The position numbers and the translations under genes are program-made. From positions 10,136 through 74,135 of the IMG/VR virus record IMGVR_UViG_3300026116_000003: DNA of 64,000 nucleotides. One strand, written 5' to 3'. This document shows, one piece after another, positions 1 through 64,000 of this stretch. Origin of the DNA: a virus. Position 1 is the stretch's first letter. Each line of letters opens with the position of its first letter. The notes under the pieces are model-generated. The model had not been told where the DNA came from and did not search any database. It was given only the letters and a program-made list of their open reading frames with translations.

Positions 1-18
1 ACGGGGCCGAATTGGTCT

Positions 19-80
19 TTCTTTCGCGTGCAATACGCTCTAGGACCGTTCGGACTCGCCAGCGAGCGTCAATATAGCGG
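19..80 (+). repeat. Dispersed repeat family, partial copy D (TTCTTTCGCGT...TAGGACCGTT...GAGCGTCAATATAGCGG)
   Basis: Shares AGGACC and GTCAATATAGCGG blocks with copies at 4852-4948, 38451-38525 and 59513-59581; shares TTCTTTCGCGT with the 4852 copy. Confidence 0.7.
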
Positions 81-84
81 TTTC

Positions 85-168
85 AAAGCAAAAGAGCGGG
101 GCCGCGTATCAGGAGAACAAATCTGGCGCCTGACAAAAAGCGCCAAACAAACCCGATACGGGCCCCGC
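85..168 (-). terminator. Long GC-rich hairpin with T-rich tail; probable terminator of the early region
   Basis: GCGGGGCC(C)CGTATCGGG pairs with CCTGATACG(C)GGCCCCGC, with an inner TTTGGCGCTT/AGGCGCCAGA stem; G-U pairs work on the minus strand; followed by TCTTTTGCTTT. Confidence 0.55.
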
Positions 169-177
169 AAAATCAAA

Positions 178-432
178 TCAACAAGCGAGCCGAGCCGCTT
201 TCTGTTCTTCCACTACTTTCGCGTGGAGCACGAAGTCTTCGTATTGAGCGACGCAACGACACAGCGGGCATCCATACCAAGGTCCCTTATCGTTGCTTGT
301 TACCATTACTGGCTGCTTAAAGCGAACAGCAATTCCCGGACAAGGGACGTCGCCGCCGGCCATCTTTGAAGTCTTGTTGCAAGCCATAGACAGCGGATAA
401 GCTTCGTCTCCGATTCTTCCTTTTGGATTCAT
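178..432 (-). CDS. Hypothetical Cys-containing protein
   Basis: ORF co-oriented with neighbours; ATG at 432 chosen; CPLC motif. Confidence 0.55.
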   Translation of the reverse strand: MNPKGRIGDEAYPLSMACNKTSKMAGGDVPCPGIAVRFKQPVMVTSNDKGPWYGCPLCRCVAQYEDFVLHAKVVEEQKAARLAC

Positions 433-442
433 ATTATTTTGA

Positions 443-512
443 TTCAACTATTCATTGCGCGACTAGCGATGGGCCTAGCACTTACACGCTTGGCCGCGCA
501 ATGAAAGTTGAA
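443..512. other. Long intergenic inverted repeat / stem-loop
   Basis: TTCAACT(443-449)/AGTTGAA(506-512), TTCATTGCGCG(451-461)/CGCGCAATGAA(495-505) and AGCG/CGCT. Confidence 0.75.
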
Positions 513-516
513 AAGC

Positions 517-1413
517 TTAGTTGAGCAAGAGTTCATACGCCCGCGTGCGGAGCGTATCGTTGCGGCTCAAGACTGACTCAAACCGATTGATTTCCGGAGC
601 AGTCAAGTCCGTGTGGCGATGCACGCGGTGGTGCGTCACGTGCTCCGTAACCGCGTTGAGCGCATCCCAGCGGCTGCGCCCTTGATTGCCGTCGCCGAAG
701 ACGAACAGCTCCAGCATATTCTCGCGCTGGTTCTCGGTGCGCGTCGAGTCTCCAGGCATCAGCTTGCCGAGAAACTCCCTGCACTCCGGCAACGTCATCC
801 GCACTTGCGCGAGATGGACGAATTGCTTCTGGACGATATCAATCTGCTCTTTCGCCGACGCCAGGAAGATAGTCTTCGCGGCCGCGTAGCGGATGTTCTG
901 GCGCTCGGTATGCGACACCCACAAGTCGCTCGACAACTCCCGAGTAGTCATCCCGTTCTTGCAAGTCAAGCGCTCCATGAAGAGCTGCGACTTGCGCGGC
1001 GTTCCGCCATCCCACCCGTCGACCGAGTGAATAAAGACGTTCGTAATATCGCCCTTCTCCCGGATGTTCTTGGGGAAAGAGATATCTTGCTTGAGCTTGA
1101 TGAACGCGAAGGCGCGAGAGCGCTCCGGCAGGAAGCCGGCGCGAACCACCGTCCCGTCTATCGACTCTGCAAACTCGTATTGAGATTGCAAGAACTGCCG
1201 GGGGTCGCTTGGCGGGTAATCTTCCCCGACAATCCCCAGCGGCGCTTTCGTATCGCTCCGGTAGAGGAGCTTCTTCCGCAGCGCCTGGATTCCAGTAGCG
1301 GTCCCCGAGATGGTATCCGCTTCCGGTTGCCAGTCCAAGTCCGCCAGTTTTAGCGTCTCTTCAAAGCTCGACGCCGCCGCTACACCGACCGTTTCAATTA
1401 CTGATGTATTCAT
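517..1413 (-). CDS. DUF932/DUF945 family phage/plasmid protein
   Basis: LADLDW, RSDTKAPLGIVG, DGWDGG, RLTCKNG, SHT and GRSRWDALNAVTEHVTH motifs typical of the family. Confidence 0.85.
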   Translation of the reverse strand: MNTSVIETVGVAAASSFEETLKLADLDWQPEADTISGTATGIQALRKKLLYRSDTKAPLGIVGEDYPPSDPRQFLQSQYEFAESIDGTVVRAGFLPERSRAFAFIKLKQDISFPKNIREKGDITNVFIHSVDGWDGGTPRKSQLFMERLTCKNGMTTRELSSDLWVSHTERQNIRYAAAKTIFLASAKEQIDIVQKQFVHLAQVRMTLPECREFLGKLMPGDSTRTENQRENMLELFVFGDGNQGRSRWDALNAVTEHVTHHRVHRHTDLTAPEINRFESVLSRNDTLRTRAYELLLN

Positions 1414-1448
1414 ATTCTTATTATCTCGTTTAGGTTAAAGTTTTGCTC

Positions 1449-2039
1449 TCAAGAATACATCCCTGGATACTCGACGCCGTCTGCTTCGTCGGCTGCGTTA
1501 GTAACGTCTTCGGCCAGCTGGCGAATCTCGTCCTTCTTGTCGTCATCCAAGACCAGACCCTCGGGCAGCGTCGCTCCTTCTTCCAGCAACTCTTCCAGGC
1601 GCTCGGCCGCTTGACGCAACGCATACGCCGCTTGGCTTCCGCGATGCGCCCGGCTCGTCTCGTCGCTCGGCGCAACGAATACTCTGACCGGCTCCAGATA
1701 CTCTGGCACGTCGAGCGTATTCGCTACGTTATCCAAAGCCGAAATCGCTTCTTGCAGCTGGTCTCCCTTATCTCCGTTCTGGAACCCTTCCGGCAAGTTG
1801 TCATACCAGTCCTGGAGCTCGTCCCGTAGCGTCTCAAACTCGGAGATGGCGTCAGGAATTACCGACGTCACCGACGTGGTATACATAGCTGTCAACATAG
1901 CCTTGAATTCTTCTACCGTAGGCAAGTCGATAACTATTTGATACCAGCCCTTGCGAGATGACTTGAGTCGCGCTTGCAATACCCTAAGGGCGTGCGGCCC
2001 GTAGGTCTTGTTCAATTTGATTTTGCTGATTTCGTTCAT
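1449..2039 (-). CDS. Hypothetical acidic phage protein
   Basis: ORF; DELQDWYDNLPEGFQNGDKG segment typical of small phage helical proteins; A-rich leader. Confidence 0.75.
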   Translation of the reverse strand: MNEISKIKLNKTYGPHALRVLQARLKSSRKGWYQIVIDLPTVEEFKAMLTAMYTTSVTSVIPDAISEFETLRDELQDWYDNLPEGFQNGDKGDQLQEAISALDNVANTLDVPEYLEPVRVFVAPSDETSRAHRGSQAAYALRQAAERLEELLEEGATLPEGLVLDDDKKDEIRQLAEDVTNAADEADGVEYPGMYS

Positions 2040-2074
2040 ACTGTTTTTGTTTGTTTTTTGTTTGCCCTGCGAAA

Positions 2075-2656
2075 TTACTTAGCTGCCGGGATGCGGACGA
2101 ATTGAGCCGGCGTGAACCGAACGGCTTGCGAGCGCAAAGAATCGTTGAAGATACCGAGCGCAAGTTCCATCTTCTCTTGATTCGCTAGGGCTCGATTGTA
2201 GGGCAAGCGAGTCCAGCCGACTGTCCCGCTCGCGGTATGCTTGACGAAATAGCGAGTTGTCCAGCCGACGTCTTTGAATTCGACCTCGATTGCATCGCCT
2301 ACTTTCAAGTCAAACAGGCCGTTCTCGCTGGCGATATTCTGCCGCGCTTGCTTGCGGGCAAACTCGCTTGAGCGACGCTTTTCCTTCAAGTCCATTGCTT
2401 CGACTTGCGCCGCGTGGACCGTTGCGCTAGCGACGTTCCCCAGCACTGTCAACATGCGGAAAGGAACGGTCCAGAGTCCCTTCGATTCCCCTTCTGGCAT
2501 TACTTCAGCGACTTGATGCTGGATGGAGGGGAGCCCGAACTTGGCGAATTTGCGCCCGCGTTCAATCGTCTTGAGCCGAACCACGACTCCAGTAACTTGA
2601 CCGCGACGCCCGTTAAACCGCACTCTTGCACCGACTTTGATTTCGTTTTTTGTCAT
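2075..2656 (-). CDS. Hypothetical protein (SH3-like N-terminus)
   Basis: ORF starts 6 nt after repeat/promoter copy 1; IKVGARVRF and LKVGDAIEV beta-barrel-like starts. Confidence 0.8.
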   Translation of the reverse strand: MTKNEIKVGARVRFNGRRGQVTGVVVRLKTIERGRKFAKFGLPSIQHQVAEVMPEGESKGLWTVPFRMLTVLGNVASATVHAAQVEAMDLKEKRRSSEFARKQARQNIASENGLFDLKVGDAIEVEFKDVGWTTRYFVKHTASGTVGWTRLPYNRALANQEKMELALGIFNDSLRSQAVRFTPAQFVRIPAAK

Positions 2657-2662
2657 ACTAAG

Positions 2663-2690
2663 TTATCGACGCCCTGTGGAAATACTTTAG
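2663..2690 (-). promoter_or_regulatory. Cassette repeat copy 1; sigma28-like promoter
   Basis: CTAAA GTATTTCCACAGGGC GTCGATAA, then 6 nt, then ATG(2656); the TAA is the stop of the upstream gene. Confidence 0.75.
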
Positions 2691-3028
2691 CTCTTTGTTC
2701 CGATAAAAGTTACCGGAGTCGTAAAGTGCGCTAGGGAGAGCGGATAGCGCTCTTTTCCCAAGTGCAAAAGGACTTGCTTTGCGTGGTCGAGCGCATGGGC
2801 TTGAATCTTCGGCCAGTTGCGGTCGCTGACGAACCAGCGCTTGTTTTCTTTGTCAGCGAGCGCAAAGAAGTGGTCTGGAATCAAGTTGCGCCGCGCGTCG
2901 TCTTTGCTATAGTCGCTCAACTTAGCCGGAGTCCGTCCGCTAGCTAATATACATTCGCAGCCCTTGAGCCACGTATAAACCATCCACTCGCCCGCTTCCC
3001 GATTCAGTTGTCTTATTGTTCGTTTCAT
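2687..3028 (-). CDS. Hypothetical protein (true start MKRTIRQ at 3028)
   Basis: ATG 7 nt downstream of repeat copy 2; the longer ORF call merely reads through the repeat. Confidence 0.75.
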   Translation of the reverse strand: MKRTIRQLNREAGEWMVYTWLKGCECILASGRTPAKLSDYSKDDARRNLIPDHFFALADKENKRWFVSDRNWPKIQAHALDHAKQVLLHLGKERYPLSLAHFTTPVTFIGTKS

Positions 3029-3035
3029 ACCAGTA

Positions 3036-3063
3036 TTATCGTCAGCCCTTAGGGATACTTTAG
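3036..3063 (-). promoter_or_regulatory. Cassette repeat copy 2; sigma28-like promoter
   Basis: CTAAA GTATCCCTAAGGGCT GACGATAA, then 7 nt, then ATG(3028). Confidence 0.75.
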
Positions 3064-3242
3064 TCCAATTGAAACATATCTTTGATTGCCTCCAGGATAT
3101 CGCAATCCCGTATCGGCGGCAGGTCGCCGGCGATGTAATGCTCGAAAGCGCCCTTGCGATACCAATTGTCAAACTTCTGGCTTTTAAGCGTATCCAGTAT
3201 CTTTTGAGCCACTTTGTCTTGATTCGATTTGTTTTTATTCAT
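3060..3242 (-). CDS. Hypothetical protein (start MNKNKSNQ at 3242)
   Basis: ATG 7 nt after repeat copy 3; stop TAA lies inside repeat copy 2. Confidence 0.7.
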   Translation of the reverse strand: MNKNKSNQDKVAQKILDTLKSQKFDNWYRKGAFEHYIAGDLPPIRDCDILEAIKDMFQLD

Positions 3243-3249
3243 ACCAGTA

Positions 3250-3277
3250 TTATCGTCAGCCCTTAGGGATACTTTAG
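3250..3277 (-). promoter_or_regulatory. Cassette repeat copy 3; sigma28-like promoter
   Basis: Identical to copy 2, including the TACTGGT-ATG junction. Confidence 0.75.
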
Positions 3278-3666
3278 CTTTTCTTTTTGCACTCCGGCCC
3301 GATACCGGATTCGATTGATTCCGGAACCGTGAGCTTGCGACCGCAGCGGCAACATTTGCCGGCGTGCTGGATTTCAACTTTCCCGGCGAGCTCGTTCAAG
3401 TGAGACCAGATATACGCGAAGGCTACCGCGCTAGGAGCGCTTGGAGCAATCGAAGAGCGAAGTCCATGGCGGTAATTCTCTCCGTTGAAAATCGTCCCGA
3501 GGAACGTATAGCTCGATTCGTTGTCGGGGCCCGTAAGGACTTTGACGAAGTGGGGCGACTCCGGCTTGGGCTGACGAATCTTGTAAGTAAAGCGAGTCCC
3601 GGTCTTGAGCGACGTAGCGGTAAACGTAGCGTTCCCCGCCAGCGCGAATTCTTTAATATTTATCAT
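3274..3666 (-). CDS. DUF6011 zinc-ribbon protein
   Basis: C-terminal CCRCGRKLTVPESIESGIGPEC signature. Confidence 0.85.
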   Translation of the reverse strand: MINIKEFALAGNATFTATSLKTGTRFTYKIRQPKPESPHFVKVLTGPDNESSYTFLGTIFNGENYRHGLRSSIAPSAPSAVAFAYIWSHLNELAGKVEIQHAGKCCRCGRKLTVPESIESGIGPECKKKS

Positions 3667-3672
3667 ACAAGT

Positions 3673-3700
3673 ATATCGTCAGCCCTTAGGGATACTTTAG
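3673..3700 (-). promoter_or_regulatory. Cassette repeat copy 4; sigma28-like promoter
   Basis: CTAAA GTATCCCTAAGGGCT GACGATAT, then 6 nt, then ATG(3666). Confidence 0.75.
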
Positions 3701-4458
3701 CTGACTAACTTCATTTCAGAAGGCTTGGTCCCCGGTGCGAATCGGACTTCACTTGCGAAGCTGGCTTTTAGCGCTTTCATCGCTTCAGCTTGCTTGACGC
3801 GAAGAGCCACGATTTTCTCCCATTGCCCGACTGTGAACGTCTCGCCCTTGTAGGTGAGCTTGCCGTTCTCTTCGACGCGAAACCCCTCTGGCGTCGAGTA
3901 TTCCGACAACCAGCTCTGCTGAGTAAGTTGCTTGACGAATTCCTTGCTAATAGGGGCGGCGATGAACGTCCGATAGCGAGCTTCTGTTGCCGCTTTGATT
4001 TGCTCGACCGAGCGCTCGTGTTGAGCGACGCCGACGATTTCCCGAATCTTCTCTAGCGCTTTGGCTTTCTGCTTTGCGTCGAGCCCGAGCTCCCGGCCGT
4101 TGCCGATTTTCAGCCACTTAGTATCGCCGTAATCGCCGATAACGAGCTTCCAGCCAGTGCAATGCCCACTGGACCACTTGCTTGAGCCCGTATACATATT
4201 CTCAATTCGAACGCGAACACCGAGCGCCCTAGTCCCGTCCGTAGCCGGGTCGAGTTGCCGCAAGACCGCGAGCTCGGCTACATTTTGCTCAATTTGCGCT
4301 TGAGCGCGGGAAGCCAGTTCTTGCTCGTGCTTTACGATACGCTCGGAGGGTTCGATACCGTTCATCATTCCAGCTTCAATCGCGTCTTTGTTGATATCGT
4401 TGAATTCGGTACAGAACTGCGTGGACTTTTCGACTTTGATATTTTGATTCGTTGTCAT
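3697..4458 (-). CDS. Hypothetical protein
   Basis: 253-aa ORF with A-rich leader; stop inside repeat copy 4. Confidence 0.8.
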   Translation of the reverse strand: MTTNQNIKVEKSTQFCTEFNDINKDAIEAGMMNGIEPSERIVKHEQELASRAQAQIEQNVAELAVLRQLDPATDGTRALGVRVRIENMYTGSSKWSSGHCTGWKLVIGDYGDTKWLKIGNGRELGLDAKQKAKALEKIREIVGVAQHERSVEQIKAATEARYRTFIAAPISKEFVKQLTQQSWLSEYSTPEGFRVEENGKLTYKGETFTVGQWEKIVALRVKQAEAMKALKASFASEVRFAPGTKPSEMKLVS

Positions 4459-4492
4459 ATTTTGATTTTGTTTTTTTGCCCTTGTAAGAGAG

Positions 4493-4520
4493 TTATCGTC
4501 AGAGTAGGGAAATACTTTAG
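4493..4520 (-). promoter_or_regulatory. Cassette repeat copy 5 (leadered variant)
   Basis: CTAAA GTATTTCCCTACTCT GACGATAA; 34 nt of A-rich sequence to ATG(4458). Confidence 0.7.
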
Positions 4521-4521
4521 C

Positions 4522-4719
4522 TCAAACTTTAGAAACTCGAACGAACGCCAGCCCGTAAGAGCTAGAGTCTTGAGCGATATCGTTGTGCTTCGCCCAAGCT
4601 CTCAAAGCTTCCAGCGTGAATAATGAACCCGCGTATTGCTTCGACGTTGCTTCAACCGTTAGCTCAGTCGTCTCGTATCCGACCGCCGTTACCGTTACTT
4701 TGAATTTGTTCGTTTTCAT
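4522..4719 (-). CDS. Small hypothetical protein under the sigma54-type module
   Basis: ATG 11 nt downstream of TTGCT; stop TGA abuts repeat copy 5 (TGA-GC-TAAAG). Confidence 0.7.
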   Translation of the reverse strand: MKTNKFKVTVTAVGYETTELTVEATSKQYAGSLFTLEALRAWAKHNDIAQDSSSYGLAFVRVSKV

Positions 4720-4846
4720 ACTCCCCTAATAGCAAGCTCGATACCACTACTGTATTATCTCTAACACGTTGAGTTTAAGCCAAACCTTAAATCGACTCTT
4801 TCCCTAGTGTCCCAAATCGAGATAGACACTGTCTCAAATTTGGACT
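4717..4846 (-). promoter_or_regulatory. Sigma54 (RpoN)-type promoter module, copy 1
   Basis: TGGTAT-CGAGC-TTGCT (GG-N10-GC) at 4746-4731; IHF-like ACTCAA-CGTG-TTA at 4774-4762; two TGTC-N9-GACA-like sites at 4808-4824 and 4830-4846. Confidence 0.75.
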
Positions 4847-4851
4847 GGAGC

Positions 4852-4948
4852 TTCTTTCGCGTAGCGTCTCGCTTCGGAAAGACGTCCTAATCCGTCAGGA
4901 TTGCACGCCAGGACCGTTTGGATTTGCTTTTGAGTGTCAATATAGCGG
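4852..4948 (+). repeat. Dispersed repeat family, copy A
   Basis: GTCCTAATCCGTCAGGATTGCACGCCAGGACC...TTGCTTTTGAGTGTCAATATAGCGG. Confidence 0.8.
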
Positions 4949-4965
4949 CCTGCTAGGGTAACGTC

Positions 4966-5466
4966 CTATAACTTAAAGCTCAAAGCGTAGCGAGTCGCTA
5001 CTTCGTTCGGCTCGTAGAAGTGGCCCTCGGCTGCGGCTTGAGATACGTCTTGCCAGAGGAAGTCCGGCGGCTTAGGGGCGAGCCATTCCATCCCGAGCGT
5101 CGAGACGAAAGCCGGGAACGTCCCGGTAGAGAAGTCTACTATCTCGTTCGTATCCGGCAACGCAATCCAGACATGCATCTCGGGGATTCCTCCGGACGCC
5201 ATAGCGAGTATTGAGTTGAAGTCCGTCGGGCTCCACTTGAAAGCGAAGTGCGTCCCGCGCACGCCGTCGTCGAGATGCTTGGGGACGATTTCCCATTGCA
5301 TCGTCCCCGCTTGCAGGACGGGGCGATAGAAGCGCGGGTAACGGCTCAAGACTTCCATCCCAATCTTCGCTAAGTAAGCGCAAGCGCGGTGCGGTTCGAT
5401 ATCCGCGTGGCGCTCTTTGAAGAGCCGCTGGACCAGCTCAAAGATTCGTTGACGAGCTTCGTTCAT
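4966..5466 (-). CDS. Hypothetical protein (possible transglutaminase/papain-like fold)
   Basis: ORF; C...HVWI...IVDFS arrangement suggests a Cys-His-Asp triad; ATGA coupling to the upstream gene. Confidence 0.7.
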   Translation of the reverse strand: MNEARQRIFELVQRLFKERHADIEPHRACAYLAKIGMEVLSRYPRFYRPVLQAGTMQWEIVPKHLDDGVRGTHFAFKWSPTDFNSILAMASGGIPEMHVWIALPDTNEIVDFSTGTFPAFVSTLGMEWLAPKPPDFLWQDVSQAAAEGHFYEPNEVATRYALSFKL

Positions 5467-5930
5467 ATCCCTGCCTTTAGCTTGAGCTTTTCCAGCGCAG
5501 CTCTCGCTTTAACTTTGATTTGCCCTTCCCATTCGGTATCCTGCCGCCCGAGCGTCAGGCCGTGGTATGCGTCGAGCAAGTCCTTCAGCGCCTGCCAATC
5601 TTCGCTCGCTCGCTCGTCTCTCTTGCTTCGTCGCTTGTCGCAATCGCAAGCAACTACGTGCCCGTGTTTGTCGCACCAGTGCGTCGGTCGTTTGGGGTGG
5701 CAATCTAAACTTCCGTCAATCCGATAGTCTTGCGGCAAGTAATCTTCGGTCTCAATCCACTGGCGAATTGCTTTCGCTTCTTCCGCGCTAAAGTAAGCCT
5801 CTATCGGCCCGCGGCGAAAGAGCAGTGCGTCTCTTCGCTCTTTCGTAATCGTGTGCCCGTGGACTAGCAATCGCCCAGCTTCCGTTGCGTTGAGGTCTCG
5901 CACCAGTTTGTCTCTTGTATTGATACTCAT
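5463..5930 (-). CDS. Hypothetical protein
   Basis: ORF translationally coupled in the 4966-6950 operon. Confidence 0.7.
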   Translation of the reverse strand: MSINTRDKLVRDLNATEAGRLLVHGHTITKERRDALLFRRGPIEAYFSAEEAKAIRQWIETEDYLPQDYRIDGSLDCHPKRPTHWCDKHGHVVACDCDKRRSKRDERASEDWQALKDLLDAYHGLTLGRQDTEWEGQIKVKARAALEKLKLKAGI

Positions 5931-5931
5931 A

Positions 5932-6240
5932 TCAGTAATCTCCAGTCGGTTCGTTGCGCCCCATGACTTCGTTGTAATATCCCATCGGGTCGGCTTCTCG
6001 CGTGCAACTATCGCAGTGGTATCCGTGCGCTTTTTGATACGACGAGCGCAAGCGAGATTTGCACGTCGGGCACAATAGCGGATGATTTTCAGGAGGAAGT
6101 CCGTTCGTCTCTTTCTCTACTTTCGGGATTCCAGTGGCGCAAGCTTTGCACTTCCCGGCGTGCTCTCTAGCGTATTTCTTCGACGTAAGAGCACCGCACG
6201 AACACCGGACCGTAAACTGCTTGAATTGAAAGTTGCTCAT
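5932..6240 (-). CDS. Zinc-finger hypothetical protein
   Basis: CSC, CKAC, CPTC and CDSC motifs. Confidence 0.75.
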   Translation of the reverse strand: MSNFQFKQFTVRCSCGALTSKKYAREHAGKCKACATGIPKVEKETNGLPPENHPLLCPTCKSRLRSSYQKAHGYHCDSCTREADPMGYYNEVMGRNEPTGDY

Positions 6241-6950
6241 ATTCCAATCCTCCCATTCGCTTTGCCGCTGCCGACTTGATTGAGGCGAATCTGCTGCCCC
6301 TTAGCTCGCCCGAAAGCGTAAGCCGAGTTGCTGACTTGTTGCGCCCGAGCTTTCGAGCGAATCAATACGGGGAAGTCTTGCGCCACGCGCTTCGATATCA
6401 GAGCGTCTTTATTGACGACAATCAGCGCCCAGCAACTCGCTTCCTTCGGAGTCAGCTTCGCTTCTTCGCGCCGGTTCACTTCGATAATTCCGTCGCAGAG
6501 CCCGCGAAAGACTCCGTTCTTGTTTGCGGCGCAACTGACCATCCCGTTTTTCTCGGCGTGGTAATACGTCGAGGGAAAGACTTTCTCCAGATAGGGGAAG
6601 AGCTCCCGGCAGATGGCGACGTCCGTCGCTTCTCCGATAAAGATAGCCTTCGTGCCACTGATGATAACTTGAACGCCGAAGCACTGGCGCAGCACGCGAT
6701 AAATCCACGTATGGTAGGGCTTTTGAGCGCTCGTCTTTATCTGGATATCGGCGCGGTCGATTTCAATCGACGAGCCAGCAGAACGACCGGCCGCCATATC
6801 AATCGACGCCAGTTCAATCCCGTGCTTCATGGCCAGCTCTTTCGCTTTGCCCATCGCCGCTTCCATCTCGCCTTGCGAAGCGTTGCCGTGAGACAGCGCG
6901 AGGCACTTGCGAATCTTTTCAATCACCGCCGAGTTCATTTGATTTGTCAT
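6237..6950 (-). CDS. DUF2786 domain protein
   Basis: N-terminal IEKIRKCLALSHGNASQGEMEAAMGKAKELAMKHGI; C-terminal AYAFGRAKGQQIRLN. Confidence 0.85.
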   Translation of the reverse strand: MTNQMNSAVIEKIRKCLALSHGNASQGEMEAAMGKAKELAMKHGIELASIDMAAGRSAGSSIEIDRADIQIKTSAQKPYHTWIYRVLRQCFGVQVIISGTKAIFIGEATDVAICRELFPYLEKVFPSTYYHAEKNGMVSCAANKNGVFRGLCDGIIEVNRREEAKLTPKEASCWALIVVNKDALISKRVAQDFPVLIRSKARAQQVSNSAYAFGRAKGQQIRLNQVGSGKANGRIGI

Positions 6951-6983
6951 AACTTGTTTTTTTTGTTTCGCCCTGTGGAAAGT

Positions 6984-7011
6984 ATATCGTCAGCCCTTAG
7001 GGATACTTTAG
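6984..7011 (-). promoter_or_regulatory. Cassette repeat copy 6 (leadered variant)
   Basis: CTAAA GTATCCCTAAGGGCT GACGATAT; 33 nt to ATG(6950). Confidence 0.7.
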
Positions 7012-7012
7012 C

Positions 7013-7309
7013 TCAAATCGAGAAATCAATTACGACGCTCGCAACTGTCGCAACCACAACCGTGAACTTTACCCACCAGTGCGATTGATTCGCTACGCTC
7101 GCTCCGCCGCGGAACGCCGCGTAGTGCTCGCCCTCGTCGACTAACACTGCGCCGGGAACGGCCGCGATTACTTGAGCCGCGTAGCTTTCCGCGCTACCGC
7201 CGTGACGATAGTAGAACCCGTGGCGAGCAGTAAAGACGCCATTCCGCAAGCTTATTGAATCCGCCGATATTAGTTCCTCGATTTGCTTTATTGTCATTTT
7301 GTTTTTCAT
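7013..7309 (-). CDS. Hypothetical protein under the sigma54-type module
   Basis: Same upstream module as 4522-4719; TGA-GC-TAAAG junction to repeat copy 6. Confidence 0.75.
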   Translation of the reverse strand: MKNKMTIKQIEELISADSISLRNGVFTARHGFYYRHGGSAESYAAQVIAAVPGAVLVDEGEHYAAFRGGASVANQSHWWVKFTVVVATVASVVIDFSI

Positions 7310-7436
7310 ACTCCCCTAATAGCAAGCTCGATACCACTACTGTATTATCTCTAAGTGCTTGAGTTTAAGCCAAACCCTAAATTGAAGATTCCCCTAGTGT
7401 CTCGCTCCTAGATAGACAGTGTCCCGTTTCGAGTCA
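7307..7436 (-). promoter_or_regulatory. Sigma54 (RpoN)-type promoter module, copy 2
   Basis: Colinear with 4717-4846 at offset 2590; -24/-12 at 7336-7321; IHF-like ACTCAA-GCAC-TTA; TGTC-N9-GATA/GTCA sites at 7398-7414 and 7420-7436. Confidence 0.75.
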
Positions 7437-7712
7437 AAACCCCCGAGTTTGCCCGAAAGTTCCCCACTTGCTGATAAATTCCAGGTCCAGGAGGACTTGC
7501 TTCGTTATCGGGCTCACCGCAGGTTCTGCCGGAACGCTAGCCAGGGCGCGTGAACGCACGCTCGCTTGACGTTGCTCGACGAGCGCCGGGATTGACGCTA
7601 GGTTGGTCGAGACGTAGAGCAAACAAGCGAGAGCCAGCCAGAACGTCTTGAGACTCGCTACCGCTGGCGTCGGTCCAACCAGCACGTCGAATTCGAAAGC
7701 GTCATTGTTCAT
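7434..7712 (-). CDS. Hypothetical protein with one hydrophobic segment
   Basis: FWLALACLLYVS stretch. Confidence 0.65.
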   Translation of the reverse strand: MNNDAFEFDVLVGPTPAVASLKTFWLALACLLYVSTNLASIPALVEQRQASVRSRALASVPAEPAVSPITKQVLLDLEFISKWGTFGQTRGF

Positions 7713-7730
7713 ACTGGTAAAATCGCTAAA

Positions 7731-7922
7731 TCAATGAGCCGAAGCTACATACCACTTGTTATCTACGCCGAGCACAATTTGAAACTTTCCCTTGTGAGAG
7801 ACGAAAACAGCCGGCGGCATTCCGCAGGGGCGAGGACGAAGCTCTACAATCGCCGCCGTCAAAGGCACGCCATTTTCAATTTCGACTTGCACTAAATCAC
7901 CGACTTTTAAGTTTTTCTTCAT
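7731..7922 (-). CDS. Small hypothetical protein
   Basis: ATG 7 nt after repeat copy 7. Confidence 0.7.
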   Translation of the reverse strand: MKKNLKVGDLVQVEIENGVPLTAAIVELRPRPCGMPPAVFVSHKGKFQIVLGVDNKWYVASAH

Positions 7923-7929
7923 ACTAGAG

Positions 7930-7957
7930 TTATCGTCAGCCCTTAGGGATACTTTAG
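7930..7957 (-). promoter_or_regulatory. Cassette repeat copy 7; sigma28-like promoter
   Basis: CTAAA GTATCCCTAAGGGCT GACGATAA, then 7 nt, then ATG(7922). Confidence 0.75.
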
Positions 7958-7964
7958 CTTTATC

Positions 7965-8354
7965 TCAAAGCTTTGCAGCCGCAAGCACTTCAGCCCGGAG
8001 CTTAGCCGCGCAGGGAGCGCAGTAGCCGTGAGAGACGAAGCTCCCAAGCGCCTTGCTGCGCTCTTTGTTATCGCAAGCGCAACAGAGCCAGAGCATAATC
8101 TCTTTGCCACGACAAGCAGCTTCGCGGACGAGCGCCAGCGCCGTCAAGTCCGTAATCTTTACTAGCTCGCTCGTTGAGCACCGAGTCCAGTCTCCGCCGC
8201 TAACGGTAAATCCGGCCGGAGCGCCCGTATAGTGCAAGCGCGGGCGGATTTCAGTTTTCGTCCCGTCCAAGTCCCAAATATTGTAGCCGACGCCAGGAGC
8301 GGTCGATTCCAGAGACTTTACCGCCGCCGCAAGTTTGATTGTCATATTCTTCAT
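7965..8354 (-). CDS. Hypothetical protein with C-terminal zinc finger
   Basis: CCAC...SHGYCAPC motif; ATG 7 nt after repeat copy 8. Confidence 0.75.
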   Translation of the reverse strand: MKNMTIKLAAAVKSLESTAPGVGYNIWDLDGTKTEIRPRLHYTGAPAGFTVSGGDWTRCSTSELVKITDLTALALVREAACRGKEIMLWLCCACDNKERSKALGSFVSHGYCAPCAAKLRAEVLAAAKL

Positions 8355-8361
8355 ACCCTAG

Positions 8362-8389
8362 TTATCGACGCCCTTAGAGAATACTTTAG
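8362..8389 (-). promoter_or_regulatory. Cassette repeat copy 8; sigma28-like promoter
   Basis: CTAAA GTATTCTCTAAGGGC GTCGATAA, then 7 nt, then ATG(8354). Confidence 0.75.
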
Positions 8390-8544
8390 GGGCGATTGAT
8401 ATATCCACTGGGGTTGCGCTTAGCGTCTTCCAGCAAGAGAGCCAGGAGGAACAAAGTATCAGTCTCGCTTTGCGCCATACCGAGCGACTCCGCGCGCTTC
8501 CGGTCAGCGATTAGCGAGTCAATTATTTCATCAAAAGTTTTCAT
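8386..8544 (-). CDS. 52-aa hypothetical protein (MKTFDEIIDSLIADRK...INRP), below the ORF-track cutoff
   Basis: Manual translation; ATGA overlap with the upstream stop; TAA inside repeat copy 8. Confidence 0.65.
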   Translation of the reverse strand: MKTFDEIIDSLIADRKRAESLGMAQSETDTLFLLALLLEDAKRNPSGYINRP

Positions 8545-8723
8545 ATCATTCCGTTCGCGTCGAGCTCGTCATAGAGCGCTTTCGTCTTCGTTACCATATT
8601 ATTGTCTCGCTTGAGCCGGCGGAGCTGAACCAAGACGTCGATTACTTCCTCGTCAGTTATCGGCTCGCCCAAATACTTTGCCATAATTTGCTTCGCCGTG
8701 AGTTTCTTTGTTTTGCTTTTCAT
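8541..8723 (-). CDS. Small hypothetical protein (start MKSKTKK)
   Basis: ATGA overlap with 8720-8965. Confidence 0.65.
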   Translation of the reverse strand: MKSKTKKLTAKQIMAKYLGEPITDEEVIDVLVQLRRLKRDNNMVTKTKALYDELDANGMI

Positions 8724-8965
8724 AAAATTGTAACGCACGGAGCGAAGTGAAAATCCCGCATTGCTTGTTCGATAGTCATCCCTTCAGCTTCGCCCGTAAC
8801 AAAGTCTCCATACATCAATTCGGCTGCGTCTGCCCGAGTCTCGAAGTCTCCAGTATATTGCTCTTCGTGCTTTAGTTTTTTGCAGTCCTTGCAATCAGCA
8901 GCGTGGACAATAAAGACGCCTTTGGATTGGTCCCGCAAATTAGGTCCGAAAATTGTCAGTTTCAT
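8720..8965 (-). CDS. Hypothetical protein
   Basis: ATGA-coupled ORF; VHAADCKDC...APC. Confidence 0.7.
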   Translation of the reverse strand: MKLTIFGPNLRDQSKGVFIVHAADCKDCKKLKHEEQYTGDFETRADAAELMYGDFVTGEAEGMTIEQAMRDFHFAPCVTIL

Positions 8966-9258
8966 AAATCTTGCAAGTAGGGGTTGGGTTTGTAGGTCGG
9001 TTCGGGCTTGACGTTGAGCTTTTTGGGCATCATGGCGAGCGCTCGTTCCATCGGAGTTTGCTTTACGTCGAAGTGAATCAAGACCGGTTGGTAAACGAAG
9101 ACTCCACGACGACCGGCGTAAGCGCGCACGTCTTCGATACTTTCGAAGCGAGTTGCCTTTTCGTGATTGCGTATCGACTTGAATCCAGTCGGCGGGACGT
9201 CTACTAAATACACGTTTTTCTTCTCAAACCAAATTACCCATTTGCTATCAATTTTCAT
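8962..9258 (-). CDS. Hypothetical protein
   Basis: ATG 6 nt after repeat copy 9. Confidence 0.7.
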   Translation of the reverse strand: MKIDSKWVIWFEKKNVYLVDVPPTGFKSIRNHEKATRFESIEDVRAYAGRRGVFVYQPVLIHFDVKQTPMERALAMMPKKLNVKPEPTYKPNPYLQDL

Positions 9259-9264
9259 ACTGGT

Positions 9265-9292
9265 ATATCGACGCCCTGTGGAAATACTTTAG
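9265..9292 (-). promoter_or_regulatory. Cassette repeat copy 9; sigma28-like promoter
   Basis: CTAAA GTATTTCCACAGGGC GTCGATAT, then 6 nt, then ATG(9258). Confidence 0.75.
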
Positions 9293-9293
9293 C

Positions 9294-9575
9294 TCAAGCT
9301 TTGAAATACTTTGCGATATCGGGAAAGTCTCGCTTGAGCGACGCTACAGCGAGCCGAGCGATTTCATTATCAACTTTGCGAATCTCCGCGTTGACTTGCT
9401 TGCAAGTTGCGTCAGCCATAAGCTTTATCGCTATGGGCGTGCAACCGTCGTATTTCCCGAAAGATGCTTGCTTGCTCAAAGCGTCTCGGATTTGGACAGT
9501 ATTCCAGCCGGCGTTTAGAAGCTCGCCGATTGCTTTTTGCAGTCTCGCTACCACCGTTTCGTTTATCTCGTTCAT
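9294..9575 (-). CDS. Hypothetical protein
   Basis: ORF between repeat copies 10 and 9. Confidence 0.7.
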   Translation of the reverse strand: MNEINETVVARLQKAIGELLNAGWNTVQIRDALSKQASFGKYDGCTPIAIKLMADATCKQVNAEIRKVDNEIARLAVASLKRDFPDIAKYFKA

Positions 9576-9582
9576 ACTAGAG

Positions 9583-9605
9583 TTCAGCCCTTAGGGATAC
9601 TTTAG
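9583..9605 (-). promoter_or_regulatory. Cassette repeat copy 10, with a 5-bp deletion in the -10 box
   Basis: CTAAAGTATCCCTAAGGGCTG-AACTCTAGTATG versus copy 7 ...GGGCTGACGATAACTCTAGTATG. Confidence 0.7.
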
Positions 9606-9606
9606 C

Positions 9607-9789
9607 TCAATCTTGAAGAGCGATTGCAGCCGCGCGGGCAAGCTCGACGCCCTTGCTAATCCGGTCCCGTTCGATTAAGAGCAACGGCTTGAGCATCGTC
9701 GATACTCGCGGCGACTTGATTAAGCGGTCGAGACGGTCCCAATCGGCTCGGATAGAGCGAAACTCTGCATGGGCTTGTAAATAAGTCAT
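9607..9789 (-). CDS. Small hypothetical protein
   Basis: ORF ending in TGA-GC-TAAAG at repeat copy 10. Confidence 0.65.
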   Translation of the reverse strand: MTYLQAHAEFRSIRADWDRLDRLIKSPRVSTMLKPLLLIERDRISKGVELARAAAIALQD

Positions 9790-9795
9790 AAAAGC

Positions 9796-9978
9796 TTAGT
9801 TTTCAAAACATTGGACCCACTTAACGACTTGAGACGTAGAGCTACGGATTGTGCTCAAGACGCGCCTGGCGCGGCTCGGCTCGATATCCATCGGGAGCAA
9901 TCCTTCAAGCCGCTCGATTGCTTGTTTCATTTGCGTCAGCTCTTCCTGGATTCTATCGTATTCGATTGATTTATTCAT
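9796..9978 (-). CDS. Small hypothetical protein (start MNKSIEY)
   Basis: ATG 7 nt after repeat copy 11. Confidence 0.65.
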   Translation of the reverse strand: MNKSIEYDRIQEELTQMKQAIERLEGLLPMDIEPSRARRVLSTIRSSTSQVVKWVQCFEN

Positions 9979-9985
9979 ACTCAAG

Positions 9986-10013
9986 TTATCGACGCCCTTA
10001 GGGAATACTTTAG
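9986..10013 (-). promoter_or_regulatory. Cassette repeat copy 11; sigma28-like promoter
   Basis: CTAAA GTATTCCCTAAGGGC GTCGATAA, then 7 nt, then ATG(9978). Confidence 0.75.
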
Positions 10014-10252
10014 CTCAAAGTTGCAAAGACTTCAGAGATAACATAAGCCCAGCCCCGTCGATTGAACTGCTGACGAATCCCGTTCCCTACCATTACATTA
10101 TACGGTTCGAGATTTGCGCCGGCATCTTTGACAAGCTTTAAGATAATCCAGCGTCCGTTGTCGCTCGATATTCGATAGAATTGGCATTCCACGATTCTGT
10201 GGTCGATTTTGAATTGCCCGACTTGCGATTGACTTGTTGCTATATATTTCAT
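10010..10252 (-). CDS. Hypothetical protein
   Basis: Exactly bounded by repeat copies 12 and 11. Confidence 0.7.
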   Translation of the reverse strand: MKYIATSQSQVGQFKIDHRIVECQFYRISSDNGRWIILKLVKDAGANLEPYNVMVGNGIRQQFNRRGWAYVISEVFATLS

Positions 10253-10259
10253 ACTAGAG

Positions 10260-10287
10260 TTATCGACGCCCTTAGGGAATACTTTAG
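10260..10287 (-). promoter_or_regulatory. Cassette repeat copy 12; sigma28-like promoter
   Basis: CTAAA GTATTCCCTAAGGGC GTCGATAA, then 7 nt, then ATG(10252). Confidence 0.75.
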
Positions 10288-10294
10288 CCCTTAT

Positions 10295-11161
10295 TTACAG
10301 TCCAGCAACTTTGCGAATCAATCGAAGCTCTTTCTTCGAAGACTCTGCCGGGTCTTTCGCGTCAATTACGATATTCTCCGTTACCCCAGGGAAGCAAGCG
10401 AGCAAGTCCGCCAGCTCCCGCGCCCGCGCTTGAGCGTCGAGCGACGAGTCCAGGCAGATGTAACGTCTCGGAAACCCAGCCAGCGTCTTTACTTGCTCGC
10501 TTGTCCAGGCGAGCCCAAAGAGCGCTCCAGCGCCGGGACCGACGGCCCAAGCGTCAATAGGGCCCTCGACGATTACGACGGCGTGGCGGCACCAATCCGC
10601 TCCATAAATAACGTGTTTGAGATTGATACTCGCTTCCGTCTCGGGCGCAGACAAGTATCGCTTCGCTGCACGGTCTCCGATTGCGCGAGTTGTCCAGCTA
10701 ACGCGGACTCGCTTGCTCAATATCGGAATGTAGATTCGCCAAGCGAGTCGAGCGTCTATCCCGATTCCCTCGACTTGCCAGAGACGCTGAATCTCTTCGG
10801 GGTCAAATCCACGACGCTTGAGATAGTCCCGGTGGCAGCGTTGCAACGGGCCCCGTCCGCCGGGCTCTTTCAATCTCCCAGACCACTCCGCTTTCTCCGG
10901 CTCTTTCCCTAGCTCGTAATCGTGGAGAAACTCCCGGATGGTTGACGACGAGACTCCGAGCTTGAGCAACGTCTCCCAAACCGGATGCCAGCGACATTTC
11001 CAGCAAGCGAAAAACTTGTCAGAGAGATTGAACCCCAAGTGGTAATTTTGCGAGCCGCAAAAGGGACAAACTCTAACTTGCAGCCAGCCAGTCCGGCAAT
11101 GGTTGTGTCCCGACTCCAGATAGTCGAGTCCAGCGCCAGCTAGTAATTCCTGGATAGTCAT
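10295..11161 (-). CDS. DNA primase (zinc finger + TOPRIM)
   Basis: CPFC...CWKC zinc finger; YLKRRG; VIVEGPIDA, ALFG, ICLDS and KDPAE TOPRIM motifs; start MTIQELL. Confidence 0.85.
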   Translation of the reverse strand: MTIQELLAGAGLDYLESGHNHCRTGWLQVRVCPFCGSQNYHLGFNLSDKFFACWKCRWHPVWETLLKLGVSSSTIREFLHDYELGKEPEKAEWSGRLKEPGGRGPLQRCHRDYLKRRGFDPEEIQRLWQVEGIGIDARLAWRIYIPILSKRVRVSWTTRAIGDRAAKRYLSAPETEASINLKHVIYGADWCRHAVVIVEGPIDAWAVGPGAGALFGLAWTSEQVKTLAGFPRRYICLDSSLDAQARARELADLLACFPGVTENIVIDAKDPAESSKKELRLIRKVAGL

Positions 11162-11313
11162 TTCCTCAGGATATATTGGCGCATCAACTTGACGATAGCC
11201 TCCTGCATCGTCTGCCCCTTGCGAGCGCAAGCCGCCTTGAATTGGTTCTTGGTATCAATCGGGATACCCTTGAAAAACAAAACACCTTTGTGGTGCTGCA
11301 GTTCCGATTTCAT
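11158..11313 (-). CDS. Ribbon-helix-helix (ParG/Arc-like) DNA-binding protein
   Basis: LFFKGIPIDTKNQFKAACARKGQTMQEAIVKLMRQY; ATGA coupling on both sides. Confidence 0.75.
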   Translation of the reverse strand: MKSELQHHKGVLFFKGIPIDTKNQFKAACARKGQTMQEAIVKLMRQYILRK

Positions 11314-12662
11314 AATTTCTCTGTTCGTATTATCTCCAGCAAGTCTTCGAAGATATTGAAGCTCTGAGCGTCTTCTTCTCCGTTCAATACTGCGTCTAGG
11401 ATATCCGACTTCTTCCGCAGAATTCGCACCAGCTTCTCTTCGATAGTCCCTAACGCCGTCAAGTAATGAATGACGACTTTCTTCTTTTGCCCGATACGAT
11501 GGATACGGTCCTCGCCCTGCAGCAAGTCGCCGGGACTCCAAGGGAAGTCCAGAGCCGCCGCGTTGCTGGCCGCATGCAAAGTAATTCCGACTCCGGCTGC
11601 TTTCCAATTTCCCAACAGCAGATTGACGCGACGATTGGATTGGAACTTCCGTACGGTCTCGTCCCGCTTGCGCCCGACTACGCGGCCATCGATAACGACG
11701 CTGGACGGGAATCTCTCTTTCAATTGGTCGATGACAAAAGTATGCATGGTCAACGCCACGAGTTTCTCTCCGGGGTGCGCGATAAAGAATTCCTCAATCC
11801 ATTGCTTGGTCCATTCCATTTTCAACTTGGCTACGAGCCGCAACAGATATCCGACTTTGACGAGCGCCAGACTCTTCTTCGCCCGCATCGCTCGGGATGG
11901 GCTGGTCTCTTTGAGCCAGACCAGAAACTCGTTATCAGCCCTACGATATTCCTTGTAAGACGCCAGCCGGAACGGAACGATACGCCGAGTCTTGGCCGGC
12001 AGCTCCAGCAGCACGTCTTTCTTGAGCCGGCGAATCATGCACTCCGAGCGGAGAATCCGGTTCAGTTGTTTCAAGTTCGTTGCGCCATCGTATCTCCAGC
12101 CCCACGGAGTATATCGCGGCTTGCAATACGCCCAAGCATACTCTTCCCGGGATGGAAACAAATCGGGGCGGATGATTCGCAAGATGGACCAGAGCTCAAT
12201 CGGCCGGTTCGTCAACGGAGTCCCGCTCAGCCCGATAACCGAAGAAGCTTTCTTGACCAGCCTCCGGCTGGCTCTGGTTCGTCTCGCTCTCGGCGTCTTC
12301 AGGTAATGCGCTTCGTCAAAGATTACCGTTTGCGGTTTAGCTTTCAATAGAACCGGCAACCACGATTCCAGGATATCGTAATTGATAATAACTACAGAGC
12401 CGGGAAGCGGCTGGCGTCGCTTCATCTGGCCTTCCAAGACTTCCGTCCGCATATTGAAGTGGATGGCCGCTTCCGACTGCCAAGTATATTTGACTGAAGC
12501 GGGGACTACGATAACGACTGGCCGTCGGCGTGGCGTCTTGAGAATCCAATAGAGCGATTGAATAGTCTTGCCCAATCCCATTTCATCAGCCAGCAAAGCT
12601 CGCCCTTTGAACGCTCGGATTTGACGAGCGCCAGCCAACTGAAATGGTTTAAGCTTGGTCAT
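11310..12662 (-). CDS. SNF2-family (HARP-like) helicase
   Basis: LLADEMGLGKT, DEAH, LSGTP, RRLKKDV, GVGITL and QGEDRIHRIGQ motifs. Confidence 0.92.
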   Translation of the reverse strand: MTKLKPFQLAGARQIRAFKGRALLADEMGLGKTIQSLYWILKTPRRRPVVIVVPASVKYTWQSEAAIHFNMRTEVLEGQMKRRQPLPGSVVIINYDILESWLPVLLKAKPQTVIFDEAHYLKTPRARRTRASRRLVKKASSVIGLSGTPLTNRPIELWSILRIIRPDLFPSREEYAWAYCKPRYTPWGWRYDGATNLKQLNRILRSECMIRRLKKDVLLELPAKTRRIVPFRLASYKEYRRADNEFLVWLKETSPSRAMRAKKSLALVKVGYLLRLVAKLKMEWTKQWIEEFFIAHPGEKLVALTMHTFVIDQLKERFPSSVVIDGRVVGRKRDETVRKFQSNRRVNLLLGNWKAAGVGITLHAASNAAALDFPWSPGDLLQGEDRIHRIGQKKKVVIHYLTALGTIEEKLVRILRKKSDILDAVLNGEEDAQSFNIFEDLLEIIRTEKL

Positions 12663-12901
12663 TTCGCATAATAAGCCGAGTCTAATTTTCCTTCGCGTTC
12701 TAATTCTTCAAGGTCTTTTTTGTCGTTGAAAAACTCGAAGCCCGTAATGTTTTGAGACATTGTATGCATGTGACGAAACCGCTTATATTCGCCCGGCTTC
12801 CACGATTGATGCCGATACCACGATACGTCGGGGATGGTTTTCGTAAAAGGAACTTCGGTCAAGTTCTCTACTTGCGGAGGAGTATCTTTGTTTGTTTTCA
12901 T
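12659..12901 (-). CDS. Hypothetical protein (start MKTNKDT)
   Basis: Fills the gap between the sigma-like gene and the helicase; ATGA overlap. Confidence 0.55.
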   Translation of the reverse strand: MKTNKDTPPQVENLTEVPFTKTIPDVSWYRHQSWKPGEYKRFRHMHTMSQNITGFEFFNDKKDLEELEREGKLDSAYYAK

Positions 12902-12905
12902 AAAT

Positions 12906-13475
12906 TTAATGAGCCCACACTTCCCAAAACCGCAATTCAATCTCTCGTTGCGCTCGCTCGATGCGTCGCTTGTCCAGGCCTTTGCTCTGGAGATATTCTT
13001 TGACTCTCGCCAGCAGTTGCTTCGGCGTCATCTTGCTCCCCAAGTCCAGACTTTCTCCGCGACGCGGGCCAGCAGCAATCCGCCCCACTTCCAGAATCTC
13101 CGCCGGGGTCTCCAGCAGGAGACTGATTATCTCTTGAGCGTCTTCCGACAAGCCACCAATCATATCCATAATCTCGCTACGTTGCTCCGGCGCGAATCCA
13201 GTCAACTCGTCGTTCATCTCCGTGCAGATTAGCGGGTCTCTCGTCCGCTTCGTTATCCAGCTGCGCAAGCTCGTCCAGACCTTAAAGTAGCACCAGGAAG
13301 AGAACTTAGAACCGCGGCGGCTATCGTAAGTTTGACAAGCGAGCATGAAGGCCAGATAAGCCTCGCTCCGCGACTCTTCGAAAGTTACTGGACAAGCTTG
13401 CGCGACTTTCCACGCCAGACTGCAGAGCATTTTTTCCACTTTGGGAAATTCAATTTGCGGGTCGATTTTTGTCAT
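12906..13475 (-). CDS. Phage RNA polymerase sigma70-family-like protein (region 2 plus degenerate region 4)
   Basis: LAWKV...EESRSEAYLAFMLACQTYDSRRGSKFSSWCY resembles region 2.2-2.3 (FDPxRGxKFSTYA); LSEDAQEIISLL resembles region 4.1. Confidence 0.7.
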   Translation of the reverse strand: MTKIDPQIEFPKVEKMLCSLAWKVAQACPVTFEESRSEAYLAFMLACQTYDSRRGSKFSSWCYFKVWTSLRSWITKRTRDPLICTEMNDELTGFAPEQRSEIMDMIGGLSEDAQEIISLLLETPAEILEVGRIAAGPRRGESLDLGSKMTPKQLLARVKEYLQSKGLDKRRIERAQREIELRFWEVWAH

Positions 13476-13483
13476 TTGTCGTT

Positions 13484-13517
13484 GGTTAGAAAGTATACCT
13501 TTCTAACCCGGTGTCAA
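13484..13517 (-). promoter_or_regulatory. Operator-like palindrome overlapping a sigma70-type promoter of the sigma-like gene
   Basis: GGTTAGAAAG-TATAC-CTTTCTAACC (13484-13508); TTGACA (13517-13512)-N16-TACTTT on the minus strand. Confidence 0.6.
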
Positions 13518-13542
13518 CTCTCAAAAGATAATAAGACGTTAG

Positions 13543-13703
13543 GTTTATATTTACGTATTAAAAGACCCAAGAACTTTAGAGATTCGTTATGTAGGAGCCC
13601 ACCGGAACTTAAAATGCAATTCAAGTCGGCTTGCGCTCGTGATAGAGAAACGATGCAAGAAGCAATCGTAAGGATGATGCAAGAATTTTCAGACGAGAGA
13701 TAA
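13543..13703 (+). pseudogene. Frameshifted remnant: GIY-YIG-like N-terminal motif out of frame with an RHH paralog
   Basis: One frame reads VYIYVLKDPRTLEIRYVG (directly after a TAG); another reads PPELKMQFKSACARDRETMQEAIVRMMQEF, paralogous to 11158-11313. Confidence 0.55.
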
Positions 13704-13711
13704 TAAGCAAC

Positions 13712-14770
13712 GTGAAACTAGAGTCGATTACGCTAAACAATTTCCAAGCGCACGAGCGCCTAGAAATAAAGTTCTCTCCGACGATTACCACCATCAAGGG
13801 CGCTACTGACAAGGGCAAGAGTGCAGTCCTGCGGGCGTTGCGTTGGGTCTGCTTAAATGACACGGCAGGGGTGGACTTCATTAAGGAGGGGACCAAACGG
13901 GCTATCGTTACGCTGACTGTCGTTCACGAGCCGGCTCCGTTAGTCCGGTTGGAAGAAGTGATAGTCCGCAGCAAGAACGTCGACGGAGCGACTAATACGT
14001 ATGCACTGGACGGGAAGGAATTCAAAGCGTTCGGGCAAGGCGTCCCTCCAGACATCGCCAAAACCCTAGCTCTAAGTGAAATCAATTTCCAGGGGCAGCA
14101 CGACTCTCCATTTTGGTTTGCCGAGACGTCTGGAGAAGTATCGCGGAGATTGAACGCAGTGATTGACTTGTCGATAATTGATACAGCGCTGGCTAATATC
14201 GGCGCCGAAGTCCGTCGAGCTTCAGAGCGGAAAAGCTTGGGCGAAGAGCGATTGAACGAAGCGAAGACGCAACTGGAAGAGCTCGCCCCGCAGCGGGAAC
14301 GGATTGAGGAATTTCACAATGTTAAAGTCAAACAAACTACGCTTAAAGCCGTTGCTGAAGATTACGATAAACTGGCAGACGTCCTGGAGCGGGCAAGTTC
14401 TAATCAAGCAAGGGTCCTTGCTGCCAAAGCAGCCGACGGCGGTGAGCTATTGGCAGCAATACTATCCGCTCGTCGAGCGCAACGAAGTGCTGAAATGCTG
14501 GAGGAGATTATCTATTCAATAGGCAAGTGGCAAAGCAAAGCAAAGCCGCCGCCGGACTTTCACCCAGTACAGATGGCTTGGGGAACTTGGGCAGACGCAC
14601 GAGCGAAAGCAGAGAGACTATCAACTTTGACTGGTATCGTATTTGATAAACTTTCTATTATTCGCACACTAGCGGAAGAAGCTCAACAAGCCGAAGCAAA
14701 GTTTCACGCGCAAGTGCGCGGCAAAGTTTGTCCGCTATGCAAACAGATAATTGAACTTGATGAAAGATAA
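13712..14770 (+). CDS. SbcC/Rad50-like ATPase, N-terminal half
   Basis: ITLNNFQAH, Walker A GATDKGKS, Q-loop FQGQHD, coiled coil, terminal zinc hook CPLC; no Walker B. Confidence 0.85.
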   Translation: MKLESITLNNFQAHERLEIKFSPTITTIKGATDKGKSAVLRALRWVCLNDTAGVDFIKEGTKRAIVTLTVVHEPAPLVRLEEVIVRSKNVDGATNTYALDGKEFKAFGQGVPPDIAKTLALSEINFQGQHDSPFWFAETSGEVSRRLNAVIDLSIIDTALANIGAEVRRASERKSLGEERLNEAKTQLEELAPQRERIEEFHNVKVKQTTLKAVAEDYDKLADVLERASSNQARVLAAKAADGGELLAAILSARRAQRSAEMLEEIIYSIGKWQSKAKPPPDFHPVQMAWGTWADARAKAERLSTLTGIVFDKLSIIRTLAEEAQQAEAKFHAQVRGKVCPLCKQIIELDER

Positions 14771-15707
14771 GCCTTATCCGATAGCCCTAGCCGTTGCCGA
14801 CTTGCATCTCTCTTTGCTCCAGCCGGCTTGCCGAGCCGATAAGAGCTGGACGGACGTGCAAGCGGGATACCTCGAGCAACTAAAAGAGATTGCTGAAATT
14901 CGAATGACAGACGGTTCGCTTAGAACTTTGCCTATCCTCTGCGCGGGAGATATTTTTGATAGATGGAACGCCAGCCCCGAGTTGATTAACTTTGCATTGC
15001 ACTGGTTACCCGATGGTATGCTGTGCGTCCCTGGCCAGCACGACTTGCCGCTCCACCGGAGCGACTTGATGCACCGCTCCGGATACGGAGTATTGAAAAA
15101 AGTAGGGAAGATTAGAGACTTGTCTGAAGATGTGGTAACGATAGCAGCGGAGAGATTGATGGTGCATGGATACGGATGGGAGCAAGAAATTGAACCGCTG
15201 GAAAGTAAATCCCGAGACCGCTTTCTCTACGTCGCCCTCATTCACCGCTACGTATGGACAGTCGAAGCTGGCTATCCGGGAGCGCCACAGTCTTCCCACT
15301 TGAGCTCGCTAATGAAAAGCTTGAAGGGTTACGACGTGGCAATCATCGGGGACAACCACAAGCCCTTTTTGAAAGAGCTAAAGAACGGCTGCACGGCTTA
15401 CGGGTGCGGAACTTTTATCCGCCGCAAGACGGACGAGATTGACTACGCTCCTAGCGTGGGAATTATTTACTCTGATGGAAAGGTAAAGCGCAAGCTGCTC
15501 GACATCTCTGGAGACCGCTTCCACGAAAGCGCTAAAGACCGTCCAGAGACAGCTTTTAATATGAAAGAGTTTATCGAAGGGCTGGAAGAGCTCGGCGAGC
15601 ACGGGCTGGACTTTAAGGCAGCCGTTGAGAATCACCTCAAGAATGAGGACGTTCATCCGCAAGTAAAGGAAATTATCTTGGCCGCGTTAGATAATACGAG
15701 AGTATGA
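14760..15707 (+). CDS. SbcD/Mre11-like metallophosphoesterase nuclease
   Basis: ADLH, AGDIFD, PGQHD, IH and GDNH phosphoesterase motifs. Confidence 0.88.
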   Translation: MKDKPYPIALAVADLHLSLLQPACRADKSWTDVQAGYLEQLKEIAEIRMTDGSLRTLPILCAGDIFDRWNASPELINFALHWLPDGMLCVPGQHDLPLHRSDLMHRSGYGVLKKVGKIRDLSEDVVTIAAERLMVHGYGWEQEIEPLESKSRDRFLYVALIHRYVWTVEAGYPGAPQSSHLSSLMKSLKGYDVAIIGDNHKPFLKELKNGCTAYGCGTFIRRKTDEIDYAPSVGIIYSDGKVKRKLLDISGDRFHESAKDRPETAFNMKEFIEGLEELGEHGLDFKAAVENHLKNEDVHPQVKEIILAALDNTRV

Positions 15708-16018
15708 AAGTAATGCCCGTTCAATGCGCCACTTGTCCCTTCCGGAACGATGTGGACGAAGAGCACAAGTCCGTAATGGTTCCGACAATGGAGATGTGCA
15801 TAAGCCCGGGCGGAGCCTCTCGCATCTGCCATTCGACGGGCCGAGACAATACGTTCCATAAGCGCACGGGCAAGAAAGAAATGATTTGCCGCGGGGCCCG
15901 CAACTTCCAACTCCAATTCCTTGCTGCCATCGGATTCTTAGAAGCTCCGACGGACGCAGCGTGGCTAAAGAAATGTCGAGAGCTAGGGATTCAACCGGAC
16001 CAGGGAAAACTAAGATGA
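15704..16018 (+). CDS. Cys/His-rich hypothetical protein
   Basis: CATCPFR, ICH and ICRG motifs; ATGA coupling. Confidence 0.7.
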   Translation: MKVMPVQCATCPFRNDVDEEHKSVMVPTMEMCISPGGASRICHSTGRDNTFHKRTGKKEMICRGARNFQLQFLAAIGFLEAPTDAAWLKKCRELGIQPDQGKLR

Positions 16019-16087
16019 CGAAGCACGATAAAGATTGCGAGCTCGGAGACAACCACAAAGACTGCCGCGCTTGTCGAGAGAATAATT

Positions 16088-16333
16088 ATGAGCAACGAAA
16101 TCACAGAAGAGAAGTATCGAAAGTTAAAGCAGCAAGTCGAAGAGACGAAAGCCGAAGCAAGCCGGGCCCAGGGAGCGTTGGACCAGCTGCTCACCCGGCT
16201 GAAAGAGGAGTTTGATTGCTCTAGCTTGAAGGAAGCAAAAGCCAAGCTGACCGAACTGGAGGCAAAGAAAAAGAAAGCGGAGTCCGTATTTGAAAAAGTG
16301 CTGGCCGACTACGAGGAGAAATGGAAGCAATGA
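16088..16333 (+). CDS. Coiled-coil protein (possible accessory of the split Rad50)
   Basis: Heptad-rich 81-aa ORF. Confidence 0.75.
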   Translation: MSNEITEEKYRKLKQQVEETKAEASRAQGALDQLLTRLKEEFDCSSLKEAKAKLTELEAKKKKAESVFEKVLADYEEKWKQ

Positions 16334-16959
16334 GACCCTGCCCGCCCGATAGAGACCCTATGTTTTGGAGGGAAGATGAGGAGAATAGAATGACGGACCT
16401 TGCTGCCGAAGAAAAAGAAATAGTCGAGCTGGCCCTCCGCTTGTCCCACTTAAAAGGGGCAGTCGAGGACGAGACCGAGGCGCTAAAGAAAGCGGAGCGC
16501 ACCTTGCAGCGCACGCAGGAGGCGCAAGAGATACTTCAACTCATCGCCCAAGCCGTCCAGCAGCAAGCTCACGAAAAGATTTCCACCGTAGTTACCAAAT
16601 GCCTCGAGTCCGTCTTTGAAGACCCTTACGCTTTCAAAATAGAGTTTGAACGTAAGCGGGGACGGACCGAGGCAACCTTACGCTTCGTCCGGCGAGAGCT
16701 CGACGCGGACCCGCTCAGCTCGACTGGCGGCGGCGTGGTCGACATCGCTGCTTTCGCTTTGCGCGTCGCTTGCTTGATGCTCCATCGCCCTCGCTTGAGC
16801 CGAGTCGTTATCCTAGACGAGCCGTTCAAGTTTGTTAGCGCTCAGTATCGAGAGAATATGCGGACGATGCTGGAAGAGCTGGCTAAGGATTTGCAGATTC
16901 AAATTGTAATGGTTACTCATTCCGAAGAGTATGAAACCGGAAAAATAATCGAGTTATGA
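16321..16959 (+). CDS. SbcC/Rad50-like ATPase, C-terminal half
   Basis: Signature-like STGGG, Walker B VILDEPF, H-loop MVTH; start uncertain (16321/16330/16389). Confidence 0.85.
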   Translation: MEAMRPCPPDRDPMFWREDEENRMTDLAAEEKEIVELALRLSHLKGAVEDETEALKKAERTLQRTQEAQEILQLIAQAVQQQAHEKISTVVTKCLESVFEDPYAFKIEFERKRGRTEATLRFVRRELDADPLSSTGGGVVDIAAFALRVACLMLHRPRLSRVVILDEPFKFVSAQYRENMRTMLEELAKDLQIQIVMVTHSEEYETGKIIEL

Positions 16960-17153
16960 AGCCGCTAGAAGACTTATCCCCAATGCCCTTCGGCAAACAT
17001 AAGGGCGCTCCTATGCAAGACGTGCCAGCTTCTTACCTGCACTGGCTTTGGACCAACGGCCTGAGTAAAGATAAACAAAGCTCCGTCGCTGACTATATCC
17101 GGCGGAACTTGCACGCTTTGAAACAAGACCATCCAGACGGAATTTGGGATTGA
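16956..17153 (+). CDS. DUF3820 / ExoX C-terminal-like small protein
   Basis: MPFGKHKG...DVPASYLHWL. Confidence 0.8.
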   Translation: MKPLEDLSPMPFGKHKGAPMQDVPASYLHWLWTNGLSKDKQSSVADYIRRNLHALKQDHPDGIWD

Positions 17154-17283
17154 TTCGGTAGCCTCTCCCACTGCAAGCTTTGCAGTGGTGTCCGTTGACT
17201 AAACACGAAGCGTCAAAAGCTCTCCCCGTCCCGTAGCAGGCTGCACAAGGAGCCACCTTCTTGTTCTGAGACGTCCCTCTCAT
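17011..17283 (-). CDS. DnaJ-type zinc-finger small protein
   Basis: CAACYGTG and CKACSGRG repeats; own promoter directly upstream; 3' part overlaps 16956-17153 antisense. Confidence 0.55.
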   Translation of the reverse strand: MRGTSQNKKVAPCAACYGTGRAFDASCLVNGHHCKACSGRGYRINPKFRLDGLVSKRASSAGYSQRRSFVYLYSGRWSKASAGKKLARLA

Positions 17284-17317
17284 GCCCGCAAATTAGCAGA
17301 CTGGGGACTATCTGCAA
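17284..17317 (-). promoter_or_regulatory. Sigma70-type leaderless promoter
   Basis: TTGCAG-N16-TAATTT with an extended -10 TG, then N6 and ATG(17283). Confidence 0.6.
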
Positions 17318-17328
17318 GAACTTTTTAG

Positions 17329-20300
17329 CTAGGCGGGGTAGGCGGGAATAGTTTGCTGAGCGGTAATATTGACGAAAGCTCCGTCTCCGTTCGCGTCGAA
17401 TACGCTCACGCGCCAGTAGTGTAGCGCGTGCGCTCCGTCCGAGTCCAGCGGGAGGCAGACGATGGTGGACGTCGGAATCTCGCTGGCTTCCTCGTCAATC
17501 AGAGGAGTAACTGTCTCCGGGTCGAAGCTCTCCGTTTCCGACAGCCACAAAATCCATCCGACTAGATTGCTTACCGCGGGGACCGTCCAGCTTAGCACAT
17601 AGCACACTTGGTCACTCTCTTCGCTGTCAATAACCGCGCTTAGCGCAGTCGGAGGCGTGGGGACGATAGCGAGACTGCTAATCTCCAGCGAGCCGTAAAC
17701 CCACTCTCCTTGCCCTTCGTTGACTCCGGCCACGCGCACGTAGAACGTCCCGAGCAGGACTTGCAGCTGAATGGACGTGCGCGTAAGGACTCCGCGCTCC
17801 TGCCAGTTCTCTCCGTCTTCGCTCGTCTGCACGATGTAATACTGAGCGCCATACGCTGGCGGCCAGAGCACTTGCACGAGCGACGCCACGCCGCCGATTT
17901 GAGTAACCGTTACCGAGTCGACTGTTGGCAGCGCCGGAACTTCTGGCGCCGCCGGCGGCAAGTTGAGCACCGGCGCTTCCAGGGAGTCGAAAGAATAAAT
18001 CAAGTCATTGCTATTGGCAGCGGAGATTCTAATCCGCTCTCCACCGAGCGGCTCCACTCGAACCACGCGCCAGTAGCGAGTCACTTCGGCCACTGTGCCG
18101 AATACGAATAGCATCGGCTCGGTCTGCCCTCCGAGCAGGAAGTCCATAGCTGTTTCGTCCGACTGGATTTTTACCTGCTTCGGGTCGCTCGTCTCCCGCG
18201 CGATAAAGGGCCCAATTACCTCTCCGGCTCTCCCGCGCAACGCAATTTGATACTCGGCTGTCTCGGCGAAGTCCAGCGGCTCTGATACATACAAGTTATA
18301 CCAGTTGTCTCCCATGTGAATAGCGTTGACTATGTAGCCAGCCTGCGCCCAGTTCGGCACGTCATGAGCGAAAGCAAACAAGTCTCCGTAAGAAAGAATA
18401 TGGCCTTCCAATCCAGTCTCAAACGTAATATTGTCCCGAAGGTATTTGTCTACGGCCAGCAAGTAAAGCGCTTCGCGGTAAGCGCGAGTCCGGTCCTGGC
18501 ACCCGATGAACCGGATATTTTGCGGCCGGTCTGTAGTGCCACCTGGTAGCGTGGCGTGAACTTGTTCCTGCTTGTAGCCAGTATCGGGGTCTGTATATTC
18601 CATCAGGATGGAATCAAACTCGCCCAAGTCCCAAAGCTTTATCGACCAATCAAAACTATCCTTGATGATATTGTCGGGAGTAAATAGCGTGACTGGAATC
18701 TCTGCAGCAGCGTCCCGCTTCATCGAGATAAGCGAACCGACGAGCATCGGCACAGCTCGGCCAACTCTAGCTACCGCCCGAGCTGCTTCCCATACTGTAA
18801 TGGCGTCTCGAAAAGTGAAGTCAAAGTAGTCCCCACGGTCGCTATAAATAGCGTCCAGCGCTTCCAGCGCATCCCAGTCAAAGAACACGTCGTCGGTAAT
18901 CCGAGCGCCGTAAGTACTCCAGAAGATATCAACGAAAGCCCACACAATGCTCCGCGTGGCTACCGGAAGGATAATCGTCATCCCGTCGGAATCCCTACTG
19001 ATAAGGAGCTTGCGCGTGCAAAGGACGTTGAGTTGCTTTTGGCTTTGAGAATTAAGGTTGTTCGTTGCGCGAATGATTACTGCGAGCATCGTCACCGCTC
19101 CGAATACCGGGTCTTCGTTCAAGTAAGTCCGCATCCCCGCCCACTCGGCTTCGTGTCCAGAACGGTAAGAGTCATCGAACGTATCCGTCCGCCGCATCCG
19201 GACTTCGTAGCGGGCGGCAGTAACTGAAGTGCGATACGTCTTGCGCTGTGGCGTCGTAGTGGTCCCGGTAATCGTCAGCGCTGTAGTGGAAGTGGAAATC
19301 GTAGTAACAGTCTTGGTTACTCCTTCCCGGTCGGTCGGGTCGTTATCTCCAGCGTCGCTATAGACGGTAGTCACTGTCCCTTCTGGCGGGTCGCCACCAG
19401 CCCACGGAACGTAAGTAGTGGAAGTGTGAGCCCAAACCCAGGTAATCGACGGAGCCCCGCGCCAGATGAGCGAGCGGGAAGTAGCAGTATAAACTTCTAC
19501 TTGCTTGCCGATAAAGATATCTGCCCAAGCTCCGACCGGGTCGCCGGCGTCGTCGATGGTCCGCGCTTGCACTTGAATGGTAATGGAACGCGGAGACAAG
19601 CTGCCGTCGTCGTTGGCGTGGTAGAGTCCTTTAGGGAATAGCAAGTCCACCTGCAGCTGCACGGCTTCTGTATTTGCGGGGTTAGCCACGAACGGACCAA
19701 TCCAACCATCTGGCAGAGGGTAGTCCTCTTGAGTAGCCGCAAGAACTTTCTGGCCGCCGGCTTCTGCTGAAGTATAGACGTTGGTCGGGAAGATAGTCAC
19801 CTGCCCCGCTGGAGGGATTACTTCATACTGCACTTCCTGAAAGTTGGAGAGTAGCGTATCTCCGATTTTTATTTCCTCTATTTCATACTCCCCTTGCCCC
19901 AGGCAGAACAAGCTGAATTGGTATTGGTCATTGTCGCGGTATTCATAGTAGGGCCGCGCCGCGTAGGAAGGGTAGACTCGATTTCTCCCATAGTTGCATT
20001 CAATCGGCTCGGCCAGCCGGATGGAATTCGCCTGCCCCTTGATGGTATAAACGGGGTCGCTAGCCGGAGCTTCTCCAGGAGTCGTCGGAGTCGGCGTCGA
20101 CATCAGCAGCGTGACTCCGAGCATTACGATGGTAATGACGATGGAGATAATGGCTATCCAGGTGGCGGGGCATCCAGGCAACGTAAGGAAGTTAACCACG
20201 TCGTCTGGTTTGAGCAGGTAATCCCAGCCAGCTCGCAGCAACGGGTCTCCGTTGACGACACAAATAGTCGGGTGGTCAAAGTCCGGAGCTCTCAAGAAAG

Positions 20301-20397
20301 ACTTCACCCACTCGCGGACAGATATCCCCGCTTCCACTATGTGCTTCTCGGACTTCGCTGGCTCAAAAGCGTTCGGCGTATAAATTACGTAGGCCAT
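17329..20397 (-). CDS. Tail tip / central tail fibre, host-specificity protein J (TipJ family)
   Basis: NSIRLAEPIECNYGRNRVYP, FCLGQGEYEI, IRATNNL, ATRSIVWA and FTPDNII motifs; FnIII-like C-terminus; start MAYVIY. Confidence 0.9.
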   Translation of the reverse strand: MAYVIYTPNAFEPAKSEKHIVEAGISVREWVKSFLRAPDFDHPTICVVNGDPLLRAGWDYLLKPDDVVNFLTLPGCPATWIAIISIVITIVMLGVTLLMSTPTPTTPGEAPASDPVYTIKGQANSIRLAEPIECNYGRNRVYPSYAARPYYEYRDNDQYQFSLFCLGQGEYEIEEIKIGDTLLSNFQEVQYEVIPPAGQVTIFPTNVYTSAEAGGQKVLAATQEDYPLPDGWIGPFVANPANTEAVQLQVDLLFPKGLYHANDDGSLSPRSITIQVQARTIDDAGDPVGAWADIFIGKQVEVYTATSRSLIWRGAPSITWVWAHTSTTYVPWAGGDPPEGTVTTVYSDAGDNDPTDREGVTKTVTTISTSTTALTITGTTTTPQRKTYRTSVTAARYEVRMRRTDTFDDSYRSGHEAEWAGMRTYLNEDPVFGAVTMLAVIIRATNNLNSQSQKQLNVLCTRKLLISRDSDGMTIILPVATRSIVWAFVDIFWSTYGARITDDVFFDWDALEALDAIYSDRGDYFDFTFRDAITVWEAARAVARVGRAVPMLVGSLISMKRDAAAEIPVTLFTPDNIIKDSFDWSIKLWDLGEFDSILMEYTDPDTGYKQEQVHATLPGGTTDRPQNIRFIGCQDRTRAYREALYLLAVDKYLRDNITFETGLEGHILSYGDLFAFAHDVPNWAQAGYIVNAIHMGDNWYNLYVSEPLDFAETAEYQIALRGRAGEVIGPFIARETSDPKQVKIQSDETAMDFLLGGQTEPMLFVFGTVAEVTRYWRVVRVEPLGGERIRISAANSNDLIYSFDSLEAPVLNLPPAAPEVPALPTVDSVTVTQIGGVASLVQVLWPPAYGAQYYIVQTSEDGENWQERGVLTRTSIQLQVLLGTFYVRVAGVNEGQGEWVYGSLEISSLAIVPTPPTALSAVIDSEESDQVCYVLSWTVPAVSNLVGWILWLSETESFDPETVTPLIDEEASEIPTSTIVCLPLDSDGAHALHYWRVSVFDANGDGAFVNITAQQTIPAYPA

Positions 20398-20831
20398 AAT
20401 TTGTGACGGTAGAATTTGATGACAAAGAACCCCTTCGGCCAAAGCCAATTCAAAGAGACTGCTTCGACATTTTGCGGCTGCAAACAATGAACGACTTTGC
20501 CACCGTCAGCTGCTGCCCAAATACCGACGTGGTGCAGGATAGTATTCTTGCTCATCGCTACTCCGCACCCGTCAATCGGCTTGGCAATCTCGGTCCACGA
20601 GGCGCTTTCCTGCTCAACGATTTCCCGGAGCATCTTAGCAGCCGGCTTCGTATTCCATGGAAGCCCCGGAACTTCCGGCAGCTCGATACCAAACTCCTCT
20701 TTGTAGACGAGTCGCAAGAGTCCCCAGCAATCCACGCCTTGCTTGTCTCGACCGCCCGCTACCCAAGGAATCGACAAATACTTGTAAATCCAATGTAACT
20801 TGTTCTTTATCAATGTGTTGCTTTGACTCAT
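20385..20831 (-). CDS. NlpC/P60 tail assembly protein (gpK-like)
   Basis: PWVAGGRDKQGVDCWGL, HVGIW, VVH. Confidence 0.88.
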   Translation of the reverse strand: MSQSNTLIKNKLHWIYKYLSIPWVAGGRDKQGVDCWGLLRLVYKEEFGIELPEVPGLPWNTKPAAKMLREIVEQESASWTEIAKPIDGCGVAMSKNTILHHVGIWAAADGGKVVHCLQPQNVEAVSLNWLWPKGFFVIKFYRHKLWPT

Positions 20832-20834
20832 ACG

Positions 20835-20951
20835 CTAAAACGCAAGGAATTGAGATTTGCGCTCGCCCGGGAGCTTCGCTAGAGATTCTTCAACCGAACG
20901 CTTGAAAATCGCTCTTAGCGCAAAATCCGTTCGAAATTCGCTTAGATTCAT
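20835..20951 (-). CDS. 38-aa small ORF (MNLSEFRTDFALRAIFKRSVEESLAKLPGERKSQFLAF)
   Basis: Manual translation; exactly fills the gap between the L-like and K-like genes. Confidence 0.45.
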   Translation of the reverse strand: MNLSEFRTDFALRAIFKRSVEESLAKLPGERKSQFLAF

Positions 20952-20955
20952 ACGC

Positions 20956-21459
20956 TTATCCCAAGCTCGGAAAGCGGTCCCGCGTATAGAGCTCTGAGGG
21001 GAACTTCTTGTTCACTACGTCCATGAACGTCGCTTTCCCCGTTACTTGCAATGTGCTAATTCGGATATCTTTCAGGTAGAGAATCAGTGGCGGTATCATT
21101 TGCGGTCGTGACAAGTCGTCGCTCAAGAAAGGACGATAGACAACTTCCACCGGGACTTGCTCCGACTTGGCAGTCTCTACGAAGTCTTTCACGCGCCGGC
21201 CTACATTGTCGATGGAAATATTGAGGCTCTGGAATCCTTGGTCGTCGGTCGGCGGCAAAGTAAATTGGAATCCGACGGGCTCAAACTCGCGCACGTTTCC
21301 GTCTTCGTCCGTTGCCGTGATAGCTTGGTGACTACGGACAATAAAAACAGAGTCCTGCACTCCAGGCTGGCGTATCTCCAACGTATCGTAAATCACCACG
21401 CTCGAAGGGCAGGAAGCGAAAGCTTCCTTGATGGCATCTTGTAGAGAAGTGTTAGGCAT
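20956..21459 (-). CDS. DUF1833 minor tail protein (gpL-like)
   Basis: AIKEAFAS, TLEIRQP, FQFTLP, ISIDNV and FPSELYTRDRFPSL; start MPNTSL. Confidence 0.85.
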   Translation of the reverse strand: MPNTSLQDAIKEAFASCPSSVVIYDTLEIRQPGVQDSVFIVRSHQAITATDEDGNVREFEPVGFQFTLPPTDDQGFQSLNISIDNVGRRVKDFVETAKSEQVPVEVVYRPFLSDDLSRPQMIPPLILYLKDIRISTLQVTGKATFMDVVNKKFPSELYTRDRFPSLG

Positions 21460-21460
21460 G

Positions 21461-23170
21461 TTATGGAAGAGCTGAGAGGCGGAAGAAAGCATCCAAGTCC
21501 CCGTCGGCCGAAGTAGGGTCTACGGCTGCGTCCATCGCTTCGTCTACTGCCGCGTTGACAGCATCCGCTGTAGCGCCGGGGCCGCTTGTGTCGGGAGCTT
21601 CAATAATTATCGTCTCTCCGCCATACGTTATTTCCACCGTTCCGTTCATCGGTGGAATATCCCGCAAGACTAAAGCAGAACTGAAAATTGTATAACAGTA
21701 TATCGTCGCCACTGATTCATAAATCGTATAACCGCCTCCCCAATCATCATACGGAGTAGTTCCATGGTCGGGTTCGGGAACGCCGGGAGTAGTTACCGAG
21801 CTGCCCCGTTTGTAGCTGCTAAGCGGCACGCAATTCCCGGCGTCTTTAGCTGCCTGGGCTATAGCGAGGAGCGGGGCAATAGAACCTGGATAGCCTAAAG
21901 TTTGGCACGAGTCTCCAGCATACGTTGTGGTTTCAACTACATGATAGAAAAGCGGAGGAACACTATCGGCTACGGGGAAACGGTGGAAGTCCGGCCCGCG
22001 GCACCCGCCTACAGAAACAGCGGCAGTCCCGAATATCATTCCGCTTTCTATCAAGTCCCACGTCCGGTCCAGCGCGATAACGAGGGGCGGCGACATACAA
22101 CCGGTTCCGGTATCAATCGCCGCCGCTTTGTAGACTCCCGAAAAGCTTTCCTCCGATGGGTCTTGCGGCGTGGTTGGGCTAGAAGCGGTAGGAGTAGAGT
22201 TGTCACTGGTGACTCTTAATTCCGTGCCGGGCGGAAGGTTAAAAGTTGGCGCCCCTACTCCTGACGCTTCGACGTTCATATCGTATCGCTCGCCAACCAA
22301 CAAATAACTCCCTTCGGGAACAAGCAACGGAGCGTCAGTATGAGTCAACAAGCCCGGCGTCCCGCGCGTAGATACCGAAGCCCCGCTAAAAGAAGCAACG
22401 GTCGGAGCAGCGATATCCGGAGTGGCTACGGCAACCGCATCAGAATCTAGGCTAGTAAAGTCCCCGACTACCCGGTGAGCCCTTATGTTCCGCCCACCGT
22501 AATCGTTTTCCAAAGTAACCGAATCGACCACCGCCAAATCTTCCGGCTCCAGCAGGAGGAGCGTTTCATAGATGCCCGAGCCGGGCGCCGTCTCCACTTC
22601 TATTTCCAAAGAATCCCCGGGGCTCACATCTCCCCACGCCAGCGTAAGCGTCCGGTTGCACTCGCCCATCGTTAAGTCCAGCACCGGAATAAAAGGAATG
22701 TGGCCCGTCCCCTCCCAAGGCAAGTCGGGGTCTGCTCCCACCCAAGGAGCAAAGCTTCCCGCCCAGAAACCGGGGTTGAGAATCAGCCTGGTGGATATAT
22801 CGCTCGCCAGTACAGTCGCCGTTACTTCAAACTCGTTGTCCCGTCGGCTAAATAAATACTGGCTATCGAGGAACGCATACTCGCGGATTACTTCTGTCAG
22901 CAAGCCGGGGTTGACGTTCGGTGTATACGTAGTGGCTTCAAAGGGTAGCGAGCCGTTTTCCAAATCCGTGTGGACATACTCTTCGAAGATTTCAAACTGG
23001 TCCAAGATAAACGTCCAAGTAACGTCAATCGTCTCCAGCGGGACCAGATACTTGCGACGGTTGCGGAGCCGGCCGGTCTCCATCTGCACAGCTTCAGAGC
23101 GCGGAGCAAACTTGGGCTGCCTGTTAATCCGGAAAACAGGCAGCGTCGAAGGCCAAACAGAAACGCTCAT
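21461..23170 (-). CDS. Distal-tail (gpM-like) domain fused to FnIII/Ig-like extensions
   Basis: N-terminal VWPSTLP...QMETGRLRNRRKY paralogous to 31515-32003; PTFN...RVTSDNSTPTASS Fn3-associated-like motif. Confidence 0.7.
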   Translation of the reverse strand: MSVSVWPSTLPVFRINRQPKFAPRSEAVQMETGRLRNRRKYLVPLETIDVTWTFILDQFEIFEEYVHTDLENGSLPFEATTYTPNVNPGLLTEVIREYAFLDSQYLFSRRDNEFEVTATVLASDISTRLILNPGFWAGSFAPWVGADPDLPWEGTGHIPFIPVLDLTMGECNRTLTLAWGDVSPGDSLEIEVETAPGSGIYETLLLLEPEDLAVVDSVTLENDYGGRNIRAHRVVGDFTSLDSDAVAVATPDIAAPTVASFSGASVSTRGTPGLLTHTDAPLLVPEGSYLLVGERYDMNVEASGVGAPTFNLPPGTELRVTSDNSTPTASSPTTPQDPSEESFSGVYKAAAIDTGTGCMSPPLVIALDRTWDLIESGMIFGTAAVSVGGCRGPDFHRFPVADSVPPLFYHVVETTTYAGDSCQTLGYPGSIAPLLAIAQAAKDAGNCVPLSSYKRGSSVTTPGVPEPDHGTTPYDDWGGGYTIYESVATIYCYTIFSSALVLRDIPPMNGTVEITYGGETIIIEAPDTSGPGATADAVNAAVDEAMDAAVDPTSADGDLDAFFRLSALP

Positions 23171-23204
23171 TCCACGAATCTAAATCATCTGATTAGCGAT
23201 ACAA
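23171..23204 (-). promoter_or_regulatory. Sigma70-type leaderless promoter
   Basis: TTGTAT-N16-TAGATT-N6-ATG(23170). Confidence 0.55.
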
Positions 23205-23212
23205 GCAAGAAA

Positions 23213-23836
23213 CTAGGCAGCCTTCTTTCTCTTGTCAGCCATCTGCGTGGCGTGCGCTGCCCACCATGCCGCCGCTACCAGCTTGCGAGCCGCGCGAGTG
23301 CGGATAAGGTAGTCAGTCCGATGCTGACGCTTTAGTTCGGGAGTAAGGCGATACCGGCCGACTCGTCGTTGAGCAAGACAAAGAGCGGAGCAAGTCGTTC
23401 GGCCTTTAGTGCACTGATTGCCGCATACGACGCACAAGCGCAGCTTTACAATACGCTTAGCTCGTGGAGTCTCTGTAATCCGTTCGGCCTTGAGCTTGGG
23501 CGCGACGGAAGGTAGCTTCGACGCTGGCTCTTCGTATTTGCGTTCCGGACGGAGATAGGACTTGGGCGTAAGCAAATGAGCTACTCGGTCGAAAGCCGCG
23601 TTGAGATTCTGCGCTTGTTCTATATTGCCGCCCTTGTCGGGGTGGTCGGTCTTTATCCGGCTCCACCAAACCGAACGGCAATCGCGCAGTACCCAACTTC
23701 TTTCTTCCGCGTCCAGGCGGGAAAGCTCCAAACGGTTTCGCTTTATACCGAATAGAGCGAGCAACGAAACCAACGTCATCCGGTCGATAGCAGACTTCGG
23801 CCGGATAGCTAAGCGCCGGGGAGCAGTAAGCGTCAC
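23213..23836 (-). CDS. J-domain protein with C-terminal zinc-binding motif
   Basis: HPDKGGNIEQAQNLNAAF; CVVC...TCSALC. Confidence 0.7.
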   Translation of the reverse strand: MTLTAPRRLAIRPKSAIDRMTLVSLLALFGIKRNRLELSRLDAEERSWVLRDCRSVWWSRIKTDHPDKGGNIEQAQNLNAAFDRVAHLLTPKSYLRPERKYEEPASKLPSVAPKLKAERITETPRAKRIVKLRLCVVCGNQCTKGRTTCSALCLAQRRVGRYRLTPELKRQHRTDYLIRTRAARKLVAAAWWAAHATQMADKRKKAA

Positions 23837-25512
23837 AGCTTTTGCGTCTCTACAATCAGAGACTTGATAAAGCCTAACGTCTGCTTGGTTTGCGGGTCCG
23901 TTGTTGCGTTCTGAGCTGCGGTAATTTGAGCGCTGAGTACTTCCAGCGGAGTCTGCGTATTCGGCACAGGCGGAGGTGGAGGAGGCGGAGGCAGAGCAGC
24001 TGCAGTTCGTATCAAAACAAAGGCGCCGAATTCGGGGAACGTGCTAGGCACGGGCGTAGCCGCAGCACCGTAAGGAATCGAAGTCGAATGCCCAAACATA
24101 TTGAGAGCTATCGTTCCGTCAGCCTGCACCGTAGCCGAGCTCACGTCTGAGTAATAGTTCTGGGCGTTACGGATATTCACAACGGTTCCGGGGAGCCAGC
24201 CGAGCGAAGCTACGTTGACAGCTAGCGCTGAAGCTTTGCTCCAGTTGTAAATACAAACATGGGCTCGATTAGCGTCATAAGCATTATTCTGCACGACGAT
24301 TTTGGGGCTTGTTGGAGCAGCGCCCACCGTCGAATTCAAATCGTAGCCCGTCTTCGTGCGCCAAGCTGCCAGCGATACGGCGCCCGTTCCCATGTCGAAC
24401 ACGGGCGCAGTGGGCGAAGAGAAGACGTAATTATTCCGGTCAAAGCTCCAGGGGATTACTACGCCGTTATTGAGAACAAGCGATACGTTCCCGTAAGTAA
24501 CGTCTGCTTCGTCAATCAGAGTGTTGCCGGTAAAAGTAAGAGTTTTCCAGCTGCCCAACCCTACTTTGCATTTCACCAAGTAGTTGTTCGTCACCACCAG
24601 GTCTCGATAGGCGTTGGCGTCGGGCTGATAAACGGTATTAAGGTCTGCTCCGTAAAAGCAGTTGTTGGTGATTTGGTTATCGACGACACGGTCAGCCACC
24701 CCGCCAGTACGAGTCCCAATAAGGACTTCTCCACGCTGGCCTTGCAGTCCAACGGCAAAGTTTTCATCGAAGCGGAAGTGCGAGCATTCGGCGATAGAGC
24801 TTCCATACATTTGAGCGTTCCGGTCGAAAGGGGAAACGAGCAAGTTGCGCTTGATTATTTTATAGCCAGACCACGTAGCTCCGTGCTGGAGATACAAATT
24901 GTGCCCGTGCTGGTGCGTGCTTCCCTGCCAGCCGTTATTGTAAATCAAACACCCGTAAATTTCAGCTTGCTTGCTCTGCGTCCAGGCGGAGATTCCCGTG
25001 CTCAAGTCATGCACGATACAGTTCAAGATTTTAACTCCGCTACCGTAGATGTTGATTCCGTCGCTACGGGTAAGGTCGAGTGGGAAACTCGTATCGTCGG
25101 TGGACTGCCGTTTCTCCAAAGAGCTGGAGAATACTTCCAAGTCTTGCAGCGTAACAAAGTTCCCCAGGCTGGCGTCGCTCGGGTCTCCGACTTTAATAGT
25201 CGGCCGCGCCATAGCGTGATAGCTAAGAGCCCCGCCGCCAAACGCTCCGCCGTCTATCCGAGCCTGTTCGCCCGGATAGCCGCGGAACGTGATGGGAGCG
25301 CCGGAAGAGCCGGACACACTGACGCGGAAAATATAACCCTCGTAATTCAAAGCGACGGCTTGCGGCGTATGAACGTAGACTCCGCCCCGCAACCAAACTA
25401 AATCTCCAGGCTGAACCAGCGGGCTATCGAAAGCCGTCTGCAAGTCCAGCGGGGAACTTATCAAGCCAGAGCCATTGGGAGAGCCATTCGGAGAAACGTA
25501 GAGGGTTTTCAT
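23833..25512 (-). CDS. Right-handed beta-helix (pectate-lyase-like) enzyme; putative polysaccharide depolymerase
   Basis: LYVSPNG...PGDLVWLRGGVY, GSSGAPITFRGYPGE, ILNCIVHD, GCLIYNNG, HGHNLY; poly-Pro linker near the C-terminus. Confidence 0.85.
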   Translation of the reverse strand: MKTLYVSPNGSPNGSGLISSPLDLQTAFDSPLVQPGDLVWLRGGVYVHTPQAVALNYEGYIFRVSVSGSSGAPITFRGYPGEQARIDGGAFGGGALSYHAMARPTIKVGDPSDASLGNFVTLQDLEVFSSSLEKRQSTDDTSFPLDLTRSDGINIYGSGVKILNCIVHDLSTGISAWTQSKQAEIYGCLIYNNGWQGSTHQHGHNLYLQHGATWSGYKIIKRNLLVSPFDRNAQMYGSSIAECSHFRFDENFAVGLQGQRGEVLIGTRTGGVADRVVDNQITNNCFYGADLNTVYQPDANAYRDLVVTNNYLVKCKVGLGSWKTLTFTGNTLIDEADVTYGNVSLVLNNGVVIPWSFDRNNYVFSSPTAPVFDMGTGAVSLAAWRTKTGYDLNSTVGAAPTSPKIVVQNNAYDANRAHVCIYNWSKASALAVNVASLGWLPGTVVNIRNAQNYYSDVSSATVQADGTIALNMFGHSTSIPYGAAATPVPSTFPEFGAFVLIRTAAALPPPPPPPPVPNTQTPLEVLSAQITAAQNATTDPQTKQTLGFIKSLIVETQKL

Positions 25513-25616
25513 TTAGAGGACTGGCCGGGAGTCTTTCAGTATCCCGGCCAGCATAACCTGCGGCGGAATTAGCATTTAATCTTTTTCATTTTGGTGCGCT
25601 ACAGGGTGGAGGAGGG

Positions 25617-25805
25617 TTATGAAATAATACCACGCTGAGCGTCAGTCTTCGCGTATTCCTGTTCCCAAATACCTTTGACGCGATTGCGCTCAGCTTGAGC
25701 TTCTTCAGCTGTCATCTCGCCCTTTGCTTCTGCACTCTTGGTAATCGATATCCACAACTGAACCAAGTGAGTAATGGCAGAGATTATCCATTCATAGTTT
25801 TTCAT
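25617..25805 (-). CDS. Small hypothetical protein (amphipathic N-terminus)
   Basis: Coupled to 25807-26283. Confidence 0.65.
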   Translation of the reverse strand: MKNYEWIISAITHLVQLWISITKSAEAKGEMTAEEAQAERNRVKGIWEQEYAKTDAQRGIIS

Positions 25806-25806
25806 A

Positions 25807-26283
25807 TTATTTCTTTTCGTTGGTTTGATAACTCAGCGCAGACGCGATGGCGCTTTGCAGCACCGCGAGGATTTGCTGCAGGTTAGTTTTAGCTTCTGGA
25901 GCGCCCCGATTGCTTTGGTAAGCGACTTTCGCCTTGTCGAGGTCGTTAATCCAAGTCTCGCCGTGAGCGCGGACTTCTTCAGCGAGCTTGTGGATAGCTG
26001 GCGACTTGGCGGCGAGCGTGGCTTCATTGTTACGTTCAAACTCCATAAACGATTTGAACGTATCGGCAGCCACTTTCCCCGTTTTCTCGGCGGCCACGAC
26101 AAGCTTGTCAGCTTGAGCGTCCTTATCGTAGACGCCAGTACTCGGGTTGTAAGTCCCCGTCTGCGTGCCAGCGCAGCCCGAGCAACCGACAAGGACCGCC
26201 GCCAAAGGCGGCATAAGAAGGAGGGAAGGAGTTGCGAGTGCGAGAGTCCCGGCCAGCATTAGTGAACTTAGAAGTTTCTTCAT
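25807..26283 (-). CDS. Putative lipoprotein / membrane-anchored helical protein
   Basis: MKK plus hydrophobic leader and LVGC lipobox-like motif. Confidence 0.7.
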   Translation of the reverse strand: MKKLLSSLMLAGTLALATPSLLLMPPLAAVLVGCSGCAGTQTGTYNPSTGVYDKDAQADKLVVAAEKTGKVAADTFKSFMEFERNNEATLAAKSPAIHKLAEEVRAHGETWINDLDKAKVAYQSNRGAPEAKTNLQQILAVLQSAIASALSYQTNEKK

Positions 26284-26318
26284 ATTGACATAGTAAGTTC
26301 CTTATCGACTAGAGACAA
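26284..26318 (-). promoter_or_regulatory. Sigma70-type leaderless promoter
   Basis: TTGTCT-N17-TACTAT-N6-ATG(26283), right after a terminator. Confidence 0.6.
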
Positions 26319-26324
26319 GCTAAT

Positions 26325-26362
26325 AAAAAACCCGCCCAGAAGGGCCACTTCCAGACGGGTTT
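26325..26362 (-). terminator. Rho-independent terminator
   Basis: AAACCCGTCTGGAAG...CTTCTGGGCGGG followed by TTTTTT. Confidence 0.8.
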
Positions 26363-26376
26363 GAACACCCAGACTT

Positions 26377-26547
26377 TCAGAGCTGTTTTTTTCTAGTGGC
26401 TGGCAGCTCTGTTTGACCAGTCACTAATTTTGAAGCTCTATCGATACGCGGCGGCGGAAGGCGGTCGAGTTTATCCAAAATCTTCCTTACGTCCCTAGCT
26501 AGCTGGTCGATTGCGTCCAGCATCCGTTGTTCTTCGTTAGAGGTCAC
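26377..26547 (-). CDS. 56-aa hypothetical protein (GTG start)
   Basis: Manual translation ..MLDAIDQLARDVRKILDKL..; GTGA overlap with the upstream stop. Confidence 0.5.
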   Translation of the reverse strand: MTSNEEQRMLDAIDQLARDVRKILDKLDRLPPPRIDRASKLVTGQTELPATRKKQL

Positions 26548-27050
26548 GGTTCGAGGAGCCGGAGGAACAGCTGGTTAGAGTTTGTAGGGAAGCACTCAGC
26601 CCACTGATAATAAGTAGAGTTGTTAAGCACTTGCCCATCTACCCACGCCACTAAGTCAGTACTCCGTTGCACGCGCCACACGGCCAGCGGGTCGGCGTTA
26701 GTTACCATAACTGAAATGCAGCCGTTGGTCATCGGCTCCAGCACAAGCGCCGTCGGGTCGAAGCGGTGGGCAGTAACCGTAATCACCCCGCTCCCTCCGG
26801 TATAGGGGACGCTGATAGACGTAGGGGTGATAGTGAATACGCAGTTAGTCGGTAGAGCAGCTGAGCGGAAAGTACGCGTCGGAATCGCTGGAGCTTGAGC
26901 TACCTGAATGGGAATAGCGTAAAGCGGAGTATGCGTAGCCGCCAGCATCTCCCGCACCGGCCGAGCCGGAATCCGTAGCTGCGCGACGGCTTCAAGTATA
27001 AACGCAAAGCAGATTATTATTCCGGCCAGTCGAAGTAGGTTATTTTTCAT
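26544..27050 (-). CDS. Secreted protein with partial BACON/Ig-like segment and Verrucomicrobia-type C-terminal motif
   Basis: Signal peptide MKNNLLRLAGIIICFAFILEAVA; FTITPTSISVPYTGGSGVITVTA; WRVQRSTDLVAW...QLFLRL. Confidence 0.65.
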   Translation of the reverse strand: MKNNLLRLAGIIICFAFILEAVAQLRIPARPVREMLAATHTPLYAIPIQVAQAPAIPTRTFRSAALPTNCVFTITPTSISVPYTGGSGVITVTAHRFDPTALVLEPMTNGCISVMVTNADPLAVWRVQRSTDLVAWVDGQVLNNSTYYQWAECFPTNSNQLFLRLLEP

Positions 27051-27433
27051 TTTGTATTTGTATGCACCCAAAAATCAACGATGTGTTTGACGGACTTGCT
27101 AAACTGAGTAAAGTCAATGGACTTGATTACATAGGCATTAGTTCCGGCTCGATAGCAGTTTTCAATATCTAAGGGACTGCTGGACGAAGAAAATACCACT
27201 ATCGGCAAGCTGTACGAGTTAGCGCGAAGAGCCTTGACCAGCTCCAGCCCGCTTAATTGCGGGAGGTGCAAATCGATAATCACAACCGAAGGCAAATTAG
27301 AGCACTCGCGCAAGTAACTCACTGCTTGGGGACCGTCGATAACAAATGTAATTCGCTCTTTGTGCTCCCACTGGGACAAGATAGATTGGATTAAAAGCCG
27401 GTCTCTCGTATTGTCTTCTACGAATAAAATCAT
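27047..27433 (-). CDS. Single-domain response regulator receiver (Rcp1/CheY-like)
   Basis: ILFVEDN, IIDLHLPQLSGLE (phospho-Asp), PIVVFSSS, CYRAGTNAYVIK, C-terminal FW. Confidence 0.9.
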   Translation of the reverse strand: MILFVEDNTRDRLLIQSILSQWEHKERITFVIDGPQAVSYLRECSNLPSVVIIDLHLPQLSGLELVKALRANSYSLPIVVFSSSSSPLDIENCYRAGTNAYVIKSIDFTQFSKSVKHIVDFWVHTNTK

Positions 27434-28008
27434 GGAACAATACTTTGTTTTAATGCTCTCTCCCTAACTATTCTGACCCGCTCATCCGCCCGAGCTTGAG
27501 CTTCCATGTGGTCCAAGTAGTCTTTCTCCGCTGCTCGTGCGTTAGCTGCGTCTTCCGCAGTAGCCCCAGGACGTTGAAGAATAGCTAAAGCAAATTCCCA
27601 AGTCTTCTTCTTCTGAGCGCCCATCTTCGAATTCACATCCACGTGAATCTCTTCCATCTTAATCTGCTGAGCTACTGTTGCTTTGGTAAGCGAGTCTTTT
27701 ACTTCTTTTGCAGCCCGAGCTGTCTCCAAGTTTTGTGCTTCCAGCTTGTCGCTCAATTCGCGGGCTCGCTTCTCTAATTGCTGCTCGACCTGCTTCGCCA
27801 CTTCCAGTTGAGCGAGCCTCTGCTTCTCTAATTTCTCCGCCGTCTGCAAGCGAGCGAGCTCGGCGGCTTCAGCCACTCGTTTAGCTTTGTCCGCCTCCAG
27901 CTTTTGCATTACCAGAGAAATGATAAGAGCTATCGGCGTCGCTATAGCTCCAAGCTCTCTAGCGTTTTCCATAAAACCGCTAGCAGCAAACAAAATTAAC
28001 TCATTCAT
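27430..28008 (-). CDS. Membrane-anchored coiled-coil protein (holin/spanin-like)
   Basis: N-terminal hydrophobic ATPIALIISLV, long coiled coil, IHVDVNSKM. Confidence 0.6.
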   Translation of the reverse strand: MNELILFAASGFMENARELGAIATPIALIISLVMQKLEADKAKRVAEAAELARLQTAEKLEKQRLAQLEVAKQVEQQLEKRARELSDKLEAQNLETARAAKEVKDSLTKATVAQQIKMEEIHVDVNSKMGAQKKKTWEFALAILQRPGATAEDAANARAAEKDYLDHMEAQARADERVRIVRERALKQSIVP

Positions 28009-28011
28009 TTT

Positions 28012-28206
28012 TCAAAACGGTGGCGAAGAATTCCGGCCGAGTTCCAACAGGAGCTCATGTTCAATCCGGAGCCGCGCCAGCTCGTATCTTAACTGGGCTA
28101 CTTCGTTTGGGCAAGCCATAGGCCACCGCTCCTTCGGCAAGTCCAGCTTGTCGGTGGGCGCTGTCGTGCAGGCCGTGAGCAGCAAAAGCAAAAGGAAAAG
28201 TTTCAT
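28012..28206 (-). CDS. Small lipoprotein (o-spanin-like)
   Basis: MKLFLLLLLLTAC lipobox; TAATG coupling. Confidence 0.65.
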   Translation of the reverse strand: MKLFLLLLLLTACTTAPTDKLDLPKERWPMACPNEVAQLRYELARLRIEHELLLELGRNSSPPF

Positions 28207-28943
28207 TAAGGCAGTCCCCACTTGGCTTTTAGATAGTTGTCGTAAAGGTTATCCACTTCTGCGTCGCTCCGGTGAGCTGTATAAGCAATAGCTTCGGCAA
28301 TATCTCCTTTCATAATCGCACCGATATTGATTCCTTGACCCATGTGTGTAATGCCAAACACTCCGGGGTGTGTCGTTGTCCCGCGTGCTGTTTTATTCTC
28401 CCGATACCAAACCGTGACCCCATTACTTTTCAAGGTCATCATGTGAACGCTGCTGCTGACCGTAGCCAGAGTAGAAGAAGTGGCGTTCCCTCCTCCCATA
28501 GTTGACCCCATTTGCTCTACGCTTCCGGCCGTGAAAATCCTCGACATTTTATCATTACCAGCAGGGTTTCCCCAGATAGCAAATAAATCGCCTGCCACCA
28601 TCGTAAATTTCCCAATAACAATCAGCGTAAATGAGCCGTTGAGTGAGATAGCTGAAGTCAGAAGAAGTTTGTCATTGTTGGGGCTGGCTACTCCGTCGAA
28701 CCGGATGACGGACCGGCCGTTGATGATATTAGTTTTGAGCTGCGGCCGATTGGCTGCCGTCGCTTGAATAAGGTGGTTGGCGTTGCTGCTCCGGTCAGTG
28801 AACTTGGCGCTTGCGTTGTCAATCGCGGTGGCGTCCGCATAACCAAGATAGTCCGCGTCCCACCAGCCAGCAAGATTAGCGTAGTCTGTCGGGGCGGCGG
28901 CTGCGGCGGAAGGAGCCAGGAAAGGTAAAGTAGAAAAGTTCAA
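28206..28943 (-). CDS. LamG/concanavalin-like lectin virion protein
   Basis: LAGWWDAD, DRSSNANHL, INGRSVIRFDG, GDIAEAIAY...YLKAKWG. Confidence 0.85.
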   Translation of the reverse strand: MNFSTLPFLAPSAAAAAPTDYANLAGWWDADYLGYADATAIDNASAKFTDRSSNANHLIQATAANRPQLKTNIINGRSVIRFDGVASPNNDKLLLTSAISLNGSFTLIVIGKFTMVAGDLFAIWGNPAGNDKMSRIFTAGSVEQMGSTMGGGNATSSTLATVSSSVHMMTLKSNGVTVWYRENKTARGTTTHPGVFGITHMGQGINIGAIMKGDIAEAIAYTAHRSDAEVDNLYDNYLKAKWGLP

Positions 28944-31510
28944 GGTTGTGCTTTGTAAGAGTAATAGACTAGCGCCTCTGTGCTCCCTTTACAGTGCAGC
29001 GCCAGCACTCCCACCTTGTTAGCAGCCAGGCTGGCGTCGATAGCTGCTCCAATCGGAATCCAGCTAGCGTTGACTGCCAGGTTCCGCAGCGTGCCATCGC
29101 TGACAATCCAAATCGTTTTCTTCTTCCCGTCGCCCCGGTTGCTCGTCGTCATGCTGGTAACGGCGGCAGTGAGAGACATGGTTTCTTCCTCCGCTGCGTC
29201 GAAGTCCCACACGGGCGTTGCGCTTGGGGTCTTGGTAGCAACGGAGGCGACGTAGTTCAATGCGCTCACTAAGTTCTTGCTGCCGTCAGTCCGGACGATT
29301 TGCGAGGCAGTAAGGCCGGCCATGTTTACGGTCCCGGTAAAGCTAGGGCTGGCCAGCGGTGCTTTGAGCGCAAGGTCTGTGTCTAGGTCGTAGCTGACCA
29401 GGTTCTTGCTGGCGTCCGTCTTCACCCAGCGCGACGCAGTTAAGTTAGGAATGTTAGCCACTCCCGCCGTCAAGCTCAGCGCCGTTGACCCGCTGTTCTG
29501 CAACAGGATTGTAGAGCCGCGAATCGTTATTGGAACCCACGCTGCCCCGCCCCGGTTGTAGCTGGTGATATAAGAAATTCCGCCATTGTATTCCAGTTCA
29601 AAGCCGCCCGTGCCGCCGGGGGAAACCATGCTGCCGAGCACCTGGAGCCCGCCGGCCATTGAGTTGTCAATCCCCGTGACGCCAATCTGCAAGCGGTCGC
29701 TGGCGTCCAAGCCGAGAATTGTTTTGACTACTCCGGCAAAAGTCAGCGCGTTCAAGCTCTGCGCGTTAGCCAGCAGCGCGTAGCTAGGGAGCCAGCGGTA
29801 TCCGGCAGTGAAGTTATTTATCGCGCTGGAAACAATTCCAGCCACTAGCGCGTAGCCGGTCGCGTTCAAGTGGATAGCGTCGACGTTGTAGTAGGTCGTG
29901 TTCGAGTAGGAGCCATCCGTTCCCAAGTGGGTATTGCTAGCTAGGTCCGCCAGCCCATCGGCGAAGGTCGGCCAGTGCAACCGAATCAAAGCGTTGAAGG
30001 TATTTTTCAGCGAGTCCAGCGTCGCGGCCCCAATGCCCGTGCCTGTCCGGGAAATCATCGTGCAGACAATGACGCTCCAGCCCGCTTTGCGACGGTAGTT
30101 GCAATAAGCGAGCAGCCGGTTGAATACAGTTTCGACGCTCGCCAAGTCTACCGCGAAGTCATTTGTCCCGCCCCAAATCACCACGACGTTCCGCCGCCCG
30201 CAGCGCGTGAATAACGTATCGACTGTATGGAAGGACGCATCCTGCATCATCAGCAAAGTACGGCCACTCACTGCGGCTTGGGTTGCGGTAAACGTCTCCG
30301 TAGTGGAGAGCCCCGCTTGATACGTGGCGACAGATAGCGAGTCCCCGTCAGTAACTAGCGTACTCGTTACCACTGCTGTGCCGTTCTTAGCATCTTCCAA
30401 GCAGCGCCACTTCGTTGATGTATTGTCGTAGACTAAGAGCACTATTTGAGTAGGGATAACAATCAAGTCCTGCGTTAGGGAGAACTGGTTGCCGGCCGAA
30501 CTGGAACTGGAAAGCTTTTTTAGCACCAGGTTGAAGCTGCCCACGTTGGCTAGCGCGATTACCCGGCCCGAAGCTCCACCAGTCAACCCCGTCAAGTTGC
30601 GAGAAGCGTCAGTGCTCACCCGAATAATACTGGCGGCTGACAATCCAGTAGGCGCCCAGTCGTCAGTATCAGCGCTAAGTTGAGTAGGAGTAATCACACC
30701 CGGCAGCGCGAAGCTTGTGCTCGCTTGCGTAACGACTGGCAAAGCAGCAGTGCCAGCTAAGTCTCCAGCCAGCTTGACCCGGCCCTTGAGTGCGGTCGTG
30801 GCGTCTTCTTCCGTATTGTCGATTTTATCCCATATCGTGCCGTTGAAAACAATCAAGTCCCCTACGTTCCATTCAGCAATACCATCAATCGACGTAGTGC
30901 CAGCGACGCTTACCTTGTAGTAGAAGCCTTTAGTCCCGACTCCATCGGCCAGAGCCGGGGAATTCGTGCTGGAATTCCAAGTCCCCTGGTAATTCAGTCC
31001 GCCGACAACTGCTACCGGAAGGTCAGCTAGAACCAGAGAGCGGTAAGTCGGCGCAGCGTCAGCTCCAGTAGTCGGTCCGGCTTTGATTTTGTTGGCAGCT
31101 TGAGCATTTTCTGTTACCGCAAAACCACCCGCTCCGGTTACTGGCGAGCCCGCAACGCCGAAGTCTGACGGCATAGATAGAGCTACGCTGGTAACTGTCC
31201 CCGCTCCCGGCGTCGGAATAATTACCCAGCCACGCTGCGTGCTTTCCGGGTCGCTATCTGGAATAATCAAGTCGGGAGAAGATTCCTGGTCGGTAGTCTC
31301 CTGGAGCTGATAGTGAGACAAGACGCCAGCAATGACTACTTTTACCGTAGGCCCCGTAACAATACCAGTCACGTCGACGCCATCTAGGTTCCCCGCGCCT
31401 CCGCCCGTTAGCCCGGTGATACTCCACAACGGGAACGCCCACCGCGCTTTGTTCACCGCGTCGTCTACGTTGACGCCGGGATGTTCCGAAAGATAAGGAG
31501 TTAGTGCCAT
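28940..31510 (-). CDS. Tail fibre/spike with SGNH (GDSL) esterase domain
   Basis: GTVTSVAL and YQGTWNSSTNSP fibre motifs; GDSLS, GGTND and DAIH catalytic blocks. Confidence 0.88.
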   Translation of the reverse strand: MALTPYLSEHPGVNVDDAVNKARWAFPLWSITGLTGGGAGNLDGVDVTGIVTGPTVKVVIAGVLSHYQLQETTDQESSPDLIIPDSDPESTQRGWVIIPTPGAGTVTSVALSMPSDFGVAGSPVTGAGGFAVTENAQAANKIKAGPTTGADAAPTYRSLVLADLPVAVVGGLNYQGTWNSSTNSPALADGVGTKGFYYKVSVAGTTSIDGIAEWNVGDLIVFNGTIWDKIDNTEEDATTALKGRVKLAGDLAGTAALPVVTQASTSFALPGVITPTQLSADTDDWAPTGLSAASIIRVSTDASRNLTGLTGGASGRVIALANVGSFNLVLKKLSSSSSAGNQFSLTQDLIVIPTQIVLLVYDNTSTKWRCLEDAKNGTAVVTSTLVTDGDSLSVATYQAGLSTTETFTATQAAVSGRTLLMMQDASFHTVDTLFTRCGRRNVVVIWGGTNDFAVDLASVETVFNRLLAYCNYRRKAGWSVIVCTMISRTGTGIGAATLDSLKNTFNALIRLHWPTFADGLADLASNTHLGTDGSYSNTTYYNVDAIHLNATGYALVAGIVSSAINNFTAGYRWLPSYALLANAQSLNALTFAGVVKTILGLDASDRLQIGVTGIDNSMAGGLQVLGSMVSPGGTGGFELEYNGGISYITSYNRGGAAWVPITIRGSTILLQNSGSTALSLTAGVANIPNLTASRWVKTDASKNLVSYDLDTDLALKAPLASPSFTGTVNMAGLTASQIVRTDGSKNLVSALNYVASVATKTPSATPVWDFDAAEEETMSLTAAVTSMTTSNRGDGKKKTIWIVSDGTLRNLAVNASWIPIGAAIDASLAANKVGVLALHCKGSTEALVYYSYKAQP

Positions 31511-31514
31511 AAGC

Positions 31515-32003
31515 TTATTCTATAACCCAAAATTCAAAGCCGTCCGAAGTAATAAAGAGCACGTGGTCTGGACCGCTCTCCACTTCAAATGGACCGTAGC
31601 CAACCAGCTCAGCTTCCGCGTCTATTTCCGACTTGTCAATCAAATCAATGCGAGCAGTTACCGACCATATTCCCTCCAGATACTCGCAAGCATAGCCGCC
31701 GATAAATCTTACCATCCAAACAGTCAGCTCTGTATTCTTCGGATAGCGAAGCTCAAGCGAGAAAGCAGCGGCTCCATTGCCGAGAGTATCAGCAAAGAAA
31801 GTTTGGAAAGCAGCATACTGGGTTTCGTTCAAGCGCCAGCTGACCGAAGCGGGGACATAGAACTTGTCGAACCGAGAGCGGCGCACAATCGGCCCGTCGT
31901 CAAACGAGCTGGAGATGGTAGCGTTGCGGTTCGCGCCCGCGTAGTCGATAAAGGGCAACGGGAGCTCAGTGGGCCAAACAATATCGATGGTAAGGACGCT
32001 CAT
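31515..32003 (-). CDS. Distal tail protein (gpM/Dit-like)
   Basis: Directly after the tape measure; WPTELPLP, RRSRF, FQTFFADTLGNGAAAF. Confidence 0.8.
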   Translation of the reverse strand: MSVLTIDIVWPTELPLPFIDYAGANRNATISSSFDDGPIVRRSRFDKFYVPASVSWRLNETQYAAFQTFFADTLGNGAAAFSLELRYPKNTELTVWMVRFIGGYACEYLEGIWSVTARIDLIDKSEIDAEAELVGYGPFEVESGPDHVLFITSDGFEFWVIE

Positions 32004-34549
32004 TTGCCCCTCCGGCGCAAGTCGAAGGACTTCTCCATCGCAGTCGGCACCACGCCGGAACCGTTCCGGATATCTCCACTGATTTCATTCTTTACCCGGC
32101 GAATCATTACCTCGATGACCCGCTCTGAGTCGTCGTTCTTTTCAGTAACTCGCGGCTGGACGTCCGTATAGTTGTTCACAACGACGCGCACCGGCTGGCT
32201 TCCGCCGAGCTTGTGGTTCGGAATAATCGTCCCCGACTGCGAAGGGGCAAAGAGCTCTGGCCCCTTTTCTCCGACGAGGAACGTAGAGCCCGGCGATACA
32301 GAACCACCCATGGCTTTGCCGCCAGCGAAAGAGAGCTTTACCGCCATCATGCTGGAAAGAATACCGGCGGTCTGCGAAGCAATAATAGCGACGGCAGCCA
32401 GCTTCTCCCATATCGTAGTCCCCTGGGCAAACCCATCAGAGATGGCTTTTTGGATATTGAGCATAGCCGAAGCAATCGAGAAAGCTTTTTGCATCGCGAA
32501 CATGGCTTGATAGGCAACAGACTGCTTCCCTGCAGACTGCTCGACTATGGAAGCCAGCGTGCCAAACGTCGACTCGCCAGCAGCCAGAGCTATCTGCTGC
32601 TGAGCTTGCGTCAGCTCTCTTACCTTGTTGTAATAATCAGTCAAGAGAGCCTTGCGCTTATCGTTGTGCTCTTTGTCGAGGCTCAACTCCAAATCGTGGA
32701 ATGACTTCAGCTTTTCTATTTCTCCTTTGTAAAAAGCAATCTCAGAACCCGGTCTTCTCCCCGATAGGCCCATCTTATCGATAGCCGCTGAAGCTTCTTC
32801 CACGCGCTTCTGGTGCGCCAGCGAGGCCGCGTTAGAAACCGCTACCGTCTTCTTGACACTCTTTTCTATCTCTTCGTTGTAGCCCTTAACGTGCGCGGTC
32901 GCTCCAGTAACTATCTTGCTGTATTCAGCGAGCAGTTTGTCGGAGAACTTGCCCTCGGTAACAATCTTCCCCAGGTATACAGAAGCCGCTGCAGCGTCTT
33001 TAACGAGCTTGTCCGCCAGCTTGTCTGCGTCGGAAGCGTCGATATTCAGTTTGAACTTGAGCTCATCGATATGCTTGCCACTCTTAGAGCCCATCCAGTC
33101 CGGCAGCTTGTCCGTAATGGCGTTGATGGTCCGGATGGCCAAATTCGCTCCAGCGACAATTCCATTAATCGCGCCTTCTATTCCCCAAGTAATCCCCTTG
33201 ACTACTGCTCCAACAACTTTCAGCAGCCCCGCCAGCGCCAGCTCAATAGCAATCTCCACGCCGAGAAACCCGACTTTGAAATACATCCAAGCGTCGCCGA
33301 CTGCCCCGATAGCCGTAATAAACGTATCGCGGAAAAGCTCAGCAGCATGCTCCGCCGTCTCGGCAAAGTGAGTCGTGTCGTCCGTCGCTTTCAGCATCCA
33401 CTTGGCGCCCATTTGCAAGATGGGCATAATCGCCAGCCCAATGCCGAGCAGGAAGTCTTTTACCCGATTCCAAATCGTCGTCATCTGCTTGCCGAAAGTC
33501 TCGTAGGAAAGCTCCGCCGACTTAGCCAGAGCTTCGTGATGCTCCCATTCATGAGCCGACATTCCCATCGCTTTGGCAAAGAGCGCGGTATTGCCGGCGG
33601 CTTTGAGCAGGACTACATCAATCTGCGCGCCGCTTAACCCCAAATTTTCCAAGATACCAAGAACGTCCCCGCCACGCTTCTGCACTTGGTTCAGCCCATC
33701 CATAAAAGAAAGGATGGCTCCGGCCGCGTCTTCTTTGAAAGCTTTGGTGAAAGCGTCGCCAGTCATCCCCGCCGTCGCGGCAAACCGCTGGAGATTCGCG
33801 TCCTGAGCCGCGACAGACTTCGTCATATCTCCGAGCATCTTGTTGAAAGCCATCCCTCCACGTCCGGCGTCGACTCCAGCCGAAGTCAGACCAGCCGACA
33901 AGCCCATAATCTGAGGCGCAGTCAGCCCCGCAGCTTTGCCCATAGCTCCGATTTTAGCGGTCATGTCCAGCACTTCTCCAGCCGAAGTAGAGAGACGAGC
34001 GCCAAGCTTGACTGCGCTGGAAGCAACTCGTTCCAGTTCATTCTGCGGAATTTCCAGTAGCTGCCCAAACCGGATAATCTGCTTGGAAGATTCCTCTACC
34101 GATTCGTGAGTTACCGTTCCGAAGTCTACCATCGTCTTGGTAAACTCGACTATATTCTCCTTAGAGACTCCGAGCCTCAGCGCTGCGCTGGCTACCTTGT
34201 TGATTTCATTTACGTTGACCGGAATTGCCCGGGAAAGCTCCCGAAATGCTTCCTCCAGCCGATGAGTATCGTAGTAGTTTCCTTGCATCCGTTTGGAGAT
34301 AGCGAGGAAAGACTCTTCAAACTCGTCGGCCAGGTGGACTGCCGCCAGACCTACGGCAGTAAAAGCCGCCGCGGTAGTCGCCGCCAAGCCAGCAACTGCT
34401 TTAACCATCTTGTCGGAGCCCTTGCTGACCGCGACTACCGCGTGCTCCATCCCTTTGACGAGCTCAGTAGAGTCAGCAGTAAGTTTGAGGAGCAGAGTCC
34501 CCAAACTCCCCGCGCCGAGAGCTTCTAAGATATGAGCGGCTTCAGACAT
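32000..34549 (-). CDS. Tail tape measure protein
   Basis: Ala-rich helical protein with TP901-type core; C-terminal GKAMGGSV...LVGEKGPELFAPSQSGTIIPN. Confidence 0.93.
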   Translation of the reverse strand: MSEAAHILEALGAGSLGTLLLKLTADSTELVKGMEHAVVAVSKGSDKMVKAVAGLAATTAAAFTAVGLAAVHLADEFEESFLAISKRMQGNYYDTHRLEEAFRELSRAIPVNVNEINKVASAALRLGVSKENIVEFTKTMVDFGTVTHESVEESSKQIIRFGQLLEIPQNELERVASSAVKLGARLSTSAGEVLDMTAKIGAMGKAAGLTAPQIMGLSAGLTSAGVDAGRGGMAFNKMLGDMTKSVAAQDANLQRFAATAGMTGDAFTKAFKEDAAGAILSFMDGLNQVQKRGGDVLGILENLGLSGAQIDVVLLKAAGNTALFAKAMGMSAHEWEHHEALAKSAELSYETFGKQMTTIWNRVKDFLLGIGLAIMPILQMGAKWMLKATDDTTHFAETAEHAAELFRDTFITAIGAVGDAWMYFKVGFLGVEIAIELALAGLLKVVGAVVKGITWGIEGAINGIVAGANLAIRTINAITDKLPDWMGSKSGKHIDELKFKLNIDASDADKLADKLVKDAAAASVYLGKIVTEGKFSDKLLAEYSKIVTGATAHVKGYNEEIEKSVKKTVAVSNAASLAHQKRVEEASAAIDKMGLSGRRPGSEIAFYKGEIEKLKSFHDLELSLDKEHNDKRKALLTDYYNKVRELTQAQQQIALAAGESTFGTLASIVEQSAGKQSVAYQAMFAMQKAFSIASAMLNIQKAISDGFAQGTTIWEKLAAVAIIASQTAGILSSMMAVKLSFAGGKAMGGSVSPGSTFLVGEKGPELFAPSQSGTIIPNHKLGGSQPVRVVVNNYTDVQPRVTEKNDDSERVIEVMIRRVKNEISGDIRNGSGVVPTAMEKSFDLRRRGK

Positions 34550-34558
34550 AATTTAGTT

Positions 34559-34887
34559 TTAGTTTTTCTTGCTAACGTCCAGCTGGAGGAACGCGGCCCA
34601 AGCCGCTTTAGATTTCTGCATCTTTTCTTTAGCTTCTTCGACTACTTCCGTTGTACCAAGCAAGAAGTCCATCAGCTTGACTTTGTTCGGGTCAGCGACG
34701 AAAGAGCGCCGGACTTCGGAAGCGATTTGCGCCAGATACCAATCCTGCTTGGTCGTGACCCGCTGCTCCTGCTTCAAGTATTCCAGCCACTCGAGGAATT
34801 CGCTGAACGGCATTCGCTCGCGGAGCTCGTTGACTGGAATTCCTAAGTGAGAAGCAACGTCGAACCAGCCATACCGCTCGCTTAATC
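34559..34887 (-). CDS. Tail assembly chaperone, -1 frameshift extension (gpT-like)
   Basis: The -1 frame from the slippery site is open: RLSERYGWFDVASHLGIPVNELRERMPFSEFLEW..., ending at 34559. Confidence 0.8.
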
Positions 34888-35247
34888 TTTTTTTGTGCCG
34901 TCGGCCGCTTCCTCTTTAGTGCCAGAGAGCAGGTTGATACGCTGCGCTTCGTCGAACAAGCTCGATACAGTTCCCGAAGGCCAGCTTTGAATCTCTTCCT
35001 TCTTTACGAGTATGCCCTCAACAGTATAAAGGCAGGAAGCGAGTAGCGCTGTTTGGAGCCCGTCGAACTTCTTTACCCCAGCCACCTTCCCCTTCTCGTC
35101 GAGCTTCATTCGCTCCCCCAGCTGGTCCAGATACTTGTCGCGCTGGCTGGCCGACATCTCCCGCAGCTCGTAGTGGACTTCTTTGCCGTCTAGCCCGGTG
35201 AGTATTACCGGCTCGGTCCGGGCCAGCAGAGTAAAGTTCAAACTCAT
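34882..35247 (-). CDS. Tail assembly chaperone (gpG-like)
   Basis: Between tail tube and tape measure; ends ACA AAA AAA GAT TAA. Confidence 0.82.
   Translation of the reverse strand: MSLNFTLLARTEPVILTGLDGKEVHYELREMSASQRDKYLDQLGERMKLDEKGKVAGVKKFDGLQTALLASCLYTVEGILVKKEEIQSWPSGTVSSLFDEAQRINLLSGTKEEAADGTKKD
34887..34894 (-). other. Programmed -1 ribosomal frameshift slippery site (A AAA AAA G)
   Basis: A7G run just before the gpG stop; the -1 frame joins the downstream ORF. Confidence 0.8.
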
Positions 35248-35254
35248 AAGACTC

Positions 35255-35701
35255 TTAAGATTCGCCTTCGGCCGCGTAAGCCGGAGCCACTTCCGCCCCT
35301 GACTCGTTAGTCAAACTCGGATGGAATACCAACGAAGCTGTAGGCTGGTCCCCTTCCTTGTGCTGGCTCGGAGTAAACGAATCAATCCAGCCCCAAAACT
35401 CGATAGTGGAATCGTCGGGGAAAGTAACAGTGATTGGTTGGTTGACTTGAACCTGAGCCACGATTTGTTCGAACGCTTCCGTAGCGTAAGCGCACGTGGC
35501 TGAGACTTGTCCGAACGTCTTCAGCTGCTTCGGAGCGGCTGTGCGCCAGCCTAAGCTCCGCATATTGGTAATATCAATCGGCCCGCCTCCAGAGACCGGA
35601 GGCGGAGTGACTTCCTTCTCGTAAAGCTTAACGGTCGGAATATTAGCGAGCGTGATGATGGTCCGGAAACCATCTTTGAGCATGATTGCATTGGATGACA
35701 T
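35255..35701 (-). CDS. Major tail tube protein
   Basis: PIDIT, RTAAPKQL, ITVTFPDDSTIEFWGWIDSF; position. Confidence 0.8.
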   Translation of the reverse strand: MSSNAIMLKDGFRTIITLANIPTVKLYEKEVTPPPVSGGGPIDITNMRSLGWRTAAPKQLKTFGQVSATCAYATEAFEQIVAQVQVNQPITVTFPDDSTIEFWGWIDSFTPSQHKEGDQPTASLVFHPSLTNESGAEVAPAYAAEGES

Positions 35702-35706
35702 AAGTT

Positions 35707-36126
35707 TTATTCTAAGGTAACTACTGCGTTGATTGTGAAGTGCTGGCGGCGACGTCCGCCCTCTTCCTCAATCCCTACCGGAATAATATCACCGGTCCGA
35801 GACACGTTGAGGAGAGAATATACTTCCGTACTTGAAATAGCAACGATAACTCTGCCTAGGGAATCCAGTTCGGTAGCGATAGCATTAGCCTTCTCCCAGA
35901 CGTCTGGATACGAGAGGCCACGCACTCTGATTTGAATCCCCGGATGCGTTACTTGCAAGCCGGTCGCCATTACTCGTCCGTCCATCTTTCCTGCGGTATC
36001 ATAGACGCAAATGGCATTGTCTGGCGACTCTGGAAGGAAAGAAACAAAAGCCGTCCAGCTCCCACTGGTTGCTGCCTGCCCCAGGTCGAGCAGGAGCTGG
36101 CGGATAATATCAGCAGGAGAGCTCAT
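35707..36126 (-). CDS. Tail terminator / completion protein
   Basis: PESPDNAICVYDTAG, PGIQIRVRG, FTIN. Confidence 0.8.
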   Translation of the reverse strand: MSSPADIIRQLLLDLGQAATSGSWTAFVSFLPESPDNAICVYDTAGKMDGRVMATGLQVTHPGIQIRVRGLSYPDVWEKANAIATELDSLGRVIVAISSTEVYSLLNVSRTGDIIPVGIEEEGGRRRQHFTINAVVTLE

Positions 36127-36129
36127 AGT

Positions 36130-36573
36130 TTAATGGGCAGAATGGCCACCAGAGTGGGAACCAGCCATTTCGTCGGCGACAATCTTCCTTATCTCTGGCT
36201 GAAGCCGGCGAGCTGGCTCTTCGAGGAACTTGGCTTGACCCTGGCCTTGAGGGTCCCAGTAGCTCCCGTGCGCGCCCTTACCCGTGCGCGGGAGTCCTTT
36301 TAGTTTCATCCCTACAGCTTCGTGTACGTAGAGAGCATACCCGGCGGTATAGCCGACTTCCACTACCGTCTTCATACCTTCTCCGCGATGCCTGGTAAAA
36401 GCCGAAGCTTTCAAGTTCCCCAAGTCGACCGGAACAAGCTTCTGAGACTCGCGCTGGAGCATAAGCCCCGCTTTCTTCAGCCCTCGCTCACAGCCCTTGC
36501 CAAGATTCTCCTGCTTCTCTTTGAATTTTTTCAGAACTTCGGCCAGACCCGATAGTTCGTTCATGTTTGCCAT
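36130..36573 (-). CDS. HK97 gp10-like neck protein
   Basis: SQKLVPVDLGNLKAS, VGYTAGYALYVHE, AKFLE; start MANMNEL. Confidence 0.85.
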   Translation of the reverse strand: MANMNELSGLAEVLKKFKEKQENLGKGCERGLKKAGLMLQRESQKLVPVDLGNLKASAFTRHRGEGMKTVVEVGYTAGYALYVHEAVGMKLKGLPRTGKGAHGSYWDPQGQGQAKFLEEPARRLQPEIRKIVADEMAGSHSGGHSAH

Positions 36574-36577
36574 AATT

Positions 36578-36614
36578 AAAAGTCCACGCACTCTGTGGAA
36601 GGGAGTGCGTGGAC
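36578..36614 (-). terminator. Intrinsic terminator with alternative pairings
   Basis: GTCCACGCACTC / GAGTGCGTGGAC 12-bp stem followed by TTTT. Confidence 0.7.
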
Positions 36615-36632
36615 GCACAGAGCCCTGTGTAA

Positions 36633-37058
36633 TTACCTTCGTCGGGCGCCTTCTGCGGGCGGGTCTTCAGTTACGTCCGGAATCGTATCATCGAACGCCT
36701 GGAGCTCGGCTTTGAAGTCGGTGATGCTCGTCTCCACTGCTGCCGGGAGCTCGACATTTTCCAAACTGGCTTTGAGCTTGTCAAACTCGATAACCAAGTT
36801 GTCATACTTCTTTTGCTGCTCGCCCCAAATCTTTTTGACTTCGGCGCGGATGCCCGACACTTCGTTGCCTAGTTCGCTTAGTTTTATTGCCATACGTTCT
36901 ATCCATTCATGTAGGTCTTGTTTCGTTGCGAGTGCGGAGTGCGACCTGTTACGCTCCCACTCTTGCTTGCTTGCTTCCGTGAAGTCCCTCACCGCGTCGG
37001 TGAGACACGAAATTGAATGAGCGATGCTGGAATGTTGTTCTCCCATACCTTGTTTCAT
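36633..37058 (-). CDS. Coiled-coil hypothetical protein
   Basis: ORF in the neck operon; start MKQGMGE. Confidence 0.65.
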   Translation of the reverse strand: MKQGMGEQHSSIAHSISCLTDAVRDFTEASKQEWERNRSHSALATKQDLHEWIERMAIKLSELGNEVSGIRAEVKKIWGEQQKKYDNLVIEFDKLKASLENVELPAAVETSITDFKAELQAFDDTIPDVTEDPPAEGARRR

Positions 37059-37059
37059 T

Positions 37060-37401
37060 TTAGAGGTAAGCCGTATATAAATTCTCCGTATTCCGGAGAT
37101 TAGGAAGGACGTCAAATCTTTCCACCAAGTAAGAGCCTGCATGGTTAATAGGGTCGTCCGGCGTATCGCTATCCATCGGGCCCTGGGCCAGCCGGTCTCC
37201 CATAGCCATCTTGCGGTCTACGTAGACGATGGCGCGAGAGAGCTGCTTCTCCCCTTGAGCGCTGAGATACTCCTGGCCGACTTCTTCCCAGCGGCAAGCT
37301 ACTTCCACCGGAGCGTCGAAAGAGTCCGTTCCGTATTGGTCGGTCGCTCCTTTCTTCCACCAGATGGCCGTCTGCCGGCGCATGCTTTTAATCAAGCTCA
37401 T
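37060..37401 (-). CDS. Head closure / head-tail adaptor
   Basis: QTAIWW...DQYG...PVEVACRWE; start MSLIKS. Confidence 0.8.
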   Translation of the reverse strand: MSLIKSMRRQTAIWWKKGATDQYGTDSFDAPVEVACRWEEVGQEYLSAQGEKQLSRAIVYVDRKMAMGDRLAQGPMDSDTPDDPINHAGSYLVERFDVLPNLRNTENLYTAYL

Positions 37402-38045
37402 ACAGCCACCTCCGCCGGAGCTAAAATCACATCCAGTTGCTCGAACGTCATCGCCGGAAATACCATCAGCTTGGAACCGCCGTCGGTCACGTTGAGCACT
37501 TGCACGTCCGGGCGGAGCGAAGCGAGGCTGGCCGCCAGGCACTTGAACCCTTTTTGGAACCGGACGAAAGATACGTTATCCGTAGGCTTGCTCCGGTGCT
37601 TGTGCCAGTGACTCTTGCCGCCCGTGCAAGCCATATCAAACCCCAGCAGGAAGATGCGAGCAGCGCCGAGCCGGACAGCCAGATTAATCGCCGCCGCTCC
37701 AGTGGAATAGTTCCAAGCCAAAGACGTCCCCGATTCCTGGAGACCATCTCTGACTCGATTCATCCGGTAAAGCCACGGAGAACCTAAATTGATAAGCGAA
37801 GGAGCGCACGAGAGCACTCGCCCGCGAAACTTCTCCAGCTCCCACTTGGTCCGGTGGAACCAGCTGGCGTCCCCGAACAAGCAGACGCGGACTACTTCCG
37901 CGCCGAGCCGAAAAGCATCATTGCAACCGATAGTATTTCTTCCCTTGAGCTTGTCCCAAGCAAAGTTCTCCAACGAAGAGCCGCCGCCGATAATAAAAGC
38001 GTCCGACTCTTTCCATTCTTCAATTGGAGACCATAGTGGCATCAT
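37398..38045 (-). CDS. MptE/Maf/sialyltransferase-like Rossmann protein (putative glycosyltransferase)
   Basis: FIIGGGSSL, IGCNDA, STGAAAINLAVRLGAARIFLLGFD, VLNVT. Confidence 0.7.
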   Translation of the reverse strand: MMPLWSPIEEWKESDAFIIGGGSSLENFAWDKLKGRNTIGCNDAFRLGAEVVRVCLFGDASWFHRTKWELEKFRGRVLSCAPSLINLGSPWLYRMNRVRDGLQESGTSLAWNYSTGAAAINLAVRLGAARIFLLGFDMACTGGKSHWHKHRSKPTDNVSFVRFQKGFKCLAASLASLRPDVQVLNVTDGGSKLMVFPAMTFEQLDVILAPAEVAV

Positions 38046-38431
38046 TCGTCAACCGTGCCGACCCAAGTAACCGACGCAACCCGGCTCCCGCCGCCAGCCA
38101 GTGACCGGTTGAGCGCCGTCAGCCCGCCTTGCGTATCAAGCACCATCGCCTGCTGGCCGTAGCGGGTAAGAGCAAGGTTTAAGTCCACCTTCGACTCGAA
38201 AGAAGCGCCGACGCTGCCAGCTTTCTCGTTCGTTGTGCGCGGGTCCCGTATCGCGTAAAAGTGGGCAGCCAGCCAGCGCTCGATTAGCTCCAGCCGCTCG
38301 ATAGAATATCCGGCAATCGCGCAGACTTCAGTAACGAGCTCCGACGCGGTAAAAATAAAAGGGTCGAGGTCGATTGTAACATCAACCTCGATGATTCCGG
38401 CGACAAGCGCTGGAGTAGTGCGAACAGCCAT
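38042..38431 (-). CDS. Head-tail connector (DUF4054-like adaptor)
   Basis: IERWLAAHF, LALTRYGQQAMVLDTQGGL. Confidence 0.8.
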   Translation of the reverse strand: MAVRTTPALVAGIIEVDVTIDLDPFIFTASELVTEVCAIAGYSIERLELIERWLAAHFYAIRDPRTTNEKAGSVGASFESKVDLNLALTRYGQQAMVLDTQGGLTALNRSLAGGGSRVASVTWVGTVDE

Positions 38432-38450
38432 AAGACTTTCTCTTTGCTAA

Positions 38451-38525
38451 CACGTCCTAACCGTCAGGATTTGACTTATAGGACGTGTTTATTGCTTTTG
38501 AGTGTCTACGTAGCGGTAGCTAATG
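38451..38525 (+). repeat. Dispersed repeat family, copy B (hairpin-forming)
   Basis: CACGTCCTA...TAGGACGTG 9-bp stem; CCGTCAGGAT; TTGCTTTTGAGTGTC; TAGCGGTAGCTAATG. Confidence 0.8.
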
Positions 38526-38527
38526 GC

Positions 38528-38836
38528 TTACTTGTCTCGCATCGTTTGACGCGCAGCCGTATGCTTGTGCGCTACAGCGGGCTTCTCTTCGTCTTCTTCC
38601 AGAAGCTGCGACCGGCGAGAGCCACCGACGCGAAGCTCTTCAGCCTTCTCTCCTTCGTCCCAATCGCCCGCGGTCGAAGCGCCGCTGACTCGCTCAAACT
38701 TTTGCGGGAAGAGCTTTATCAAATCGTGCGGAGAGTCGACGATTTGGCCCTTAGTATACCGCTTGTTTCCCTCTATGTGAATCCCGGTTACCACGCGGAA
38801 CTTGTTTCCCTCGGTTTTCGTTTCTTCTTTAGCCAT
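38528..38836 (-). CDS. Hypothetical protein downstream of the capsid gene
   Basis: ORF with A-rich leader. Confidence 0.7.
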   Translation of the reverse strand: MAKEETKTEGNKFRVVTGIHIEGNKRYTKGQIVDSPHDLIKLFPQKFERVSGASTAGDWDEGEKAEELRVGGSRRSQLLEEDEEKPAVAHKHTAARQTMRDK

Positions 38837-38870
38837 AATTTTTATTGGTGAACTTTGTTGGTTTTCGAGT

Positions 38871-39926
38871 TTACGGAGCCACGCTGTGGATGATACCCGA
38901 GTTGCCGTTGTAGTCAGAGCGCAGTTGCGGAACCATGATGCACATGACTTTGAAGTTGAGCCTCATCCCGCCGAGAGTCTCCCATTGCACCGTTGTGATA
39001 TCCATGCCGATAACCAAACGGATAACGTCGCTGGTCATTTGCACGAGCACCGCCTGCGTTCCGGTAAGGTAATCCGCCGTACGGATATCTGTGATGCCGT
39101 TAATCTGCATGAGGCGTTGCCGCACGCTGTTGTCTCCCTTGAGCGGGCTATAATCGTTGTCGAGGAACAAGTCCCACGCGGGCGATACGTAGAGCACCCA
39201 CGGACCGTGATGGAAGTTGTCCACCGAGTCCTGCCGGAGCGCCAGGATTTCTCCGAGCAATACTGCTGGAGTCCAGCCGCTTGCAGTCGGAGCTGTCAGC
39301 ACTCGCGTTACCCGTCCGGGAAAGTTAGTCATCCCGTAAACTGTCCCGCCGCCGTAAGTAAACGTCGGCGCGATTCCGAGCACCAGCTTCTCGGCTTCCT
39401 CTGCCACCCGACGGGCAGCAAGCTGCGCCGTTGCAGTATCAATCGAAGAGCCGAGATTGCGCGACACAGCGATTTGACGAGCCGAGAAAAAGAAGTCCTT
39501 GTGAATTACCGGCAAGGGCAAGTTCACGAGGTCGAATTCCGGCCGGTCTGACTCGCTCTGGCGAATCGGGTCCATACTGATGGTTGCCGGCGTGATATCG
39601 CCCATCGTCTCGCTTTCCAGTACTGTCCGGCTCATACCGTTCGGGATATTGAGGACGAGCCCGGCGGAGCGCAAGTCGGCGACTACCCGAAGGCGCTCTT
39701 TCGCCGCCACAGAAATCGAGTCGTCAATCAGCTTCCACTCTTCCCGGCGGAGCGAAGCCGTGTTGTTGGTCGGAACCGCCACCATCTTGCCGTCGCCTTG
39801 ATTGCGAGCGATGTAAGACCGCCCATCCTTACCTTGCCAGGGGCGCAAAGCAGCAACGTCAAACCCGCTATGCAGTAATTGGGTGGCTACGTTACCGTTC
39901 GCCTGCCCGTTTAGAATAAAGTCCAT
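38871..39926 (-). CDS. Major capsid protein (HK97 fold, encapsulin/linocin-like subtype)
   Basis: LRREEWKLID, LPLPVIHKDF, AARRVAEEAE, VYGMTNFP, FKVMCIMVPQLRSD; position after protease and decoration genes. Confidence 0.9.
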   Translation of the reverse strand: MDFILNGQANGNVATQLLHSGFDVAALRPWQGKDGRSYIARNQGDGKMVAVPTNNTASLRREEWKLIDDSISVAAKERLRVVADLRSAGLVLNIPNGMSRTVLESETMGDITPATISMDPIRQSESDRPEFDLVNLPLPVIHKDFFFSARQIAVSRNLGSSIDTATAQLAARRVAEEAEKLVLGIAPTFTYGGGTVYGMTNFPGRVTRVLTAPTASGWTPAVLLGEILALRQDSVDNFHHGPWVLYVSPAWDLFLDNDYSPLKGDNSVRQRLMQINGITDIRTADYLTGTQAVLVQMTSDVIRLVIGMDITTVQWETLGGMRLNFKVMCIMVPQLRSDYNGNSGIIHSVAP

Positions 39927-39958
39927 ATTGATTTTTTCTGTCTTTTGTTTTTGTTGGT

Positions 39959-40441
39959 TTAGAGAATACGGACTTTGATACGTGAATCAGTGTCGTCCGA
40001 ATTGCTTTGGTCCACTGCTTCTACGGCAACGCAAAGGCGTGACTGCCCCGCTTCGCTGCCTGCTTCCACTTGGAGCGTTCCGTCTCCGTTGGAGATTAGA
40101 TAATCTCCGACGTTGGCTGCTTCTCCGCCCGACAACCACGCTTGCACTACGTCGCCCTTGTTGGCGATGACGTAGAATACCCGCTCGCCGACTGCATAAG
40201 CGTCGTCAATCGTCCGGCCCTGAAGGGCATCTTCGGTAGCAAAGGCGGCTTCACACGGACCACCGACTTCGTTGTGCTTGATAGCCCGGCGGTCGTAGCC
40301 GCTATCCGTCGGAGGGATAGTAATCCCCGCCGAAGTAATCTTGATTAAGTGTCCCGGCTTGATAATCCCCGCGGCGGTCGCTTCCTCATAGCGGCCATCG
40401 CCGATAAGGTGAATCTTTGAAGGTCTGCCAGCTGCATTCAT
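39959..40441 (-). CDS. Head decoration / capsid cement protein
   Basis: IKPGHL, VGDYLISNGDGTL, VAVEAVD; immediately upstream of the capsid gene. Confidence 0.75.
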   Translation of the reverse strand: MNAAGRPSKIHLIGDGRYEEATAAGIIKPGHLIKITSAGITIPPTDSGYDRRAIKHNEVGGPCEAAFATEDALQGRTIDDAYAVGERVFYVIANKGDVVQAWLSGGEAANVGDYLISNGDGTLQVEAGSEAGQSRLCVAVEAVDQSNSDDTDSRIKVRIL

Positions 40442-40498
40442 ATTTTTTAAGTATCGTTTTTGGTTTTAGTTTCGGTCTATGACCTAATCCCGTTTTAG

Positions 40499-42028
40499 TT
40501 ACGCTGCCTTCGCCTTCTCAAAGTTCATCGTCGGGAGCGCCAGAACTTCTTCTGCTTCCACATTGCCAGTCGGAACTGGAGCCTGTCCGGCGTAGTTCGC
40601 CGGGCGTTGCGCCACTTCTGCACCACCAGCCAGCCGCGCCAGACTCTTCAGTTCGCCGAGCGGACGGTTGTTCAAGTCCTCCTTCGAGAAGGAATTATTC
40701 TTGTTGGCGGTAATGATATCCACGAGCCGCTGCTTCTCTTCGTTGTGGAGCGCCATGCTATTAGTCAGCACGTCGCGCAATGCCTTGGGAGCATTCTGAA
40801 TATACTCTTCAGCCGTTATCGGAACGGGCGGCTCCTTAGGCGCCGTTGTGGGCTGAGATGTGTTGCCGACTGGAGCCGCCGCTGGAATCGCTGTCGTGCC
40901 CGTAGTCGTTGCCGCGGGCAGTGGGACAATGGTCTCCTTTGCCGGAAGCTTGATTTTCTCCAAAGACTTTAGGGGAAGCGCCTGGAGCGTGGCGCGGTCC
41001 TCTTCTACCCAACCCGCGTTGCCGATTAAGGCGTCGACGAGTGCTTTCTTTTGTTCTGCTTCAGTCATAACTGTTTTCGTTTCTTGTTTGTTTTGGTTCC
41101 CGACAAAGGCCCCTGCTACGCTGCGGTATTCAGTGACCCTTTTTACTTCTGTCGGCTCTCCTTTATCCAACGACACACCTCCATCGTCGTCGGTAGTATA
41201 GCCGAGTCTCCAAAGTTTCCCGTCTTTGGAGAAGATAAAAAAATTCGAATAGACGTCCTGCACCCAAGGCCCCGAGATTTCGCCGGACTTGGAAGCAGTA
41301 GAGAATCTGGCGCGCAGCAACTCGCCAAGCGTAGAAGAGATGTTGCCGAACGAAGACTCGTTGAGCGAGACGTCCTTGTGGACTTCGTTCCGGAGGAAGC
41401 CAGCGCCATCGGCAATAGAGCACGCGCCAACTTTGTCTGGCAGCAAAGCAAGGTGGTCCGGACGATAGTTGCGGGCAATCGCCACGTAGTCTTCTTTTTG
41501 CCACTTGCCGGGAGTCTTGTCTTCGTCGACAAAGACGCCGGTAGACAGCTCCATCATCTCGTTGGCTTTGACCGCCGCCATTATCCGCTCGTCGATTATA
41601 TCGGCTCGGGACTTTTCAATCCACGCTTCCGACTTCAGCCGCCCCTTTTCATACTTAGTATTGAGCATAACGCCCACTTTGCGATTGTTGATAATCGTGG
41701 GGTCGCATGCAGAGATACCTTGCCCGTTGAGCTCGGGATGATAGACGACTACTGGCTTGTGATTCCAAGCTGCCGGCGTCTTGCTAAGCTCTTCCTTCGG
41801 ATATAAAAGTGGCCCGTCGCTTCCGGCGTGCACTCCCTCGGTAAGTATCACCATGGGGACAACCAAGTGCTCCCGTCCTTCCAGCGTCTCGTAGCGGCAC
41901 TGATTCGGCAGCAGGTTGCAAGTGAAACTTTGAAGGTGACCCGGAGTGTTCTCGTTTCGGACTAGCTTTGACTTTCTGGTTTTATTCAGCACATTGCGGA
42001 GACTATCCTCTCCCAATGCATAAGTCAA
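40499..42028 (-). CDS. DUF2213 prohead protease / scaffold protein
   Basis: WNHKPVVVYHP, ELSTG, PDHLALLPDKVGACSIADGAG; low-complexity scaffold C-terminus; start uncertain. Confidence 0.85.
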   Translation of the reverse strand: MTYALGEDSLRNVLNKTRKSKLVRNENTPGHLQSFTCNLLPNQCRYETLEGREHLVVPMVILTEGVHAGSDGPLLYPKEELSKTPAAWNHKPVVVYHPELNGQGISACDPTIINNRKVGVMLNTKYEKGRLKSEAWIEKSRADIIDERIMAAVKANEMMELSTGVFVDEDKTPGKWQKEDYVAIARNYRPDHLALLPDKVGACSIADGAGFLRNEVHKDVSLNESSFGNISSTLGELLRARFSTASKSGEISGPWVQDVYSNFFIFSKDGKLWRLGYTTDDDGGVSLDKGEPTEVKRVTEYRSVAGAFVGNQNKQETKTVMTEAEQKKALVDALIGNAGWVEEDRATLQALPLKSLEKIKLPAKETIVPLPAATTTGTTAIPAAAPVGNTSQPTTAPKEPPVPITAEEYIQNAPKALRDVLTNSMALHNEEKQRLVDIITANKNNSFSKEDLNNRPLGELKSLARLAGGAEVAQRPANYAGQAPVPTGNVEAEEVLALPTMNFEKAKAA

Positions 42029-42256
42029 CTATTCCATTTTCCTCATCTTTTTGATGGCACTACGCGGAATGGTGAGCTGGTCCATATAGCGCCGGCGCTG
42101 GCTAACGCTAGTGGAAATAGTTACCGAATGTTTGCCTTCGTAGACGAGCAATCCCACAGAGAGGATATAGTGACGGCCGTCTCGTTGCGGGCTATCCCAG
42201 CCAGGGCTGGTAAACGAGTCCTCCCACTTAATCTGAACTACTTTAAGCTTTTTCAC
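42029..42256 (-). CDS. Small conserved phage hypothetical protein
   Basis: VQIKWEDS...SVGLLV...TIPRSAIKK pattern. Confidence 0.7.
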   Translation of the reverse strand: MKKLKVVQIKWEDSFTSPGWDSPQRDGRHYILSVGLLVYEGKHSVTISTSVSQRRRYMDQLTIPRSAIKKMRKME

Positions 42257-43058
42257 GCTTCTGTATGTAGTCGAGCAATACTCGACGGTTCGCGTCCATG
42301 TGCGTGCGGTAAGCGTTAGCGACGGAACGAGCGTGCCAGCGGTGCAGCAAGCAGAGCCACCTGTTGCGCTGAAATAATTCCCAAGCTTTGACTCGGCTAA
42401 TCTCGTCCCGGCAGCGCCACGTCACGTTCGTAATATCCAACCGGCCGGATAGCGGACAAGCTCCACGCTGATAGCGCTCCAGCATATAGATTTGCTGGTA
42501 GTCTTCCCAGCCGTAGCCGGCAAAGCGTTCATCACACCCGCCCAAGTCCAGATACTCCTGGCGCCGGCAGATAAAGTTAGTCCCGGCCGGGCGCAAGTAG
42601 GAGTTGGCCGAGTAAAAGCCGGGGTTCTCCATAATCTCCGTATAGTTGCGCTCGGTAAGGTCTTTTGTATCCAGCAGAGCAGAAGCTTTGCGGTTCAAGT
42701 AAAGCATTCCGCCATTGAACCACTCCCGCGGAGCCGCCCAAACGAGAATCGGCAAGAGCTCTTTGAAGTAACGGGGATTGGGAAGCGTGTCTATATCGAG
42801 CTTCATTATCCACTCCGACGTGGTCATCTTCGCTCCTTCGTTGTGGTAATAGCCGATGGAACGTCCCTCTTTGAAATGGATTCCGATAACGTCAACAGTC
42901 CACAAATCCGTAAAGTCTAGCTCTTTGCGCGGAGCTACTTCACCAATAAAGAAAATGAGGTGGTTTACTTCGGGGTGAGCGGCAGCCCGGATAGCTTTGA
43001 GCCATACTTTCAGCGCGTCCGGCCGGTTCCAGACGGGAGTAATAGTTGTGAGGGTCAC
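42243..43058 (-). CDS. Glycosyltransferase (GT-A fold; GT2/GT7 C-terminal motif)
   Basis: TITPVWNR, LDID, GGCDERFAGYGWED, LHRWH. Confidence 0.85.
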   Translation of the reverse strand: MTLTTITPVWNRPDALKVWLKAIRAAAHPEVNHLIFFIGEVAPRKELDFTDLWTVDVIGIHFKEGRSIGYYHNEGAKMTTSEWIMKLDIDTLPNPRYFKELLPILVWAAPREWFNGGMLYLNRKASALLDTKDLTERNYTEIMENPGFYSANSYLRPAGTNFICRRQEYLDLGGCDERFAGYGWEDYQQIYMLERYQRGACPLSGRLDITNVTWRCRDEISRVKAWELFQRNRWLCLLHRWHARSVANAYRTHMDANRRVLLDYIQKREKA

Positions 43059-43699
43059 GCCCGGTGGTGGTGCTTGGAATCGGGCCGTTTCATACGAGAA
43101 GGAGACTCCGCTACTTTTTGAATCTCTAGCTTGTGCTTAAGGCAATCGGGGCAATCTACTTCGTCCCAATACGCTGACCACAAGTGGCCAGACGGCCAGA
43201 CTTTTGGAACGCCTTGGATTCCGCAAGGAGCTCGTCCGGCTCGCAAGTAATGAACGACAAGAACAGGGTTCCTAGCGTGCGCGGGTTGCGTTGCGTCTAC
43301 TCTTGCCGCGTCCCACTCTGTTTCTTTTACTAAAGCACCAACGTCAGCCAGTGCTTTGTCAGCCCGCTCCGCTGCCTTCTTGTCGGAGTATTTCAAATCG
43401 TTGTAGCGTTTGGTGAGCTTGAGGATGTTAGCGTCCAGCGTCTCTTGCCGCGAGATATCCATCGCTTGCCGGAGCCCTTCCATATAGAATTCCAAATCGC
43501 CGAGCTCTTCGATAACGTTAGCGCGGTCGAGCGGCTTGCGGTAGATAACCGGGCGCTTAATCGCGTCGAACAGTTCTCCGGCTTCGCTGCAAATACAAGA
43601 CGACATGTGCCAAACATTGCAGTCCCAAGCGGTCAGCTCGTTCAAGATATCTTCTCCAGGCTTGGTCAGCTTCGCTACTAATTCGGGGTGAGTAATCAT
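43055..43699 (-). CDS. MazG-like nucleotide pyrophosphohydrolase
   Basis: SEAGELFD, EELGDLEFY, NILKLTKRY. Confidence 0.88.
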   Translation of the reverse strand: MITHPELVAKLTKPGEDILNELTAWDCNVWHMSSCICSEAGELFDAIKRPVIYRKPLDRANVIEELGDLEFYMEGLRQAMDISRQETLDANILKLTKRYNDLKYSDKKAAERADKALADVGALVKETEWDAARVDATQPAHARNPVLVVHYLRAGRAPCGIQGVPKVWPSGHLWSAYWDEVDCPDCLKHKLEIQKVAESPSRMKRPDSKHHHRA

Positions 43700-43953
43700 T
43701 GCGAGTTGTGGTTTTTAGTTATCCGTTTAATTTCCCTGTCAATATAGTATCTGGCCTTCTGCAAGTCCTGCAGCGCGTCCCCTTTCTCTCCAGCCCTCCA
43801 GATATATTTCATCGCATTGCCTAAGCAAAAGTTCATATGCTCGACCACTTCAATGCATTCAATCCCCGAAGGAGAGACGTTATAGTGCTTGGCGCGATTG
43901 ATTACGTCGAATCCGAGAGGAACTGGGTCCACAACTTTTAATTTGGTTTTCAT
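43696..43953 (-). CDS. DUF3310 protein
   Basis: KHYN..GIECIE, NFCLGNAMKYIWRAGEKG..QDLQKARYYI. Confidence 0.9.
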   Translation of the reverse strand: MKTKLKVVDPVPLGFDVINRAKHYNVSPSGIECIEVVEHMNFCLGNAMKYIWRAGEKGDALQDLQKARYYIDREIKRITKNHNSQ

Positions 43954-44156
43954 AGTTCAGCTTCGCGCAGCGCCGCGAGCAGCGCGGTTGATTTTGCCGC
44001 TCCTTCTCCTTGCGGAAGAGACTTGACATAATCGAACCACCGGACTGACACCAGCCGCGGCCGGAACTGCAAAATAAATTCGTTCAATACGAAGCCGTCC
44101 TTCTCTGGGTCTATCCGGTGAGCCACTGGAATCTTAATCATCTGCCCCTCGGTCAT
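43950..44156 (-). CDS. Hypothetical protein
   Basis: ATGA-coupled ORF. Confidence 0.6.
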   Translation of the reverse strand: MTEGQMIKIPVAHRIDPEKDGFVLNEFILQFRPRLVSVRWFDYVKSLPQGEGAAKSTALLAALREAEL

Positions 44157-44782
44157 ACCCGCAAGTAAAAAGCATCGCCCCAGCCGCTGCCGGTCATCTT
44201 GATTTCCTTCCGACTAAAGCCCTTCTCCCAAAAGAATGCATCGATATCCTTTAGCAACGGACACCCTATGTAGAGCTCTTTCACATTTACTTCAATATAA
44301 GCCGAATCAAATTCCCAAAACAAGTCGCCCATTCCTTTTAGCGCCAGCAGCTCGGCTCCTTGCAAGTCGATGTTGAGCAACCATCCGGGCCCTACTTCCA
44401 GCTTGTTTTGCCGGAGCAAAGTATCAACCCGAATCGTCGCCATCCGAATCGTCTTTACGTAGCGAACCGTAGGGTGCGCTTGCGCGTGCGTCCCTAGCTC
44501 GAAGAACGAAGAGCTTTGCCCATCATTAGAAGCCACATGGAAGTCTACTTGTTGATTGTCTACGTCGCTTAGGCACGCTAATAGCGCAACGGAACCGCGT
44601 ATAGGAGCGATTTTCTGCTTCAGGACGTCAAATACTTGCGGAAGAGCTTCCACCCAGATAACCCGCTCGATTCCTGCAGCTGCATAGGCTGGAGCTTCCT
44701 GTCCCTCATTTGCTCCTAAGTGGAGAACACCGGGCGGGCGGAGCGAATACTTTTTGCACAAATAGTCAAACGGTATCAGCAT
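44153..44782 (-). CDS. FkbM-family methyltransferase
   Basis: LHLGANEG, WVEA, IDLQGAELLALKG, EVN..LY. Confidence 0.88.
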   Translation of the reverse strand: MLIPFDYLCKKYSLRPPGVLHLGANEGQEAPAYAAAGIERVIWVEALPQVFDVLKQKIAPIRGSVALLACLSDVDNQQVDFHVASNDGQSSSFFELGTHAQAHPTVRYVKTIRMATIRVDTLLRQNKLEVGPGWLLNIDLQGAELLALKGMGDLFWEFDSAYIEVNVKELYIGCPLLKDIDAFFWEKGFSRKEIKMTGSGWGDAFYLRV

Positions 44783-45326
44783 AAGAATGAGCGTAGAACC
44801 ACGCGCCGGCGTCCTCCGGCTTGTCTTCCGGCAAAGTGTTTACCTCGAGAAATCTTTCCTTAGCAAAGTCCAGCACTGCTTGATGAACTCCGTAGCTCGG
44901 GTTCAAGTAGTCGTGGAAAGCCATTACTCCTTTCTCAACCAGCTTCGGATACCACGCTCGAATATCGTTCATCACGCCTTCGTAAGAATGGTCAGCGTCG
45001 ATGTAAACGAGCCGCAGGCAGCGAGCTGGAATCCGCATCGCCACTTGCACTGAATCCCCTTTAAGAAAAGTGACCGCTGTCCGTACCGATTTCATTTTCT
45101 GCTTGGCTTGAGCGAAGTTGCTATCGTGCCAGGATTGCGGACAAGACGCATCTCCTTTCTGCGTCGGCACGCAAGCCCAACGGTCGACGCAGTAAAGCGT
45201 GGAGAAAATAATCGGCCAGTCGAGCATCTCCCGGCTAAAGTTTCCCTCTGCTACTCCAATCTCAGCGATACCGCCGGGGACGTTCTTGACTAGCTGCCAC
45301 AAGTCACGTCGATATTGAATACTCAT
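44766..45326 (-). CDS. Class I SAM methyltransferase (Methyltransf_24-like)
   Basis: AEIGVAEG, VYIDADHSYEGV, GVMAFHDY. Confidence 0.88.
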   Translation of the reverse strand: MSIQYRRDLWQLVKNVPGGIAEIGVAEGNFSREMLDWPIIFSTLYCVDRWACVPTQKGDASCPQSWHDSNFAQAKQKMKSVRTAVTFLKGDSVQVAMRIPARCLRLVYIDADHSYEGVMNDIRAWYPKLVEKGVMAFHDYLNPSYGVHQAVLDFAKERFLEVNTLPEDKPEDAGAWFYAHSYADTV

Positions 45327-46267
45327 AAACCAGTCCGGTTGCCAAAAAGGTAATTCAAATAGTCATAGCCATCGCCACCTGAAGTATATTGACCTTCACG
45401 GATAATCTTCAACCCCTTTACTGGAAGCTCCAACTCGTAGAGGAGCAAAGAAAATTGAGTCTCCGGAGCGAAAACATAGTCATTCTTTTGGGCAGTATTG
45501 TAAGTATTGTGCTTCCGGTTCGTAATCAAGCCCATCCGATTAAGATTAGGGAACAAGCGCTCGGCTACTTCCCGCCCAGAGAACCAACAAAAGTCATCAG
45601 CCCATTCCATCTCGTCAAATGAGATATTGCCGCGCACGCTCCCGCAAACAAATAGGGCATTCAAGTCGTCTATGTAGCGCCGGATATCCCAAGACCAGTC
45701 TACCACGAAGTCCGGCCGCGCTCGCATAACGTAAGCATAACGAGCGCCCCGCTGGACTTCGTGCCGCTCCATGGCTTCGTAGCACGTCCGCACACGGTGA
45801 TACTGGTCAACTACGTAGCCAATCCCGGCGTCTTCCGGCAGCACGTCGTTCCCACTACACGGCGGCGGCAGTCTTCGTAATCTATTCTCCGCCTGATAGA
45901 GCTTGATTGCTTCGGCCATCTTCCGCCGGTTAAGCGCTACAGTCAGTTGGTCAGACAAGCTCTGGTCTTCGACGAACAATATCTGCTTGAGCACTTCCGG
46001 CCCGAGCAACTCGGCAATCTCCATTACTTCCGAACTGGTAACCAGACGCTCCTCTCGCACGATAGTCCTGCCTTTCTCGTGCCAGGTTAAGCGGTTGGCT
46101 GAAGAGACAACCAGCGGAGTAGACGGAGCCTTGCGAAGCATATTTTTCCACGACGTCACAATAAAGACGTCCGCTTCACTCGGCCGGGCTAAGTTGTCGC
46201 GCAAAGAGGGGAGCGAATTACGCCAACTCCCCAGCCGGCCGGATAATAAGATAGCCGTCTGGTTCAC
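45323..46267 (-). CDS. Putative glycosyltransferase (SGxxR/RxD-type)
   Basis: AILLSGRL, DVFIVTSW, YAYVMRARPD, PE motifs; cluster context. Confidence 0.6.
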   Translation of the reverse strand: MNQTAILLSGRLGSWRNSLPSLRDNLARPSEADVFIVTSWKNMLRKAPSTPLVVSSANRLTWHEKGRTIVREERLVTSSEVMEIAELLGPEVLKQILFVEDQSLSDQLTVALNRRKMAEAIKLYQAENRLRRLPPPCSGNDVLPEDAGIGYVVDQYHRVRTCYEAMERHEVQRGARYAYVMRARPDFVVDWSWDIRRYIDDLNALFVCGSVRGNISFDEMEWADDFCWFSGREVAERLFPNLNRMGLITNRKHNTYNTAQKNDYVFAPETQFSLLLYELELPVKGLKIIREGQYTSGGDGYDYLNYLFGNRTGL

Positions 46268-46509
46268 GCTCCCCGCTCGGCCATCGCTTTGTCCAGCTGC
46301 GCCACTTTTTCTGGAGTCAGCATGGCAATTACTTTTCGCGCATGCTCCGGCAGTTCCCGAAGGTGTTTGTCGCCGGGCAGTTTTAATACCCGCGATACGT
46401 CGAGCGTCAGCATCGTCATCTCGTTGATTTGGTTTTGCAGCTCGGCTAACTGCCGGCCGGCGTCCGGTTTGAGACTAGGACTAGGGTTTGGACTAGGACT
46501 TGGATTCAT
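46264..46509 (-). CDS. Hypothetical protein (start MNPSPSPNPSPS)
   Basis: ATGA overlap with the upstream GT25 gene. Confidence 0.6.
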   Translation of the reverse strand: MNPSPSPNPSPSLKPDAGRQLAELQNQINEMTMLTLDVSRVLKLPGDKHLRELPEHARKVIAMLTPEKVAQLDKAMAERGA

Positions 46510-47273
46510 AATTTTCCTTTGTTTTGGTTTGCTTCGTGCCATTCAAATTTCGTCGGGTCAAAGTCTTCCATACGTTGCGCGAACCAGTATGGGCCGAGCT
46601 TGCTGAAGCCAGAGAAGATAGTCATCCCCTTGCCGATATCCGACTTGTTGTCTCGTTGAATAACGCTGCCGGGGACGAAAGCGAAAGTTTGCAACCGCGG
46701 TTGGATTTGAATCATTGCCCAGTCAATTCCCATACTCAAGTCCAGCCACTCGTCCAGCAGGTGCAATACTCGCTCAATACTCCGGTCGCGCACGATGTAA
46801 GCGTAAGTGCAAAAAGCGCCGAACGTCCGCAAGATATGCGGGTCCTCGGTTGTCTCCGCGTCGCGCCCCAAGTCTTGCTTGTGCCAATACGGAGGGTTGA
46901 CGTGGAACGTGGCGCCGAGCCACAGGATATCCCACCAATTGCACTTCGCTAAGTACTGCTCCATATAATGCAACCGCAAGTGGAAGTCTTTGCAGAATAT
47001 CAAATCGTCTTCCATTACCCAAGCGTGCTTCTTTTGCTTGAGTGCTTCCTGCATGATTTTGACTTGAGAAAACCAGCACCCTATCGCTCCAGGAGTCCGG
47101 TTCTGCATAACTTCCACTCGCTTGGGGTTGCCCTTGTATTCGCTCGGGAGCATCCCGCGCACGCGAGTAGCGGGGATATGAGCTTCGTTGCAAGCTTTCG
47201 TCATCAAGTCCAGCCGGTCCCAACGGCTATCGAGGTTGACGAAGCGGATACAACTTTCTTCAATTAAGTTCAT
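46506..47273 (-). CDS. GT25 family glycosyltransferase
   Basis: VNLDSRWDR, GAIGCWFSQ, VMEDD, AYIV, IDW. Confidence 0.85.
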   Translation of the reverse strand: MNLIEESCIRFVNLDSRWDRLDLMTKACNEAHIPATRVRGMLPSEYKGNPKRVEVMQNRTPGAIGCWFSQVKIMQEALKQKKHAWVMEDDLIFCKDFHLRLHYMEQYLAKCNWWDILWLGATFHVNPPYWHKQDLGRDAETTEDPHILRTFGAFCTYAYIVRDRSIERVLHLLDEWLDLSMGIDWAMIQIQPRLQTFAFVPGSVIQRDNKSDIGKGMTIFSGFSKLGPYWFAQRMEDFDPTKFEWHEANQNKGKL

Positions 47274-47800
47274 AAAGTAGGGAGGCGAGCGACGAGAATA
47301 TCACCAATATATTCAGAAGAGTTGACGAAAGAGATTTCAAAGTCTGGATTGATTCTAGCCAGAGCCATCTTTACTTCGTCCAGCGCGGGGAGCTCTCCAC
47401 CGAACAAGCGCACGTCATCAATCAGTATCGTATGGTCTTTGATTTCGTGTAGAGAGATAAGCAGCAGCTCTTCTATCAAGGGACAATCTTCCACATCTCC
47501 GCTACCAGAGCCGCAAGCGTGAGCGTCGAGCCAAAACGTGCAGCGGGTCGTTACTTGCGGCAGCAAGTCCCGGAGGAACTGGCGGGAATCTGTATTGTAA
47601 ATATGGACCTTAGTCCCAAATTTCTCAAACCGGCAAGCGCACCAGCCATAGTCAAAGAGGTTGAGCTCTACCGAATAAATACATTTGAAGCCGGCGTCCA
47701 GCGCCGCTTGAATTCCATTGCCGCGATGGCTCCCCGTCTCGATAAAGACCTGGTTGCGGTAGTCGCTCAAGAAGTATTTGGGACGAGGGATTGGCATCAA
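47270..47800 (-). CDS. SAM-dependent methyltransferase
   Basis: FIETGS..G.G, SVEL, FWLDAH, ILIDDVR. Confidence 0.8.
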   Translation of the reverse strand: MMPIPRPKYFLSDYRNQVFIETGSHRGNGIQAALDAGFKCIYSVELNLFDYGWCACRFEKFGTKVHIYNTDSRQFLRDLLPQVTTRCTFWLDAHACGSGSGDVEDCPLIEELLLISLHEIKDHTILIDDVRLFGGELPALDEVKMALARINPDFEISFVNSSEYIGDILVARLPTL

Positions 47801-48549
47801 TCAAGTCTTTCCCACTCGGGCGGCACGATATCGCTCGTGTCTAAGTTCGCCCAGCCAGAAGTTATCCAGTGAGCCGGCATGATGACTTGCTTTTCTACGT
47901 TCTGGTTCAGCCACGCTCCCCACCAACTGAACGTGCTGGCAGAGCAAATATGGTGCTCGCAACCAGACATCTTTTCCAAGTCGCTTTCTTCGTCCAATCC
48001 CTCCGAGAACCGGCAATCCGAACGAGCGCCAAACGTAGTCTTGCACCACTCGATATCGTCAGAGAAGAAAAGAAACTCAGCGCCGGGAAACTGTTCCATT
48101 GCCCGCTCATACCACTCCTTCGTTACCGGAGGGTGCTTGAACATGGCTCCACGCTTGACAGTCAAGTAGTCTCCACGTCGCACGTGCACTGATACCGTTC
48201 CGAGCAACGGAATCCAGCTGAAACTAAAAGCGTTCAGAATCTGGCGCCGGTAGTCCTTGAAATACTTTTCGCTCTGCCAGTAGCCGTCGAGGATAATATT
48301 CTTGCTGCGCCAATACTCGTCGAAAGCAATCGGCGAGTAGTTGTGCCCCTTTTCTTTCAGCTTCACCCAAGCATTCTTCGAGTCCCACTTGGGGTTGACC
48401 AGGTGCTGGAGATAAATCGGATGGTCAGTAGCGTCCCGAGTCGTGCTCGGCACGGTAAAATCTAGCGCGTGCTTCCAAGCGTAAGCCATCGCAGTGGCAG
48501 CTTGAAAAAGAAAGTTGCCCATGCGCCCGACGTTGTGAAACGTAACCAT
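47797..48549 (-). CDS. GT11 alpha-1,2-fucosyltransferase-like glycosyltransferase
   Basis: GRMGNFLFQ, GYWQSEKYF, SVHVRRGDY, FFSDDIEWC, STFSWWGAWL; start MVTFHN. Confidence 0.9.
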   Translation of the reverse strand: MVTFHNVGRMGNFLFQAATAMAYAWKHALDFTVPSTTRDATDHPIYLQHLVNPKWDSKNAWVKLKEKGHNYSPIAFDEYWRSKNIILDGYWQSEKYFKDYRRQILNAFSFSWIPLLGTVSVHVRRGDYLTVKRGAMFKHPPVTKEWYERAMEQFPGAEFLFFSDDIEWCKTTFGARSDCRFSEGLDEESDLEKMSGCEHHICSASTFSWWGAWLNQNVEKQVIMPAHWITSGWANLDTSDIVPPEWERLD

Positions 48550-48622
48550 TATCGATTCTCTGTCCAGATTAAGAAGCCAACAGTGGCTAAGAACACGACC
48601 GCAACTATTGCATCGGCCCAAT

Positions 48623-49321
48623 TCATTTCATTTCCCTTAGTTTCCGTTCGATTTGTTTTGCCAGATTGCCGGTCTTATGGCACTCAGTTTTATAGTGGCT
48701 GCCGGCGTGAACTCGATGTTTGTATTGCAAACCAGGGACAAAGTAAAGTCGATTGCCATCCTTAAGCCAGTTGTAATTCTGAAACAGGCTATCTGCCGTA
48801 TGCGGGTCTACTCGACTATCCCATACGCGAGAGTATTCGTCCCGGTTAAAGAAATAGTTAGCCGTATTGAGCGCAGTAAGGAAAGAAGGGCGGTCTACAT
48901 AGCTCGCCACGTTGTGCCGGTCAATCGTCTTGCCGGCAAAGTGGCGGTAGTCAAACGAAGGCGCAGCGTAAGTTGGCAAGTAAGCCGTCTGCGAGTCCCA
49001 AGGCATTTCGTGGAAGATTGCATCCAAGTAATCTGGCCCCATTATATTATCAGAGTCAAACAAAATTACCCAGTCGCTCGGAGCTCGCTCGACAGCTTCT
49101 TTCTTGTTCCGGTAGCAGTCGAGGTTCTGCGCGTTGCGCGACAAGAGCACATTCGGATTGCCAGCGAAGTAAGCGAGCAGCTTTTCCCAGCTGCCATCGG
49201 TGCTGGCGTCGTCAGAGATAACAATCTCTCGAATCCGCGGGTCGTCTTTGACTTGAGCGATGGCTTCGAGGAGAAAGTCGAAGCGATTGAAAGTGGTTAA
49301 AGCTAAAGTAACCTGCCTCAT
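48623..49321 (-). CDS. GT2 family glycosyltransferase
   Basis: LTTFNR, IVISDDASTD, FDSDN. Confidence 0.88.
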   Translation of the reverse strand: MRQVTLALTTFNRFDFLLEAIAQVKDDPRIREIVISDDASTDGSWEKLLAYFAGNPNVLLSRNAQNLDCYRNKKEAVERAPSDWVILFDSDNIMGPDYLDAIFHEMPWDSQTAYLPTYAAPSFDYRHFAGKTIDRHNVASYVDRPSFLTALNTANYFFNRDEYSRVWDSRVDPHTADSLFQNYNWLKDGNRLYFVPGLQYKHRVHAGSHYKTECHKTGNLAKQIERKLREMK

Positions 49322-49491
49322 TTGCCCATATAAAGTCTTTCAGCTTCTTCTCTCGATACGCCCCGCGCTATCGCTTGCTTTACCGCCAGCTCGTCTGCAG
49401 CCCGCTCAGCGCGAGGATTGTCCAAGATTTCCTCATGGATTTCTTTGTCTTGCTTGACTCCGCCTTCTATATAAAACATTTCATCGCCCAT
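49318..49491 (-). CDS. 57-aa protein directly after MuF (candidate partner/immunity)
   Basis: Start MGDEMFY 7 nt after the MuF stop; RGVSREEAERLY. Confidence 0.55.
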   Translation of the reverse strand: MGDEMFYIEGGVKQDKEIHEEILDNPRAERAADELAVKQAIARGVSREEAERLYMGK

Positions 49492-49498
49492 AGTCTTA

Positions 49499-51754
49499 TT
49501 ATCTCTTCTGCGCGATATACTCCCTAAAAACTTTGTAGTCATCGGCATTAGTTAAGTTCAAAGCGCCATTCCAATTACTATTCAACAAAGCGGCTTTACC
49601 AACAGGTATCGGCTCTCCCTTTACAAATACTTTCCCGAATCCGAATCCCTTAATCGGGATAACTTCTTCCTTCAACGCGGCCAGCTCACGAATTGATTTG
49701 GGGTCTTTTGACGCGAAGATTCTTTCCAAAGCTGCCGCTGTCTCATCTGATACTGACATCTTGTTCGGTAAATAATTTGCGTCTCCTCTAATGCTCCTTT
49801 CCGCCGCTAACTCACTTTGTGAAATAAACCGAGCTCCAGTATATTTTTTCAATTCCTTCCACTCTGTAGCATTCGGGGTAAACCCGTATCGCGCCCACGC
49901 GTAGCCGCCCACGTCAATGTTTGCATTAAGCTCAATTCTTTCCACACCGAGATGGTCCCATATTTTGATTTGATTGCTGGCAAGAGTTTTAGAGATAGAC
50001 CCTCCCTGAAGCCCGTCTCCTAGCTTTAGATAAGAATTTTCAACCGTCTTTGTGACGGGGTGGTAATACCGATTGAAGCTTATGCTTATCTTGCCGATTT
50101 CTTCTTCTGTAGCGCTCGCCGGAAACATACTTAGCGGCTGGTATCCAGCAAATGACCAACGCTCGCCAGACCGACTTATTTGCAATTCAATCCCATGCTT
50201 CTCTACTCCGGCCAGCATAACTTTTTTGAACTTCTCCGGACTCATACTAAAGTCTTTTTGAAACTTCGCTATGTCCTCCGGCGTGCCGAACTGTATTCCT
50301 TTAGCTCCCAAATCTCTTCGTATTATTCCCAACTGGTAATCTGTCTTCCCCTCCGTCACAATCAACTTGTCAGCAGCTTCTGTAAGGTGTCCTACTCCGT
50401 AGCGTTCGAAAGTAGCCGGCGCAGCTTCTTTGACTGCTTCTTTCGCCGCAGCTTGCTCGGCGAATATACGAATATTGACATTCTCGGCTTGAGCTTCTAA
50501 CTCCGGCCAGTAGACTCTTGCTTTGATAGTATCGCGCCCCGCTACCGCAGCCGCTGCAGCTGTATGGTGTCCGTCGTTTATTACATACCGGTCTCCGACT
50601 TTTACTACGTCCACTTGTGCTCTAGCCACGTTGAAATCTTCAGCGATGCCAGCAACTTTATCAGCTCCAATCCAGTCTTGCGTGACAATCAAATCCTTTA
50701 TAGCTACCTCTTGACTCTTAATAAATTCACCCTTTTCTATAAATTCTGCTTGTCCAGCAAAGATTTTCGGAGCGTCTACCCATACTCCGGTAGTATCTCG
50801 CCAATCGATAGCTACTGGAGCTTGCTCGGCAACTTTCTCAGCTGTTGCTGGTATCCACGCGCAGCGGCAATTCGGGTGGAGCGGAATTAGCCCATGAGCG
50901 TCTTCCGCATCGAATACTTTCCCCTCCATCGCTGCGCACTCTTCGCATACGCGGTCGTCTCCGGCGGTAGACCACTCTGCTTTGACTCCGAGCTCAGTTA
51001 CCCCTAGACGCTCGAAAGCATCGAGCTGCCCCTCAGCGTGAGCGAAGATTGTCTCGGTCCGGGCAATCAATAGCGCCCGGGTATTCGTCAAGTTGTCGAT
51101 ATTGTCCGCCATCTCTTTGGCAATCTCCGTGGGACCGCTCCCGTCAATCATCCCTTGCGACAGGATGCGGTTCATATTGCTCCCCATCTGCGCTGTCACG
51201 CCTTTCAAGTCCTCGAAAGAGCGAGTCGCCAGCAGTTCAATCTTCGACCGCGTTTCGGGCTGGTTGAAAGACTGGCGAAGAAACTCAGCTTGGCTTTGGT
51301 CGATATGCTTGGGGTCGGTCGAGTCGAGCGCACTACGGCTGGCGAGATAAGCGTTGAGCTGCCCTTGCTTGTAGGCGCTCGTAACGTAGGGAGTCATCCA
51401 CGGCTTGTCGGCTGGCGTGCCTGGAGTCGGGGAAAAGATATCCGCCTTGACTTGTTGCGCGAACCATTCCTGGAATGCGCTTATCTTGCCGGCGTCAGTG
51501 CGGAATTGAAACTCCCTGGGGCTGGCGTGAGTAACAAAGGGGTTTGTCTTTTCTCCGAGCCCTAGCGCGTCCTGCTCCGCGATAAACTCCTTGACGTGCG
51601 CTTTGAGCTTGCGAAAGCGCCGAGCCATCTCAGCTACGAAGCGCTTCCGGACCATCGTAGTCCGCGTCGGGTCTTTCTTGAGCGGATTGGCTCGATTACG
51701 GACGAAGCGAGTCCGCAAGTCCAGTTTCGGCGGCTTAGCAAGAGTTAAAAGCAC
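49499..51754 (-). CDS. MuF (SPP1 gp7-like) head morphogenesis protein with ParB-like and GNAT-like C-terminal extension
   Basis: DPTRT, RALLIARTET, WSTAGDDRVCEEC, IPLHPNCRC; then VINDGHH; then LQGGSIS...LNANIDVGGYAWARYGF. Confidence 0.85.
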   Translation of the reverse strand: MLLTLAKPPKLDLRTRFVRNRANPLKKDPTRTTMVRKRFVAEMARRFRKLKAHVKEFIAEQDALGLGEKTNPFVTHASPREFQFRTDAGKISAFQEWFAQQVKADIFSPTPGTPADKPWMTPYVTSAYKQGQLNAYLASRSALDSTDPKHIDQSQAEFLRQSFNQPETRSKIELLATRSFEDLKGVTAQMGSNMNRILSQGMIDGSGPTEIAKEMADNIDNLTNTRALLIARTETIFAHAEGQLDAFERLGVTELGVKAEWSTAGDDRVCEECAAMEGKVFDAEDAHGLIPLHPNCRCAWIPATAEKVAEQAPVAIDWRDTTGVWVDAPKIFAGQAEFIEKGEFIKSQEVAIKDLIVTQDWIGADKVAGIAEDFNVARAQVDVVKVGDRYVINDGHHTAAAAAVAGRDTIKARVYWPELEAQAENVNIRIFAEQAAAKEAVKEAAPATFERYGVGHLTEAADKLIVTEGKTDYQLGIIRRDLGAKGIQFGTPEDIAKFQKDFSMSPEKFKKVMLAGVEKHGIELQISRSGERWSFAGYQPLSMFPASATEEEIGKISISFNRYYHPVTKTVENSYLKLGDGLQGGSISKTLASNQIKIWDHLGVERIELNANIDVGGYAWARYGFTPNATEWKELKKYTGARFISQSELAAERSIRGDANYLPNKMSVSDETAAALERIFASKDPKSIRELAALKEEVIPIKGFGFGKVFVKGEPIPVGKAALLNSNWNGALNLTNADDYKVFREYIAQKR

Positions 51755-51789
51755 GTAATTTAGCGCAAGGACACGCTTAGGAGCGATGT

Positions 51790-53283
51790 TTAAGCGTCGT
51801 TACGAGTAAACGGGGCCGGCTTGGCTGGCGCTCCGTTAGGCCGGCTTCCTGGCGGCTTCGCTCCAGGCGCCACGATAACTGGAACGGGGTCCGGCTTGCC
51901 GGCTTGCTTGAGCGTTCCGTCTTCGTCCAACGTCTGCTCTTCCGAAGCGTCGACGACAGCTTGGGCTTCTTCGTCGCTCATGCCCAGTATCAACGTAAGG
52001 TAAAGGAACGGCGGCATCAAAGCGTCGACTCCGCCCTGCACGTATTTCGCCAGCGCGTTGGTTTGCTTCTCGGTCACGTCGGCTTTCTCAGTATCGCTCG
52101 GGCTGTTCAAGTCTTTCCAGTCCACGCAAAGGTCGTTTTCTTCCTTGAGCTCCGGCAGGATTCCGATATTGACCAGTCTCTGAATAAACGGGCGCACGAT
52201 AAACGGGTTCACGTAGTCTTGCCGCCGGCGGTTCAAGCGTCGATTCCAAGTCCGCGTATCCTGCCCGCTAGCCAACTGAGCTTGCTCGCTTCCAATCAGC
52301 ACGCGCCACGGGACTCCGAGCGTAGCCGAGATAAGCTTGAGGTGGACTTCCACGTGCGGACTGGGGTCAGCGATATTGACCGCGAGCGACTTTACTTGCA
52401 GCCCCACGGTAGCGATGTAGCGCTGGAGCCCGTTCATATAGTCTTCCATCTGCTTCTTCGTCGCGGGAATATCGAGCTCAATCTCTTCTCCGTCCTTGCC
52501 GGCGTTGGTTTCCAGGCTATAGCCAGGGAAGCCACCTTTCCAAAACATCTCGCCGGAACCGCCGGCTACTTTCCGCAAGTCGAGCAGACGGTTGAAGACT
52601 TTCTCCATGCGAGGCGTGCCATAAATCTCCGAGTTGGTCCGGTTGTCCGCGATATGAATAATCCGGCTCCAGTGGACGTCCACCAGCTGCGTCGAAGAAG
52701 TCTCGTTAGTAGCCGCTGTATCAGCAAACTGAATTTGATAAGACGTCGGCAAGCCGTAGCGCGGGTTCGTCGCATCTCCTTGCAACGCTCCGATAGTCAC
52801 CAGAGACTCGTCGAGCGGGCGCACGTAAAGCAACTCCCGCTCCTGATTACTTACTTTGTCTCCAGCTTCGTCTATTCCATCGACCGGTTGATTCAGCGAA
52901 AGCCCATCATCTATCCCCAGCAAAATCACTCCGAACCGGCCGATGCCACTTAAGACGTCGGCCCGTTGGAGATAAGACAGGAGTGACATCCGGCCATTCA
53001 ACTCTTTCCAAGCTGTCTCAAATTCTGTTTCTTCGGGGTCTTCAGTCTCGTAAATCTCGGGGTCGTCGCTCCAAGTCTCTTCCGGAATCACGCTGACGAC
53101 TCGCGCTGCCAAGTCGCCACGCTTCCAGAATTGCATATAGTCAGAAGTAGTCAGAGAAGCGGGGTAGCCACATTCCTTGTCAAGGTCTTTGCGCGGGTCG
53201 AGCAGCTTGGCAAGCCACGCTTGGCGGGAAGTAAAAGTATTGCGAAGTAGTTGGGCGATATTGAACGTCGGTTTCTTAGCCAT
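51790..53283 (-). CDS. Portal protein (DUF1073-type)
   Basis: LDKECGYP, LAARVV..PEETW, PRYGLP, VHWSRIIH, VPWRVLIGS; position between terminase and MuF. Confidence 0.88.
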   Translation of the reverse strand: MAKKPTFNIAQLLRNTFTSRQAWLAKLLDPRKDLDKECGYPASLTTSDYMQFWKRGDLAARVVSVIPEETWSDDPEIYETEDPEETEFETAWKELNGRMSLLSYLQRADVLSGIGRFGVILLGIDDGLSLNQPVDGIDEAGDKVSNQERELLYVRPLDESLVTIGALQGDATNPRYGLPTSYQIQFADTAATNETSSTQLVDVHWSRIIHIADNRTNSEIYGTPRMEKVFNRLLDLRKVAGGSGEMFWKGGFPGYSLETNAGKDGEEIELDIPATKKQMEDYMNGLQRYIATVGLQVKSLAVNIADPSPHVEVHLKLISATLGVPWRVLIGSEQAQLASGQDTRTWNRRLNRRRQDYVNPFIVRPFIQRLVNIGILPELKEENDLCVDWKDLNSPSDTEKADVTEKQTNALAKYVQGGVDALMPPFLYLTLILGMSDEEAQAVVDASEEQTLDEDGTLKQAGKPDPVPVIVAPGAKPPGSRPNGAPAKPAPFTRNDA

Positions 53284-53302
53284 GGCTGAGAACCCTACTA
53301 CG

Positions 53303-53665
53303 TCAATTTGAAGTTACAAGCTTTTTAAGAACTTCCACCTCTTCGGGGTGCTCGTCCCGCCATTGCTGCCAGCTCTCGTCCGTCAGCTTGAACTTTATCC
53401 AGCTGGGGTGGTCCGGCTTCGGAGTAAATGGCGGCTGCGAAGTATCGCAACGCTTGCAGAATTGCTGGCCAGATTCAGCAATATACAGATGGTAGAAACA
53501 AAAGTAAAGGCCACAACCAAACTCTCCGCCGTAAGGTTCACCGCCGCAGACGTGCGCCAGCCCGCGGTCTATCTCGACGTTGCAACCGGGGTAGTCGCAG
53601 TAGGCCGGAACGCCGTAGCCGATATCCCGCTTCCACTTGCTATCGTATCCGATTGACCAGCCCAT
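53303..53665 (-). CDS. Cys-rich conserved phage hypothetical protein
   Basis: RDIGYGVPAYCDYPGC..IDRGLAHVCG...GCGLYFC. Confidence 0.75.
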   Translation of the reverse strand: MGWSIGYDSKWKRDIGYGVPAYCDYPGCNVEIDRGLAHVCGGEPYGGEFGCGLYFCFYHLYIAESGQQFCKRCDTSQPPFTPKPDHPSWIKFKLTDESWQQWRDEHPEEVEVLKKLVTSN

Positions 53666-53816
53666 TTCGTATTCTCTTTTTATACGCCGCCTGCTTGCGC
53701 AGATGGTCGAGACACATATCGCTTATCGCAAAGCTTTTATTAGTGCAGAAGATGCACAGCCCCTTCTCCCGTTGCTTCGCTTGCCAGCGCAGCGTATTGG
53801 CGAGCCCTTGTCTCAC
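53640..53816 (-). CDS. 58-aa zinc-finger-like protein (GTG start)
   Basis: Manual translation: KGLCIFC...MCLDH; GTGA overlap. Confidence 0.5.
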   Translation of the reverse strand: MRQGLANTLRWQAKQREKGLCIFCTNKSFAISDMCLDHLRKQAAYKKRIRNGLVNRIR

Positions 53817-53962
53817 GGCCGCCAGATTTCAGAGTCGTAGTCTCTATACTCTCCATCCGGTGGCTGGTCTCCTTCTTCCTGAGCCAGCCATCGCCCAAGC
53901 ATCCATCCAGCAATACAAGTTACGAGCGCTCCAAGAATTGCTCCGACGATAAAGCCGGTCAT
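53813..53962 (-). CDS. 49-aa single-TM membrane protein
   Basis: Manual translation MTGFIVGAILGALVTCIAGWMLGRW... Confidence 0.55.
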   Translation of the reverse strand: MTGFIVGAILGALVTCIAGWMLGRWLAQEEGDQPPDGEYRDYDSEIWRP

Positions 53963-53967
53963 AAAGT

Positions 53968-54153
53968 TCATAACCGGTCTATTGCTTTTGCCTTTTGCTC
54001 TTCTACTTCATCCAGTCTCCGGCGAAGCAGCAGCTCTATCTCTTCCAGCTCTGCAATCCGTTCCCGGAGCTTCGCATTGCCGGCGGCGTCCAGTAGACAA
54101 GCGGGGCAATACTCCGGCAGCGTAGCTCCGCAACGTTGGCACTCACGTTTCAT
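53968..54153 (-). CDS. Small zinc-ribbon plus coiled-coil protein
   Basis: CQRCG...CPAC. Confidence 0.6.
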   Translation of the reverse strand: MKRECQRCGATLPEYCPACLLDAAGNAKLRERIAELEEIELLLRRRLDEVEEQKAKAIDRL

Positions 54154-54406
54154 TATTCCCTTCTATATTTCTCGGGTCGTGCTTCATCCAGTTGCTCTTC
54201 GTCTTCTCTTGATACGTTATCCATTCTTTGAGCGCGGCAATAGCGCTTTCTCGCGTAGAGTTTGAAGCATAATACATCCGGTCGCTTTCTCCAGTAGGGA
54301 ACGCGAACACGACAAAAGTATAGTTCTCCGGCAGCTTGTTTTGCACCAGCTCGCACATCTCCTGAATCCATTGCTGGTCTTTCGGACGAAACTTGTCTTT
54401 GCTCAT
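54143..54406 (-). CDS. Hypothetical protein
   Basis: FVVFAF...YASNSTRESAIAALKEW; ATGA-coupled start. Confidence 0.7.
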   Translation of the reverse strand: MSKDKFRPKDQQWIQEMCELVQNKLPENYTFVVFAFPTGESDRMYYASNSTRESAIAALKEWITYQEKTKSNWMKHDPRNIEGNNET

Positions 54407-54612
54407 TCTGGTCTTACCAAGTGCCAAGCTTCCATCAGCGCGTTAGACAAGTCCGTCGCTCCTAACGTGGTGGAGCTCTTTGTTTTTATCCGGACGACAG
54501 AAAACGAACTTCCGTGGTCCACCAGCTCATAGCCCCACTTCTTCAAGTGGACTTCGTAGCCTTCGTCAGTGGAAGGCTCCACCAGCTTCCGCACCTTAGT
54601 TTTCTTTTTCAT
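54403..54612 (-). CDS. Hypothetical protein
   Basis: ORF in operon. Confidence 0.55.
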   Translation of the reverse strand: MKKKTKVRKLVEPSTDEGYEVHLKKWGYELVDHGSSFSVVRIKTKSSTTLGATDLSNALMEAWHLVRPE

Positions 54613-55246
54613 TTTTCCACCCTTCTATTATCTTCGGGTCCGGCTTAAGAAACAAAGACTGGAACGCTCGGCCGCTCAGCTTCCACCCCTCGGCAATCGG
54701 CTCGTAGACTTCTACAGTCTCTGGAGGAGGGTGCAAATCAGCCCTAACGAAAATCAAATTGCACGGCGTGCGGTAAAGTAGCCCGTATCCCTTGTGCGTT
54801 CCCAAGCCGACCAGAGCGCCGAACGAAGCGCCGAAGTAGTCGTCTCCAGCCCAGCGGTGATAAGGGTCATAGAAAATCGTCTTGTTCCCGCCAAGCGTAG
54901 GGTTGAATTCAATTACTACGATACACGGAGCCCAAAGCAACGCTCGCCAGAGCCAGTAATCATTCCCATCCACGTCGATAGACAATACTCCACACGCCAT
55001 CGGCACAACTTGATTGACATTGTCTACAGTAATATTCCGAAGCACTACTGCTAATCCTTTAGGCTCCCAGTCATACTGGAAGCCGGTCCAGCCGGCTTCC
55101 ATAAGTCCCCGAATATTGGACAAGTGGTAGCCGTCGCCAGCGCCAAACTCGACCGCTACGCGCGGAACCACAAAGTCGCTTCGCTCGAGGAGTTTAACAA
55201 TTTCGGCAATCAGCTTCGTCTCTCCGTATTGCGAATAGTCTTTCAT
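54596..55246 (-). CDS. FkbM-like methyltransferase
   Basis: YSQYGE, VEFGAGDG..SN, LSIDVDGNDYWLW, IVVIEFN. Confidence 0.85.
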   Translation of the reverse strand: MKDYSQYGETKLIAEIVKLLERSDFVVPRVAVEFGAGDGYHLSNIRGLMEAGWTGFQYDWEPKGLAVVLRNITVDNVNQVVPMACGVLSIDVDGNDYWLWRALLWAPCIVVIEFNPTLGGNKTIFYDPYHRWAGDDYFGASFGALVGLGTHKGYGLLYRTPCNLIFVRADLHPPPETVEVYEPIAEGWKLSGRAFQSLFLKPDPKIIEGWKNEKEN

Positions 55247-55360
55247 TTTTTTGGGCGAGTTTACCCGAAAGGGGTAGGCTTTCTTCCATTTGTCGATACT
55301 CGCTGAGATTTACTCGCTACCTCTCAGTTCATCCGGGAGCTACCCGGCACGCTCTATTAT

Positions 55361-56809
55361 CTACACTCCACCTACTCTAACTTTCTTGCGAGCGAGGCGA
55401 TTGAACGCCCCGCCACTCGCGTCGACCTGGTCAGTATAGCGAGAGTGCGGAAAGAAACGCAACTCATCCAGATACTCTTTCGTCCACTCCCTATTCAAGC
55501 ACTTTACGTTGCCGCCGCCGACTTGCGAAGCGAAGGGATACGCGCGGCTGATTTTGTCTCCAGTAGGATGGTAAGCAAATACGATAAAGCCAGCGAGCAT
55601 CCGGACGGTATTCTCTCCTGACTCTTTGCCGCCAGAGCCTCCCTCCACTTCCAGCGCGATACGCACGTCCTTCCCATCCGTCTGCGCAGTTTGCAGTATC
55701 ATCGCTTCCCGTTGCGTAGCTCCCCACTGCCCGCGCACTACGTCGAGCACCCAGTAAATACTATGCAGTTCGTCCACCATCATCTTGACTCCGACGCTCC
55801 AGTTGCCACCCTCCTGCGTCCCCGCTTTGTCCCAGCTTCTAATTATCCGCCCGCGCTTGTTCGGCAGCGCGTCCACCAGTTCAATCTTCGATACTTGAAA
55901 CATACCGCCGCCCAATGGCACGGGGTCCTGGAGGATTTGAGCTGCGTAGCCATAAGCGCCCAACTCTTGCTTGAGCTTGTCCAGCACGCCTTGCGGAAGG
56001 CGCACCGGGTCCAGCATCCCATCGATATACCTTTCCCCAAGCTCCAACGGCGATACGTTATCAGTCAACTCTCCCGGCAGGCAGATATGTTTTACCTTGC
56101 CAAGCTTTTGCGAAAGCATTTCCCCGCTGGGGTCTGCTTGATGGAGACGTTGCTGGATGAGGATAGTCGGAGTCACGCGCTTGTCGACTTTGCGCGAGGG
56201 GAGCGTATTGGTCATCCAGCGGTTGACGGACTTCAATTCCGCTTCGCTGAAAGACTCTTCGGGGTTGATAGGGTCGTCGACAATCAGAAAGTGGCCATGG
56301 TATCCAGTTACCAGCCCGCCGACGCCGACGGACAAGCGAAACCCCATCTGCGTATTGGTAAACAGCCCCTTGGTATTCTCGTCCTCGCGCAGCTGGATAT
56401 TGGGGAAGCAACGCTGGTATCGCTCCGACTGGACAATATCCCGAGTCTTGAGCGAGTCTTTCAGCGCGACCTGGTGCGCGTAGGAGCCACAAATAAACTT
56501 AGTGCTCGGCATACGCGCCCAGCACCAGGCGGGGAACGCTTGCGAGCAGATGGTTGACTTGGACGAGCCGGGAGGGACGTTGATTACCACGTCATATTCT
56601 TTCGGCCATCCAGCGAATACCAGCTCGGCTACTTCTTGCAATTCATCGCAGAGATACTTGATATGCCAATTAGCGACGAGTGGCTCAGCTACGATTAAGT
56701 CCCAAAACTCCAGGAGAAACCGATAGAAGCTGCGCTTGCAGAGGGTAGCAAGGACTTTCTCTTCACTTACCTGTAACGGTCTCTCTTCACTTACTCGGGG
56801 CAGTCCCAT
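55361..56809 (-). CDS. terL: Terminase large subunit
   Basis: INVPPGSSKST, IVDDP, IQQRLH, RSWDKAG, DQVDA. Confidence 0.92.
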   Translation of the reverse strand: MGLPRVSEERPLQVSEEKVLATLCKRSFYRFLLEFWDLIVAEPLVANWHIKYLCDELQEVAELVFAGWPKEYDVVINVPPGSSKSTICSQAFPAWCWARMPSTKFICGSYAHQVALKDSLKTRDIVQSERYQRCFPNIQLREDENTKGLFTNTQMGFRLSVGVGGLVTGYHGHFLIVDDPINPEESFSEAELKSVNRWMTNTLPSRKVDKRVTPTILIQQRLHQADPSGEMLSQKLGKVKHICLPGELTDNVSPLELGERYIDGMLDPVRLPQGVLDKLKQELGAYGYAAQILQDPVPLGGGMFQVSKIELVDALPNKRGRIIRSWDKAGTQEGGNWSVGVKMMVDELHSIYWVLDVVRGQWGATQREAMILQTAQTDGKDVRIALEVEGGSGGKESGENTVRMLAGFIVFAYHPTGDKISRAYPFASQVGGGNVKCLNREWTKEYLDELRFFPHSRYTDQVDASGGAFNRLARKKVRVGGV

Positions 56810-57266
56810 TCTTCTTCCTTATCGCTTCCAGGAGCTTTTCCAAAGTCGGGGTATCCAAGTCCAGCGTCTCGATATCGACTCCGGTGGTAGATATCTTCCC
56901 CGAGTGTTCCACCTGGAGAATTTCCAGGCCGAGGATACGGTCCATTTGCCGGCGGGCATTTTGCTTGATTATGTATGGAGTTTTCTTGTCGAGGATGTTT
57001 CCTTCCCACCAGGCGACAGAGTCTGCCCGAAGCTCTTCCTTCGCCCTTTGAATATGGATAAGGAGCCTCTCTCGCGCGCGACTAAGGTAGGTTTCCGCTG
57101 TTGCGTGATTGACGTTGAACTTTTTCTTGACTAATGCCATTATGGTATGCTTCAAGACATGTCCCTGGCGCAAGAGCAGTTCGGTATATTGTATGCGCTC
57201 CTCCATTTGCGCTTCTGTTGGCTTCTGAGGTTTGGGGTAATATTTCCCTTTTGGTCCGACTGGCAT
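56787..57266 (-). CDS. Terminase small subunit (putative)
   Basis: Immediately upstream of terL; HTH-like N-terminus; RILGL...VEHSG. Confidence 0.75.
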   Translation of the reverse strand: MPVGPKGKYYPKPQKPTEAQMEERIQYTELLLRQGHVLKHTIMALVKKKFNVNHATAETYLSRARERLLIHIQRAKEELRADSVAWWEGNILDKKTPYIIKQNARRQMDRILGLEILQVEHSGKISTTGVDIETLDLDTPTLEKLLEAIRKKNGTAPSK

Positions 57267-57297
57267 AAATTTATTTCTAGCAAGCTAAACGACGGCA

Positions 57298-58434
57298 CTA
57301 GTCTAGTAAAGCTTTATCCTTTGACGGCTCTTTCTTTTTCACCGGGCGGAATACTTTAATATTCACTCTTTCCCTCTTTTTTATCAGACGCATCTCCGGA
57401 TTGAATTGTGTCCGTTGCAGAGCAGTATCCGGCTTCAGTATTAGTTTGTGTTTGAAAGCGTGGTAATTGACAAGGTGCTGCCAGCGTCCGAAGCGCTGGA
57501 TAATCTCCACGTGTTTCGGATGGCGTTTCTGGAGAGCTTTAGCCATCCGCAGTCTACCCTCGCCTTGATATAGCTCGTCAGTATTCCCTCCCTTCATGGT
57601 CATCGTCTGTTGCTTCCCCGCGAGGAAAGCATTGAACTGGACCGTGCAGAGGCCATCTTCAAGAACTCTTAGAGAGAGGTCTGTGTCTTCGTTGTAACGT
57701 CCGCGCCAGCGATAGGGAAGGTCGTTTCTGATAAGAATACAAGAGTAGACGCGTGTATTGAGCACGTAGGGTGGGATGACTTGCTTGTTCTTGGCAAAAA
57801 AGTGGTAGTTCATCCCGGCCAGACCGACGTTAGTATATCGGTCGGCAAAATTTTCAACGATTCTAAAGATTGCGCCATCGGCTACTTTTACTTTGGCATT
57901 ATCGTTGCGGCGGAAAAAGTGGCGGATATTGTCGTCGAGAATCCAATGGCGCTCAACTCCAGATTTGATGGCGTGTTCCCAAATCCAGTTCCGCGCGGGG
58001 ATTGACCCCTTGCCGAGATTTGAGAAGGGCAACTTGAGTATCTTTTCCCGGTCGATTACTTTTGCATACGCTTTGAATTCTTGTGGCTCAACCACGATGT
58101 AGTAAGGGACGTTGATATCTTCCAGAGTCCGGCTAGTTAGTCGAGACTTCCATCTCCCTTTCGATACGATATACACGGGGTATCGCGGGACGGTTCGAGA
58201 ACAGCTGGCGTAGCGCACATCCTCTACAATATTCCGGCCCCGTTTCGGATGCCAAACGTATGGAGTCCGCGGAGTCAGCCGTTGTCCAATCAACTTGGCA
58301 AAACTCTGCCGGTCTTGCTCGCAAGTAAAGTGGACTTTGAGCGTCTGCCAAGGCATCAAGTTCTCTTGCGCGTAGGTCGGCATCCCTTCCCACTCCCGCT
58401 CCCAGTCCAGGGGTATATCGAGCAGCTTAGGCAT
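57298..58434 (-). CDS. TAGT/GREB1-like glycosyltransferase, copy 2
   Basis: YPVYIVSKGR, IVVEPQE, PARNWIWEH, HWILDDNI, YSCILI, RGRYNEDTDLSLR, GGNT. Confidence 0.8.
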   Translation of the reverse strand: MPKLLDIPLDWEREWEGMPTYAQENLMPWQTLKVHFTCEQDRQSFAKLIGQRLTPRTPYVWHPKRGRNIVEDVRYASCSRTVPRYPVYIVSKGRWKSRLTSRTLEDINVPYYIVVEPQEFKAYAKVIDREKILKLPFSNLGKGSIPARNWIWEHAIKSGVERHWILDDNIRHFFRRNDNAKVKVADGAIFRIVENFADRYTNVGLAGMNYHFFAKNKQVIPPYVLNTRVYSCILIRNDLPYRWRGRYNEDTDLSLRVLEDGLCTVQFNAFLAGKQQTMTMKGGNTDELYQGEGRLRMAKALQKRHPKHVEIIQRFGRWQHLVNYHAFKHKLILKPDTALQRTQFNPEMRLIKKRERVNIKVFRPVKKKEPSKDKALLD

Positions 58435-59515
58435 TTGACTTTCGATTCATTAAAAAATCCAATTCCATTCCATAATTATCTCTTTCGCTGGAGATGGAAA
58501 CACCTTCTTTGAGCTTGAGCCGATTCTTGGCAAACGGCCGATAATTGATGGAGTGTTGCCAGCGTCCCCATTTCTTTTTTATTTCTACGAGATTGCCGTG
58601 CTGCTTCTGGAGCGACTTGGCCATCCGCAGTCTTCCATCGCCCTGGTAAAGCTCGTCCGTATTGCCGCCGGCCATGGTCATCGTCTGCACCTTGTCTATC
58701 AGGAACGTATTGAACAAGACCGTGCAGAGCCCCGCTTTCAATACGCGCAGAGAGAGGTCTGTGTCTTCGTTGTAGCGTCCCCTCCAGCGATAGGGCAAAT
58801 CGTTCCGGATAAGGATACAGGAATAGATGCGCGTGTTCAAAGTAAACGGATTGATGGACGGGCTCTTTCTCGGGGCGAACATGAAATAATTCATCCCCGC
58901 CAGCCCGACGTTGGAGTATCTATCGGCAAAGTCTTCAGCGGCCCGGAACGTGCTGCCGGATTGCACTTCCACTTTCAAGTTGTCGTTCAGACGGTAGAAC
59001 CCTCTGATATTGTCGTCGAGAATCCAATGGCGCTCGGCTCCGCTCGCAAAAGCGTGCTGCCAAATCCAGTTGCGAGCAGGGATAGAACCCTTCCCCAAGT
59101 TAGAGAACGGCAGGACCAGAATCTTTTTCTGGTCAATCACCTTTGCATACGCTTTGAGCTCCTGTGGCTCGACCACGATATGGTAAGGGACTTTGATTCG
59201 CTCCAGAGCTCTGGCAGTCAAGCGAGATTCCCAACGGCCTTTCGAGACGATATAAATCGGATATCTCGGGTTGATTTGCGACTGACTAAAATATCGCTTG
59301 TCGACATACCTGGTAATCTTCGCTTTCGGAAACCAGATGGACCGCGTGCGGTGCGTTACCGTTTGCCCGATTAGCTGGGCAAATTGCTCTTGGTCTTCAA
59401 CGCTGGAGAAATGGACGATAATCGACTTGAACGGCATCAGGTTGCGTTGCTTGAAATCGGGCATTCCGACCCATTCCCGCTCCCGGTCTTTGGGAATATC
59501 CAAGAGAGTTTTCAT
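58427..59515 (-). CDS. TAGT/GREB1-like glycosyltransferase, copy 1
   Basis: Same motif set; clear tandem paralog of 57298-58434. Confidence 0.8.
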   Translation of the reverse strand: MKTLLDIPKDREREWVGMPDFKQRNLMPFKSIIVHFSSVEDQEQFAQLIGQTVTHRTRSIWFPKAKITRYVDKRYFSQSQINPRYPIYIVSKGRWESRLTARALERIKVPYHIVVEPQELKAYAKVIDQKKILVLPFSNLGKGSIPARNWIWQHAFASGAERHWILDDNIRGFYRLNDNLKVEVQSGSTFRAAEDFADRYSNVGLAGMNYFMFAPRKSPSINPFTLNTRIYSCILIRNDLPYRWRGRYNEDTDLSLRVLKAGLCTVLFNTFLIDKVQTMTMAGGNTDELYQGDGRLRMAKSLQKQHGNLVEIKKKWGRWQHSINYRPFAKNRLKLKEGVSISSERDNYGMELDFLMNRKSNA

Positions 59516-59581
59516 TAGCTGCCGCTATATTGACACTCTTTTGCAATAAAAACAGGTCCTAGCGTGCATTCCTGACGGAAT
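59513..59581 (-). repeat. Dispersed repeat family, copy C (inverted)
   Basis: ATTCCGTCAGGAATGCACGCTAGGACC...TTGCAAAAGAGTGTCAATATAGCGGCAGCTAATG, ending on the start codon of 58427-59515. Confidence 0.8.
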
Positions 59582-59885
59582 TTGCGTGCTTTTGCAAGCG
59601 TATCTCTTTCTTGCGTCCTGAAAGTATTTGAATGGTAGCGATTACTCTGCGCGGACGTTGCTTGCGAGCTTTGACAATCTTAACAGCCCGCCGATAGCCC
59701 TTGAAGAGGAAGAGGTCTTCAACCAGAGTCAAGTAGAGCCGGCCGGGAGAGCCACAGAGCCGCGTCGGCTCGGGAAGCTTCCGATACCCTAAATACTGTC
59801 CGGTCTTCGCGTCAACGAAGTCCTCCACGTATCCCAGGACTTCTTCGGGGTGGGTTTCCGGATTGAAAAATTCGTTCATTGACAT
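59559..59885 (-). CDS. Hypothetical protein
   Basis: ORF in operon. Confidence 0.6.
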   Translation of the reverse strand: MSMNEFFNPETHPEEVLGYVEDFVDAKTGQYLGYRKLPEPTRLCGSPGRLYLTLVEDLFLFKGYRRAVKIVKARKQRPRRVIATIQILSGRKKEIRLQKHANSVRNAR

Positions 59886-60382
59886 TTCAACAATCGCCTC
59901 GCTTTGATTGCAGATACAGAAGTTTTATTACCAATTCCATACTTAGCGACTACCGGCTCGTCCGTTCGATGTCTGGGTTGAATCTTCATACCCGGCCAGT
60001 ACTCGCCACTCCAAACTTGTTCAATCTCTTCTGCTGTTCTTTGCATAACCGCCGATAGATATTTTACACTCTTCTTGGTCTTCTTGTGCTTCCCTTTGAA
60101 ATTTATAAGGAACAATCGCTCATTTTCATTCCACCTACAGTCTACTCGACTATGCCGACGGACTGGTATATAGTCAATCGGGCGCCGGTCTCGGTAGTTG
60201 CTCCAGAATTCCCAAATCCGTCGGATTACTCCATCAACTGTGCGATTAGTCGCTTTTGCTATTCGCATTTCCGACCAAACCCCGCTAAACCACATATTCA
60301 GCAATATCGTCGTCTGCTCAACCGTCCAACGAGGGTTCACTTTCTTCTTACCACAAATACTATCCGGCAACAAACCATCCAT
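59876..60382 (-). CDS. HTH/Myb-like repeat protein
   Basis: RWTVEQ...IAKATNRT and RWNENE...LSAVMQRT; paralogous to the N-terminus of 61195-61785. Confidence 0.65.
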   Translation of the reverse strand: MDGLLPDSICGKKKVNPRWTVEQTTILLNMWFSGVWSEMRIAKATNRTVDGVIRRIWEFWSNYRDRRPIDYIPVRRHSRVDCRWNENERLFLINFKGKHKKTKKSVKYLSAVMQRTAEEIEQVWSGEYWPGMKIQPRHRTDEPVVAKYGIGNKTSVSAIKARRLLKCQ

Positions 60383-60396
60383 AGATTTTTAACTCC

Positions 60397-60948
60397 TTAG
60401 CCCTGTGCGTCTATTATCTTTCGGGGCTCGACTTCGGCTAAGAAAGTCTCTAGTGGAATCCCGACGATAGCTGCCAGCTTCCCTCCGATAATCAAACAGA
60501 ACAAACCCGAAGGCGGAGGAAATACTGGCATAATTCGGTTCGCGTATTTCCAACTCAAGTAAACCATGGACACGCGCCGGTCCCGGCGGCAAATAAGCAT
60601 CCACGTCTGGCTCTTCGCTTGCCGGGCGCTCCGTCGAGCTTGGCGCAGCGCCGCTACGAAAGGGTGGGTTTTATTATCCCCTTTAACGTCCAGCAAGTCT
60701 CCCAAGCAACCGTGCGAGCGCCCGCGCTTGAGCTCGATGGTAAAGTAGCGGAGCAGTGGCTCGCCGATAGGGTCAACGGCCGCGATATCTCCGTAGCTGC
60801 CATACGTGCGCTGGCCCTTCTTCGCTCGCTGCGTCGCTCGTCCGCCAGATTGACTGGAGCGCCAGAATACATCGTCACGCTCGTCGCTTGTCCACCACTT
60901 GGAAAGCAGCTTGCAAATTTCTCTTTCAAATGCAGAACCTTTAGCCAT
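60397..60948 (-). CDS. Holliday junction resolvase (PD-(D/E)xK, Hjc-like)
   Basis: KGSAFEREICKLL, RSSQSGG, GDI, IELKRG; start MAKG. Confidence 0.82.
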   Translation of the reverse strand: MAKGSAFEREICKLLSKWWTSDERDDVFWRSSQSGGRATQRAKKGQRTYGSYGDIAAVDPIGEPLLRYFTIELKRGRSHGCLGDLLDVKGDNKTHPFVAALRQARRSARQAKSQTWMLICRRDRRVSMVYLSWKYANRIMPVFPPPSGLFCLIIGGKLAAIVGIPLETFLAEVEPRKIIDAQG

Positions 60949-61198
60949 TAGACTTCGGCAGTTCGACAAAGCACTTGTCAAATTCCTCGTTCGTTAGAAC
61001 GATACACGTCCCCTCGCTGACGCATACTATCCAATCCGTCAGCTTGACTTTCCCCCCACTCCGGTGAGTAAGGTGCTGCCCGCCGCCTAAATCATGGAAC
61101 GCTCGAAATACCCAAACCGGACGCGGCGAGTCTTTCAGAAACTGCCAGGCAGTTACGTCTTCGTGCGTCCCGTTGCGCAGCTGGTGAGTGGGTTTCAT
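60941..61198 (-). CDS. Hypothetical protein
   Basis: VTAWQF...TDWIV...EEFDKCF phage pattern. Confidence 0.65.
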   Translation of the reverse strand: MKPTHQLRNGTHEDVTAWQFLKDSPRPVWVFRAFHDLGGGQHLTHRSGGKVKLTDWIVCVSEGTCIVLTNEEFDKCFVELPKSNG

Positions 61199-61785
61199 TT
61201 CCGGTAAGGAACTTTTACTTTCTCTGGCGGCTTCCCGTGCTCGTCTTCGTATCGCTCGACCAAGTAAAGCGCCAACGTCTTGATTCGCTTGGGTCCCCAG
61301 AAGCCGTCCTTAGTTAACCCGAGCGCCCGGCTACCGCCGCCATACTCAACTTCCTCTTTGAATAAATCATCGTAAGCCTTGTTGGAAATAATCGGAGTCT
61401 TATAGACGTGATAAATATAGCGGTGAGCCATTACCAAGTCTAAAGAAGGAGCGAATACGCGGTCAGCTTTAGCAGCTGGAACTTGCTTGCCGGAGTCGTC
61501 GAGCTCGGAGATATCCCGAGCCAGCAGACGAGCGGTAGCTTCCACCGGGACGTTGCGCTTCTTGTGCTCCCGGATAACTACCTTCTCATTGAAAGTAAAC
61601 TTCTTTCCCTTCCGACTAGTCCGGCGGAACGGAATATAGTGGCGCTCGTTGCGAATCAGCTTCCCGAGCCGGCGAGTAATTTCTTCGACGTTAGAAACAA
61701 GTCTTACAGCAATCTGTTCCAGACTTGCTCCATTCAGAAAGAGCTCGACCATCCGGGTCGTCTCGCTTTTCTTCCAGCCGCTCAT
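61195..61785 (-). CDS. HTH-repeat protein fused to a LigA domain-Ia-like segment
   Basis: N-terminal helical repeats; HRYIYHVYKTPIISNKAYDDLFKE resembles NAD-ligase HxYxYYvlDxPxIsDxeYDxL; start MSGWKK. Confidence 0.6.
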   Translation of the reverse strand: MSGWKKSETTRMVELFLNGASLEQIAVRLVSNVEEITRRLGKLIRNERHYIPFRRTSRKGKKFTFNEKVVIREHKKRNVPVEATARLLARDISELDDSGKQVPAAKADRVFAPSLDLVMAHRYIYHVYKTPIISNKAYDDLFKEEVEYGGGSRALGLTKDGFWGPKRIKTLALYLVERYEDEHGKPPEKVKVPYRK

Positions 61786-61798
61786 AGGCGGCTCCCGG

Positions 61799-61969
61799 TT
61801 ACTTGACGGGCTGACCGAACGACTGCCAGCCCAGCAAGCCGAGCAGAACAAAAAGCATAGTATTGAACCCAATCGGCCGGAACGTGCCACCGCCAGAGGG
61901 CCAGAAAGCCCAGAAGCCGAAGAGCAGCCACGCTATCATGATTATCCAGAATAAAAGTCCTTTGCTCAT
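61799..61969 (-). CDS. Small two-TM membrane protein
   Basis: MSKGLLFWIIMIAWLLFGFW...MLFVLLGLLGWQSFG. Confidence 0.7.
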   Translation of the reverse strand: MSKGLLFWIIMIAWLLFGFWAFWPSGGGTFRPIGFNTMLFVLLGLLGWQSFGQPVK

Positions 61970-62008
61970 AGGAACGAAGCGTAGCAAAGCCAGCCAGAAT
62001 TGCAACTC

Positions 62009-62176
62009 TCATTGTTCAGCTCTCCTCCAGCCTGGCGGAACCGGGAAAGACTTCCATAGCGGATGCCCTTCATACAGTCCTTCCAACTGCCATATCGTTC
62101 CGTCGTCGCATAGAGCGAGCACGAAGTATTTGCCGACGGGGTCAATCGTCATAGAGATTTGAATTACTTTTCTCAC
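62009..62176 (-). CDS. 55-aa conserved phage protein (ALCDDGTIW motif)
   Basis: Manual translation MRKVIQIS...LALCDDGTIWQL...W..FPVPP; GTGA overlap. Confidence 0.65.
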   Translation of the reverse strand: MRKVIQISMTIDPVGKYFVLALCDDGTIWQLEGLYEGHPLWKSFPVPPGWRRAEQ

Positions 62177-62529
62177 AGCAGCCCCTTGCCGGTAAAAGAT
62201 TCATACGTCTTTACTTTGCGCTCGAGGTCTGCTACTTCAGCTTTGAGCTGCGTATTTTCTTCCTGCAATGTTATCACGTCCACTACAGTACCGTCGACCA
62301 GCGGACGGAAAGAAGCGACGAGCAAGCCGGGCCGCAGCACGTTGCTAGCTGCTCCCGCGCAGAAGTTGACGCAGCGGACTACCCGCTCCGTATTAGCGCG
62401 GGCTTCAATCAAGTTGCGCCCGCGCCCGCCAGCCGTCGAGACGTAAGCCAGCATCCCTTCTGGCCCGCTGGCGATTTCCGTTCCGGACCCTTCGGGCATT
62501 ACAAACCATGGCTCTTTCGTATGCGTCAT
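62173..62529 (-). CDS. Hypothetical protein (HTxxPW...ANxxRIVxCVN phage family)
   Basis: MTHTKEPW; ARANTERVVRCVN. Confidence 0.7.
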   Translation of the reverse strand: MTHTKEPWFVMPEGSGTEIASGPEGMLAYVSTAGGRGRNLIEARANTERVVRCVNFCAGAASNVLRPGLLVASFRPLVDGTVVDVITLQEENTQLKAEVADLERKVKTYESFTGKGLL

Positions 62530-63590
62530 ATATATCTCCGCTTTCTTTCTGGCAGACATTCACTTTCAATTTGTTTCCAAACCATCTCCGTCAGCTCCAC
62601 TACTTTTTGCTCCAGCCCCTCTTCCTCGATATGAGCGATAACTGCCCCACGCGAACCGGTAAACAGAATATCTTTTGCGTCAATCTCCTTGTCTTCGTTC
62701 TTTTTCCAGTGCTTCTCGGCCACCAGAAAATCGACGCACGAACCCACATCGTCAATTCCCAGACCGTAGTAAATCGGTATCTGCACCGCACGGTCTTTGC
62801 CCACTTTACCCGTCACCCTATTCTTCTTTACCTCGGCCAGGCAACGAGCCCCCACCGTGCGCGGCTTTCCTCTCACCGTTCGCAAAATCTTCCCCGCCAC
62901 GCTCGTCCATATTTCCAAGTTGGCGTAGAACCGCAACGCTCGCCCTCCAGCTCTGGTCCGCGTCTCAAATCCGAACTTGAGATTGTCTCGTGTCTGCCCG
63001 ATAACCAGGAGAATAGATTTCGTCCGCCGCAGCCCCGCGAGGACGTGGCGTAAATTCTCGCTATGGTATTTGGCTTTGCTGTCTCCATACGAGCCCTTGG
63101 AATCCTCTCCCTCCTCGGCGGCTTTCTTCTGGATGGCAAACTTTTTAGCAGCAGCTTTGGAAGTCAGCGCGTCTTGAGAATCGAGTACGTAGATAAACGG
63201 CCGGCGAGCTTTAATCAAGTCAGCCATGCGGTAGTAGAAAGATTCAATCGTGCTGGACTGGACCCACTTCATCCGCTTGGCCATATCCTTCCCAAAGTAG
63301 TGCGCGACATCCATCAAAGCTCCGCCCTCCACGTCGTCGTAAATCAGCTCGTAATTCTTGAAAGCCGGAGAGCGGCACGCTTCCGCGAAGCAAGACAAGC
63401 TTAGCCACGTCTTGCCGGAGACGCTATCCCCGACCAGATAGTAGTAGGCTCCTTTGAGATACCCGCAATCCGCACGGTCCGTACAAGCTAAATTGAGGAG
63501 AGTGCTCCCCGTCGAGAGAGCACCCTCCTTAGACAATACCGACTTCTCACGCGGCGCCAGCAATGCTTTCTTGTCCGCCGCGGTATTCAT
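62526..63590 (-). CDS. RecA/UvsX-like recombinase
   Basis: STGSTLLNLA, Walker A GDSVSGKT, DVEG, VLDS, IGQTR, GGRALRFYA, VKKNRV, GIDD; start MNTAAD. Confidence 0.88.
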   Translation of the reverse strand: MNTAADKKALLAPREKSVLSKEGALSTGSTLLNLACTDRADCGYLKGAYYYLVGDSVSGKTWLSLSCFAEACRSPAFKNYELIYDDVEGGALMDVAHYFGKDMAKRMKWVQSSTIESFYYRMADLIKARRPFIYVLDSQDALTSKAAAKKFAIQKKAAEEGEDSKGSYGDSKAKYHSENLRHVLAGLRRTKSILLVIGQTRDNLKFGFETRTRAGGRALRFYANLEIWTSVAGKILRTVRGKPRTVGARCLAEVKKNRVTGKVGKDRAVQIPIYYGLGIDDVGSCVDFLVAEKHWKKNEDKEIDAKDILFTGSRGAVIAHIEEEGLEQKVVELTEMVWKQIESECLPERKRRYI

Positions 63591-64000
63591 TACTTCTTCT
63601 TTTTCTTCGGCGCGGGCTCTTCGTCCCAATCGTCCTCGTCATCGTCTTCTTCGTCCTCGTCGTCTTTTACCGGCTTCTTCTTTTTCTTCGGAGCTTCGTC
63701 CTCTTCGTCGTCGTCTACTCGTTTCTTTTTCTTCGGAGCTGGAGCTTCTTCTTCTTCATCTTCCTCTTCATCTTCGTCAGCGTCCCAGCCCTTGTCATCT
63801 TTCTGGGAAGCAAAGCGATTTTTCTTTTTAGGTCGGGCTTCATCTTCGTCTTCCTCTTCGTCGTCAGTATCTTCTTCCTCGTCTTCGTCGTCGTCAGTAT
63901 CTTCTTCCTCGTCTTCGTCGTCGTCAGCCGGTTTCTTTTTCTTCTTTACAACGTGGTCTTTATCTTCATCGTCCACGTCGTCCTCGTCTTCGTCGTCGTC
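63590..64000 (-). CDS. Partial CDS: Asp/Glu- and Lys-rich low-complexity C-terminal tail (possibly of an ssDNA-binding protein)
   Basis: Frame open to the window edge; DDEDEEE and PKKKK blocks; upstream of the RecA-like gene. Confidence 0.6.
   Translation of the reverse strand, partial: DDDEDEDDVDDEDKDHVVKKKKKPADDDEDEEEDTDDDEDEEEDTDDEEEDEDEARPKKKNRFASQKDDKGWDADEDEEEDEEEEAPAPKKKKRVDDDEEDEAPKKKKKPVKDDEDEEDDDEDDWDEEPAPKKKKK

Follow-up and report, generated by a model that had tools for sequence, protein, structure and literature searches.

A ~74-kb genome from an uncultured soil phage carries an array of about 25 small open reading frames (ORFs) interspersed with near-identical repeats, many of which lie directly against a start codon, and this raises the question of what the repeats do and, if they are promoters, which sigma factor reads them. 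Known phage early and middle programmes rely on the primary sigma factor of the host, or else the phage brings its own RNA polymerase or sigma factor. For the present array, an earlier note had proposed leaderless transcription from an alternative-sigma promoter and knew of no phage early programme wired this way; a literature search likewise found no paper describing one. The window analysed here is the whole stretch of 64,000 nt taken from this genome; the present phage is G000 and its sister phage G001.

A motif scan of the window with TAAA-N15-GWCGATAW returned 11 exact matches, all on the minus strand, against a chance expectation of 0.03 (maximum 1) in dinucleotide shuffles. These fall at the same places as the 11 intact copies, among 12 minus-strand repeats, from which that spacing had originally been read, and the 12th copy is real and truncated (Table 1). 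Allowing up to three mismatches, no further match resembling the repeat family was found in the window, while an intact 13th copy lies 2.5 kb beyond it (genome 7638–7664), so that the genome holds 13 copies (12 intact and one truncated), every one on the coding strand. The intact copies all read CTAAAGTAT-N11-G(A/T)CGATA(A/T/G), with at least six sequence variants of the 11-nt spacer between two invariant boxes. Across the 26 intact copies of G000 and G001, box positions are fixed, and it is the spacer and the stretch preceding the ATG that vary. The copies of both phages share descent, and their number is not independent evidence.

Table 1. Positions, in the window, of the array, its repeat copies and the phage sigma-like gene.
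Feature	Motif	Position	Strand	Remarks
Array		2075..10252	-	~25 small ORFs, 52–253 aa, nearly all of unknown function
Copy 1	CTAAAGTAT-N11-GTCGATAA	10260..10287	-	80-aa ORF, ATG at 10252, 7 nt downstream
Copy 2	GTCGATAA	9986..10013	-	ATG at 9978, 7 nt downstream
Copy 3	truncated	9583..9605	-	-35 box and spacer intact; CGATA missing from -10 box
Copy 4	GTCGATAT	9265..9292	-	ATG at 9258, 6 nt downstream
Copy 5	GTCGATAA	8362..8389	-	ATG at 8354, 7 nt downstream
Copy 6	GACGATAA	7930..7957	-	ATG at 7922, 7 nt downstream
Copy 7	GACGATAT	6984..7011	-	33-nt A-rich leader, ATG at 6950
Copy 8	GACGATAA, divergent spacer	4493..4520	-	34-nt A-rich leader, ATG at 4458, 253-aa ORF
Copy 9	GACGATAT	3673..3700	-	ATG at 3666, 6 nt downstream; DUF6011 protein
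Copy 10	GACGATAA	3250..3277	-	ATG at 3242, 7 nt downstream
Copy 11	GACGATAA	3036..3063	-	ATG at 3028, 7 nt downstream; heads 113-aa cassette
Copy 12	GTCGATAA	2663..2690	-	ATG at 2656, 6 nt downstream
Phage sigma-like protein		12906..13475	-	189 aa; sigma-70 region 2 only

The sigma-28 consensus is TAAAGTTT-N11-GCCGATAA (PMC2859248, PMC12784957). The likeness to it that the earlier note had pointed out holds at 14 of 16 positions (7/8 in each octamer) with the N11 spacer exact, and a binomial estimate puts agreement at 14 or more positions at ~3e-7 per register. The -35 octamer, TAAAGTAT, is identical to TAAAGTTT at seven of eight positions in 13/13 genome copies, and N11 separates the octamers in 12/12 intact copies (the TAAA-N15-GCCGATAA geometry; G001 has one N12 variant). 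The -10 octamer, G(A/T)CGATA(A/T), keeps the CGA core everywhere except in the copy without CGATA, and departs from GCCGATAA only at its second base (A or T, not C), which belongs to the extended -10 pair, where single changes are reported to be tolerated (PMC12784957). About 45 single exact matches to the motif were also found in unrelated IMG/VR contigs, several of them in AT-rich DNA with ordinary Shine-Dalgarno (SD) leaders, and do not lend themselves to interpretation.

The boxes are also placed in a constant way relative to the genes. As previously noted, nine intact copies are followed by an ATG past the -10 octamer (at 6 nt in three, at 7 nt in six), and every promoter-adjacent start codon is ATG. 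Because transcription of E. coli aer by sigma-28 starts 6 bp past the octamer (PMC2859248), these ATGs lie at the expected sigma-28 start point, from which we infer that the array mRNAs are leaderless, with 5′ ends at or near the ATG. The array ORFs start beside a promoter box, through an ATGA-type overlap with the preceding stop (as in the four-gene block led by copy 4), or behind an A-rich leader of 33–34 nt (copies at 7011 and 4520), the first of these leaders preceding a DUF2786/DUF7168 protein that opens another four-gene block. In copy 2, the TAA within the -35 box doubles as the stop codon of the ORF at 10010–10252. Two 121-nt modules, with a possible link to sigma-54, are embedded within the array. 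The remark that the spacing leaves no room for an SD site is a weak argument here, since the whole phage uses no SD sites anywhere: SD-like tetramers precede 13% of its ORFs versus 11% in the background, the corresponding values in the distant relative G006 being 58% and 15%.

Two candidate readers had been put forward, a host factor of the FliA/WhiG type and the phage's own sigma-like protein. That the latter, made early from a sigma-70-type promoter, reads the leaderless promoters of the array as a middle class is unlikely, even though its gene lies ~2.6 kb upstream on the same strand and co-occurs with the array in G000 and G001, the closest pair. The protein does match sigma region 2 (PF04542, 23.7–25.4 bits for a cutoff of 24; region 2 of SigA/RpoD, E 5e-6) and the sigma factor family phrog_351. 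In contrast, the FliA_WhiG profile TIGR02479, whose cutoff is 189.6 bits, yields only 12.9 and 9.2 bits. Of the sigma2, sigma3 and sigma4 domains of that family, region 2 alone was detected, and domain searches found neither region 3 nor region 4. The C-terminal half of the structural model is helical, with no confident match to a sigma domain, and a Foldseek search with this model gave nothing at E <= 0.001, its matches being sigma factors of several groups, all at E > 0.04. By these profile scores, the protein is not a member of the FliA/WhiG group, nor a FliA orthologue, and such a divergent two-domain sigma would have to converge on 14 of the 16 sigma-28 consensus positions.

The distribution among relatives bears on the same point. 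The sigma homologue is present in G003 (a complete genome) and G010, which have 0 sigma-28-like sites, as well as in G005 and G013, from which such sites are also absent. Conversely, G002 (MCP 70%) lacks this repeat and has ~9–10 unrelated, non-repetitive canonical GCCGATA(A/T) boxes 3–10 nt before ATG, several with TAAAG at N11–12, and a total of 17 sigma-28-like sites on the coding strand versus 3.5 expected for both strands combined; these are the only independent sites. Neither a PF04542 match nor a phage-sigma homologue was found in G002, an estimated 90% complete genome whose missing part could hold the gene. Since G003 has the sigma gene without such promoters, a host sigma-28 is the likelier reader, and the array is probably not read by the phage protein.

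It is decidedly improbable that the reader is instead some other host sigma, such as an ECF factor or, in a phylum about which little is known, a primary sigma whose consensus departs from TTGACA/TATAAT, in which case the sigma-28 likeness would be partly coincidence. Some ECF promoters do combine a TAAA-like -35 with a CG-containing -10, the variants CGATAAT and CGATATA share part of their sequence with a GATAAT-like -10 hexamer, and the host seems atypical, given the lack of SD use and a (G/A)AGATAATA box 5–8 nt before the ATG of many other phage genes. Against a primary sigma, most copies read GATAAC or GATATA, without the -7 T that such sigmas need, and CTAAAG agrees with TTGACA at 2/6 positions only; moreover, both octamers and their spacer fit sigma-28, as do the canonical boxes of G002 with their TAAAG elements. 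Direct searches for the host gave little: no match in a nucleotide search of the phage collection, no tRNA in the phage, only viral clusters in the Atlas search, and, for portal and MCP, only distant cultured relatives at 25–36% identity (Brevundimonas, haloarchaeal and enterobacterial phages). The sole genome-contig match, 8.5 kb long, had been assigned to a Thermoplasmatota MAG. We take this to be mis-binning, given that the phage encodes a DnaB-like helicase of bacterial type, PolA, a clamp loader and a beta-clamp-like protein. An archaeal promoter (TATA/BRE) was rejected on the grounds of these bacterial replication genes, of the strong conservation of the CGATA box (-15 to -8) and of the sigma-54-like and GATAAT-like boxes elsewhere.

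The repeats also mark the points at which cassettes are exchanged. G000 and G001 are mosaics, and what distinguishes a near-identical strain and metagenomic contigs is the presence or absence of entire cassettes, the breakpoints falling within the repeats. Both G001 and contigs from two further metagenomes lack the 113-aa cassette, whose deletion junction between G000 and G001 falls within CTAAAGTAT. The 24 runs listed are all DNA, from rhizosphere or soil, and none is RNA. The joints 2681>3055, 7713>7918, 8551>9002 and 9982>10294 were found in contigs of runs X3 and/or X10. At face value, such breakpoints might suggest that the repeats are not promoters at all, and serve as recombination boundaries only, as operators of a phage regulator or as translation-start signals on long read-through transcripts, for which the stoperators of cluster A mycobacteriophages and the start-associated sequences of cluster K provide models. 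The constant position of the motif before start codons would suit this, and so would the truncated copy at 9605, which, despite a 5-nt deletion (CGATA), retains the usual downstream sequence and still stands ahead of an intact 93-aa ORF starting at 9575; in G001, the same cassette has an intact box. Nevertheless, we regard this as very improbable: recombination alone leaves invariant 8-nt boxes around a drifting spacer unexplained, as it does their identity to a known promoter consensus, and G002 keeps the -10 box and the ATG distance without the repeat. The repeat forms no RNA structure either, folding no better than shuffles (z 0.5 to 1.4). An RNA element was rejected as well, considering that an Rfam search with the repeat gave no match, that folding equals that of shuffles and that terminator-like sites, like sigma-70-like ones, are at chance level without enrichment.

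Altogether, we put at roughly 55% the probability that the repeats are sigma-28 (FliA/SigD/WhiG) promoters, read by the host RNA polymerase with a putative host sigma-28-type factor, giving leaderless mRNAs and doubling as recombination sites. From the alternative-sigma proposal of the earlier note, the promoter class and the predicted start at the ATG are supported by the 14/16 geometry, box conservation, ATG position and the independent boxes of G002, while the phage protein as reader is disfavoured: it is not FliA-like, it has homologues in the motif-less G003 and G010 and none was found in G002. The host-takeover role that the note gave the region is no more than putative, the cassette proteins being of unknown function. 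Transcription would begin on the ATG or 1–2 nt ahead of it, making an SD site unnecessary. With no terminators between cassettes, an ORF in a read-through transcript would be reached only by stop/start coupling, so that each promoter copy would in practice also be the translation-start signal of its cassette. Finally, the near-identical 35–40-nt copies would act as homologous recombination sites through which cassettes are gained, lost and reordered. Against a host sigma-28, FliA is normally bound by FlgM in non-motile cells, and a phage relying on it would be limited accordingly.

More tentatively, at something short of even odds, uncultured soil phages of a widespread group may tie their accessory cassettes to host flagellar sigmas (sigma-28, and possibly sigma-54 via the two 121-nt modules) through a leaderless 35-nt promoter and ribosome-entry element that is also the site of cassette exchange. 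If so, cassette expression would report or require a motile host state, which would suit a phage adsorbing to swimming cells, and a programme running on the host motility sigma, which we found described in no paper, would couple phage gene expression to host physiology. With three roles (promoter, translation start and recombination site), the 35-nt element would offer a compact plug-and-play design for accessory genes, as well as a simple sequence signature to find such cassettes in metagenomes. It would also help to predict the host, which is expected to encode a FliA-type sigma, to use SD sites sparingly and to translate leaderless mRNAs. New here are the independent boxes of G002 without a sigma gene, the sigma gene of G003 without the promoters and the cassette differences whose breakpoints lie in the repeats.

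Among known systems, phage-encoded sigma cascades (SPO1 gp28 and gp33/34, T4 gp55, phiEco32 gp36) share with this phage a sigma-family gene and gene sets under a common non-sigma-70 promoter; here, in contrast, the comparative data part the sigma-like gene from the promoter class, and the promoter fits a host sigma consensus. The middle and late genes of the Thermus phages phiYS40 and P23-45 are leaderless. So is lambda cI transcribed from pRM (bioRxiv 10.1101/2023.09.02.556006). In all three, as predicted for the array, the promoter is set so that the mRNA opens at AUG and no SD site is needed, but their promoters depend on the primary sigma, joined in the Thermus phages by phage factors, and form no array of near-identical alternative-sigma copies. 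The promoter-early stem-loops (PeSLs) of T4-type phages are mobile regulatory cassettes that mediate the shuffling of modules within hyperplastic regions (PMC2839356, PMC4122927). As in the array, small ORFs without known function are bordered, in a variable part of the genome, by copies of a promoter motif, and between close relatives whole ORFs have been inserted, deleted or replaced at breakpoints lying in that motif. However, PeSLs pair a terminator stem-loop with an early promoter of the sigma-70 type and have ordinary leaders, whereas the phage repeat is of the sigma-28 type, has no stem-loop and lies directly against the ATG. Class 3 flagellar promoters (FliA of E. coli, Salmonella and Pseudomonas, SigD of Bacillus, WhiG of Streptomyces) share with the repeat two octamers at 14/16 positions, the 11-nt spacer and an expected start ~6 nt past the -10 octamer. 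They front flagellar and chemotaxis genes, whereas the phage has a dozen near-identical, putatively sigma-28-dependent copies before accessory genes, with A/T instead of C as second base of the -10 octamer, no predicted 5′ UTR and no SD site.

The array of boxed repeats is a real feature of this phage. The pattern TAAA-N15-GWCGATAW has 11 matches in the window, all on the minus strand, against 0.03 expected, and these are the same 11 places at which the earlier note had located its intact copies. Its twelfth copy is present as well, the CGATA being gone through a 5-nt deletion, while the orthologous cassette of G001, a near-identical sister phage (ca. 95% nucleotide identity), keeps an intact box. 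All intact copies read CTAAAGTAT-N11-G(A/T)CGATA(A/T/G). Across the 26 intact copies of this phage and G001, both boxes are invariant, whereas the spacer takes at least 8 forms and the 6–7 nt preceding the ATG vary too. The preceding ORF ends, in six copies, with a TAA within the -35 box and, in four, with the TGA of a conserved TTGAG immediately 5' of it. Upstream of a 92-aa ORF, TAGCGATTTTACCAGTATG looks like a decayed copy that has lost its -35 box but still shows a recognisable -10 box and the sequence leading up to the ATG. At the head of the predicted transcript of a thirteenth copy stands a strong hairpin (-30 kcal/mol, z -5.7); a GAGATAATA box and an A-rich leader come next, ahead of a 217-aa ORF. 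This transcript may correspond to a small RNA or an attenuator.

Coordinates of the promoter-like repeats and other features (window positions unless stated otherwise)
Feature	Position	Strand	Remark
Twelfth promoter copy	9583–9605	minus	
Thirteenth promoter copy	genome 7638–7664 (outside the window)		not adjoining an ATG
Region of the thirteenth copy and its hairpin	genome 7523–7664		
Decayed-looking copy	7713–7731	minus	92-aa ORF at 7434–7712
A-rich leaders	6951–6983, 4459–4492, 2040–2074	minus	
113-aa cassette	2687–3028		
121-nt repeats (two)	4713–4833, 7303–7423	minus	within the array; 86% alike
Single box (G/A)AGATAATA(C)	1413, 11313, 14760(+), 15704(+); genome 1648, 6791; G003 e.g. 37129, 40015, 53392		5–8 nt before many start codons
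Sigma-like gene	12906–13475	minus	
Palindrome	13484–13508		
Dispersed ~40–70-nt repeat	42–80, 4910–4948, 38492–38516	plus	antisense to genes
Glycosyltransferase island	42243–49321		portal–capsid interval
ORF of degenerate repeats	63590–64000		genome right end

The likeness to FliA promoters is borne out by the published sigma-28 consensus, TAAAGTTT-n11-GCCGATAA (PMC2859248), which the motif of this phage matches at 7/8 and 7/8 positions of the two boxes with an equal spacer. By our own binomial estimate, the chance of such a match is ~3e-7 per register. The sole difference in the -10 box concerns the extended -10 pair “GC”, at its second base; single changes in this pair reportedly have little effect (PMC12784957). 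A sigma-70 promoter fits poorly: CTAAAG agrees with TTGACA at 2/6 positions, the T at -7 is missing in most copies (GATAAC, GATATA), and a sigma-70 consensus scan of the region returned nothing above chance. Finally, the repeat does not fold into an RNA structure (z 0.5 to 1.4), matches no Rfam family and is not followed by terminators.

In 9 intact copies, as previously noted, the ATG lies 6–7 nt after the octamer, at 6 nt in three of them and at 7 nt in six; A-rich leaders of 33–34 nt stand behind two copies. Since transcription of E. coli aer starts 6 bp 3' of the sigma-28 -10 octamer (PMC2859248), the 5' end is here predicted to fall on the A of the ATG or 1–2 nt earlier. The minus-strand positions so predicted for primary 5' ends, to within ~2 nt, are 10252, 9978, 9258, 8354, 7922, 3666, 3242, 3028 and 2656 of the window. 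The earlier note had argued from the lack of room for a Shine-Dalgarno (SD) site; the ATG does adjoin the box, but the argument is uninformative by itself because SD usage is absent throughout the phage (SD-like tetramers before 13% of ORFs vs. 11% background, compared with 58% vs. 15% in the distant relative G006). More telling is the pattern of ORF starts in the array, every one of which belongs to one of three classes: adjoining a promoter box, in overlap or direct contact with the preceding stop (ATGA, TGAtATG), or following an A-rich leader of the CAGGGC(G)AAACAAAAAA type. This leader, CA(A/G)GGGC(G)AAACAAAAAA...ATG, is common to three genes, twice behind sigma-28-type copies and once right after a stop codon, and may act as an SD-independent translation enhancer. 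Our main reading, to which we give slightly better than even odds (about 0.55), is that host sigma-28-type promoters produce leaderless cassette mRNAs and that the repeats double as recombination sites.

Searches with the major capsid protein (MCP) delineate a very large uncultured group with > 2,000 homologues, and the motif was sought, as proposed in the earlier note, in related phages. Among the fourteen records examined, only G001 has the repeat. The relative G002 (67 kb, 90% complete, MCP 70%) is devoid of it and has unrelated sigma-28-like sites before start codons: its coding strand carries, at 27–47 kb, canonical GCCGATA(A/T) boxes 6–10 nt 5' of start codons, several with TAAAG at N11–12, the spacers and flanks being unrelated in each. 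In G002, moreover, one ATG follows TAAAGTTT-N11-ACCGATGA at a distance of 3 nt and another follows TAAAGTTT-N12-GCCGAATA at 7 nt, and a simple consensus scan yields 17 matches on the coding strand vs. 3.5 expected for both strands together. As these sites are not mutual copies, they show independently that what is maintained is the boxes together with their spacing from the ATG.

Two candidates had been put forward as the reading sigma, a host FliA-type factor and the phage sigma-like protein. The latter is a divergent sigma-family protein, with PF04542 at 23.7–25.4 bits (cut-off 24) and profile matches to region 2 of SigA/RpoD (E 5e-6) and to phrog_351; its family counts ~10 sequences among 5.8 billion. 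It is not FliA-like: the FliA_WhiG profile scores 9–13 bits vs. a cut-off of 189.6, sigma regions 3 and 4 were not detected, and its model (pLDDT 76) weakly matches sigma factors of several groups (E above 0.04). G010, G005, G013 and the complete genome of G003, where the gene occupies the corresponding place before the helicase, all have a homologue and no sigma-28-like sites; the incomplete G002 has such sites and no homologue. This separate distribution uncouples the promoter class from the phage sigma gene, which, for the few genomes compared (one incomplete), favours a host FliA-type sigma over the phage protein as the presumptive reader. Directly upstream of the ATG of the sigma-like gene, a palindrome with 9–10-bp arms (GTTAGAAAG..CTTTCTAAC) is likely a regulator-binding site.

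The single box precedes other genes, both in this phage and in G003, a relative lacking sigma-28-like sites; it probably represents a class of leaderless promoters with a -10 element only, recognised by the host primary sigma. Its recurrence before the ATG in both suggests that a promoter-at-ATG architecture is general in the phage group. Moreover, the 121-nt repeats (three copies in G001) each contain TGGTAT-N5-TTGCT, a sigma-54-type core (GG-N10-GC) whose end lies 12 nt short of an ATG; GAGACA/GGGACACT repeats stand ~60–100 nt upstream, and there is a TTGGCT-18-GATAAT match. Judging from this motif, transcription from a second type of alternative-sigma promoter may likewise begin at the ATG. 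A dispersed repeat with hairpin potential has one copy immediately ahead of the sigma-54-like module at 4833.

The IMG/VR record, of which the window covers bases 10136–74135, is a tailed phage of 74,135 bp with 90-bp direct terminal repeats, nearly all genes lying on the minus strand. Virion genes encode an HK97-like capsid (DUF6260), a tape measure and a J-like tail protein; replication genes include an SNF2 helicase and a primase-like gene in the window and, left of its edge, a DnaB-like helicase, a beta-clamp-like protein, a UDG-exonuclease, PolA and a clamp loader. An island carries GT2, GT11 and GT25 glycosyltransferases, three methyltransferase-like genes and MazG, and an ORF of degenerate 40–56-nt repeats is rich in acidic residues and lysine. 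DNA of the phage is present in 22 runs (21 studies) from rhizosphere or soil, none recorded as RNA. Against 185,579 species genomes, the sole match of the capsid protein (54% identity) is JAQUQK010000073.1, an 8.5-kb contig of a Thermoplasmatota archaeon MAG, probably a binning error since the replication genes of the phage group are bacterial-type.

The arrays of this phage and G001 align as mosaic blocks of 80–96% identity, with cassettes unique to one phage between them and block ends at the repeats. The 113-aa cassette is cleanly missing in G001, the junction lying inside CTAAAGTAT, and contigs from two runs of other metagenomes contain the joint 2681>3055; further joints in such contigs are 7713>7918, 8551>9002 and 9982>10294, and assemblies too break at the repeats. 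In G003, the interval from the primase-like gene to DnaB holds no array at all. Only DUF2786/DUF7168 and DUF6011 could be assigned among the cassette proteins, so that a role in host takeover is a guess. Full-text literature searches found no paper on arrays of sigma-28-type promoters in phages, nor on a phage programme of leaderless transcripts under an alternative sigma, in line with the earlier note, which knew of no phage early programme wired this way. Although the stem-loop is missing here and the sigma class differs, the cassette exchange at repeats resembles that at the promoter-early stem-loops (PeSLs) of T4-type phages (PMC2839356, PMC4122927).

Follow-up and report, generated by a model that had tools for sequence, protein, structure and literature searches.

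A 7.6-kb block in the 74-kb genome of an uncultured soil virus contains twelve co-oriented copies of a short repeat (R1), and the reading that we favor, at a probability of roughly 0.6, is that these copies are leaderless promoters of the sigma-28 class, each forming a cassette with the open reading frame (ORF) that follows it, and that such cassettes are turned over partly through R1 itself. According to this model the block would be a hyperplastic accessory region of a siphovirus, in which a promoter and its ORF would constitute a minimal, self-sufficient expression unit, since R1 fills the gap between stop codon and ATG and its transcripts are predicted to be leaderless. Whole units would turn over, with junctions at gene starts, and tracts of 9 to 17 identical nucleotides in R1 would act as crossover points for the clean loss or gain of cassettes and the formation of chimeric repeats, by analogy with the exchange proposed for the promoter-early stem-loop (PeSL) cassettes of T4-like phages. 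The exchange would probably be carried out by the UvsX/UvsY and Rad50/Mre11-like proteins that the phage itself encodes, and a host sigma-28-family holoenzyme, rather than a sigma-like protein of the phage, would read the promoter.

The window analyzed is a stretch of 64,000 nucleotides, and positions are counted from its first letter. The phage (G000) was assigned to the siphoviruses on the basis of its tape measure and J-like tail protein, and no close isolated relative of it was found. Comparisons were made with the complete genome of a close relative (G001), which is 95% identical to that of G000, with a distant relative (G002; 59% GC and almost no nucleotide similarity to G000) represented by a fragment spanning the non-structural region, and with metagenome contigs that served as extra haplotypes (L087, L103, L011 and L123), together with a contig (L080) that carries a homologue of the phage sigma-like protein. 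Both the G000-type and the G001-type haplotypes were recovered again from other metagenomes.

Within the window, the twelve R1 copies (38 to 45 nucleotides in length) lie on the minus strand between positions 2654 and 10287, and matches to the core pattern of the repeat number 11, against 0.33 expected from shuffled sequence; a thirteenth, degenerate copy, at genome position 7663, falls beyond the window. R1 occupies the whole of the intergenic space, from the stop codon of one gene to the start codon of the next. An initial annotation of this DNA had described six copies in which the TAA of the TAAAG box is itself the stop codon of the upstream ORF, and four more in which the junction reads TGA-GC-TAAAG; both counts were confirmed (for the six ORFs given in Table 1, and for those ending at 4522, 7013, 9294 and 9607, respectively), and in the remaining 2 of 12 copies the upstream stop lies 11 nucleotides before the box. 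The distance from TAAAG to ATG is 33 to 34 nucleotides in nine of the twelve copies, 29 in copy 3 and 60 to 61 in copies 7 and 8. G000 uses the TAA of the box as a stop codon in 6 of its 12 copies, G001 in 9 of 14 and G002 in 7 of 9 (the latter two counts made with a longest-open-frame heuristic), for a pooled value of 22 of 35 against an expectation of one third (binomial P 3e-4, which is optimistic because some copies are orthologous between G000 and G001). Taken alone, G002 yields a P of 0.008 and G000 a non-significant 0.18; the joining of stop codon to box thus exceeds chance once the relatives are added.

Table 1. Coordinates of repeats, genes and related features; positions are those of the window unless stated otherwise
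Feature	Position (strand)	T of TAAAG	Remarks
Array	2075..10252 (-)		22 ORFs of 52-253 aa, mostly without known families
R1 copy 1	10250..10287 (-)	10286	Ends in ATG of 80-aa ORF; 0 mismatches to TAAAGTWT-N11-GNCGATAA; primase-like gene upstream, stop 11 nt before box
R1 copy 2	9976..10018 (-)	10012	Includes TTGAGC 5' extension; TAA is stop of ORF 10010-10252
R1 copy 3	9573..9610 (-)	9604	Decayed: CGATA of -10 box (5 nt) deleted in G000 only; intact in G001, L087, L103 and L011
R1 copy 4	9256..9297 (-)	9291	TTCCACAGGGC spacer allele; TGA-GC-TAAAG closes ORF 9294-9575; extra cassette here in G001
R1 copy 5	8352..8389 (-)	8388	TAA is stop of ORF 8386-8544
R1 copy 6	7920..7957 (-)	7956	Upstream ORF stops 11 nt before box
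R1 copy 7	6948..7016 (-)	7010	27-nt A-rich leader, then ATG of 237-aa DUF2786/DUF7168 protein
R1 copy 8	4456..4525 (-)	4519	A-rich leader, then 253-aa ORF
R1 copy 9	3664..3700 (-)	3699	TAA is stop of ORF 3697-4458; 130-aa DUF6011 protein downstream
R1 copy 10	3240..3277 (-)	3276	TAA is stop of ORF 3274-3666; extra 74-aa cassette inserted here in G001
R1 copy 11	3026..3063 (-)	3062	TAA is stop of ORF 3060-3242; precedes 113-aa cassette absent from G001
R1 copy 12	2654..2690 (-)	2689	TAA is stop of ORF 2687-3028; conserved 193-aa gene downstream
R2 copy	7291..7430 (-)		Second repeat class, read from sequence as a sigma-54-type -24/-12 element, TGGTAT-N5-TTGCT; ends on ATG of following ORF (7013-7309)
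R2 copy	4704..4836 (-)		Precedes 65-aa ORF at 4522-4719
113-aa cassette ORF	2687..3028 (-)		Present in G000 and metagenome contig L123, absent from G001; crossover within 9 nt, CTAAAGTAT
Phage sigma-70-family protein	12906..13475 (-)		189 aa, upstream of array; only region 2 detectable
Rad50-N/SbcC-like ATPase and Mre11/SbcD-like phosphoesterase	13712..15707 (+)
C-terminal ATPase part of Rad50/SbcC-like protein	16321-16959
RecA/UvsX-like recombinase	62526..63629 (-)
UvsY-like mediator	genome 1178-1687		Outside window

The published consensus for sigma-28 promoters is TAAAGTTT-n11-GCCGATAA (Table 1 of PMC2859248), and the actinobacterial factor WhiG displays the same promoter specificity (PMC8325347). 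R1 presents a -35 element, TAAA(GTTT), and a -10 element, GCCGATAA, at a gap of 11 nucleotides (15 from TAAA to the -10 octamer); 11 of the 12 copies match TAAAGTWT-N11-GNCGATAA with zero or one mismatch, all on the coding strand, as do eight or nine copies in G002, and shuffled sequence is expected to provide about two matches at three or fewer mismatches to the sigma-28 pattern. A metagenome search with the same pattern retrieved paired bacterial sigma-28-type promoters. The distant relative has retained both boxes, the spacing between them, the distance to the ATG and the fusion to TAA, with a spacer that varies in sequence. R1 is accordingly a predicted promoter of the sigma-28 (FliA/SigD/WhiG) class, for which a host factor of the sigma-28 family is assumed.

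The -10 box of R1 lies 5 to 7 nucleotides before the ATG, and the mRNA would therefore be expected to start at the start codon or one nucleotide upstream of it, that is, to be leaderless. Two further observations are consistent with such starts: (i) the second and unrelated repeat, R2, of sigma-54 type, likewise places +1 on the ATG; and (ii) with the ATG at the end of R1 taken as the start codon, the ORFs display a pooled pN/pS of 0.20. Ten orthologue pairs shared with G001, read in that manner, gave individual values of 0.05 to 0.26, indicating purifying selection, and synonymous divergence showed a five-fold difference between neighboring cassettes. Of 20 array ORFs compared with Pfam and PHROG families, 17 gave no significant match.

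Approximately ten large indels or replacements distinguish G000 from G001 in the 7.6-kb array, versus approximately nine in the other 66 kb. Three of these are clean indels of a single cassette with both ends in R1, in which the crossovers fall in 9, 14 and 17 nucleotides of R1 identity and each of which leaves exactly one chimeric R1; a fourth corresponds to the replacement of R2 by R1 before the same 65-aa ORF (4522-4719), which lies behind R2 in G000 and behind R1 in G001; and, beyond the three clean indels, R1 or R2 borders about four events at one end. The halves of R1 are reassorted, and all four pairings of spacer allele and -10-to-ATG allele are represented. G000 and G001 keep their shared cassettes in exactly the same order, no paralogous cassettes were seen, and no circular one-cassette contigs were present among the metagenome hits. 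In G002, a sigma-28-type promoter precedes a homologue (41% identical) of the 74-aa cassette that is found in G001 and absent from G000. The earlier proposal that repeat and ORF form a modular unit was thus upheld for gain and loss, by the three single-cassette indels and the chimeric repeats that they left; its claim of reordering was not, given the conserved order in G000 and G001, and now rests on the one homologue in the non-syntenic array of G002.

A possible though less likely explanation is that R1 is a promoter only, in which case quasi-random illegitimate recombination would be coupled to selection for intact genes, breakpoints would fall at every gene boundary, and the repeat would be a bystander at about half of them. 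Breakpoints were found at 6 of 8 junctions that have no repeat and at 10 of 14 junctions that have R1 or R2, so that the plasticity does not require R1, and the breakpoints could owe their positions to selection for intact genes. Crossovers at repeat-free junctions involve only 5 to 7 nucleotides at start codons, as at the ORF102 indel and a 371-nt insertion in G001, both of which have junctions at ATGA-type starts with 5 to 7 nucleotides of microhomology; a variant in L103 carries a deletion with 2 nucleotides of microhomology, and intragenic breakpoints have produced a mosaic inside the 129-aa ORF. A bystander role fits poorly, however, with the three cleanest cassette indels, all of which cross within R1 and leave one chimeric repeat, with unrelated ORFs that share near-identical promoters with reassorted halves, and with an enrichment of stop codons in the box (22 of 35) that random junctions would not provide. 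The inspection of breakpoints in relatives, which the initial annotation had proposed, thus places three clean indels inside R1 and shows repeat-free junctions to be broken equally often. Recombination at R1 is plausible, and is neither exclusive nor proven.

On the question of which sigma factor would read R1, a host holoenzyme of the sigma-28 family (the host factor itself being assumed) is probably the reader, and is likelier than the phage sigma-like protein. That the latter directs the array as a phage-timed middle regulon appears unlikely, even though the gene is oriented like the array and located some 2.6 kb upstream of it, the protein contains a sigma-70 region 2 (Pfam E 4e-5; PDB profile E 5e-6; PHROG sigma factor E 4e-7), and its top fold matches are all to sigma factors. 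No region 4 was detectable in that protein, which showed no particular resemblance to FliA or WhiG. The two boxes of R1 and the spacing between them are those of the cellular sigma-28 consensus (PMC2859248). Nor does co-occurrence support a link between the two: nine such promoters occur in G002, whose fragment covers the non-structural region but contains no homologue of the phage protein, and L080 encodes a 47%-identical homologue with no such promoters within 20 kb.

The spacer between the boxes falls into the alleles listed previously: the CCCTAAGGGCT type accounts for six copies, the TCCCTAAGGGC type for three (including a variant) and TTCCACAGGGC for two, the last copy being of another type. 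Orthologous R1 copies carry the same allele in G000 and G001, and therefore give no sign of recent gene conversion; across their spacers there were 0 changes in 77 positions, against 12.9 expected at the synonymous rate, and the spacer is therefore under strong constraint. The premise that spacer conservation is dispensable for a promoter thus fails, all the more as the spacer pattern persists in G002. A footprinted transcription factor had been named as an explanation that would count against recombining cassettes; the constraint was found, and any such factor is putative. The constraint points to a function outside the promoter-cassette model.

One rather unlikely extension accommodates this feature: about a dozen sigma-28 and two or three (enhancer-dependent) sigma-54 leaderless units would tie shuffleable accessory genes to host sigma factors for motility or development, and the spacer, invariant in this view, would be both an operator for a putative phage factor and a selected recombination linker that keeps exchanged genes expressible. 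If true, the array would represent a cassette system built on promoters and separate from both integrons and PeSLs. It is more doubtful still that R1 serves chiefly as an operator, bound by a DNA-binding protein much as the stoperators of cluster A mycobacteriophages are, with its promoter likeness being secondary. Such a role agrees with the invariance of orthologous spacers, with the pattern shared with G002, with a 13-mer common to the leader of copy 7 and the spacers of copies 4 and 12, and with copies that are co-oriented at gene junctions; across distant phages, however, the best-kept parts of R1 are the two sigma-28 boxes, their canonical spacing and the fixed distance to the ATG, and no repressor, lysogeny genes or integrase were found. 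An operator inside the promoter would add to the sigma-28 cassette model and not replace it.

The RecA-like and SbcCD proteins that the initial annotation named are indeed encoded by the phage, as RecA/UvsX-like, UvsY-like and Rad50/Mre11-like genes. Its comparison to an integron proved to be loose, and a site-specific recombinase that moves cassettes between repeats, for which the array-like appearance of one-gene units with a repeat between them is the sole argument, is close to refuted: the complete genome has no match to tyrosine or serine recombinases (PF00589, PF00239), the repeats folded as RNA gave z-scores of -0.13 to +1.13, so that none is more stable than shuffled sequence and none resembles attC (the CCC/GGG stem in R1 is limited to 3 bp and is not followed by a U run), the crossover points vary between events, and each cassette has its own promoter-like repeat.

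Several known systems share parts of this architecture. Class 3 flagellar, SigD and WhiG promoters have the same -35 TAAAG(T), CGATAA core of the -10 element and 11-nt gap (PMC2859248, PMC8325347); R1 differs from these bacterial promoters in being carried by a phage, twelve in a row, with a constrained spacer and fusion to stop and start codons, and in having A or T, not C, as the second base of the -10 octamer in G000. In halovirus HF2, likewise a tailed virus, families of short intergenic repeats are described as promoters for many genes; these promoters are archaeal and differ from R1 in sequence and host domain (PMC8707807). Integron arrays likewise consist of single-gene units in a row, with a recurring element between them and whole-unit gain and loss, but the R1 array has no integrase, attC or common Pc promoter, and its crossover positions vary. 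The stoperators and start-associated sequences of mycobacteriophages are, like R1, short co-oriented repeats at the stop/start junctions of many genes; unlike R1, they are repressor sites or translation-linked motifs rather than two-part promoters set at a constant spacing from the ATG.

The T4-like precedent suggested at the outset, that of PeSL cassettes in T4-like myoviruses, proved to be the right comparison (Arbiol et al. 2010, PMC2839356; Comeau et al. 2014, PMC4122927). Those elements comprise a sigma-70-like early promoter, an AT-rich upstream region and a stable stem-loop that acts as a terminator or attenuator, and mini-circles arise by exchange between neighboring motifs (PMC2839356, PMC4122927). 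In both systems a repeated promoter motif, running from the upstream stop codon to the next start codon, lies directly upstream of ORFans in a hyperplastic region (here, 12 copies in 7.6 kb); a pair of phages of approximately 95% identity displays motif-flanked indels or replacements that leave a chimeric copy; and T4-style recombination proteins are encoded. They differ in that R1 is of the sigma-28 and not the sigma-70 class (its boxes are not TTGACA/TATAAT), has no stable stem-loop or terminator, is about 40 rather than about 100 nucleotides in length, heads units that lack a Shine-Dalgarno sequence and whose mRNAs are predicted to be leaderless, and resides in a siphovirus rather than in myoviruses; moreover, repeat-free junctions in G000 and G001 recombine as often as those with repeats. 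PeSLs are thus the closest precedent, and the R1 array would be a system of that kind in which the sigma-28 class, the leaderless starts, the absence of a terminator and the siphovirus setting are new.

The repeat designated R1, which combines a TAAAG (-35) box with a CGATA-type -10 box and ends at the ATG of the next ORF, is present in 12 copies within a 7.6-kb block of small ORFs (the array), where its core pattern was matched 11 times against an expectation of 0.33. The initial annotation had described this repeat as being fused to the stop codon of the preceding gene, and that description proved to be correct at every coordinate: the TAA of the TAAAG box is itself the stop codon of six upstream ORFs and a TGA-GC-box junction ends four others, while the remaining two of the 12 terminate 11 nt before the box. 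The distance from box to ATG is 33-34 nt in nine copies, and two copies contain a 27-nt A-rich leader. A frequent 6-nt upstream extension, TTGAGC, places TGA and TAA in two reading frames at the 5' edge of the repeat, with a third-frame TAA inside the spacer that separates the two boxes. The use of the box as a stop codon was observed in 22 of 35 copies across this genome (G000), a close relative (G001) and a distant phage fragment (G002) (P 3e-4 for an expectation of one third), including 7/9 promoters of the latter, and its recurrence in three genomes points to an old, conserved layout. Purifying selection acts on the ORFs when these are read from the R1-terminal ATG: across ten pairs, pN/pS ranges from 0.05 to 0.26 and is 0.20 when pooled.

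Departures from this arrangement were seen inside and outside the window. The copy at 9604 (9573-9610, preceding a 93-aa ORF) is missing 5 nt (CGATA) of its -10 box in G000 alone, the same bases being retained in the G001 counterpart and in four metagenome contigs; the loss is due either to decay of the promoter or to an error of assembly. A degenerate copy at 7560-7670 of the genome (outside the window; contig L076) directly follows the DnaB-like gene, and is itself followed by a leader of ~95 nt with a hairpin and then by a minus-strand ORF of 219 aa that is rich in lysine; the ORF on the opposite (plus) strand at this position is probably spurious.

The IMG/VR genome record, of which the window covers bases 10136-74135, is complete (74,135 bp, with a 90-bp terminal overlap) and carries nearly all of its genes on the minus strand; because it encodes a terminase, a portal, a tape measure and a J-like tail protein, the phage is a siphovirus. 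Downstream of the array are found a DUF932 protein, a replication initiator, a DnaB-like helicase, a sliding clamp, a UDG-exonuclease, a family A polymerase, a clamp loader and a UvsY-like protein. Two neighbouring paralogues belong to the TET-associated glycosyltransferases (Pfam TAGT, E 1e-49 each) and suggest glycosylated hydroxymethyl-pyrimidines in the phage DNA. Among the tail genes, one of 128 codons encodes a CheY-like response-regulator receiver domain on its own (E 1e-17).

Features of the array and its surroundings (window coordinates)
Feature	Position	Strand	Remarks
R1 copies	between 2654 and 10287	minus	
R2 copies	4704-4836 and 7291-7430	minus	~135 nt; sigma-54-type -24/-12 element, upstream inverted repeats
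Primase	10295-11230		upstream of array
Helicase	11310-12662		upstream of array
Sigma-like gene	12906-13475	minus	upstream of array
CheY-like receiver domain	27047-27433	minus	
Paired TAGT glycosyltransferases	57298-59515	minus	

G001 (IMGVR_UViG_3300005844_000001, 75,073 bp), which was located by a pattern scan, is collinear with G000 at ~95% identity and possesses an array with 14 R1 copies; both haplotypes were recovered anew in metagenome contigs (L123 and L072 resembling G000; L087, L091, L103, L135 and L011 resembling G001). The 31-kb fragment G002 (59% GC) shares just two short nucleotide matches with G000, and contains nine promoters of the R1 class in two clusters, at the same distance from the ATG. 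In contig L013 (IMGVR_UViG_3300037484_001915), whose helicase is 67% identical, an R1-like promoter with one mismatch and a different spacer was observed at 4136-4162, where that short contig ends; from this sequence the array layout probably extends to the L013 lineage. No match to the region was obtained by megablast against 50,697 phage records, queries with the terminase, the DNA polymerase and the capsid protein yielded relatives at only 24-53% identity from mixed hosts, and the 237-aa cassette protein had no relative in a scan of genome contigs. The best two isolated relatives, Brevundimonas phage MaInes and Rhizobium phage RHph_Y5A, are without such a promoter array.

The three spacer alleles listed in the initial annotation were recovered; its premise that a promoter need not conserve this segment was not. 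Across seven orthologous G000/G001 pairs, 0 of 77 spacer positions differ, where 12.9 differences are expected from the value of 0.167 at nearby synonymous sites (P 8e-7), and the spacer pattern persists in G002. Spacer identity thus cannot be used as evidence of recent copying, and a function of the spacer is likely. The 13-mer TTTCCACAGGGCG, which forms the spacer of two R1 copies (2654-2690 and 9256-9297), lies inside the transcribed leader of a third (6948-7016) and again serves as the spacer of one G002 promoter (contig L078), may be a protein-binding site.

Units consisting of one repeat and one ORF had been proposed to be shuffled by recombination between repeats, and comparison of G000 with G001 upholds that proposal in part. 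Large indels or replacements number ~10 in the 7.6-kb array and ~9 in the other 66 kb. Three are clean differences of a single cassette (a 113-aa ORF found only in G000, and 74-aa and 83-aa ORFs found only in G001), each of which leaves one chimeric R1 with a crossover tract of 9, 17 and 14 nt of identity, respectively. All four combinations of spacer alleles with -10-to-ATG alleles are present, which points to exchange inside R1. Homologues of two cassettes were found in G002: that of the 74-aa ORF (41% identity, E 8e-16) is preceded by a promoter of the R1 class, and that of a 129-aa ORF (49% identity) lies in the other, non-syntenic cluster. The RecA-like and SbcCD-type proteins suggested as catalysts are indeed encoded (RecA/UvsX-like and Rad50/Mre11-like), together with the UvsY-like protein.

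Other observations limit the role of the repeats. Shared cassettes are in identical order in G000 and G001, and junctions without repeats break equally: the array has 22 gene junctions, 14 with R1 or R2 and eight with neither, and breakpoints fall at 10/14 and 6/8 of these, respectively, a comparison of a single genome pair that has no statistical power. The repeat-free events (loss of a 102-aa ORF, a 371-nt insertion and one replacement) were joined across 5-7 identical nt at start codons; with such junctions recombining equally often, repeat-flanked indels are not automatically repeat-mediated. Contigs L011 and L072 end inside R1 at polymorphic junctions; two such cases among ~12 contig ends do not exceed what chance would give. 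The diverged 129-aa ORF was considered as an allele swap between two repeats and rejected, its mosaic boundaries lying inside the ORF. As for the earlier likening of the array to an integron, the genome encodes no tyrosine or serine recombinase, and the R1 system is not an integron analogue. Separately, in the G001-like contig L103 (Ga0207712_10008920), at 3589-3701, 166 nt have been lost; the deletion, with 2-nt microhomology, begins exactly at the 3' edge of an R1 copy and takes away the start codon of the 83-aa cassette together with ~55 of its codons.

The second repeat, R2, is present in two copies in G000 and three in G001, the third of which sits directly after the primase gene. Roughly seven codons at the start of the ORF that follows are part of R2, and its predicted transcription start likewise falls on the ATG. 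In a fourth difference between the two arrays, the same 65-aa ORF follows R2 in G000 and R1 in G001.

The published sigma-28 consensus is TAAAGTTT-n11-GCCGATAA (PMC2859248, Table 1), and actinobacterial WhiG has the same specificity (PMC8325347). R1 was scored against this cellular bacterial consensus; the pattern TAAAGTWT-N11-GNCGATAA was matched, with 0-1 mismatch, by 11 copies in the window and one outside it, all on the coding strand, and it also retrieved paired bacterial promoters of sigma-28 type from metagenome contigs (58-60% GC). Phage promoters of flagellar (sigma-28/WhiG) type, or arrays of them, were not found described in the searchable literature. The -10 core ends 5-7 nt before the ATG, so that transcription is predicted to start at its A or at the base just before; no Shine-Dalgarno sequence was found between core and ATG, and R1 does not fold, its energies being no better than those of shuffled sequence.

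As the factor that reads R1, a host sigma-28-family protein is favoured, with moderate confidence, over the phage's own sigma-like protein. The latter, a 189-aa member of the sigma-70 family, has a region 2; region 4 was undetectable, and in its fold the protein matches sigma factors of all classes, with no preference for one. The preference for a host factor follows from the missing region 4 and from the failure of motif and homologue to co-occur: on a contig whose homologue is 47% identical, the R1 motif is missing within 20 kb, and G002, which covers the whole non-structural region, has the motif and no homologue. Other uncultured phages that lack the motif encode homologues of the protein at 40-55% identity. 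The possibility that R1 is of ECF type and read by the phage sigma was rejected on the same lack of co-occurrence and because its boxes are those of the sigma-28 consensus. N4-type hairpin promoters and T7-type promoters were dismissed, there being neither a giant RNA polymerase gene nor a stable hairpin for the former, and no single-subunit RNA polymerase gene for the latter. Use of a host sigma factor would tie accessory gene expression to the motility or developmental state of the host.

If this reading is true, the R1 unit would occupy ~34 nt between stop codon and start codon, with neither an untranslated leader nor a ribosome-binding site, and would to our knowledge be the smallest self-contained expression unit. 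Promoter-bounded cassette exchange would then reach beyond T4-like myoviruses to an unrelated siphovirus with a different promoter class.

T4-like phages had been named as the precedent, and their promoter-early stem-loop (PeSL) cassettes are the closest known system to R1. PeSLs fill the interval between the stop codon of one gene and the start codon of the next, precede ORFans in hyperplastic regions and flank indels between 96%-identical phages (PMC2839356, PMC4122927). R1 resembles them in its stop-to-start span, its position before ORFans, its hyperplastic setting and its flanking of indels, but differs in promoter class, length and virus type, and in having neither a terminator stem-loop nor a ribosome-binding site.

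Follow-up and report, generated by a model that had tools for sequence, protein, structure and literature searches.

A repeated block with sigma-54 promoter features ahead of small ORFan genes in a soil phage with a probable Bacteroidota host

Sigma-54 promoters are enhancer-dependent, and the sites of their activators lie ~80–150 bp upstream; transcription begins 11–13 nt past the GC and requires RpoN and ATP hydrolysis by the activator. Well-known members of this group that also involve IHF are glnHp2 with NtrC, nifH with NifA and glmY-glmZ with GlrR, the last of which combines TGTC-N10-GACA sites with IHF. In Bacteroidota, the sigma-54 regulon includes chaperones, proteases and envelope functions. 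A different promoter design is found in the late promoters of phage T4, which have a single -10 box, TATAAATA, read by the minimal sigma factor gp55. For Flavobacterium, typical -24/-12 sigma-54 promoters have experimental support, and leaderless mRNAs are a minority (5.5%) in one flavobacterium (PMC9723704). The use of host sigma-54 promoters by phages has already been published, with Pseudomonas phage YuA as the precedent; as related in PMC10914365 (citing Ceyssens et al. 2008), YuA has a sigma-54-like promoter, and the region is supported by 5'-end mapping.

Here, we report the analysis of a control block that stands ahead of two small ORFan genes of a soil phage with a 74-kb genome. Both loci are on the minus strand of the window, by which we mean the whole stretch of 64,000 nucleotides that was analysed (Table 1). 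Judging from its sequence, we read the block as a putative promoter cassette, self-contained and swappable, that serves a single small ORFan gene in an early/middle array. That it functions as a sigma-54 promoter is a nearly balanced proposition, which we put slightly on the doubtful side. The original prediction had described two complete sigma-54 modules here; the comparisons below bear on that view and on the explanations that compete with it.

Table 1. Coordinates of the two cassettes and of related features, numbered from the first letter of the window
Feature	Position	Strand	Remark
Gene A, 65-aa ORFan behind copy A	4522..4719	-	No Pfam, NCBIfam or PHROG match
Gene B, 98-aa ORFan with hydrophobic C-terminal tail, behind copy B	7013..7309	-	No Pfam, NCBIfam or PHROG match
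Cassette copy A, control block before ATG 4719	4720..4836	-	Ungapped repeat with copy B
Cassette copy B, control block before ATG 7309	7310..7426	-	Ungapped repeat with copy A
Sigma-54-like -24/-12 box TGGTAT-N5-TTGCT, copy A	4731..4746	-	Consensus scan
Sigma-54-like -24/-12 box TGGTAT-N5-TTGCT, copy B	7321..7336	-	Consensus scan
AGATAATA box in copy A, phage single-box promoter class	4753..4760	-	Motif match
AGATAATA box in copy B, phage single-box promoter class	7343..7350	-	Motif match
IHF-like ACTCAA-N4-TTA, copy A	4762..4774	-	Flanks kept in 5/5 copies
IHF-like ACTCAA-N4-TTA, copy B	7352..7364	-	Flanks kept in 5/5 copies
Upstream activator-like sites, copy A: GAGACA-N-TGTCT dyad 4825-4835, second GGGACA 4808-4813	4808..4846	-	
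Upstream activator-like sites, copy B: dyad 7415-7425, second GAGACA 7398-7403	7398..7436	-	
Sigma-28-like promoter repeat, heads next cassette	4492..4520	-	Begins one base past gene A stop
Sigma-28-like promoter repeat	6983..7011	-	Begins one base past gene B stop
Sigma-70-family protein of 189 aa in which region 2 alone is detectable	12906..13475	-	Candidate reader of AGATAATA and sigma-28-like boxes

The two copies align without a gap at a fixed offset of 2590 nt, and 104 of 121 positions (86%) match between 4713-4833 and 7303-7423. A 130-bp duplication without indels had been claimed for 4717-4846 and 7307-7436, and over exactly this span the ungapped repeat holds, with 104 of 130 positions identical (80%). 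The 54 nt nearest the ATG form the most conserved part (50 of 54 the same, 93%), and the 33 nt that lead from the AGATAATA box to the ATG belong to it. Just beyond either block end, the identity of copy A to copy B is only 17–31%. Neither the genes headed by the blocks nor the larger neighbouring genes show any relatedness between the two loci; thus, only the control region is repeated, and a segmental duplication of genes was ruled out by the unrelated flanking proteins. At its distal end, copy B runs into the stop codon of gene 7434-7712, which lies upstream. Three further block copies are present in a sister phage (G001), giving five in all.

The sigma-54-like box is found in every one of these five copies as TGG(T/C)AT-N5-TTGCT. 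Counted from the A of the ATG on the minus strand, TGGTAT occupies -27 to -22 and TTGCT -16 to -12; GG (-26/-25) and GC (-14/-13) are separated by exactly 10 bp in all five copies. The box fits 9–10 of the 12 sigma-54 consensus positions (TGGCAC-N5-TTGCW context). The predicted sigma-54 +1 is the T before the ATG or its A, in agreement with the claim of a GG-N10-GC box whose +1 falls within 1 nt of the ATG. A start at the ATG ±1 fits the leaderless design of the other promoters of the phage: ~10 sigma-28-like promoters just before a gene start and ~5 AGATAATA promoters have leaderless spacing in the same genome. A simple consensus scan recovers the box, but in the 74-kb genome ~20 GG-N10-GC sites score equally well or better, so the box alone is not significant. 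Among those genome-wide matches, only the block copies front a gene at the +1 distance; a box ≤2 nt from the leaderless position has a rough chance estimate of ~1e-3, which is post hoc and uncorrected for other possible motifs.

Farther from the gene, a GACA-N-TGTC dyad lies at -114 to -106 (centre -110) and a second GRGACA half-site at -94 to -89. The putative activator sites span -89 to -116, which is the usual range of bacterial enhancer-binding proteins (bEBPs). In this respect, and in the GG/GC dinucleotides with their constant spacing, the enhancer-dependent layout of the original prediction is borne out. Its pair of TGTC-N9-GACA sites stands in part: two 17-mers are present, centred at about -119 and -97 with 22 bp between the centres, but in both the right half is an imperfect match (GAYA-like). 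The distal 17-mer described there reaches 4846 in copy A. The half-site spacers in the block are N9 (with the imperfect right halves), N13 and N1, and none is the N10 of GlrR/QseF-type sites. In the whole genome, the dyad occurs in the two blocks and at one intragenic site; because no further phage promoter carries it, there is no sign of a regulator that acts phage-wide. Between these sites and the box, CAA-N4-TTA is found at -52 to -43 as part of ACTCAA-N4-TTA, which fits WATCAA-N4-TTR at 5/6 positions plus TTA, although this consensus derives from E. coli, while the phage probably infects a member of the Bacteroidota. It had been noted that the copies of this element differ only in the N4; all four of these positions do differ, and the same pattern extends across the five copies.

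The orthologue of copy A in the sister phage is at 74413-74543 (91% identical) and that of copy B is at 2531-2650. Two of the copies in the sister phage read TGGCAT, which is nearer the sigma-54 consensus than TGGTAT, and the TGGCAT form also occurs in sigma-54 boxes of Bacteroidota genomes. Conservation of the GG/GC spacing in relatives, on which the original prediction had been made to depend, is thus seen in 5/5 copies, but these represent only three paralogous lineages in two phages with 90–96% identity in syntenic DNA, so conservation has little power, and distant relatives (46–48% identical in the sigma protein) lack the block altogether. DNA matching gave no further block copies in the phage database. 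Pattern scans of IMG/VR returned the sister phage, chance matches and one other phage pair with upstream arrays of its own, and a metagenome scan for new block variants returned only contigs identical to the sister phage. In other phages, TGACAG repeat arrays lie 5' of TGG(C/T)AT-N5-TTGCT.

The host of the phage is probably a member of the Bacteroidota, as the relatives of the phage terminase suggest this phylum. An archaeal or flagellate host was dropped on the same evidence, together with the fact that Shine–Dalgarno sequences are largely missing in the phage. All five named Bacteroidota candidate host genera tested (genomes with related terminases) have rpoN. Across 401 Bacteroidota genomes, GACA-N-TGTC followed 60–90 nt on by a sigma-54 box gave 14 matches versus 5 for the control, and TGTCTCA plus a sigma-54 box in Bacteroidota genomes gave 17 versus 7. 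Three intergenic matches have textbook boxes and 17-mers that equal the phage copies at 15 of 17 positions; look-alike 17-mers lie 70–80 nt 5' of sigma-54 boxes in three Bacteroidota genomes, and sigma-54-type groES promoters of this phylum are flanked by GACA/TGTC dyads. None of 121 Chitinophagales genomes showed the upstream sites in exactly the arrangement of the phage, a perfect palindrome version of the site occurred once in five genomes, and no bEBP gene was found adjoining the look-alike host promoters. The proposal to identify the bEBP by searching candidate genomes for the site pair has therefore yielded look-alikes at Bacteroidota sigma-54 promoters but has not named a bEBP.

The phage itself appears to supply none of this machinery. 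The original statement that the window holds no enhancer-binding protein extends to the entire phage, in which no rpoN, bEBP, GAFTGA motif or HU/IHF was found; a six-frame translation of the phage contained neither the GAFTGA motif nor an RpoN box. A phage-encoded activator was considered and rejected, as the sole Sigma54_activat match is the clamp loader, the best Pfam match of which is DNA_pol3_delta2.

Each block also contains an element that was overlooked in the original prediction. AGATAAT lies at -41 to -35, and the full 8-mer AGATAATA extends to -34, six bases 5' of the -24 element. In the 74 kb there are 16 oriented copies of AGATAATA against ~2 expected by a rough estimate. Most follow the local gene direction, with 13 on the minus strand and three on the plus strand in places with plus-strand genes. 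The motif precedes the ATG by 5–8 nt at uvsY, a dnaN-like gene, DUF932 and other genes, and it stands farther upstream of several more. Its candidate reader, the sigma-70-family protein of the phage, gave weak matches only (SigA region 2-3) in a PDB sequence search, and a single-sequence structure model with a pLDDT of 50 was left out of the analysis. TAnnTTTG, the motif of host sigma-A promoters, is not enriched on the phage gene strand.

We regard it as possible, though on the doubtful side, that this box is the sole active promoter of the cassette, read by the divergent sigma of the phage or by whatever reads the motif elsewhere. RNA would then start ~27 nt ahead of the ATG, the upstream GAGACA/TGTC sites (centres at about -63 and -82 from that start) would serve a class-I type activator or a repressor, and the sigma-54-like stretch would be an operator or leader element. 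Such a promoter needs no assumed host factor, and it accords with the enrichment and orientation of the motif, with its place before uvsY and the other starts and with its abundance in distant relatives, in which the phage sigma is retained but the block is missing. AGATAAT is moreover constant in 5/5 block copies while the adjoining bases on both sides vary, and a sigma-70-type scan of the block also picks TTGGCT-N18-GATAAT. The eighth base, however, is A, C or T in the blocks and A in all 16 full copies elsewhere, and the box is 33 nt from the ATG compared with 5–8 nt at the clearest members of the class. The leader would have no RNA structure and would be G-rich in its last 12 nt before the ATG, whereas the leaders of other genes in the phage are A-rich. 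The dyad, which accompanies no other phage promoter, also counts against this explanation, and the leaderless-spaced -24/-12 box, the bEBP-like sites and the likeness to promoters of the host phylum would all be left to chance. The box does bear on one part of the original prediction, that the two genes stay off unless a host bEBP is active: in that form the claim is not supported, as each block has its own AGATAATA-class box that could fire without a host activator.

It is improbable that the block is instead a recombination joint or boundary for cassette shuffling, or a site of replication or packaging whose GAGACA repeats resemble iterons. The cassette array is indeed mosaic, in that the gene A homologue of the sister phage follows a sigma-28-like promoter instead of the block and the orthologous block is followed by an extra gene, and such repeats offer natural points for crossover. 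Yet the block is always directly 5' of an ATG and gene-oriented, with the start context GAGT-ATG-AA kept, its promoter-proximal 50 nt are the most conserved part, and there are two or three half-sites only and no iteron array; shuffling at promoter repeats does not, in any case, conflict with a promoter role of the block. A small structured RNA or riboswitch-like leader, which the high conservation upstream of both genes might suggest, is very improbable and was rejected, since there was no Rfam match at E ≤ 1 in 2500-10500, folding energies are within ~1 SD of shuffled controls (z of -0.6 to -1.1, and -0.6 for the 33 nt that follow AGATAATA up to the ATG), and the few substitutions among the copies are not compensatory.

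Under the sigma-54 reading, the steps of transcription, all of which we infer, would be as follows. Host RNA polymerase with sigma-54 would bind the TGG(T/C)AT-N5-TTGCT box, while a host AAA+ enhancer-binding protein would occupy the TGTCTC/GAGACA sites, with centres ~90–120 bp upstream, and the intervening DNA with its CAA-N4-TTA element would be bent. ATP-driven opening would then start RNA at the ATG or one base before it, giving a leaderless message. The AGATAATA box would probably act as a second, phage-timed input, so that the cassette may combine a phage clock with the state of the host. Control of the cassette by host signalling has, in our estimation, about an even chance of being correct; the signal could plausibly be proteotoxic or envelope stress because of the functions of the Bacteroidota sigma-54 regulon. 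A more specific version, which we consider unlikely, is that two or three single-gene cassettes are wired to a host sigma-54/bEBP stress circuit by a compact enhancer-dependent promoter with a leaderless mRNA, in tandem with the phage sigma-dependent box, with the sigma-54 holoenzyme gating the phage-timed promoter until the host activator releases it, i.e. a two-input switch.

If sigma-54 fires these cassettes, a lytic-type phage would tie a few accessory genes to a signalling ATPase of the host that is missing from its own genome. This would be a direct viral route to sensing host physiology in a poorly studied host phylum and, together with YuA, it would add to hints of recurring phage sigma-54 promoters with leaderless starts. 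The cassette is small and modular. Its upstream sites are possible bait for a Bacteroidota enhancer-binding protein that is as yet uncharacterised, together with its regulon. If the AGATAATA box alone is active, the block amounts to a phage promoter of the ordinary type, accompanied by an activator site.

Compared with the known systems, the block resembles glnHp2, nifH and glmY-glmZ in its -24 GG/-12 GC box, its TGTC/GACA-type sites upstream and the bend-site-like element between them. Nevertheless, there are distinguishable differences. The half-site spacing is N9, N13 or N1 and not the N10 of glmY-glmZ/GlrR, and the host probably belongs to the Bacteroidota, in which E. coli-type IHF is not established. 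Unlike these promoters, the cassette has a transcript predicted to be leaderless and a second promoter box close to the -24 element, and it resides in a virus with no gene of its own for either sigma-54 or the activator. Within the probable host phylum, the likeness is to the SM4 (sigma-54) promoters of Flavobacterium psychrophilum (PMC9723704) and to Bacteroidota boxes, which share typical -24/-12 elements in TGGCAT/TGGTAC forms; Bacteroidota sigma-54 promoters also have GACA/TGTC dyads nearby, and their bEBPs are host-encoded. These host promoters differ in having leaders of ~30 nt, and many groES boxes read TTGAT rather than the TTGCT of the phage. The likeness to T4 late promoters concerns the other box: AGATAATA is one A/T-rich 8-mer for which no -35 element can be detected, and the phage encodes a small divergent sigma as well as clamp loader, gp32-like and UvsY-like genes. 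Many starts are leaderless here, unlike those of T4 late genes, and the phage sigma is likened to gp55 by analogy and not by homology. With YuA, the phage shares a reliance on host sigma-54 for part of its transcription, which here is predicted; it differs in the phylum of its host and in having a repeated, swappable cassette that heads single small ORFans and is predicted, from sequence alone, to be leaderless.

A control block on the minus strand precedes the ATG of two small genes, gene A (65 aa) and gene B (98 aa), and its ungapped duplication, as claimed in the original prediction, is real: the two copies align without gaps at 86% identity (offset 2590), rising to 93% over the ATG-proximal 54 nt and falling to background on both sides. 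Since the two genes are unrelated to each other, as are the adjoining larger genes, the repeat is confined to the control region. The sister phage G001 (75,073 bp; 90–96% identity in syntenic DNA) has three block copies; altogether these two near-identical phages carry five distinct copies, which fall into three paralogous lineages. A single metagenome scan, anchored at mid-block and therefore blind to both promoter boxes and the upstream sites, matched only contigs identical to G001. Every copy precedes its own small ORFan (63–98 aa, each different), at whose stop codon, or one base past it, the promoter of the next cassette starts. These ORFans have no match in Pfam or PHROG, and the two in the window have none in NCBIfam either. 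One block-plus-ORFan cassette of G001 is extra, with no counterpart in our phage (compared over window 4500–7700).

The earlier description of the block was accurate overall, except that the right halves of its 17-mer upstream sites are imperfect. From the positions of GG and GC, a sigma-54 start would fall on the A of the ATG or on the T that precedes it, which agrees with the proposed start within 1 nt of the ATG. GG, GC and their spacing are kept in all five copies, two G001 copies carry TGGCAT, nearer the consensus, and variation in the IHF-like element is indeed limited to N4, its flanks being invariant in all copies, including those of G001.

Positions of the block, its elements and other features (block elements counted from the A of the ATG)
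Feature	Position	Strand	Remark
Block copy A	window 4713-4833	minus	before gene A
Block copy B	window 7303-7423	minus	before gene B
GACA-N-TGTC dyad	-114 to -106	coding	
Second GRGACA	-94 to -89	coding	22 bp from first
CAA-N4-TTA	-52 to -43	coding	IHF-like
AGATAAT	-41 to -35	coding	matches AGATAATA
TGGTAT	-27 to -22	coding	GG at -26/-25
TTGCT	-16 to -12	coding	GC at -14/-13
AGATAATA examples	window 1426, 11335, 15689 (+), 54633, 60419; genome 1661, 2691, 6806		
Sigma-28-like repeat	window 2650-10290	minus	~12 copies
Sigma-28-like copy with deletion	window 9575-9605	minus	5-nt deletion
TTGACA-N16-TACTTT	window 13476-13520		upstream of sigma gene
ATCCTGACGG repeat	window 4852-4948		directly upstream of block copy A
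Extra cassette	G001 5302-5620		block plus ORFan
Repeat array and box	L178:5440-5610		other IMG/VR phage

The complete IMG/VR phage genome, of which the window covers bases 10136-74135, comprises 74,135 bp with direct terminal repeats of 90 bp, and nearly all of its genes are encoded on the minus strand. Its structural genes are of siphovirus type (terminase, portal, MuF, tape measure, gpJ-like tip) and its replication set is T4-flavoured (gp32-like, UvsY-like, clamp loader, family-A polymerase, UDG-exonuclease, DnaB-like helicase); ORFs were also seen in window 42243-49321. The host is probably a member of the Bacteroidota, because Shine–Dalgarno sequences are nearly absent, leaders are A-rich and the terminase has its nearest relatives among cultured phages in those of Cellulophaga, Croceibacter and Riemerella, its relatives in bacterial assemblies being mostly from Bacteroidota, including Pontibacter, Hymenobacter, Adhaeribacter, Chitinophaga and Flavihumibacter. 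The only sigma-70-family protein of the phage is divergent (189 aa), with region 2 as its sole detectable region. The promoter-like sequence upstream of its gene overlaps with a perfect palindrome, TTAGAAAG..CTTTCTAA, suggestive of an operator at this gene's own promoter.

As stated for the window in the original prediction, no enhancer-binding protein (bEBP) is encoded; the whole phage lacks rpoN, bEBP, GAFTGA motif and HU/IHF, and any sigma-54 promoter must therefore rely on host proteins. Each of the five candidate host genomes that could be named contains rpoN. The position of the box predicts a leaderless start, as at the other promoters of the phage, and the upstream sites lie within the usual bEBP range. 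In a sample of 401 Bacteroidota genomes, GACA-N-TGTC followed 60–90 nt on by TGGYA-N6-TTGC gave 14 matches against 5 for the reversed control. TGTCTCA with a sigma-54 box gave 17 against 7 for its control; both enrichments are modest. Three intergenic matches have textbook boxes (TGGCAT/TGGCAC-N5-TTGCA/TTGCT) in the right orientation, and the 17-mers upstream of them share as many as 15 of 17 positions with phage copies. In the phylum sample, groES often has TGGCAC-N5-TTGAT or TGGTAC-N5-TTGCA boxes with CTGACA-N4-TGTCAG dyads close by, and GACA/TGTC half-sites are thus common around Bacteroidota sigma-54 promoters. These dyads often lie downstream of the TGGCAC-N5-TTGAT-type box (L143, L150, L154, L157, L162, L163); other genomes of the sample have CIRCE/HrcA elements at groES instead. 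Experiments support typical -24/-12 sigma-54 promoters in Flavobacterium psychrophilum (PMC9723704), and genes for chaperones, proteases and the envelope are overrepresented in the sigma-54 regulon of the Bacteroidota (PMC12316311).

Several observations weigh against the sigma-54 reading. By consensus score, some 20 chance sites across the genome equal or outscore the box, and the evidence for its conservation comes from two near-identical phages with three copy lineages between them. The exact upstream-site arrangement of the phage was not found in 121 Chitinophagales genomes, the perfect-palindrome version of the upstream site is rare, and no bEBP gene adjoins the look-alike host promoters. 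The IHF-like site is read against the E. coli consensus, whereas the probable host belongs to the Bacteroidota. The host sigma-54-type promoters observed have leaders of ~30 nt, in contrast to the leaderless start predicted here, and leaderless mRNAs make up only 5.5% in F. psychrophilum (PMC9723704). On balance, we rate a functional sigma-54 box, whether acting by itself or in tandem with the AGATAATA box, at somewhat under even odds.

The main alternative is that the AGATAATA box, a single-box motif of this phage, is the only active promoter element. The motif is similar to promoters of the T4-late type, for which the reader is a minimal sigma. The genome has 16 copies, where our own estimate would predict ~2, mostly in the local gene direction (13 minus, with 3 plus where plus-strand genes occur), and lies 5–8 nt before several start codons and farther upstream at others. 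Three more distant relatives (L064-L066), whose sigma protein is 46–48% identical, likewise have it in abundance, but they have neither the block nor the sigma-28-like repeat described below. Because the motif is enriched, gene-oriented and shared with distant relatives, an accidental origin of the AGATAAT inside every block copy is very unlikely; this match, which a pure sigma-54 model leaves unexplained, offers a candidate second transcription route for the two genes with a leader of ~27 nt. The conserved 33 nt between the AGATAATA box and the ATG speak for the sigma-54 reading: they are not structured RNA and are G-rich near the ATG, unlike the other leaders of this phage. A AGATAATA box acting alone would leave three things to chance, namely the exactly placed -24/-12 box, the distal sites, and the likeness of these to host sigma-54 upstream sites; we consider it a serious possibility, somewhat less likely than a functional sigma-54 box. 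Non-promoter readings of the block are unlikely, taking what remains. A tandem two-input cassette, with sigma-54 box and AGATAATA box together, would account for all observations, at the price of being the most elaborate of these models.

A sigma-28/FliA-like bipartite repeat (CTAAAGTAT, 14 nt, CGATAA) makes up a further putative promoter class. In ~10 copies the ATG lies 6–7 nt past the second element, which implies leaderless messages. To our knowledge, flagella and FliA are absent from the probable host phylum; the 189-aa phage sigma may be the reader of these promoters. Several copies begin at, or one base past, the stop codon of the preceding gene. In one, a deletion removes the CGATA of the second element with the ATG spacing otherwise kept, and this copy may be a dead promoter. 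In G001, the gene A homologue stands behind a sigma-28-like repeat and a different small gene behind the orthologous block. Because a gene thus changes promoter between near-identical phages, block and repeat are, judged from sequence, promoter modules that can replace each other, with the ATG as their junction to the gene. A dispersed intergenic repeat with a hairpin-like core, ATCCTGACGG-(A/T)-TAGGA, was also seen; similar sequence immediately precedes both the ATG of the UDG-exonuclease (genome 5416) and the gene whose start is at window 38431.

Two other IMG/VR phages of 51–53 kb (L177, L178) carry arrays of ~6 TGACAG(C/T)TGCC-type repeats 20–120 nt upstream of TGGCAT/TGGTAT-N5-TTGCT; the intergenic region around them is long, and no clear ORF follows it. 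Each is a candidate further phage sigma-54 enhancer module. Sigma-54-dependent transcription in phages is already known from Pseudomonas phage YuA, where mapped 5' ends agree with a sigma-54-like promoter region (PMC10914365). The present case would differ from YuA in its probable host phylum and in the added second promoter box beside the -24 element.
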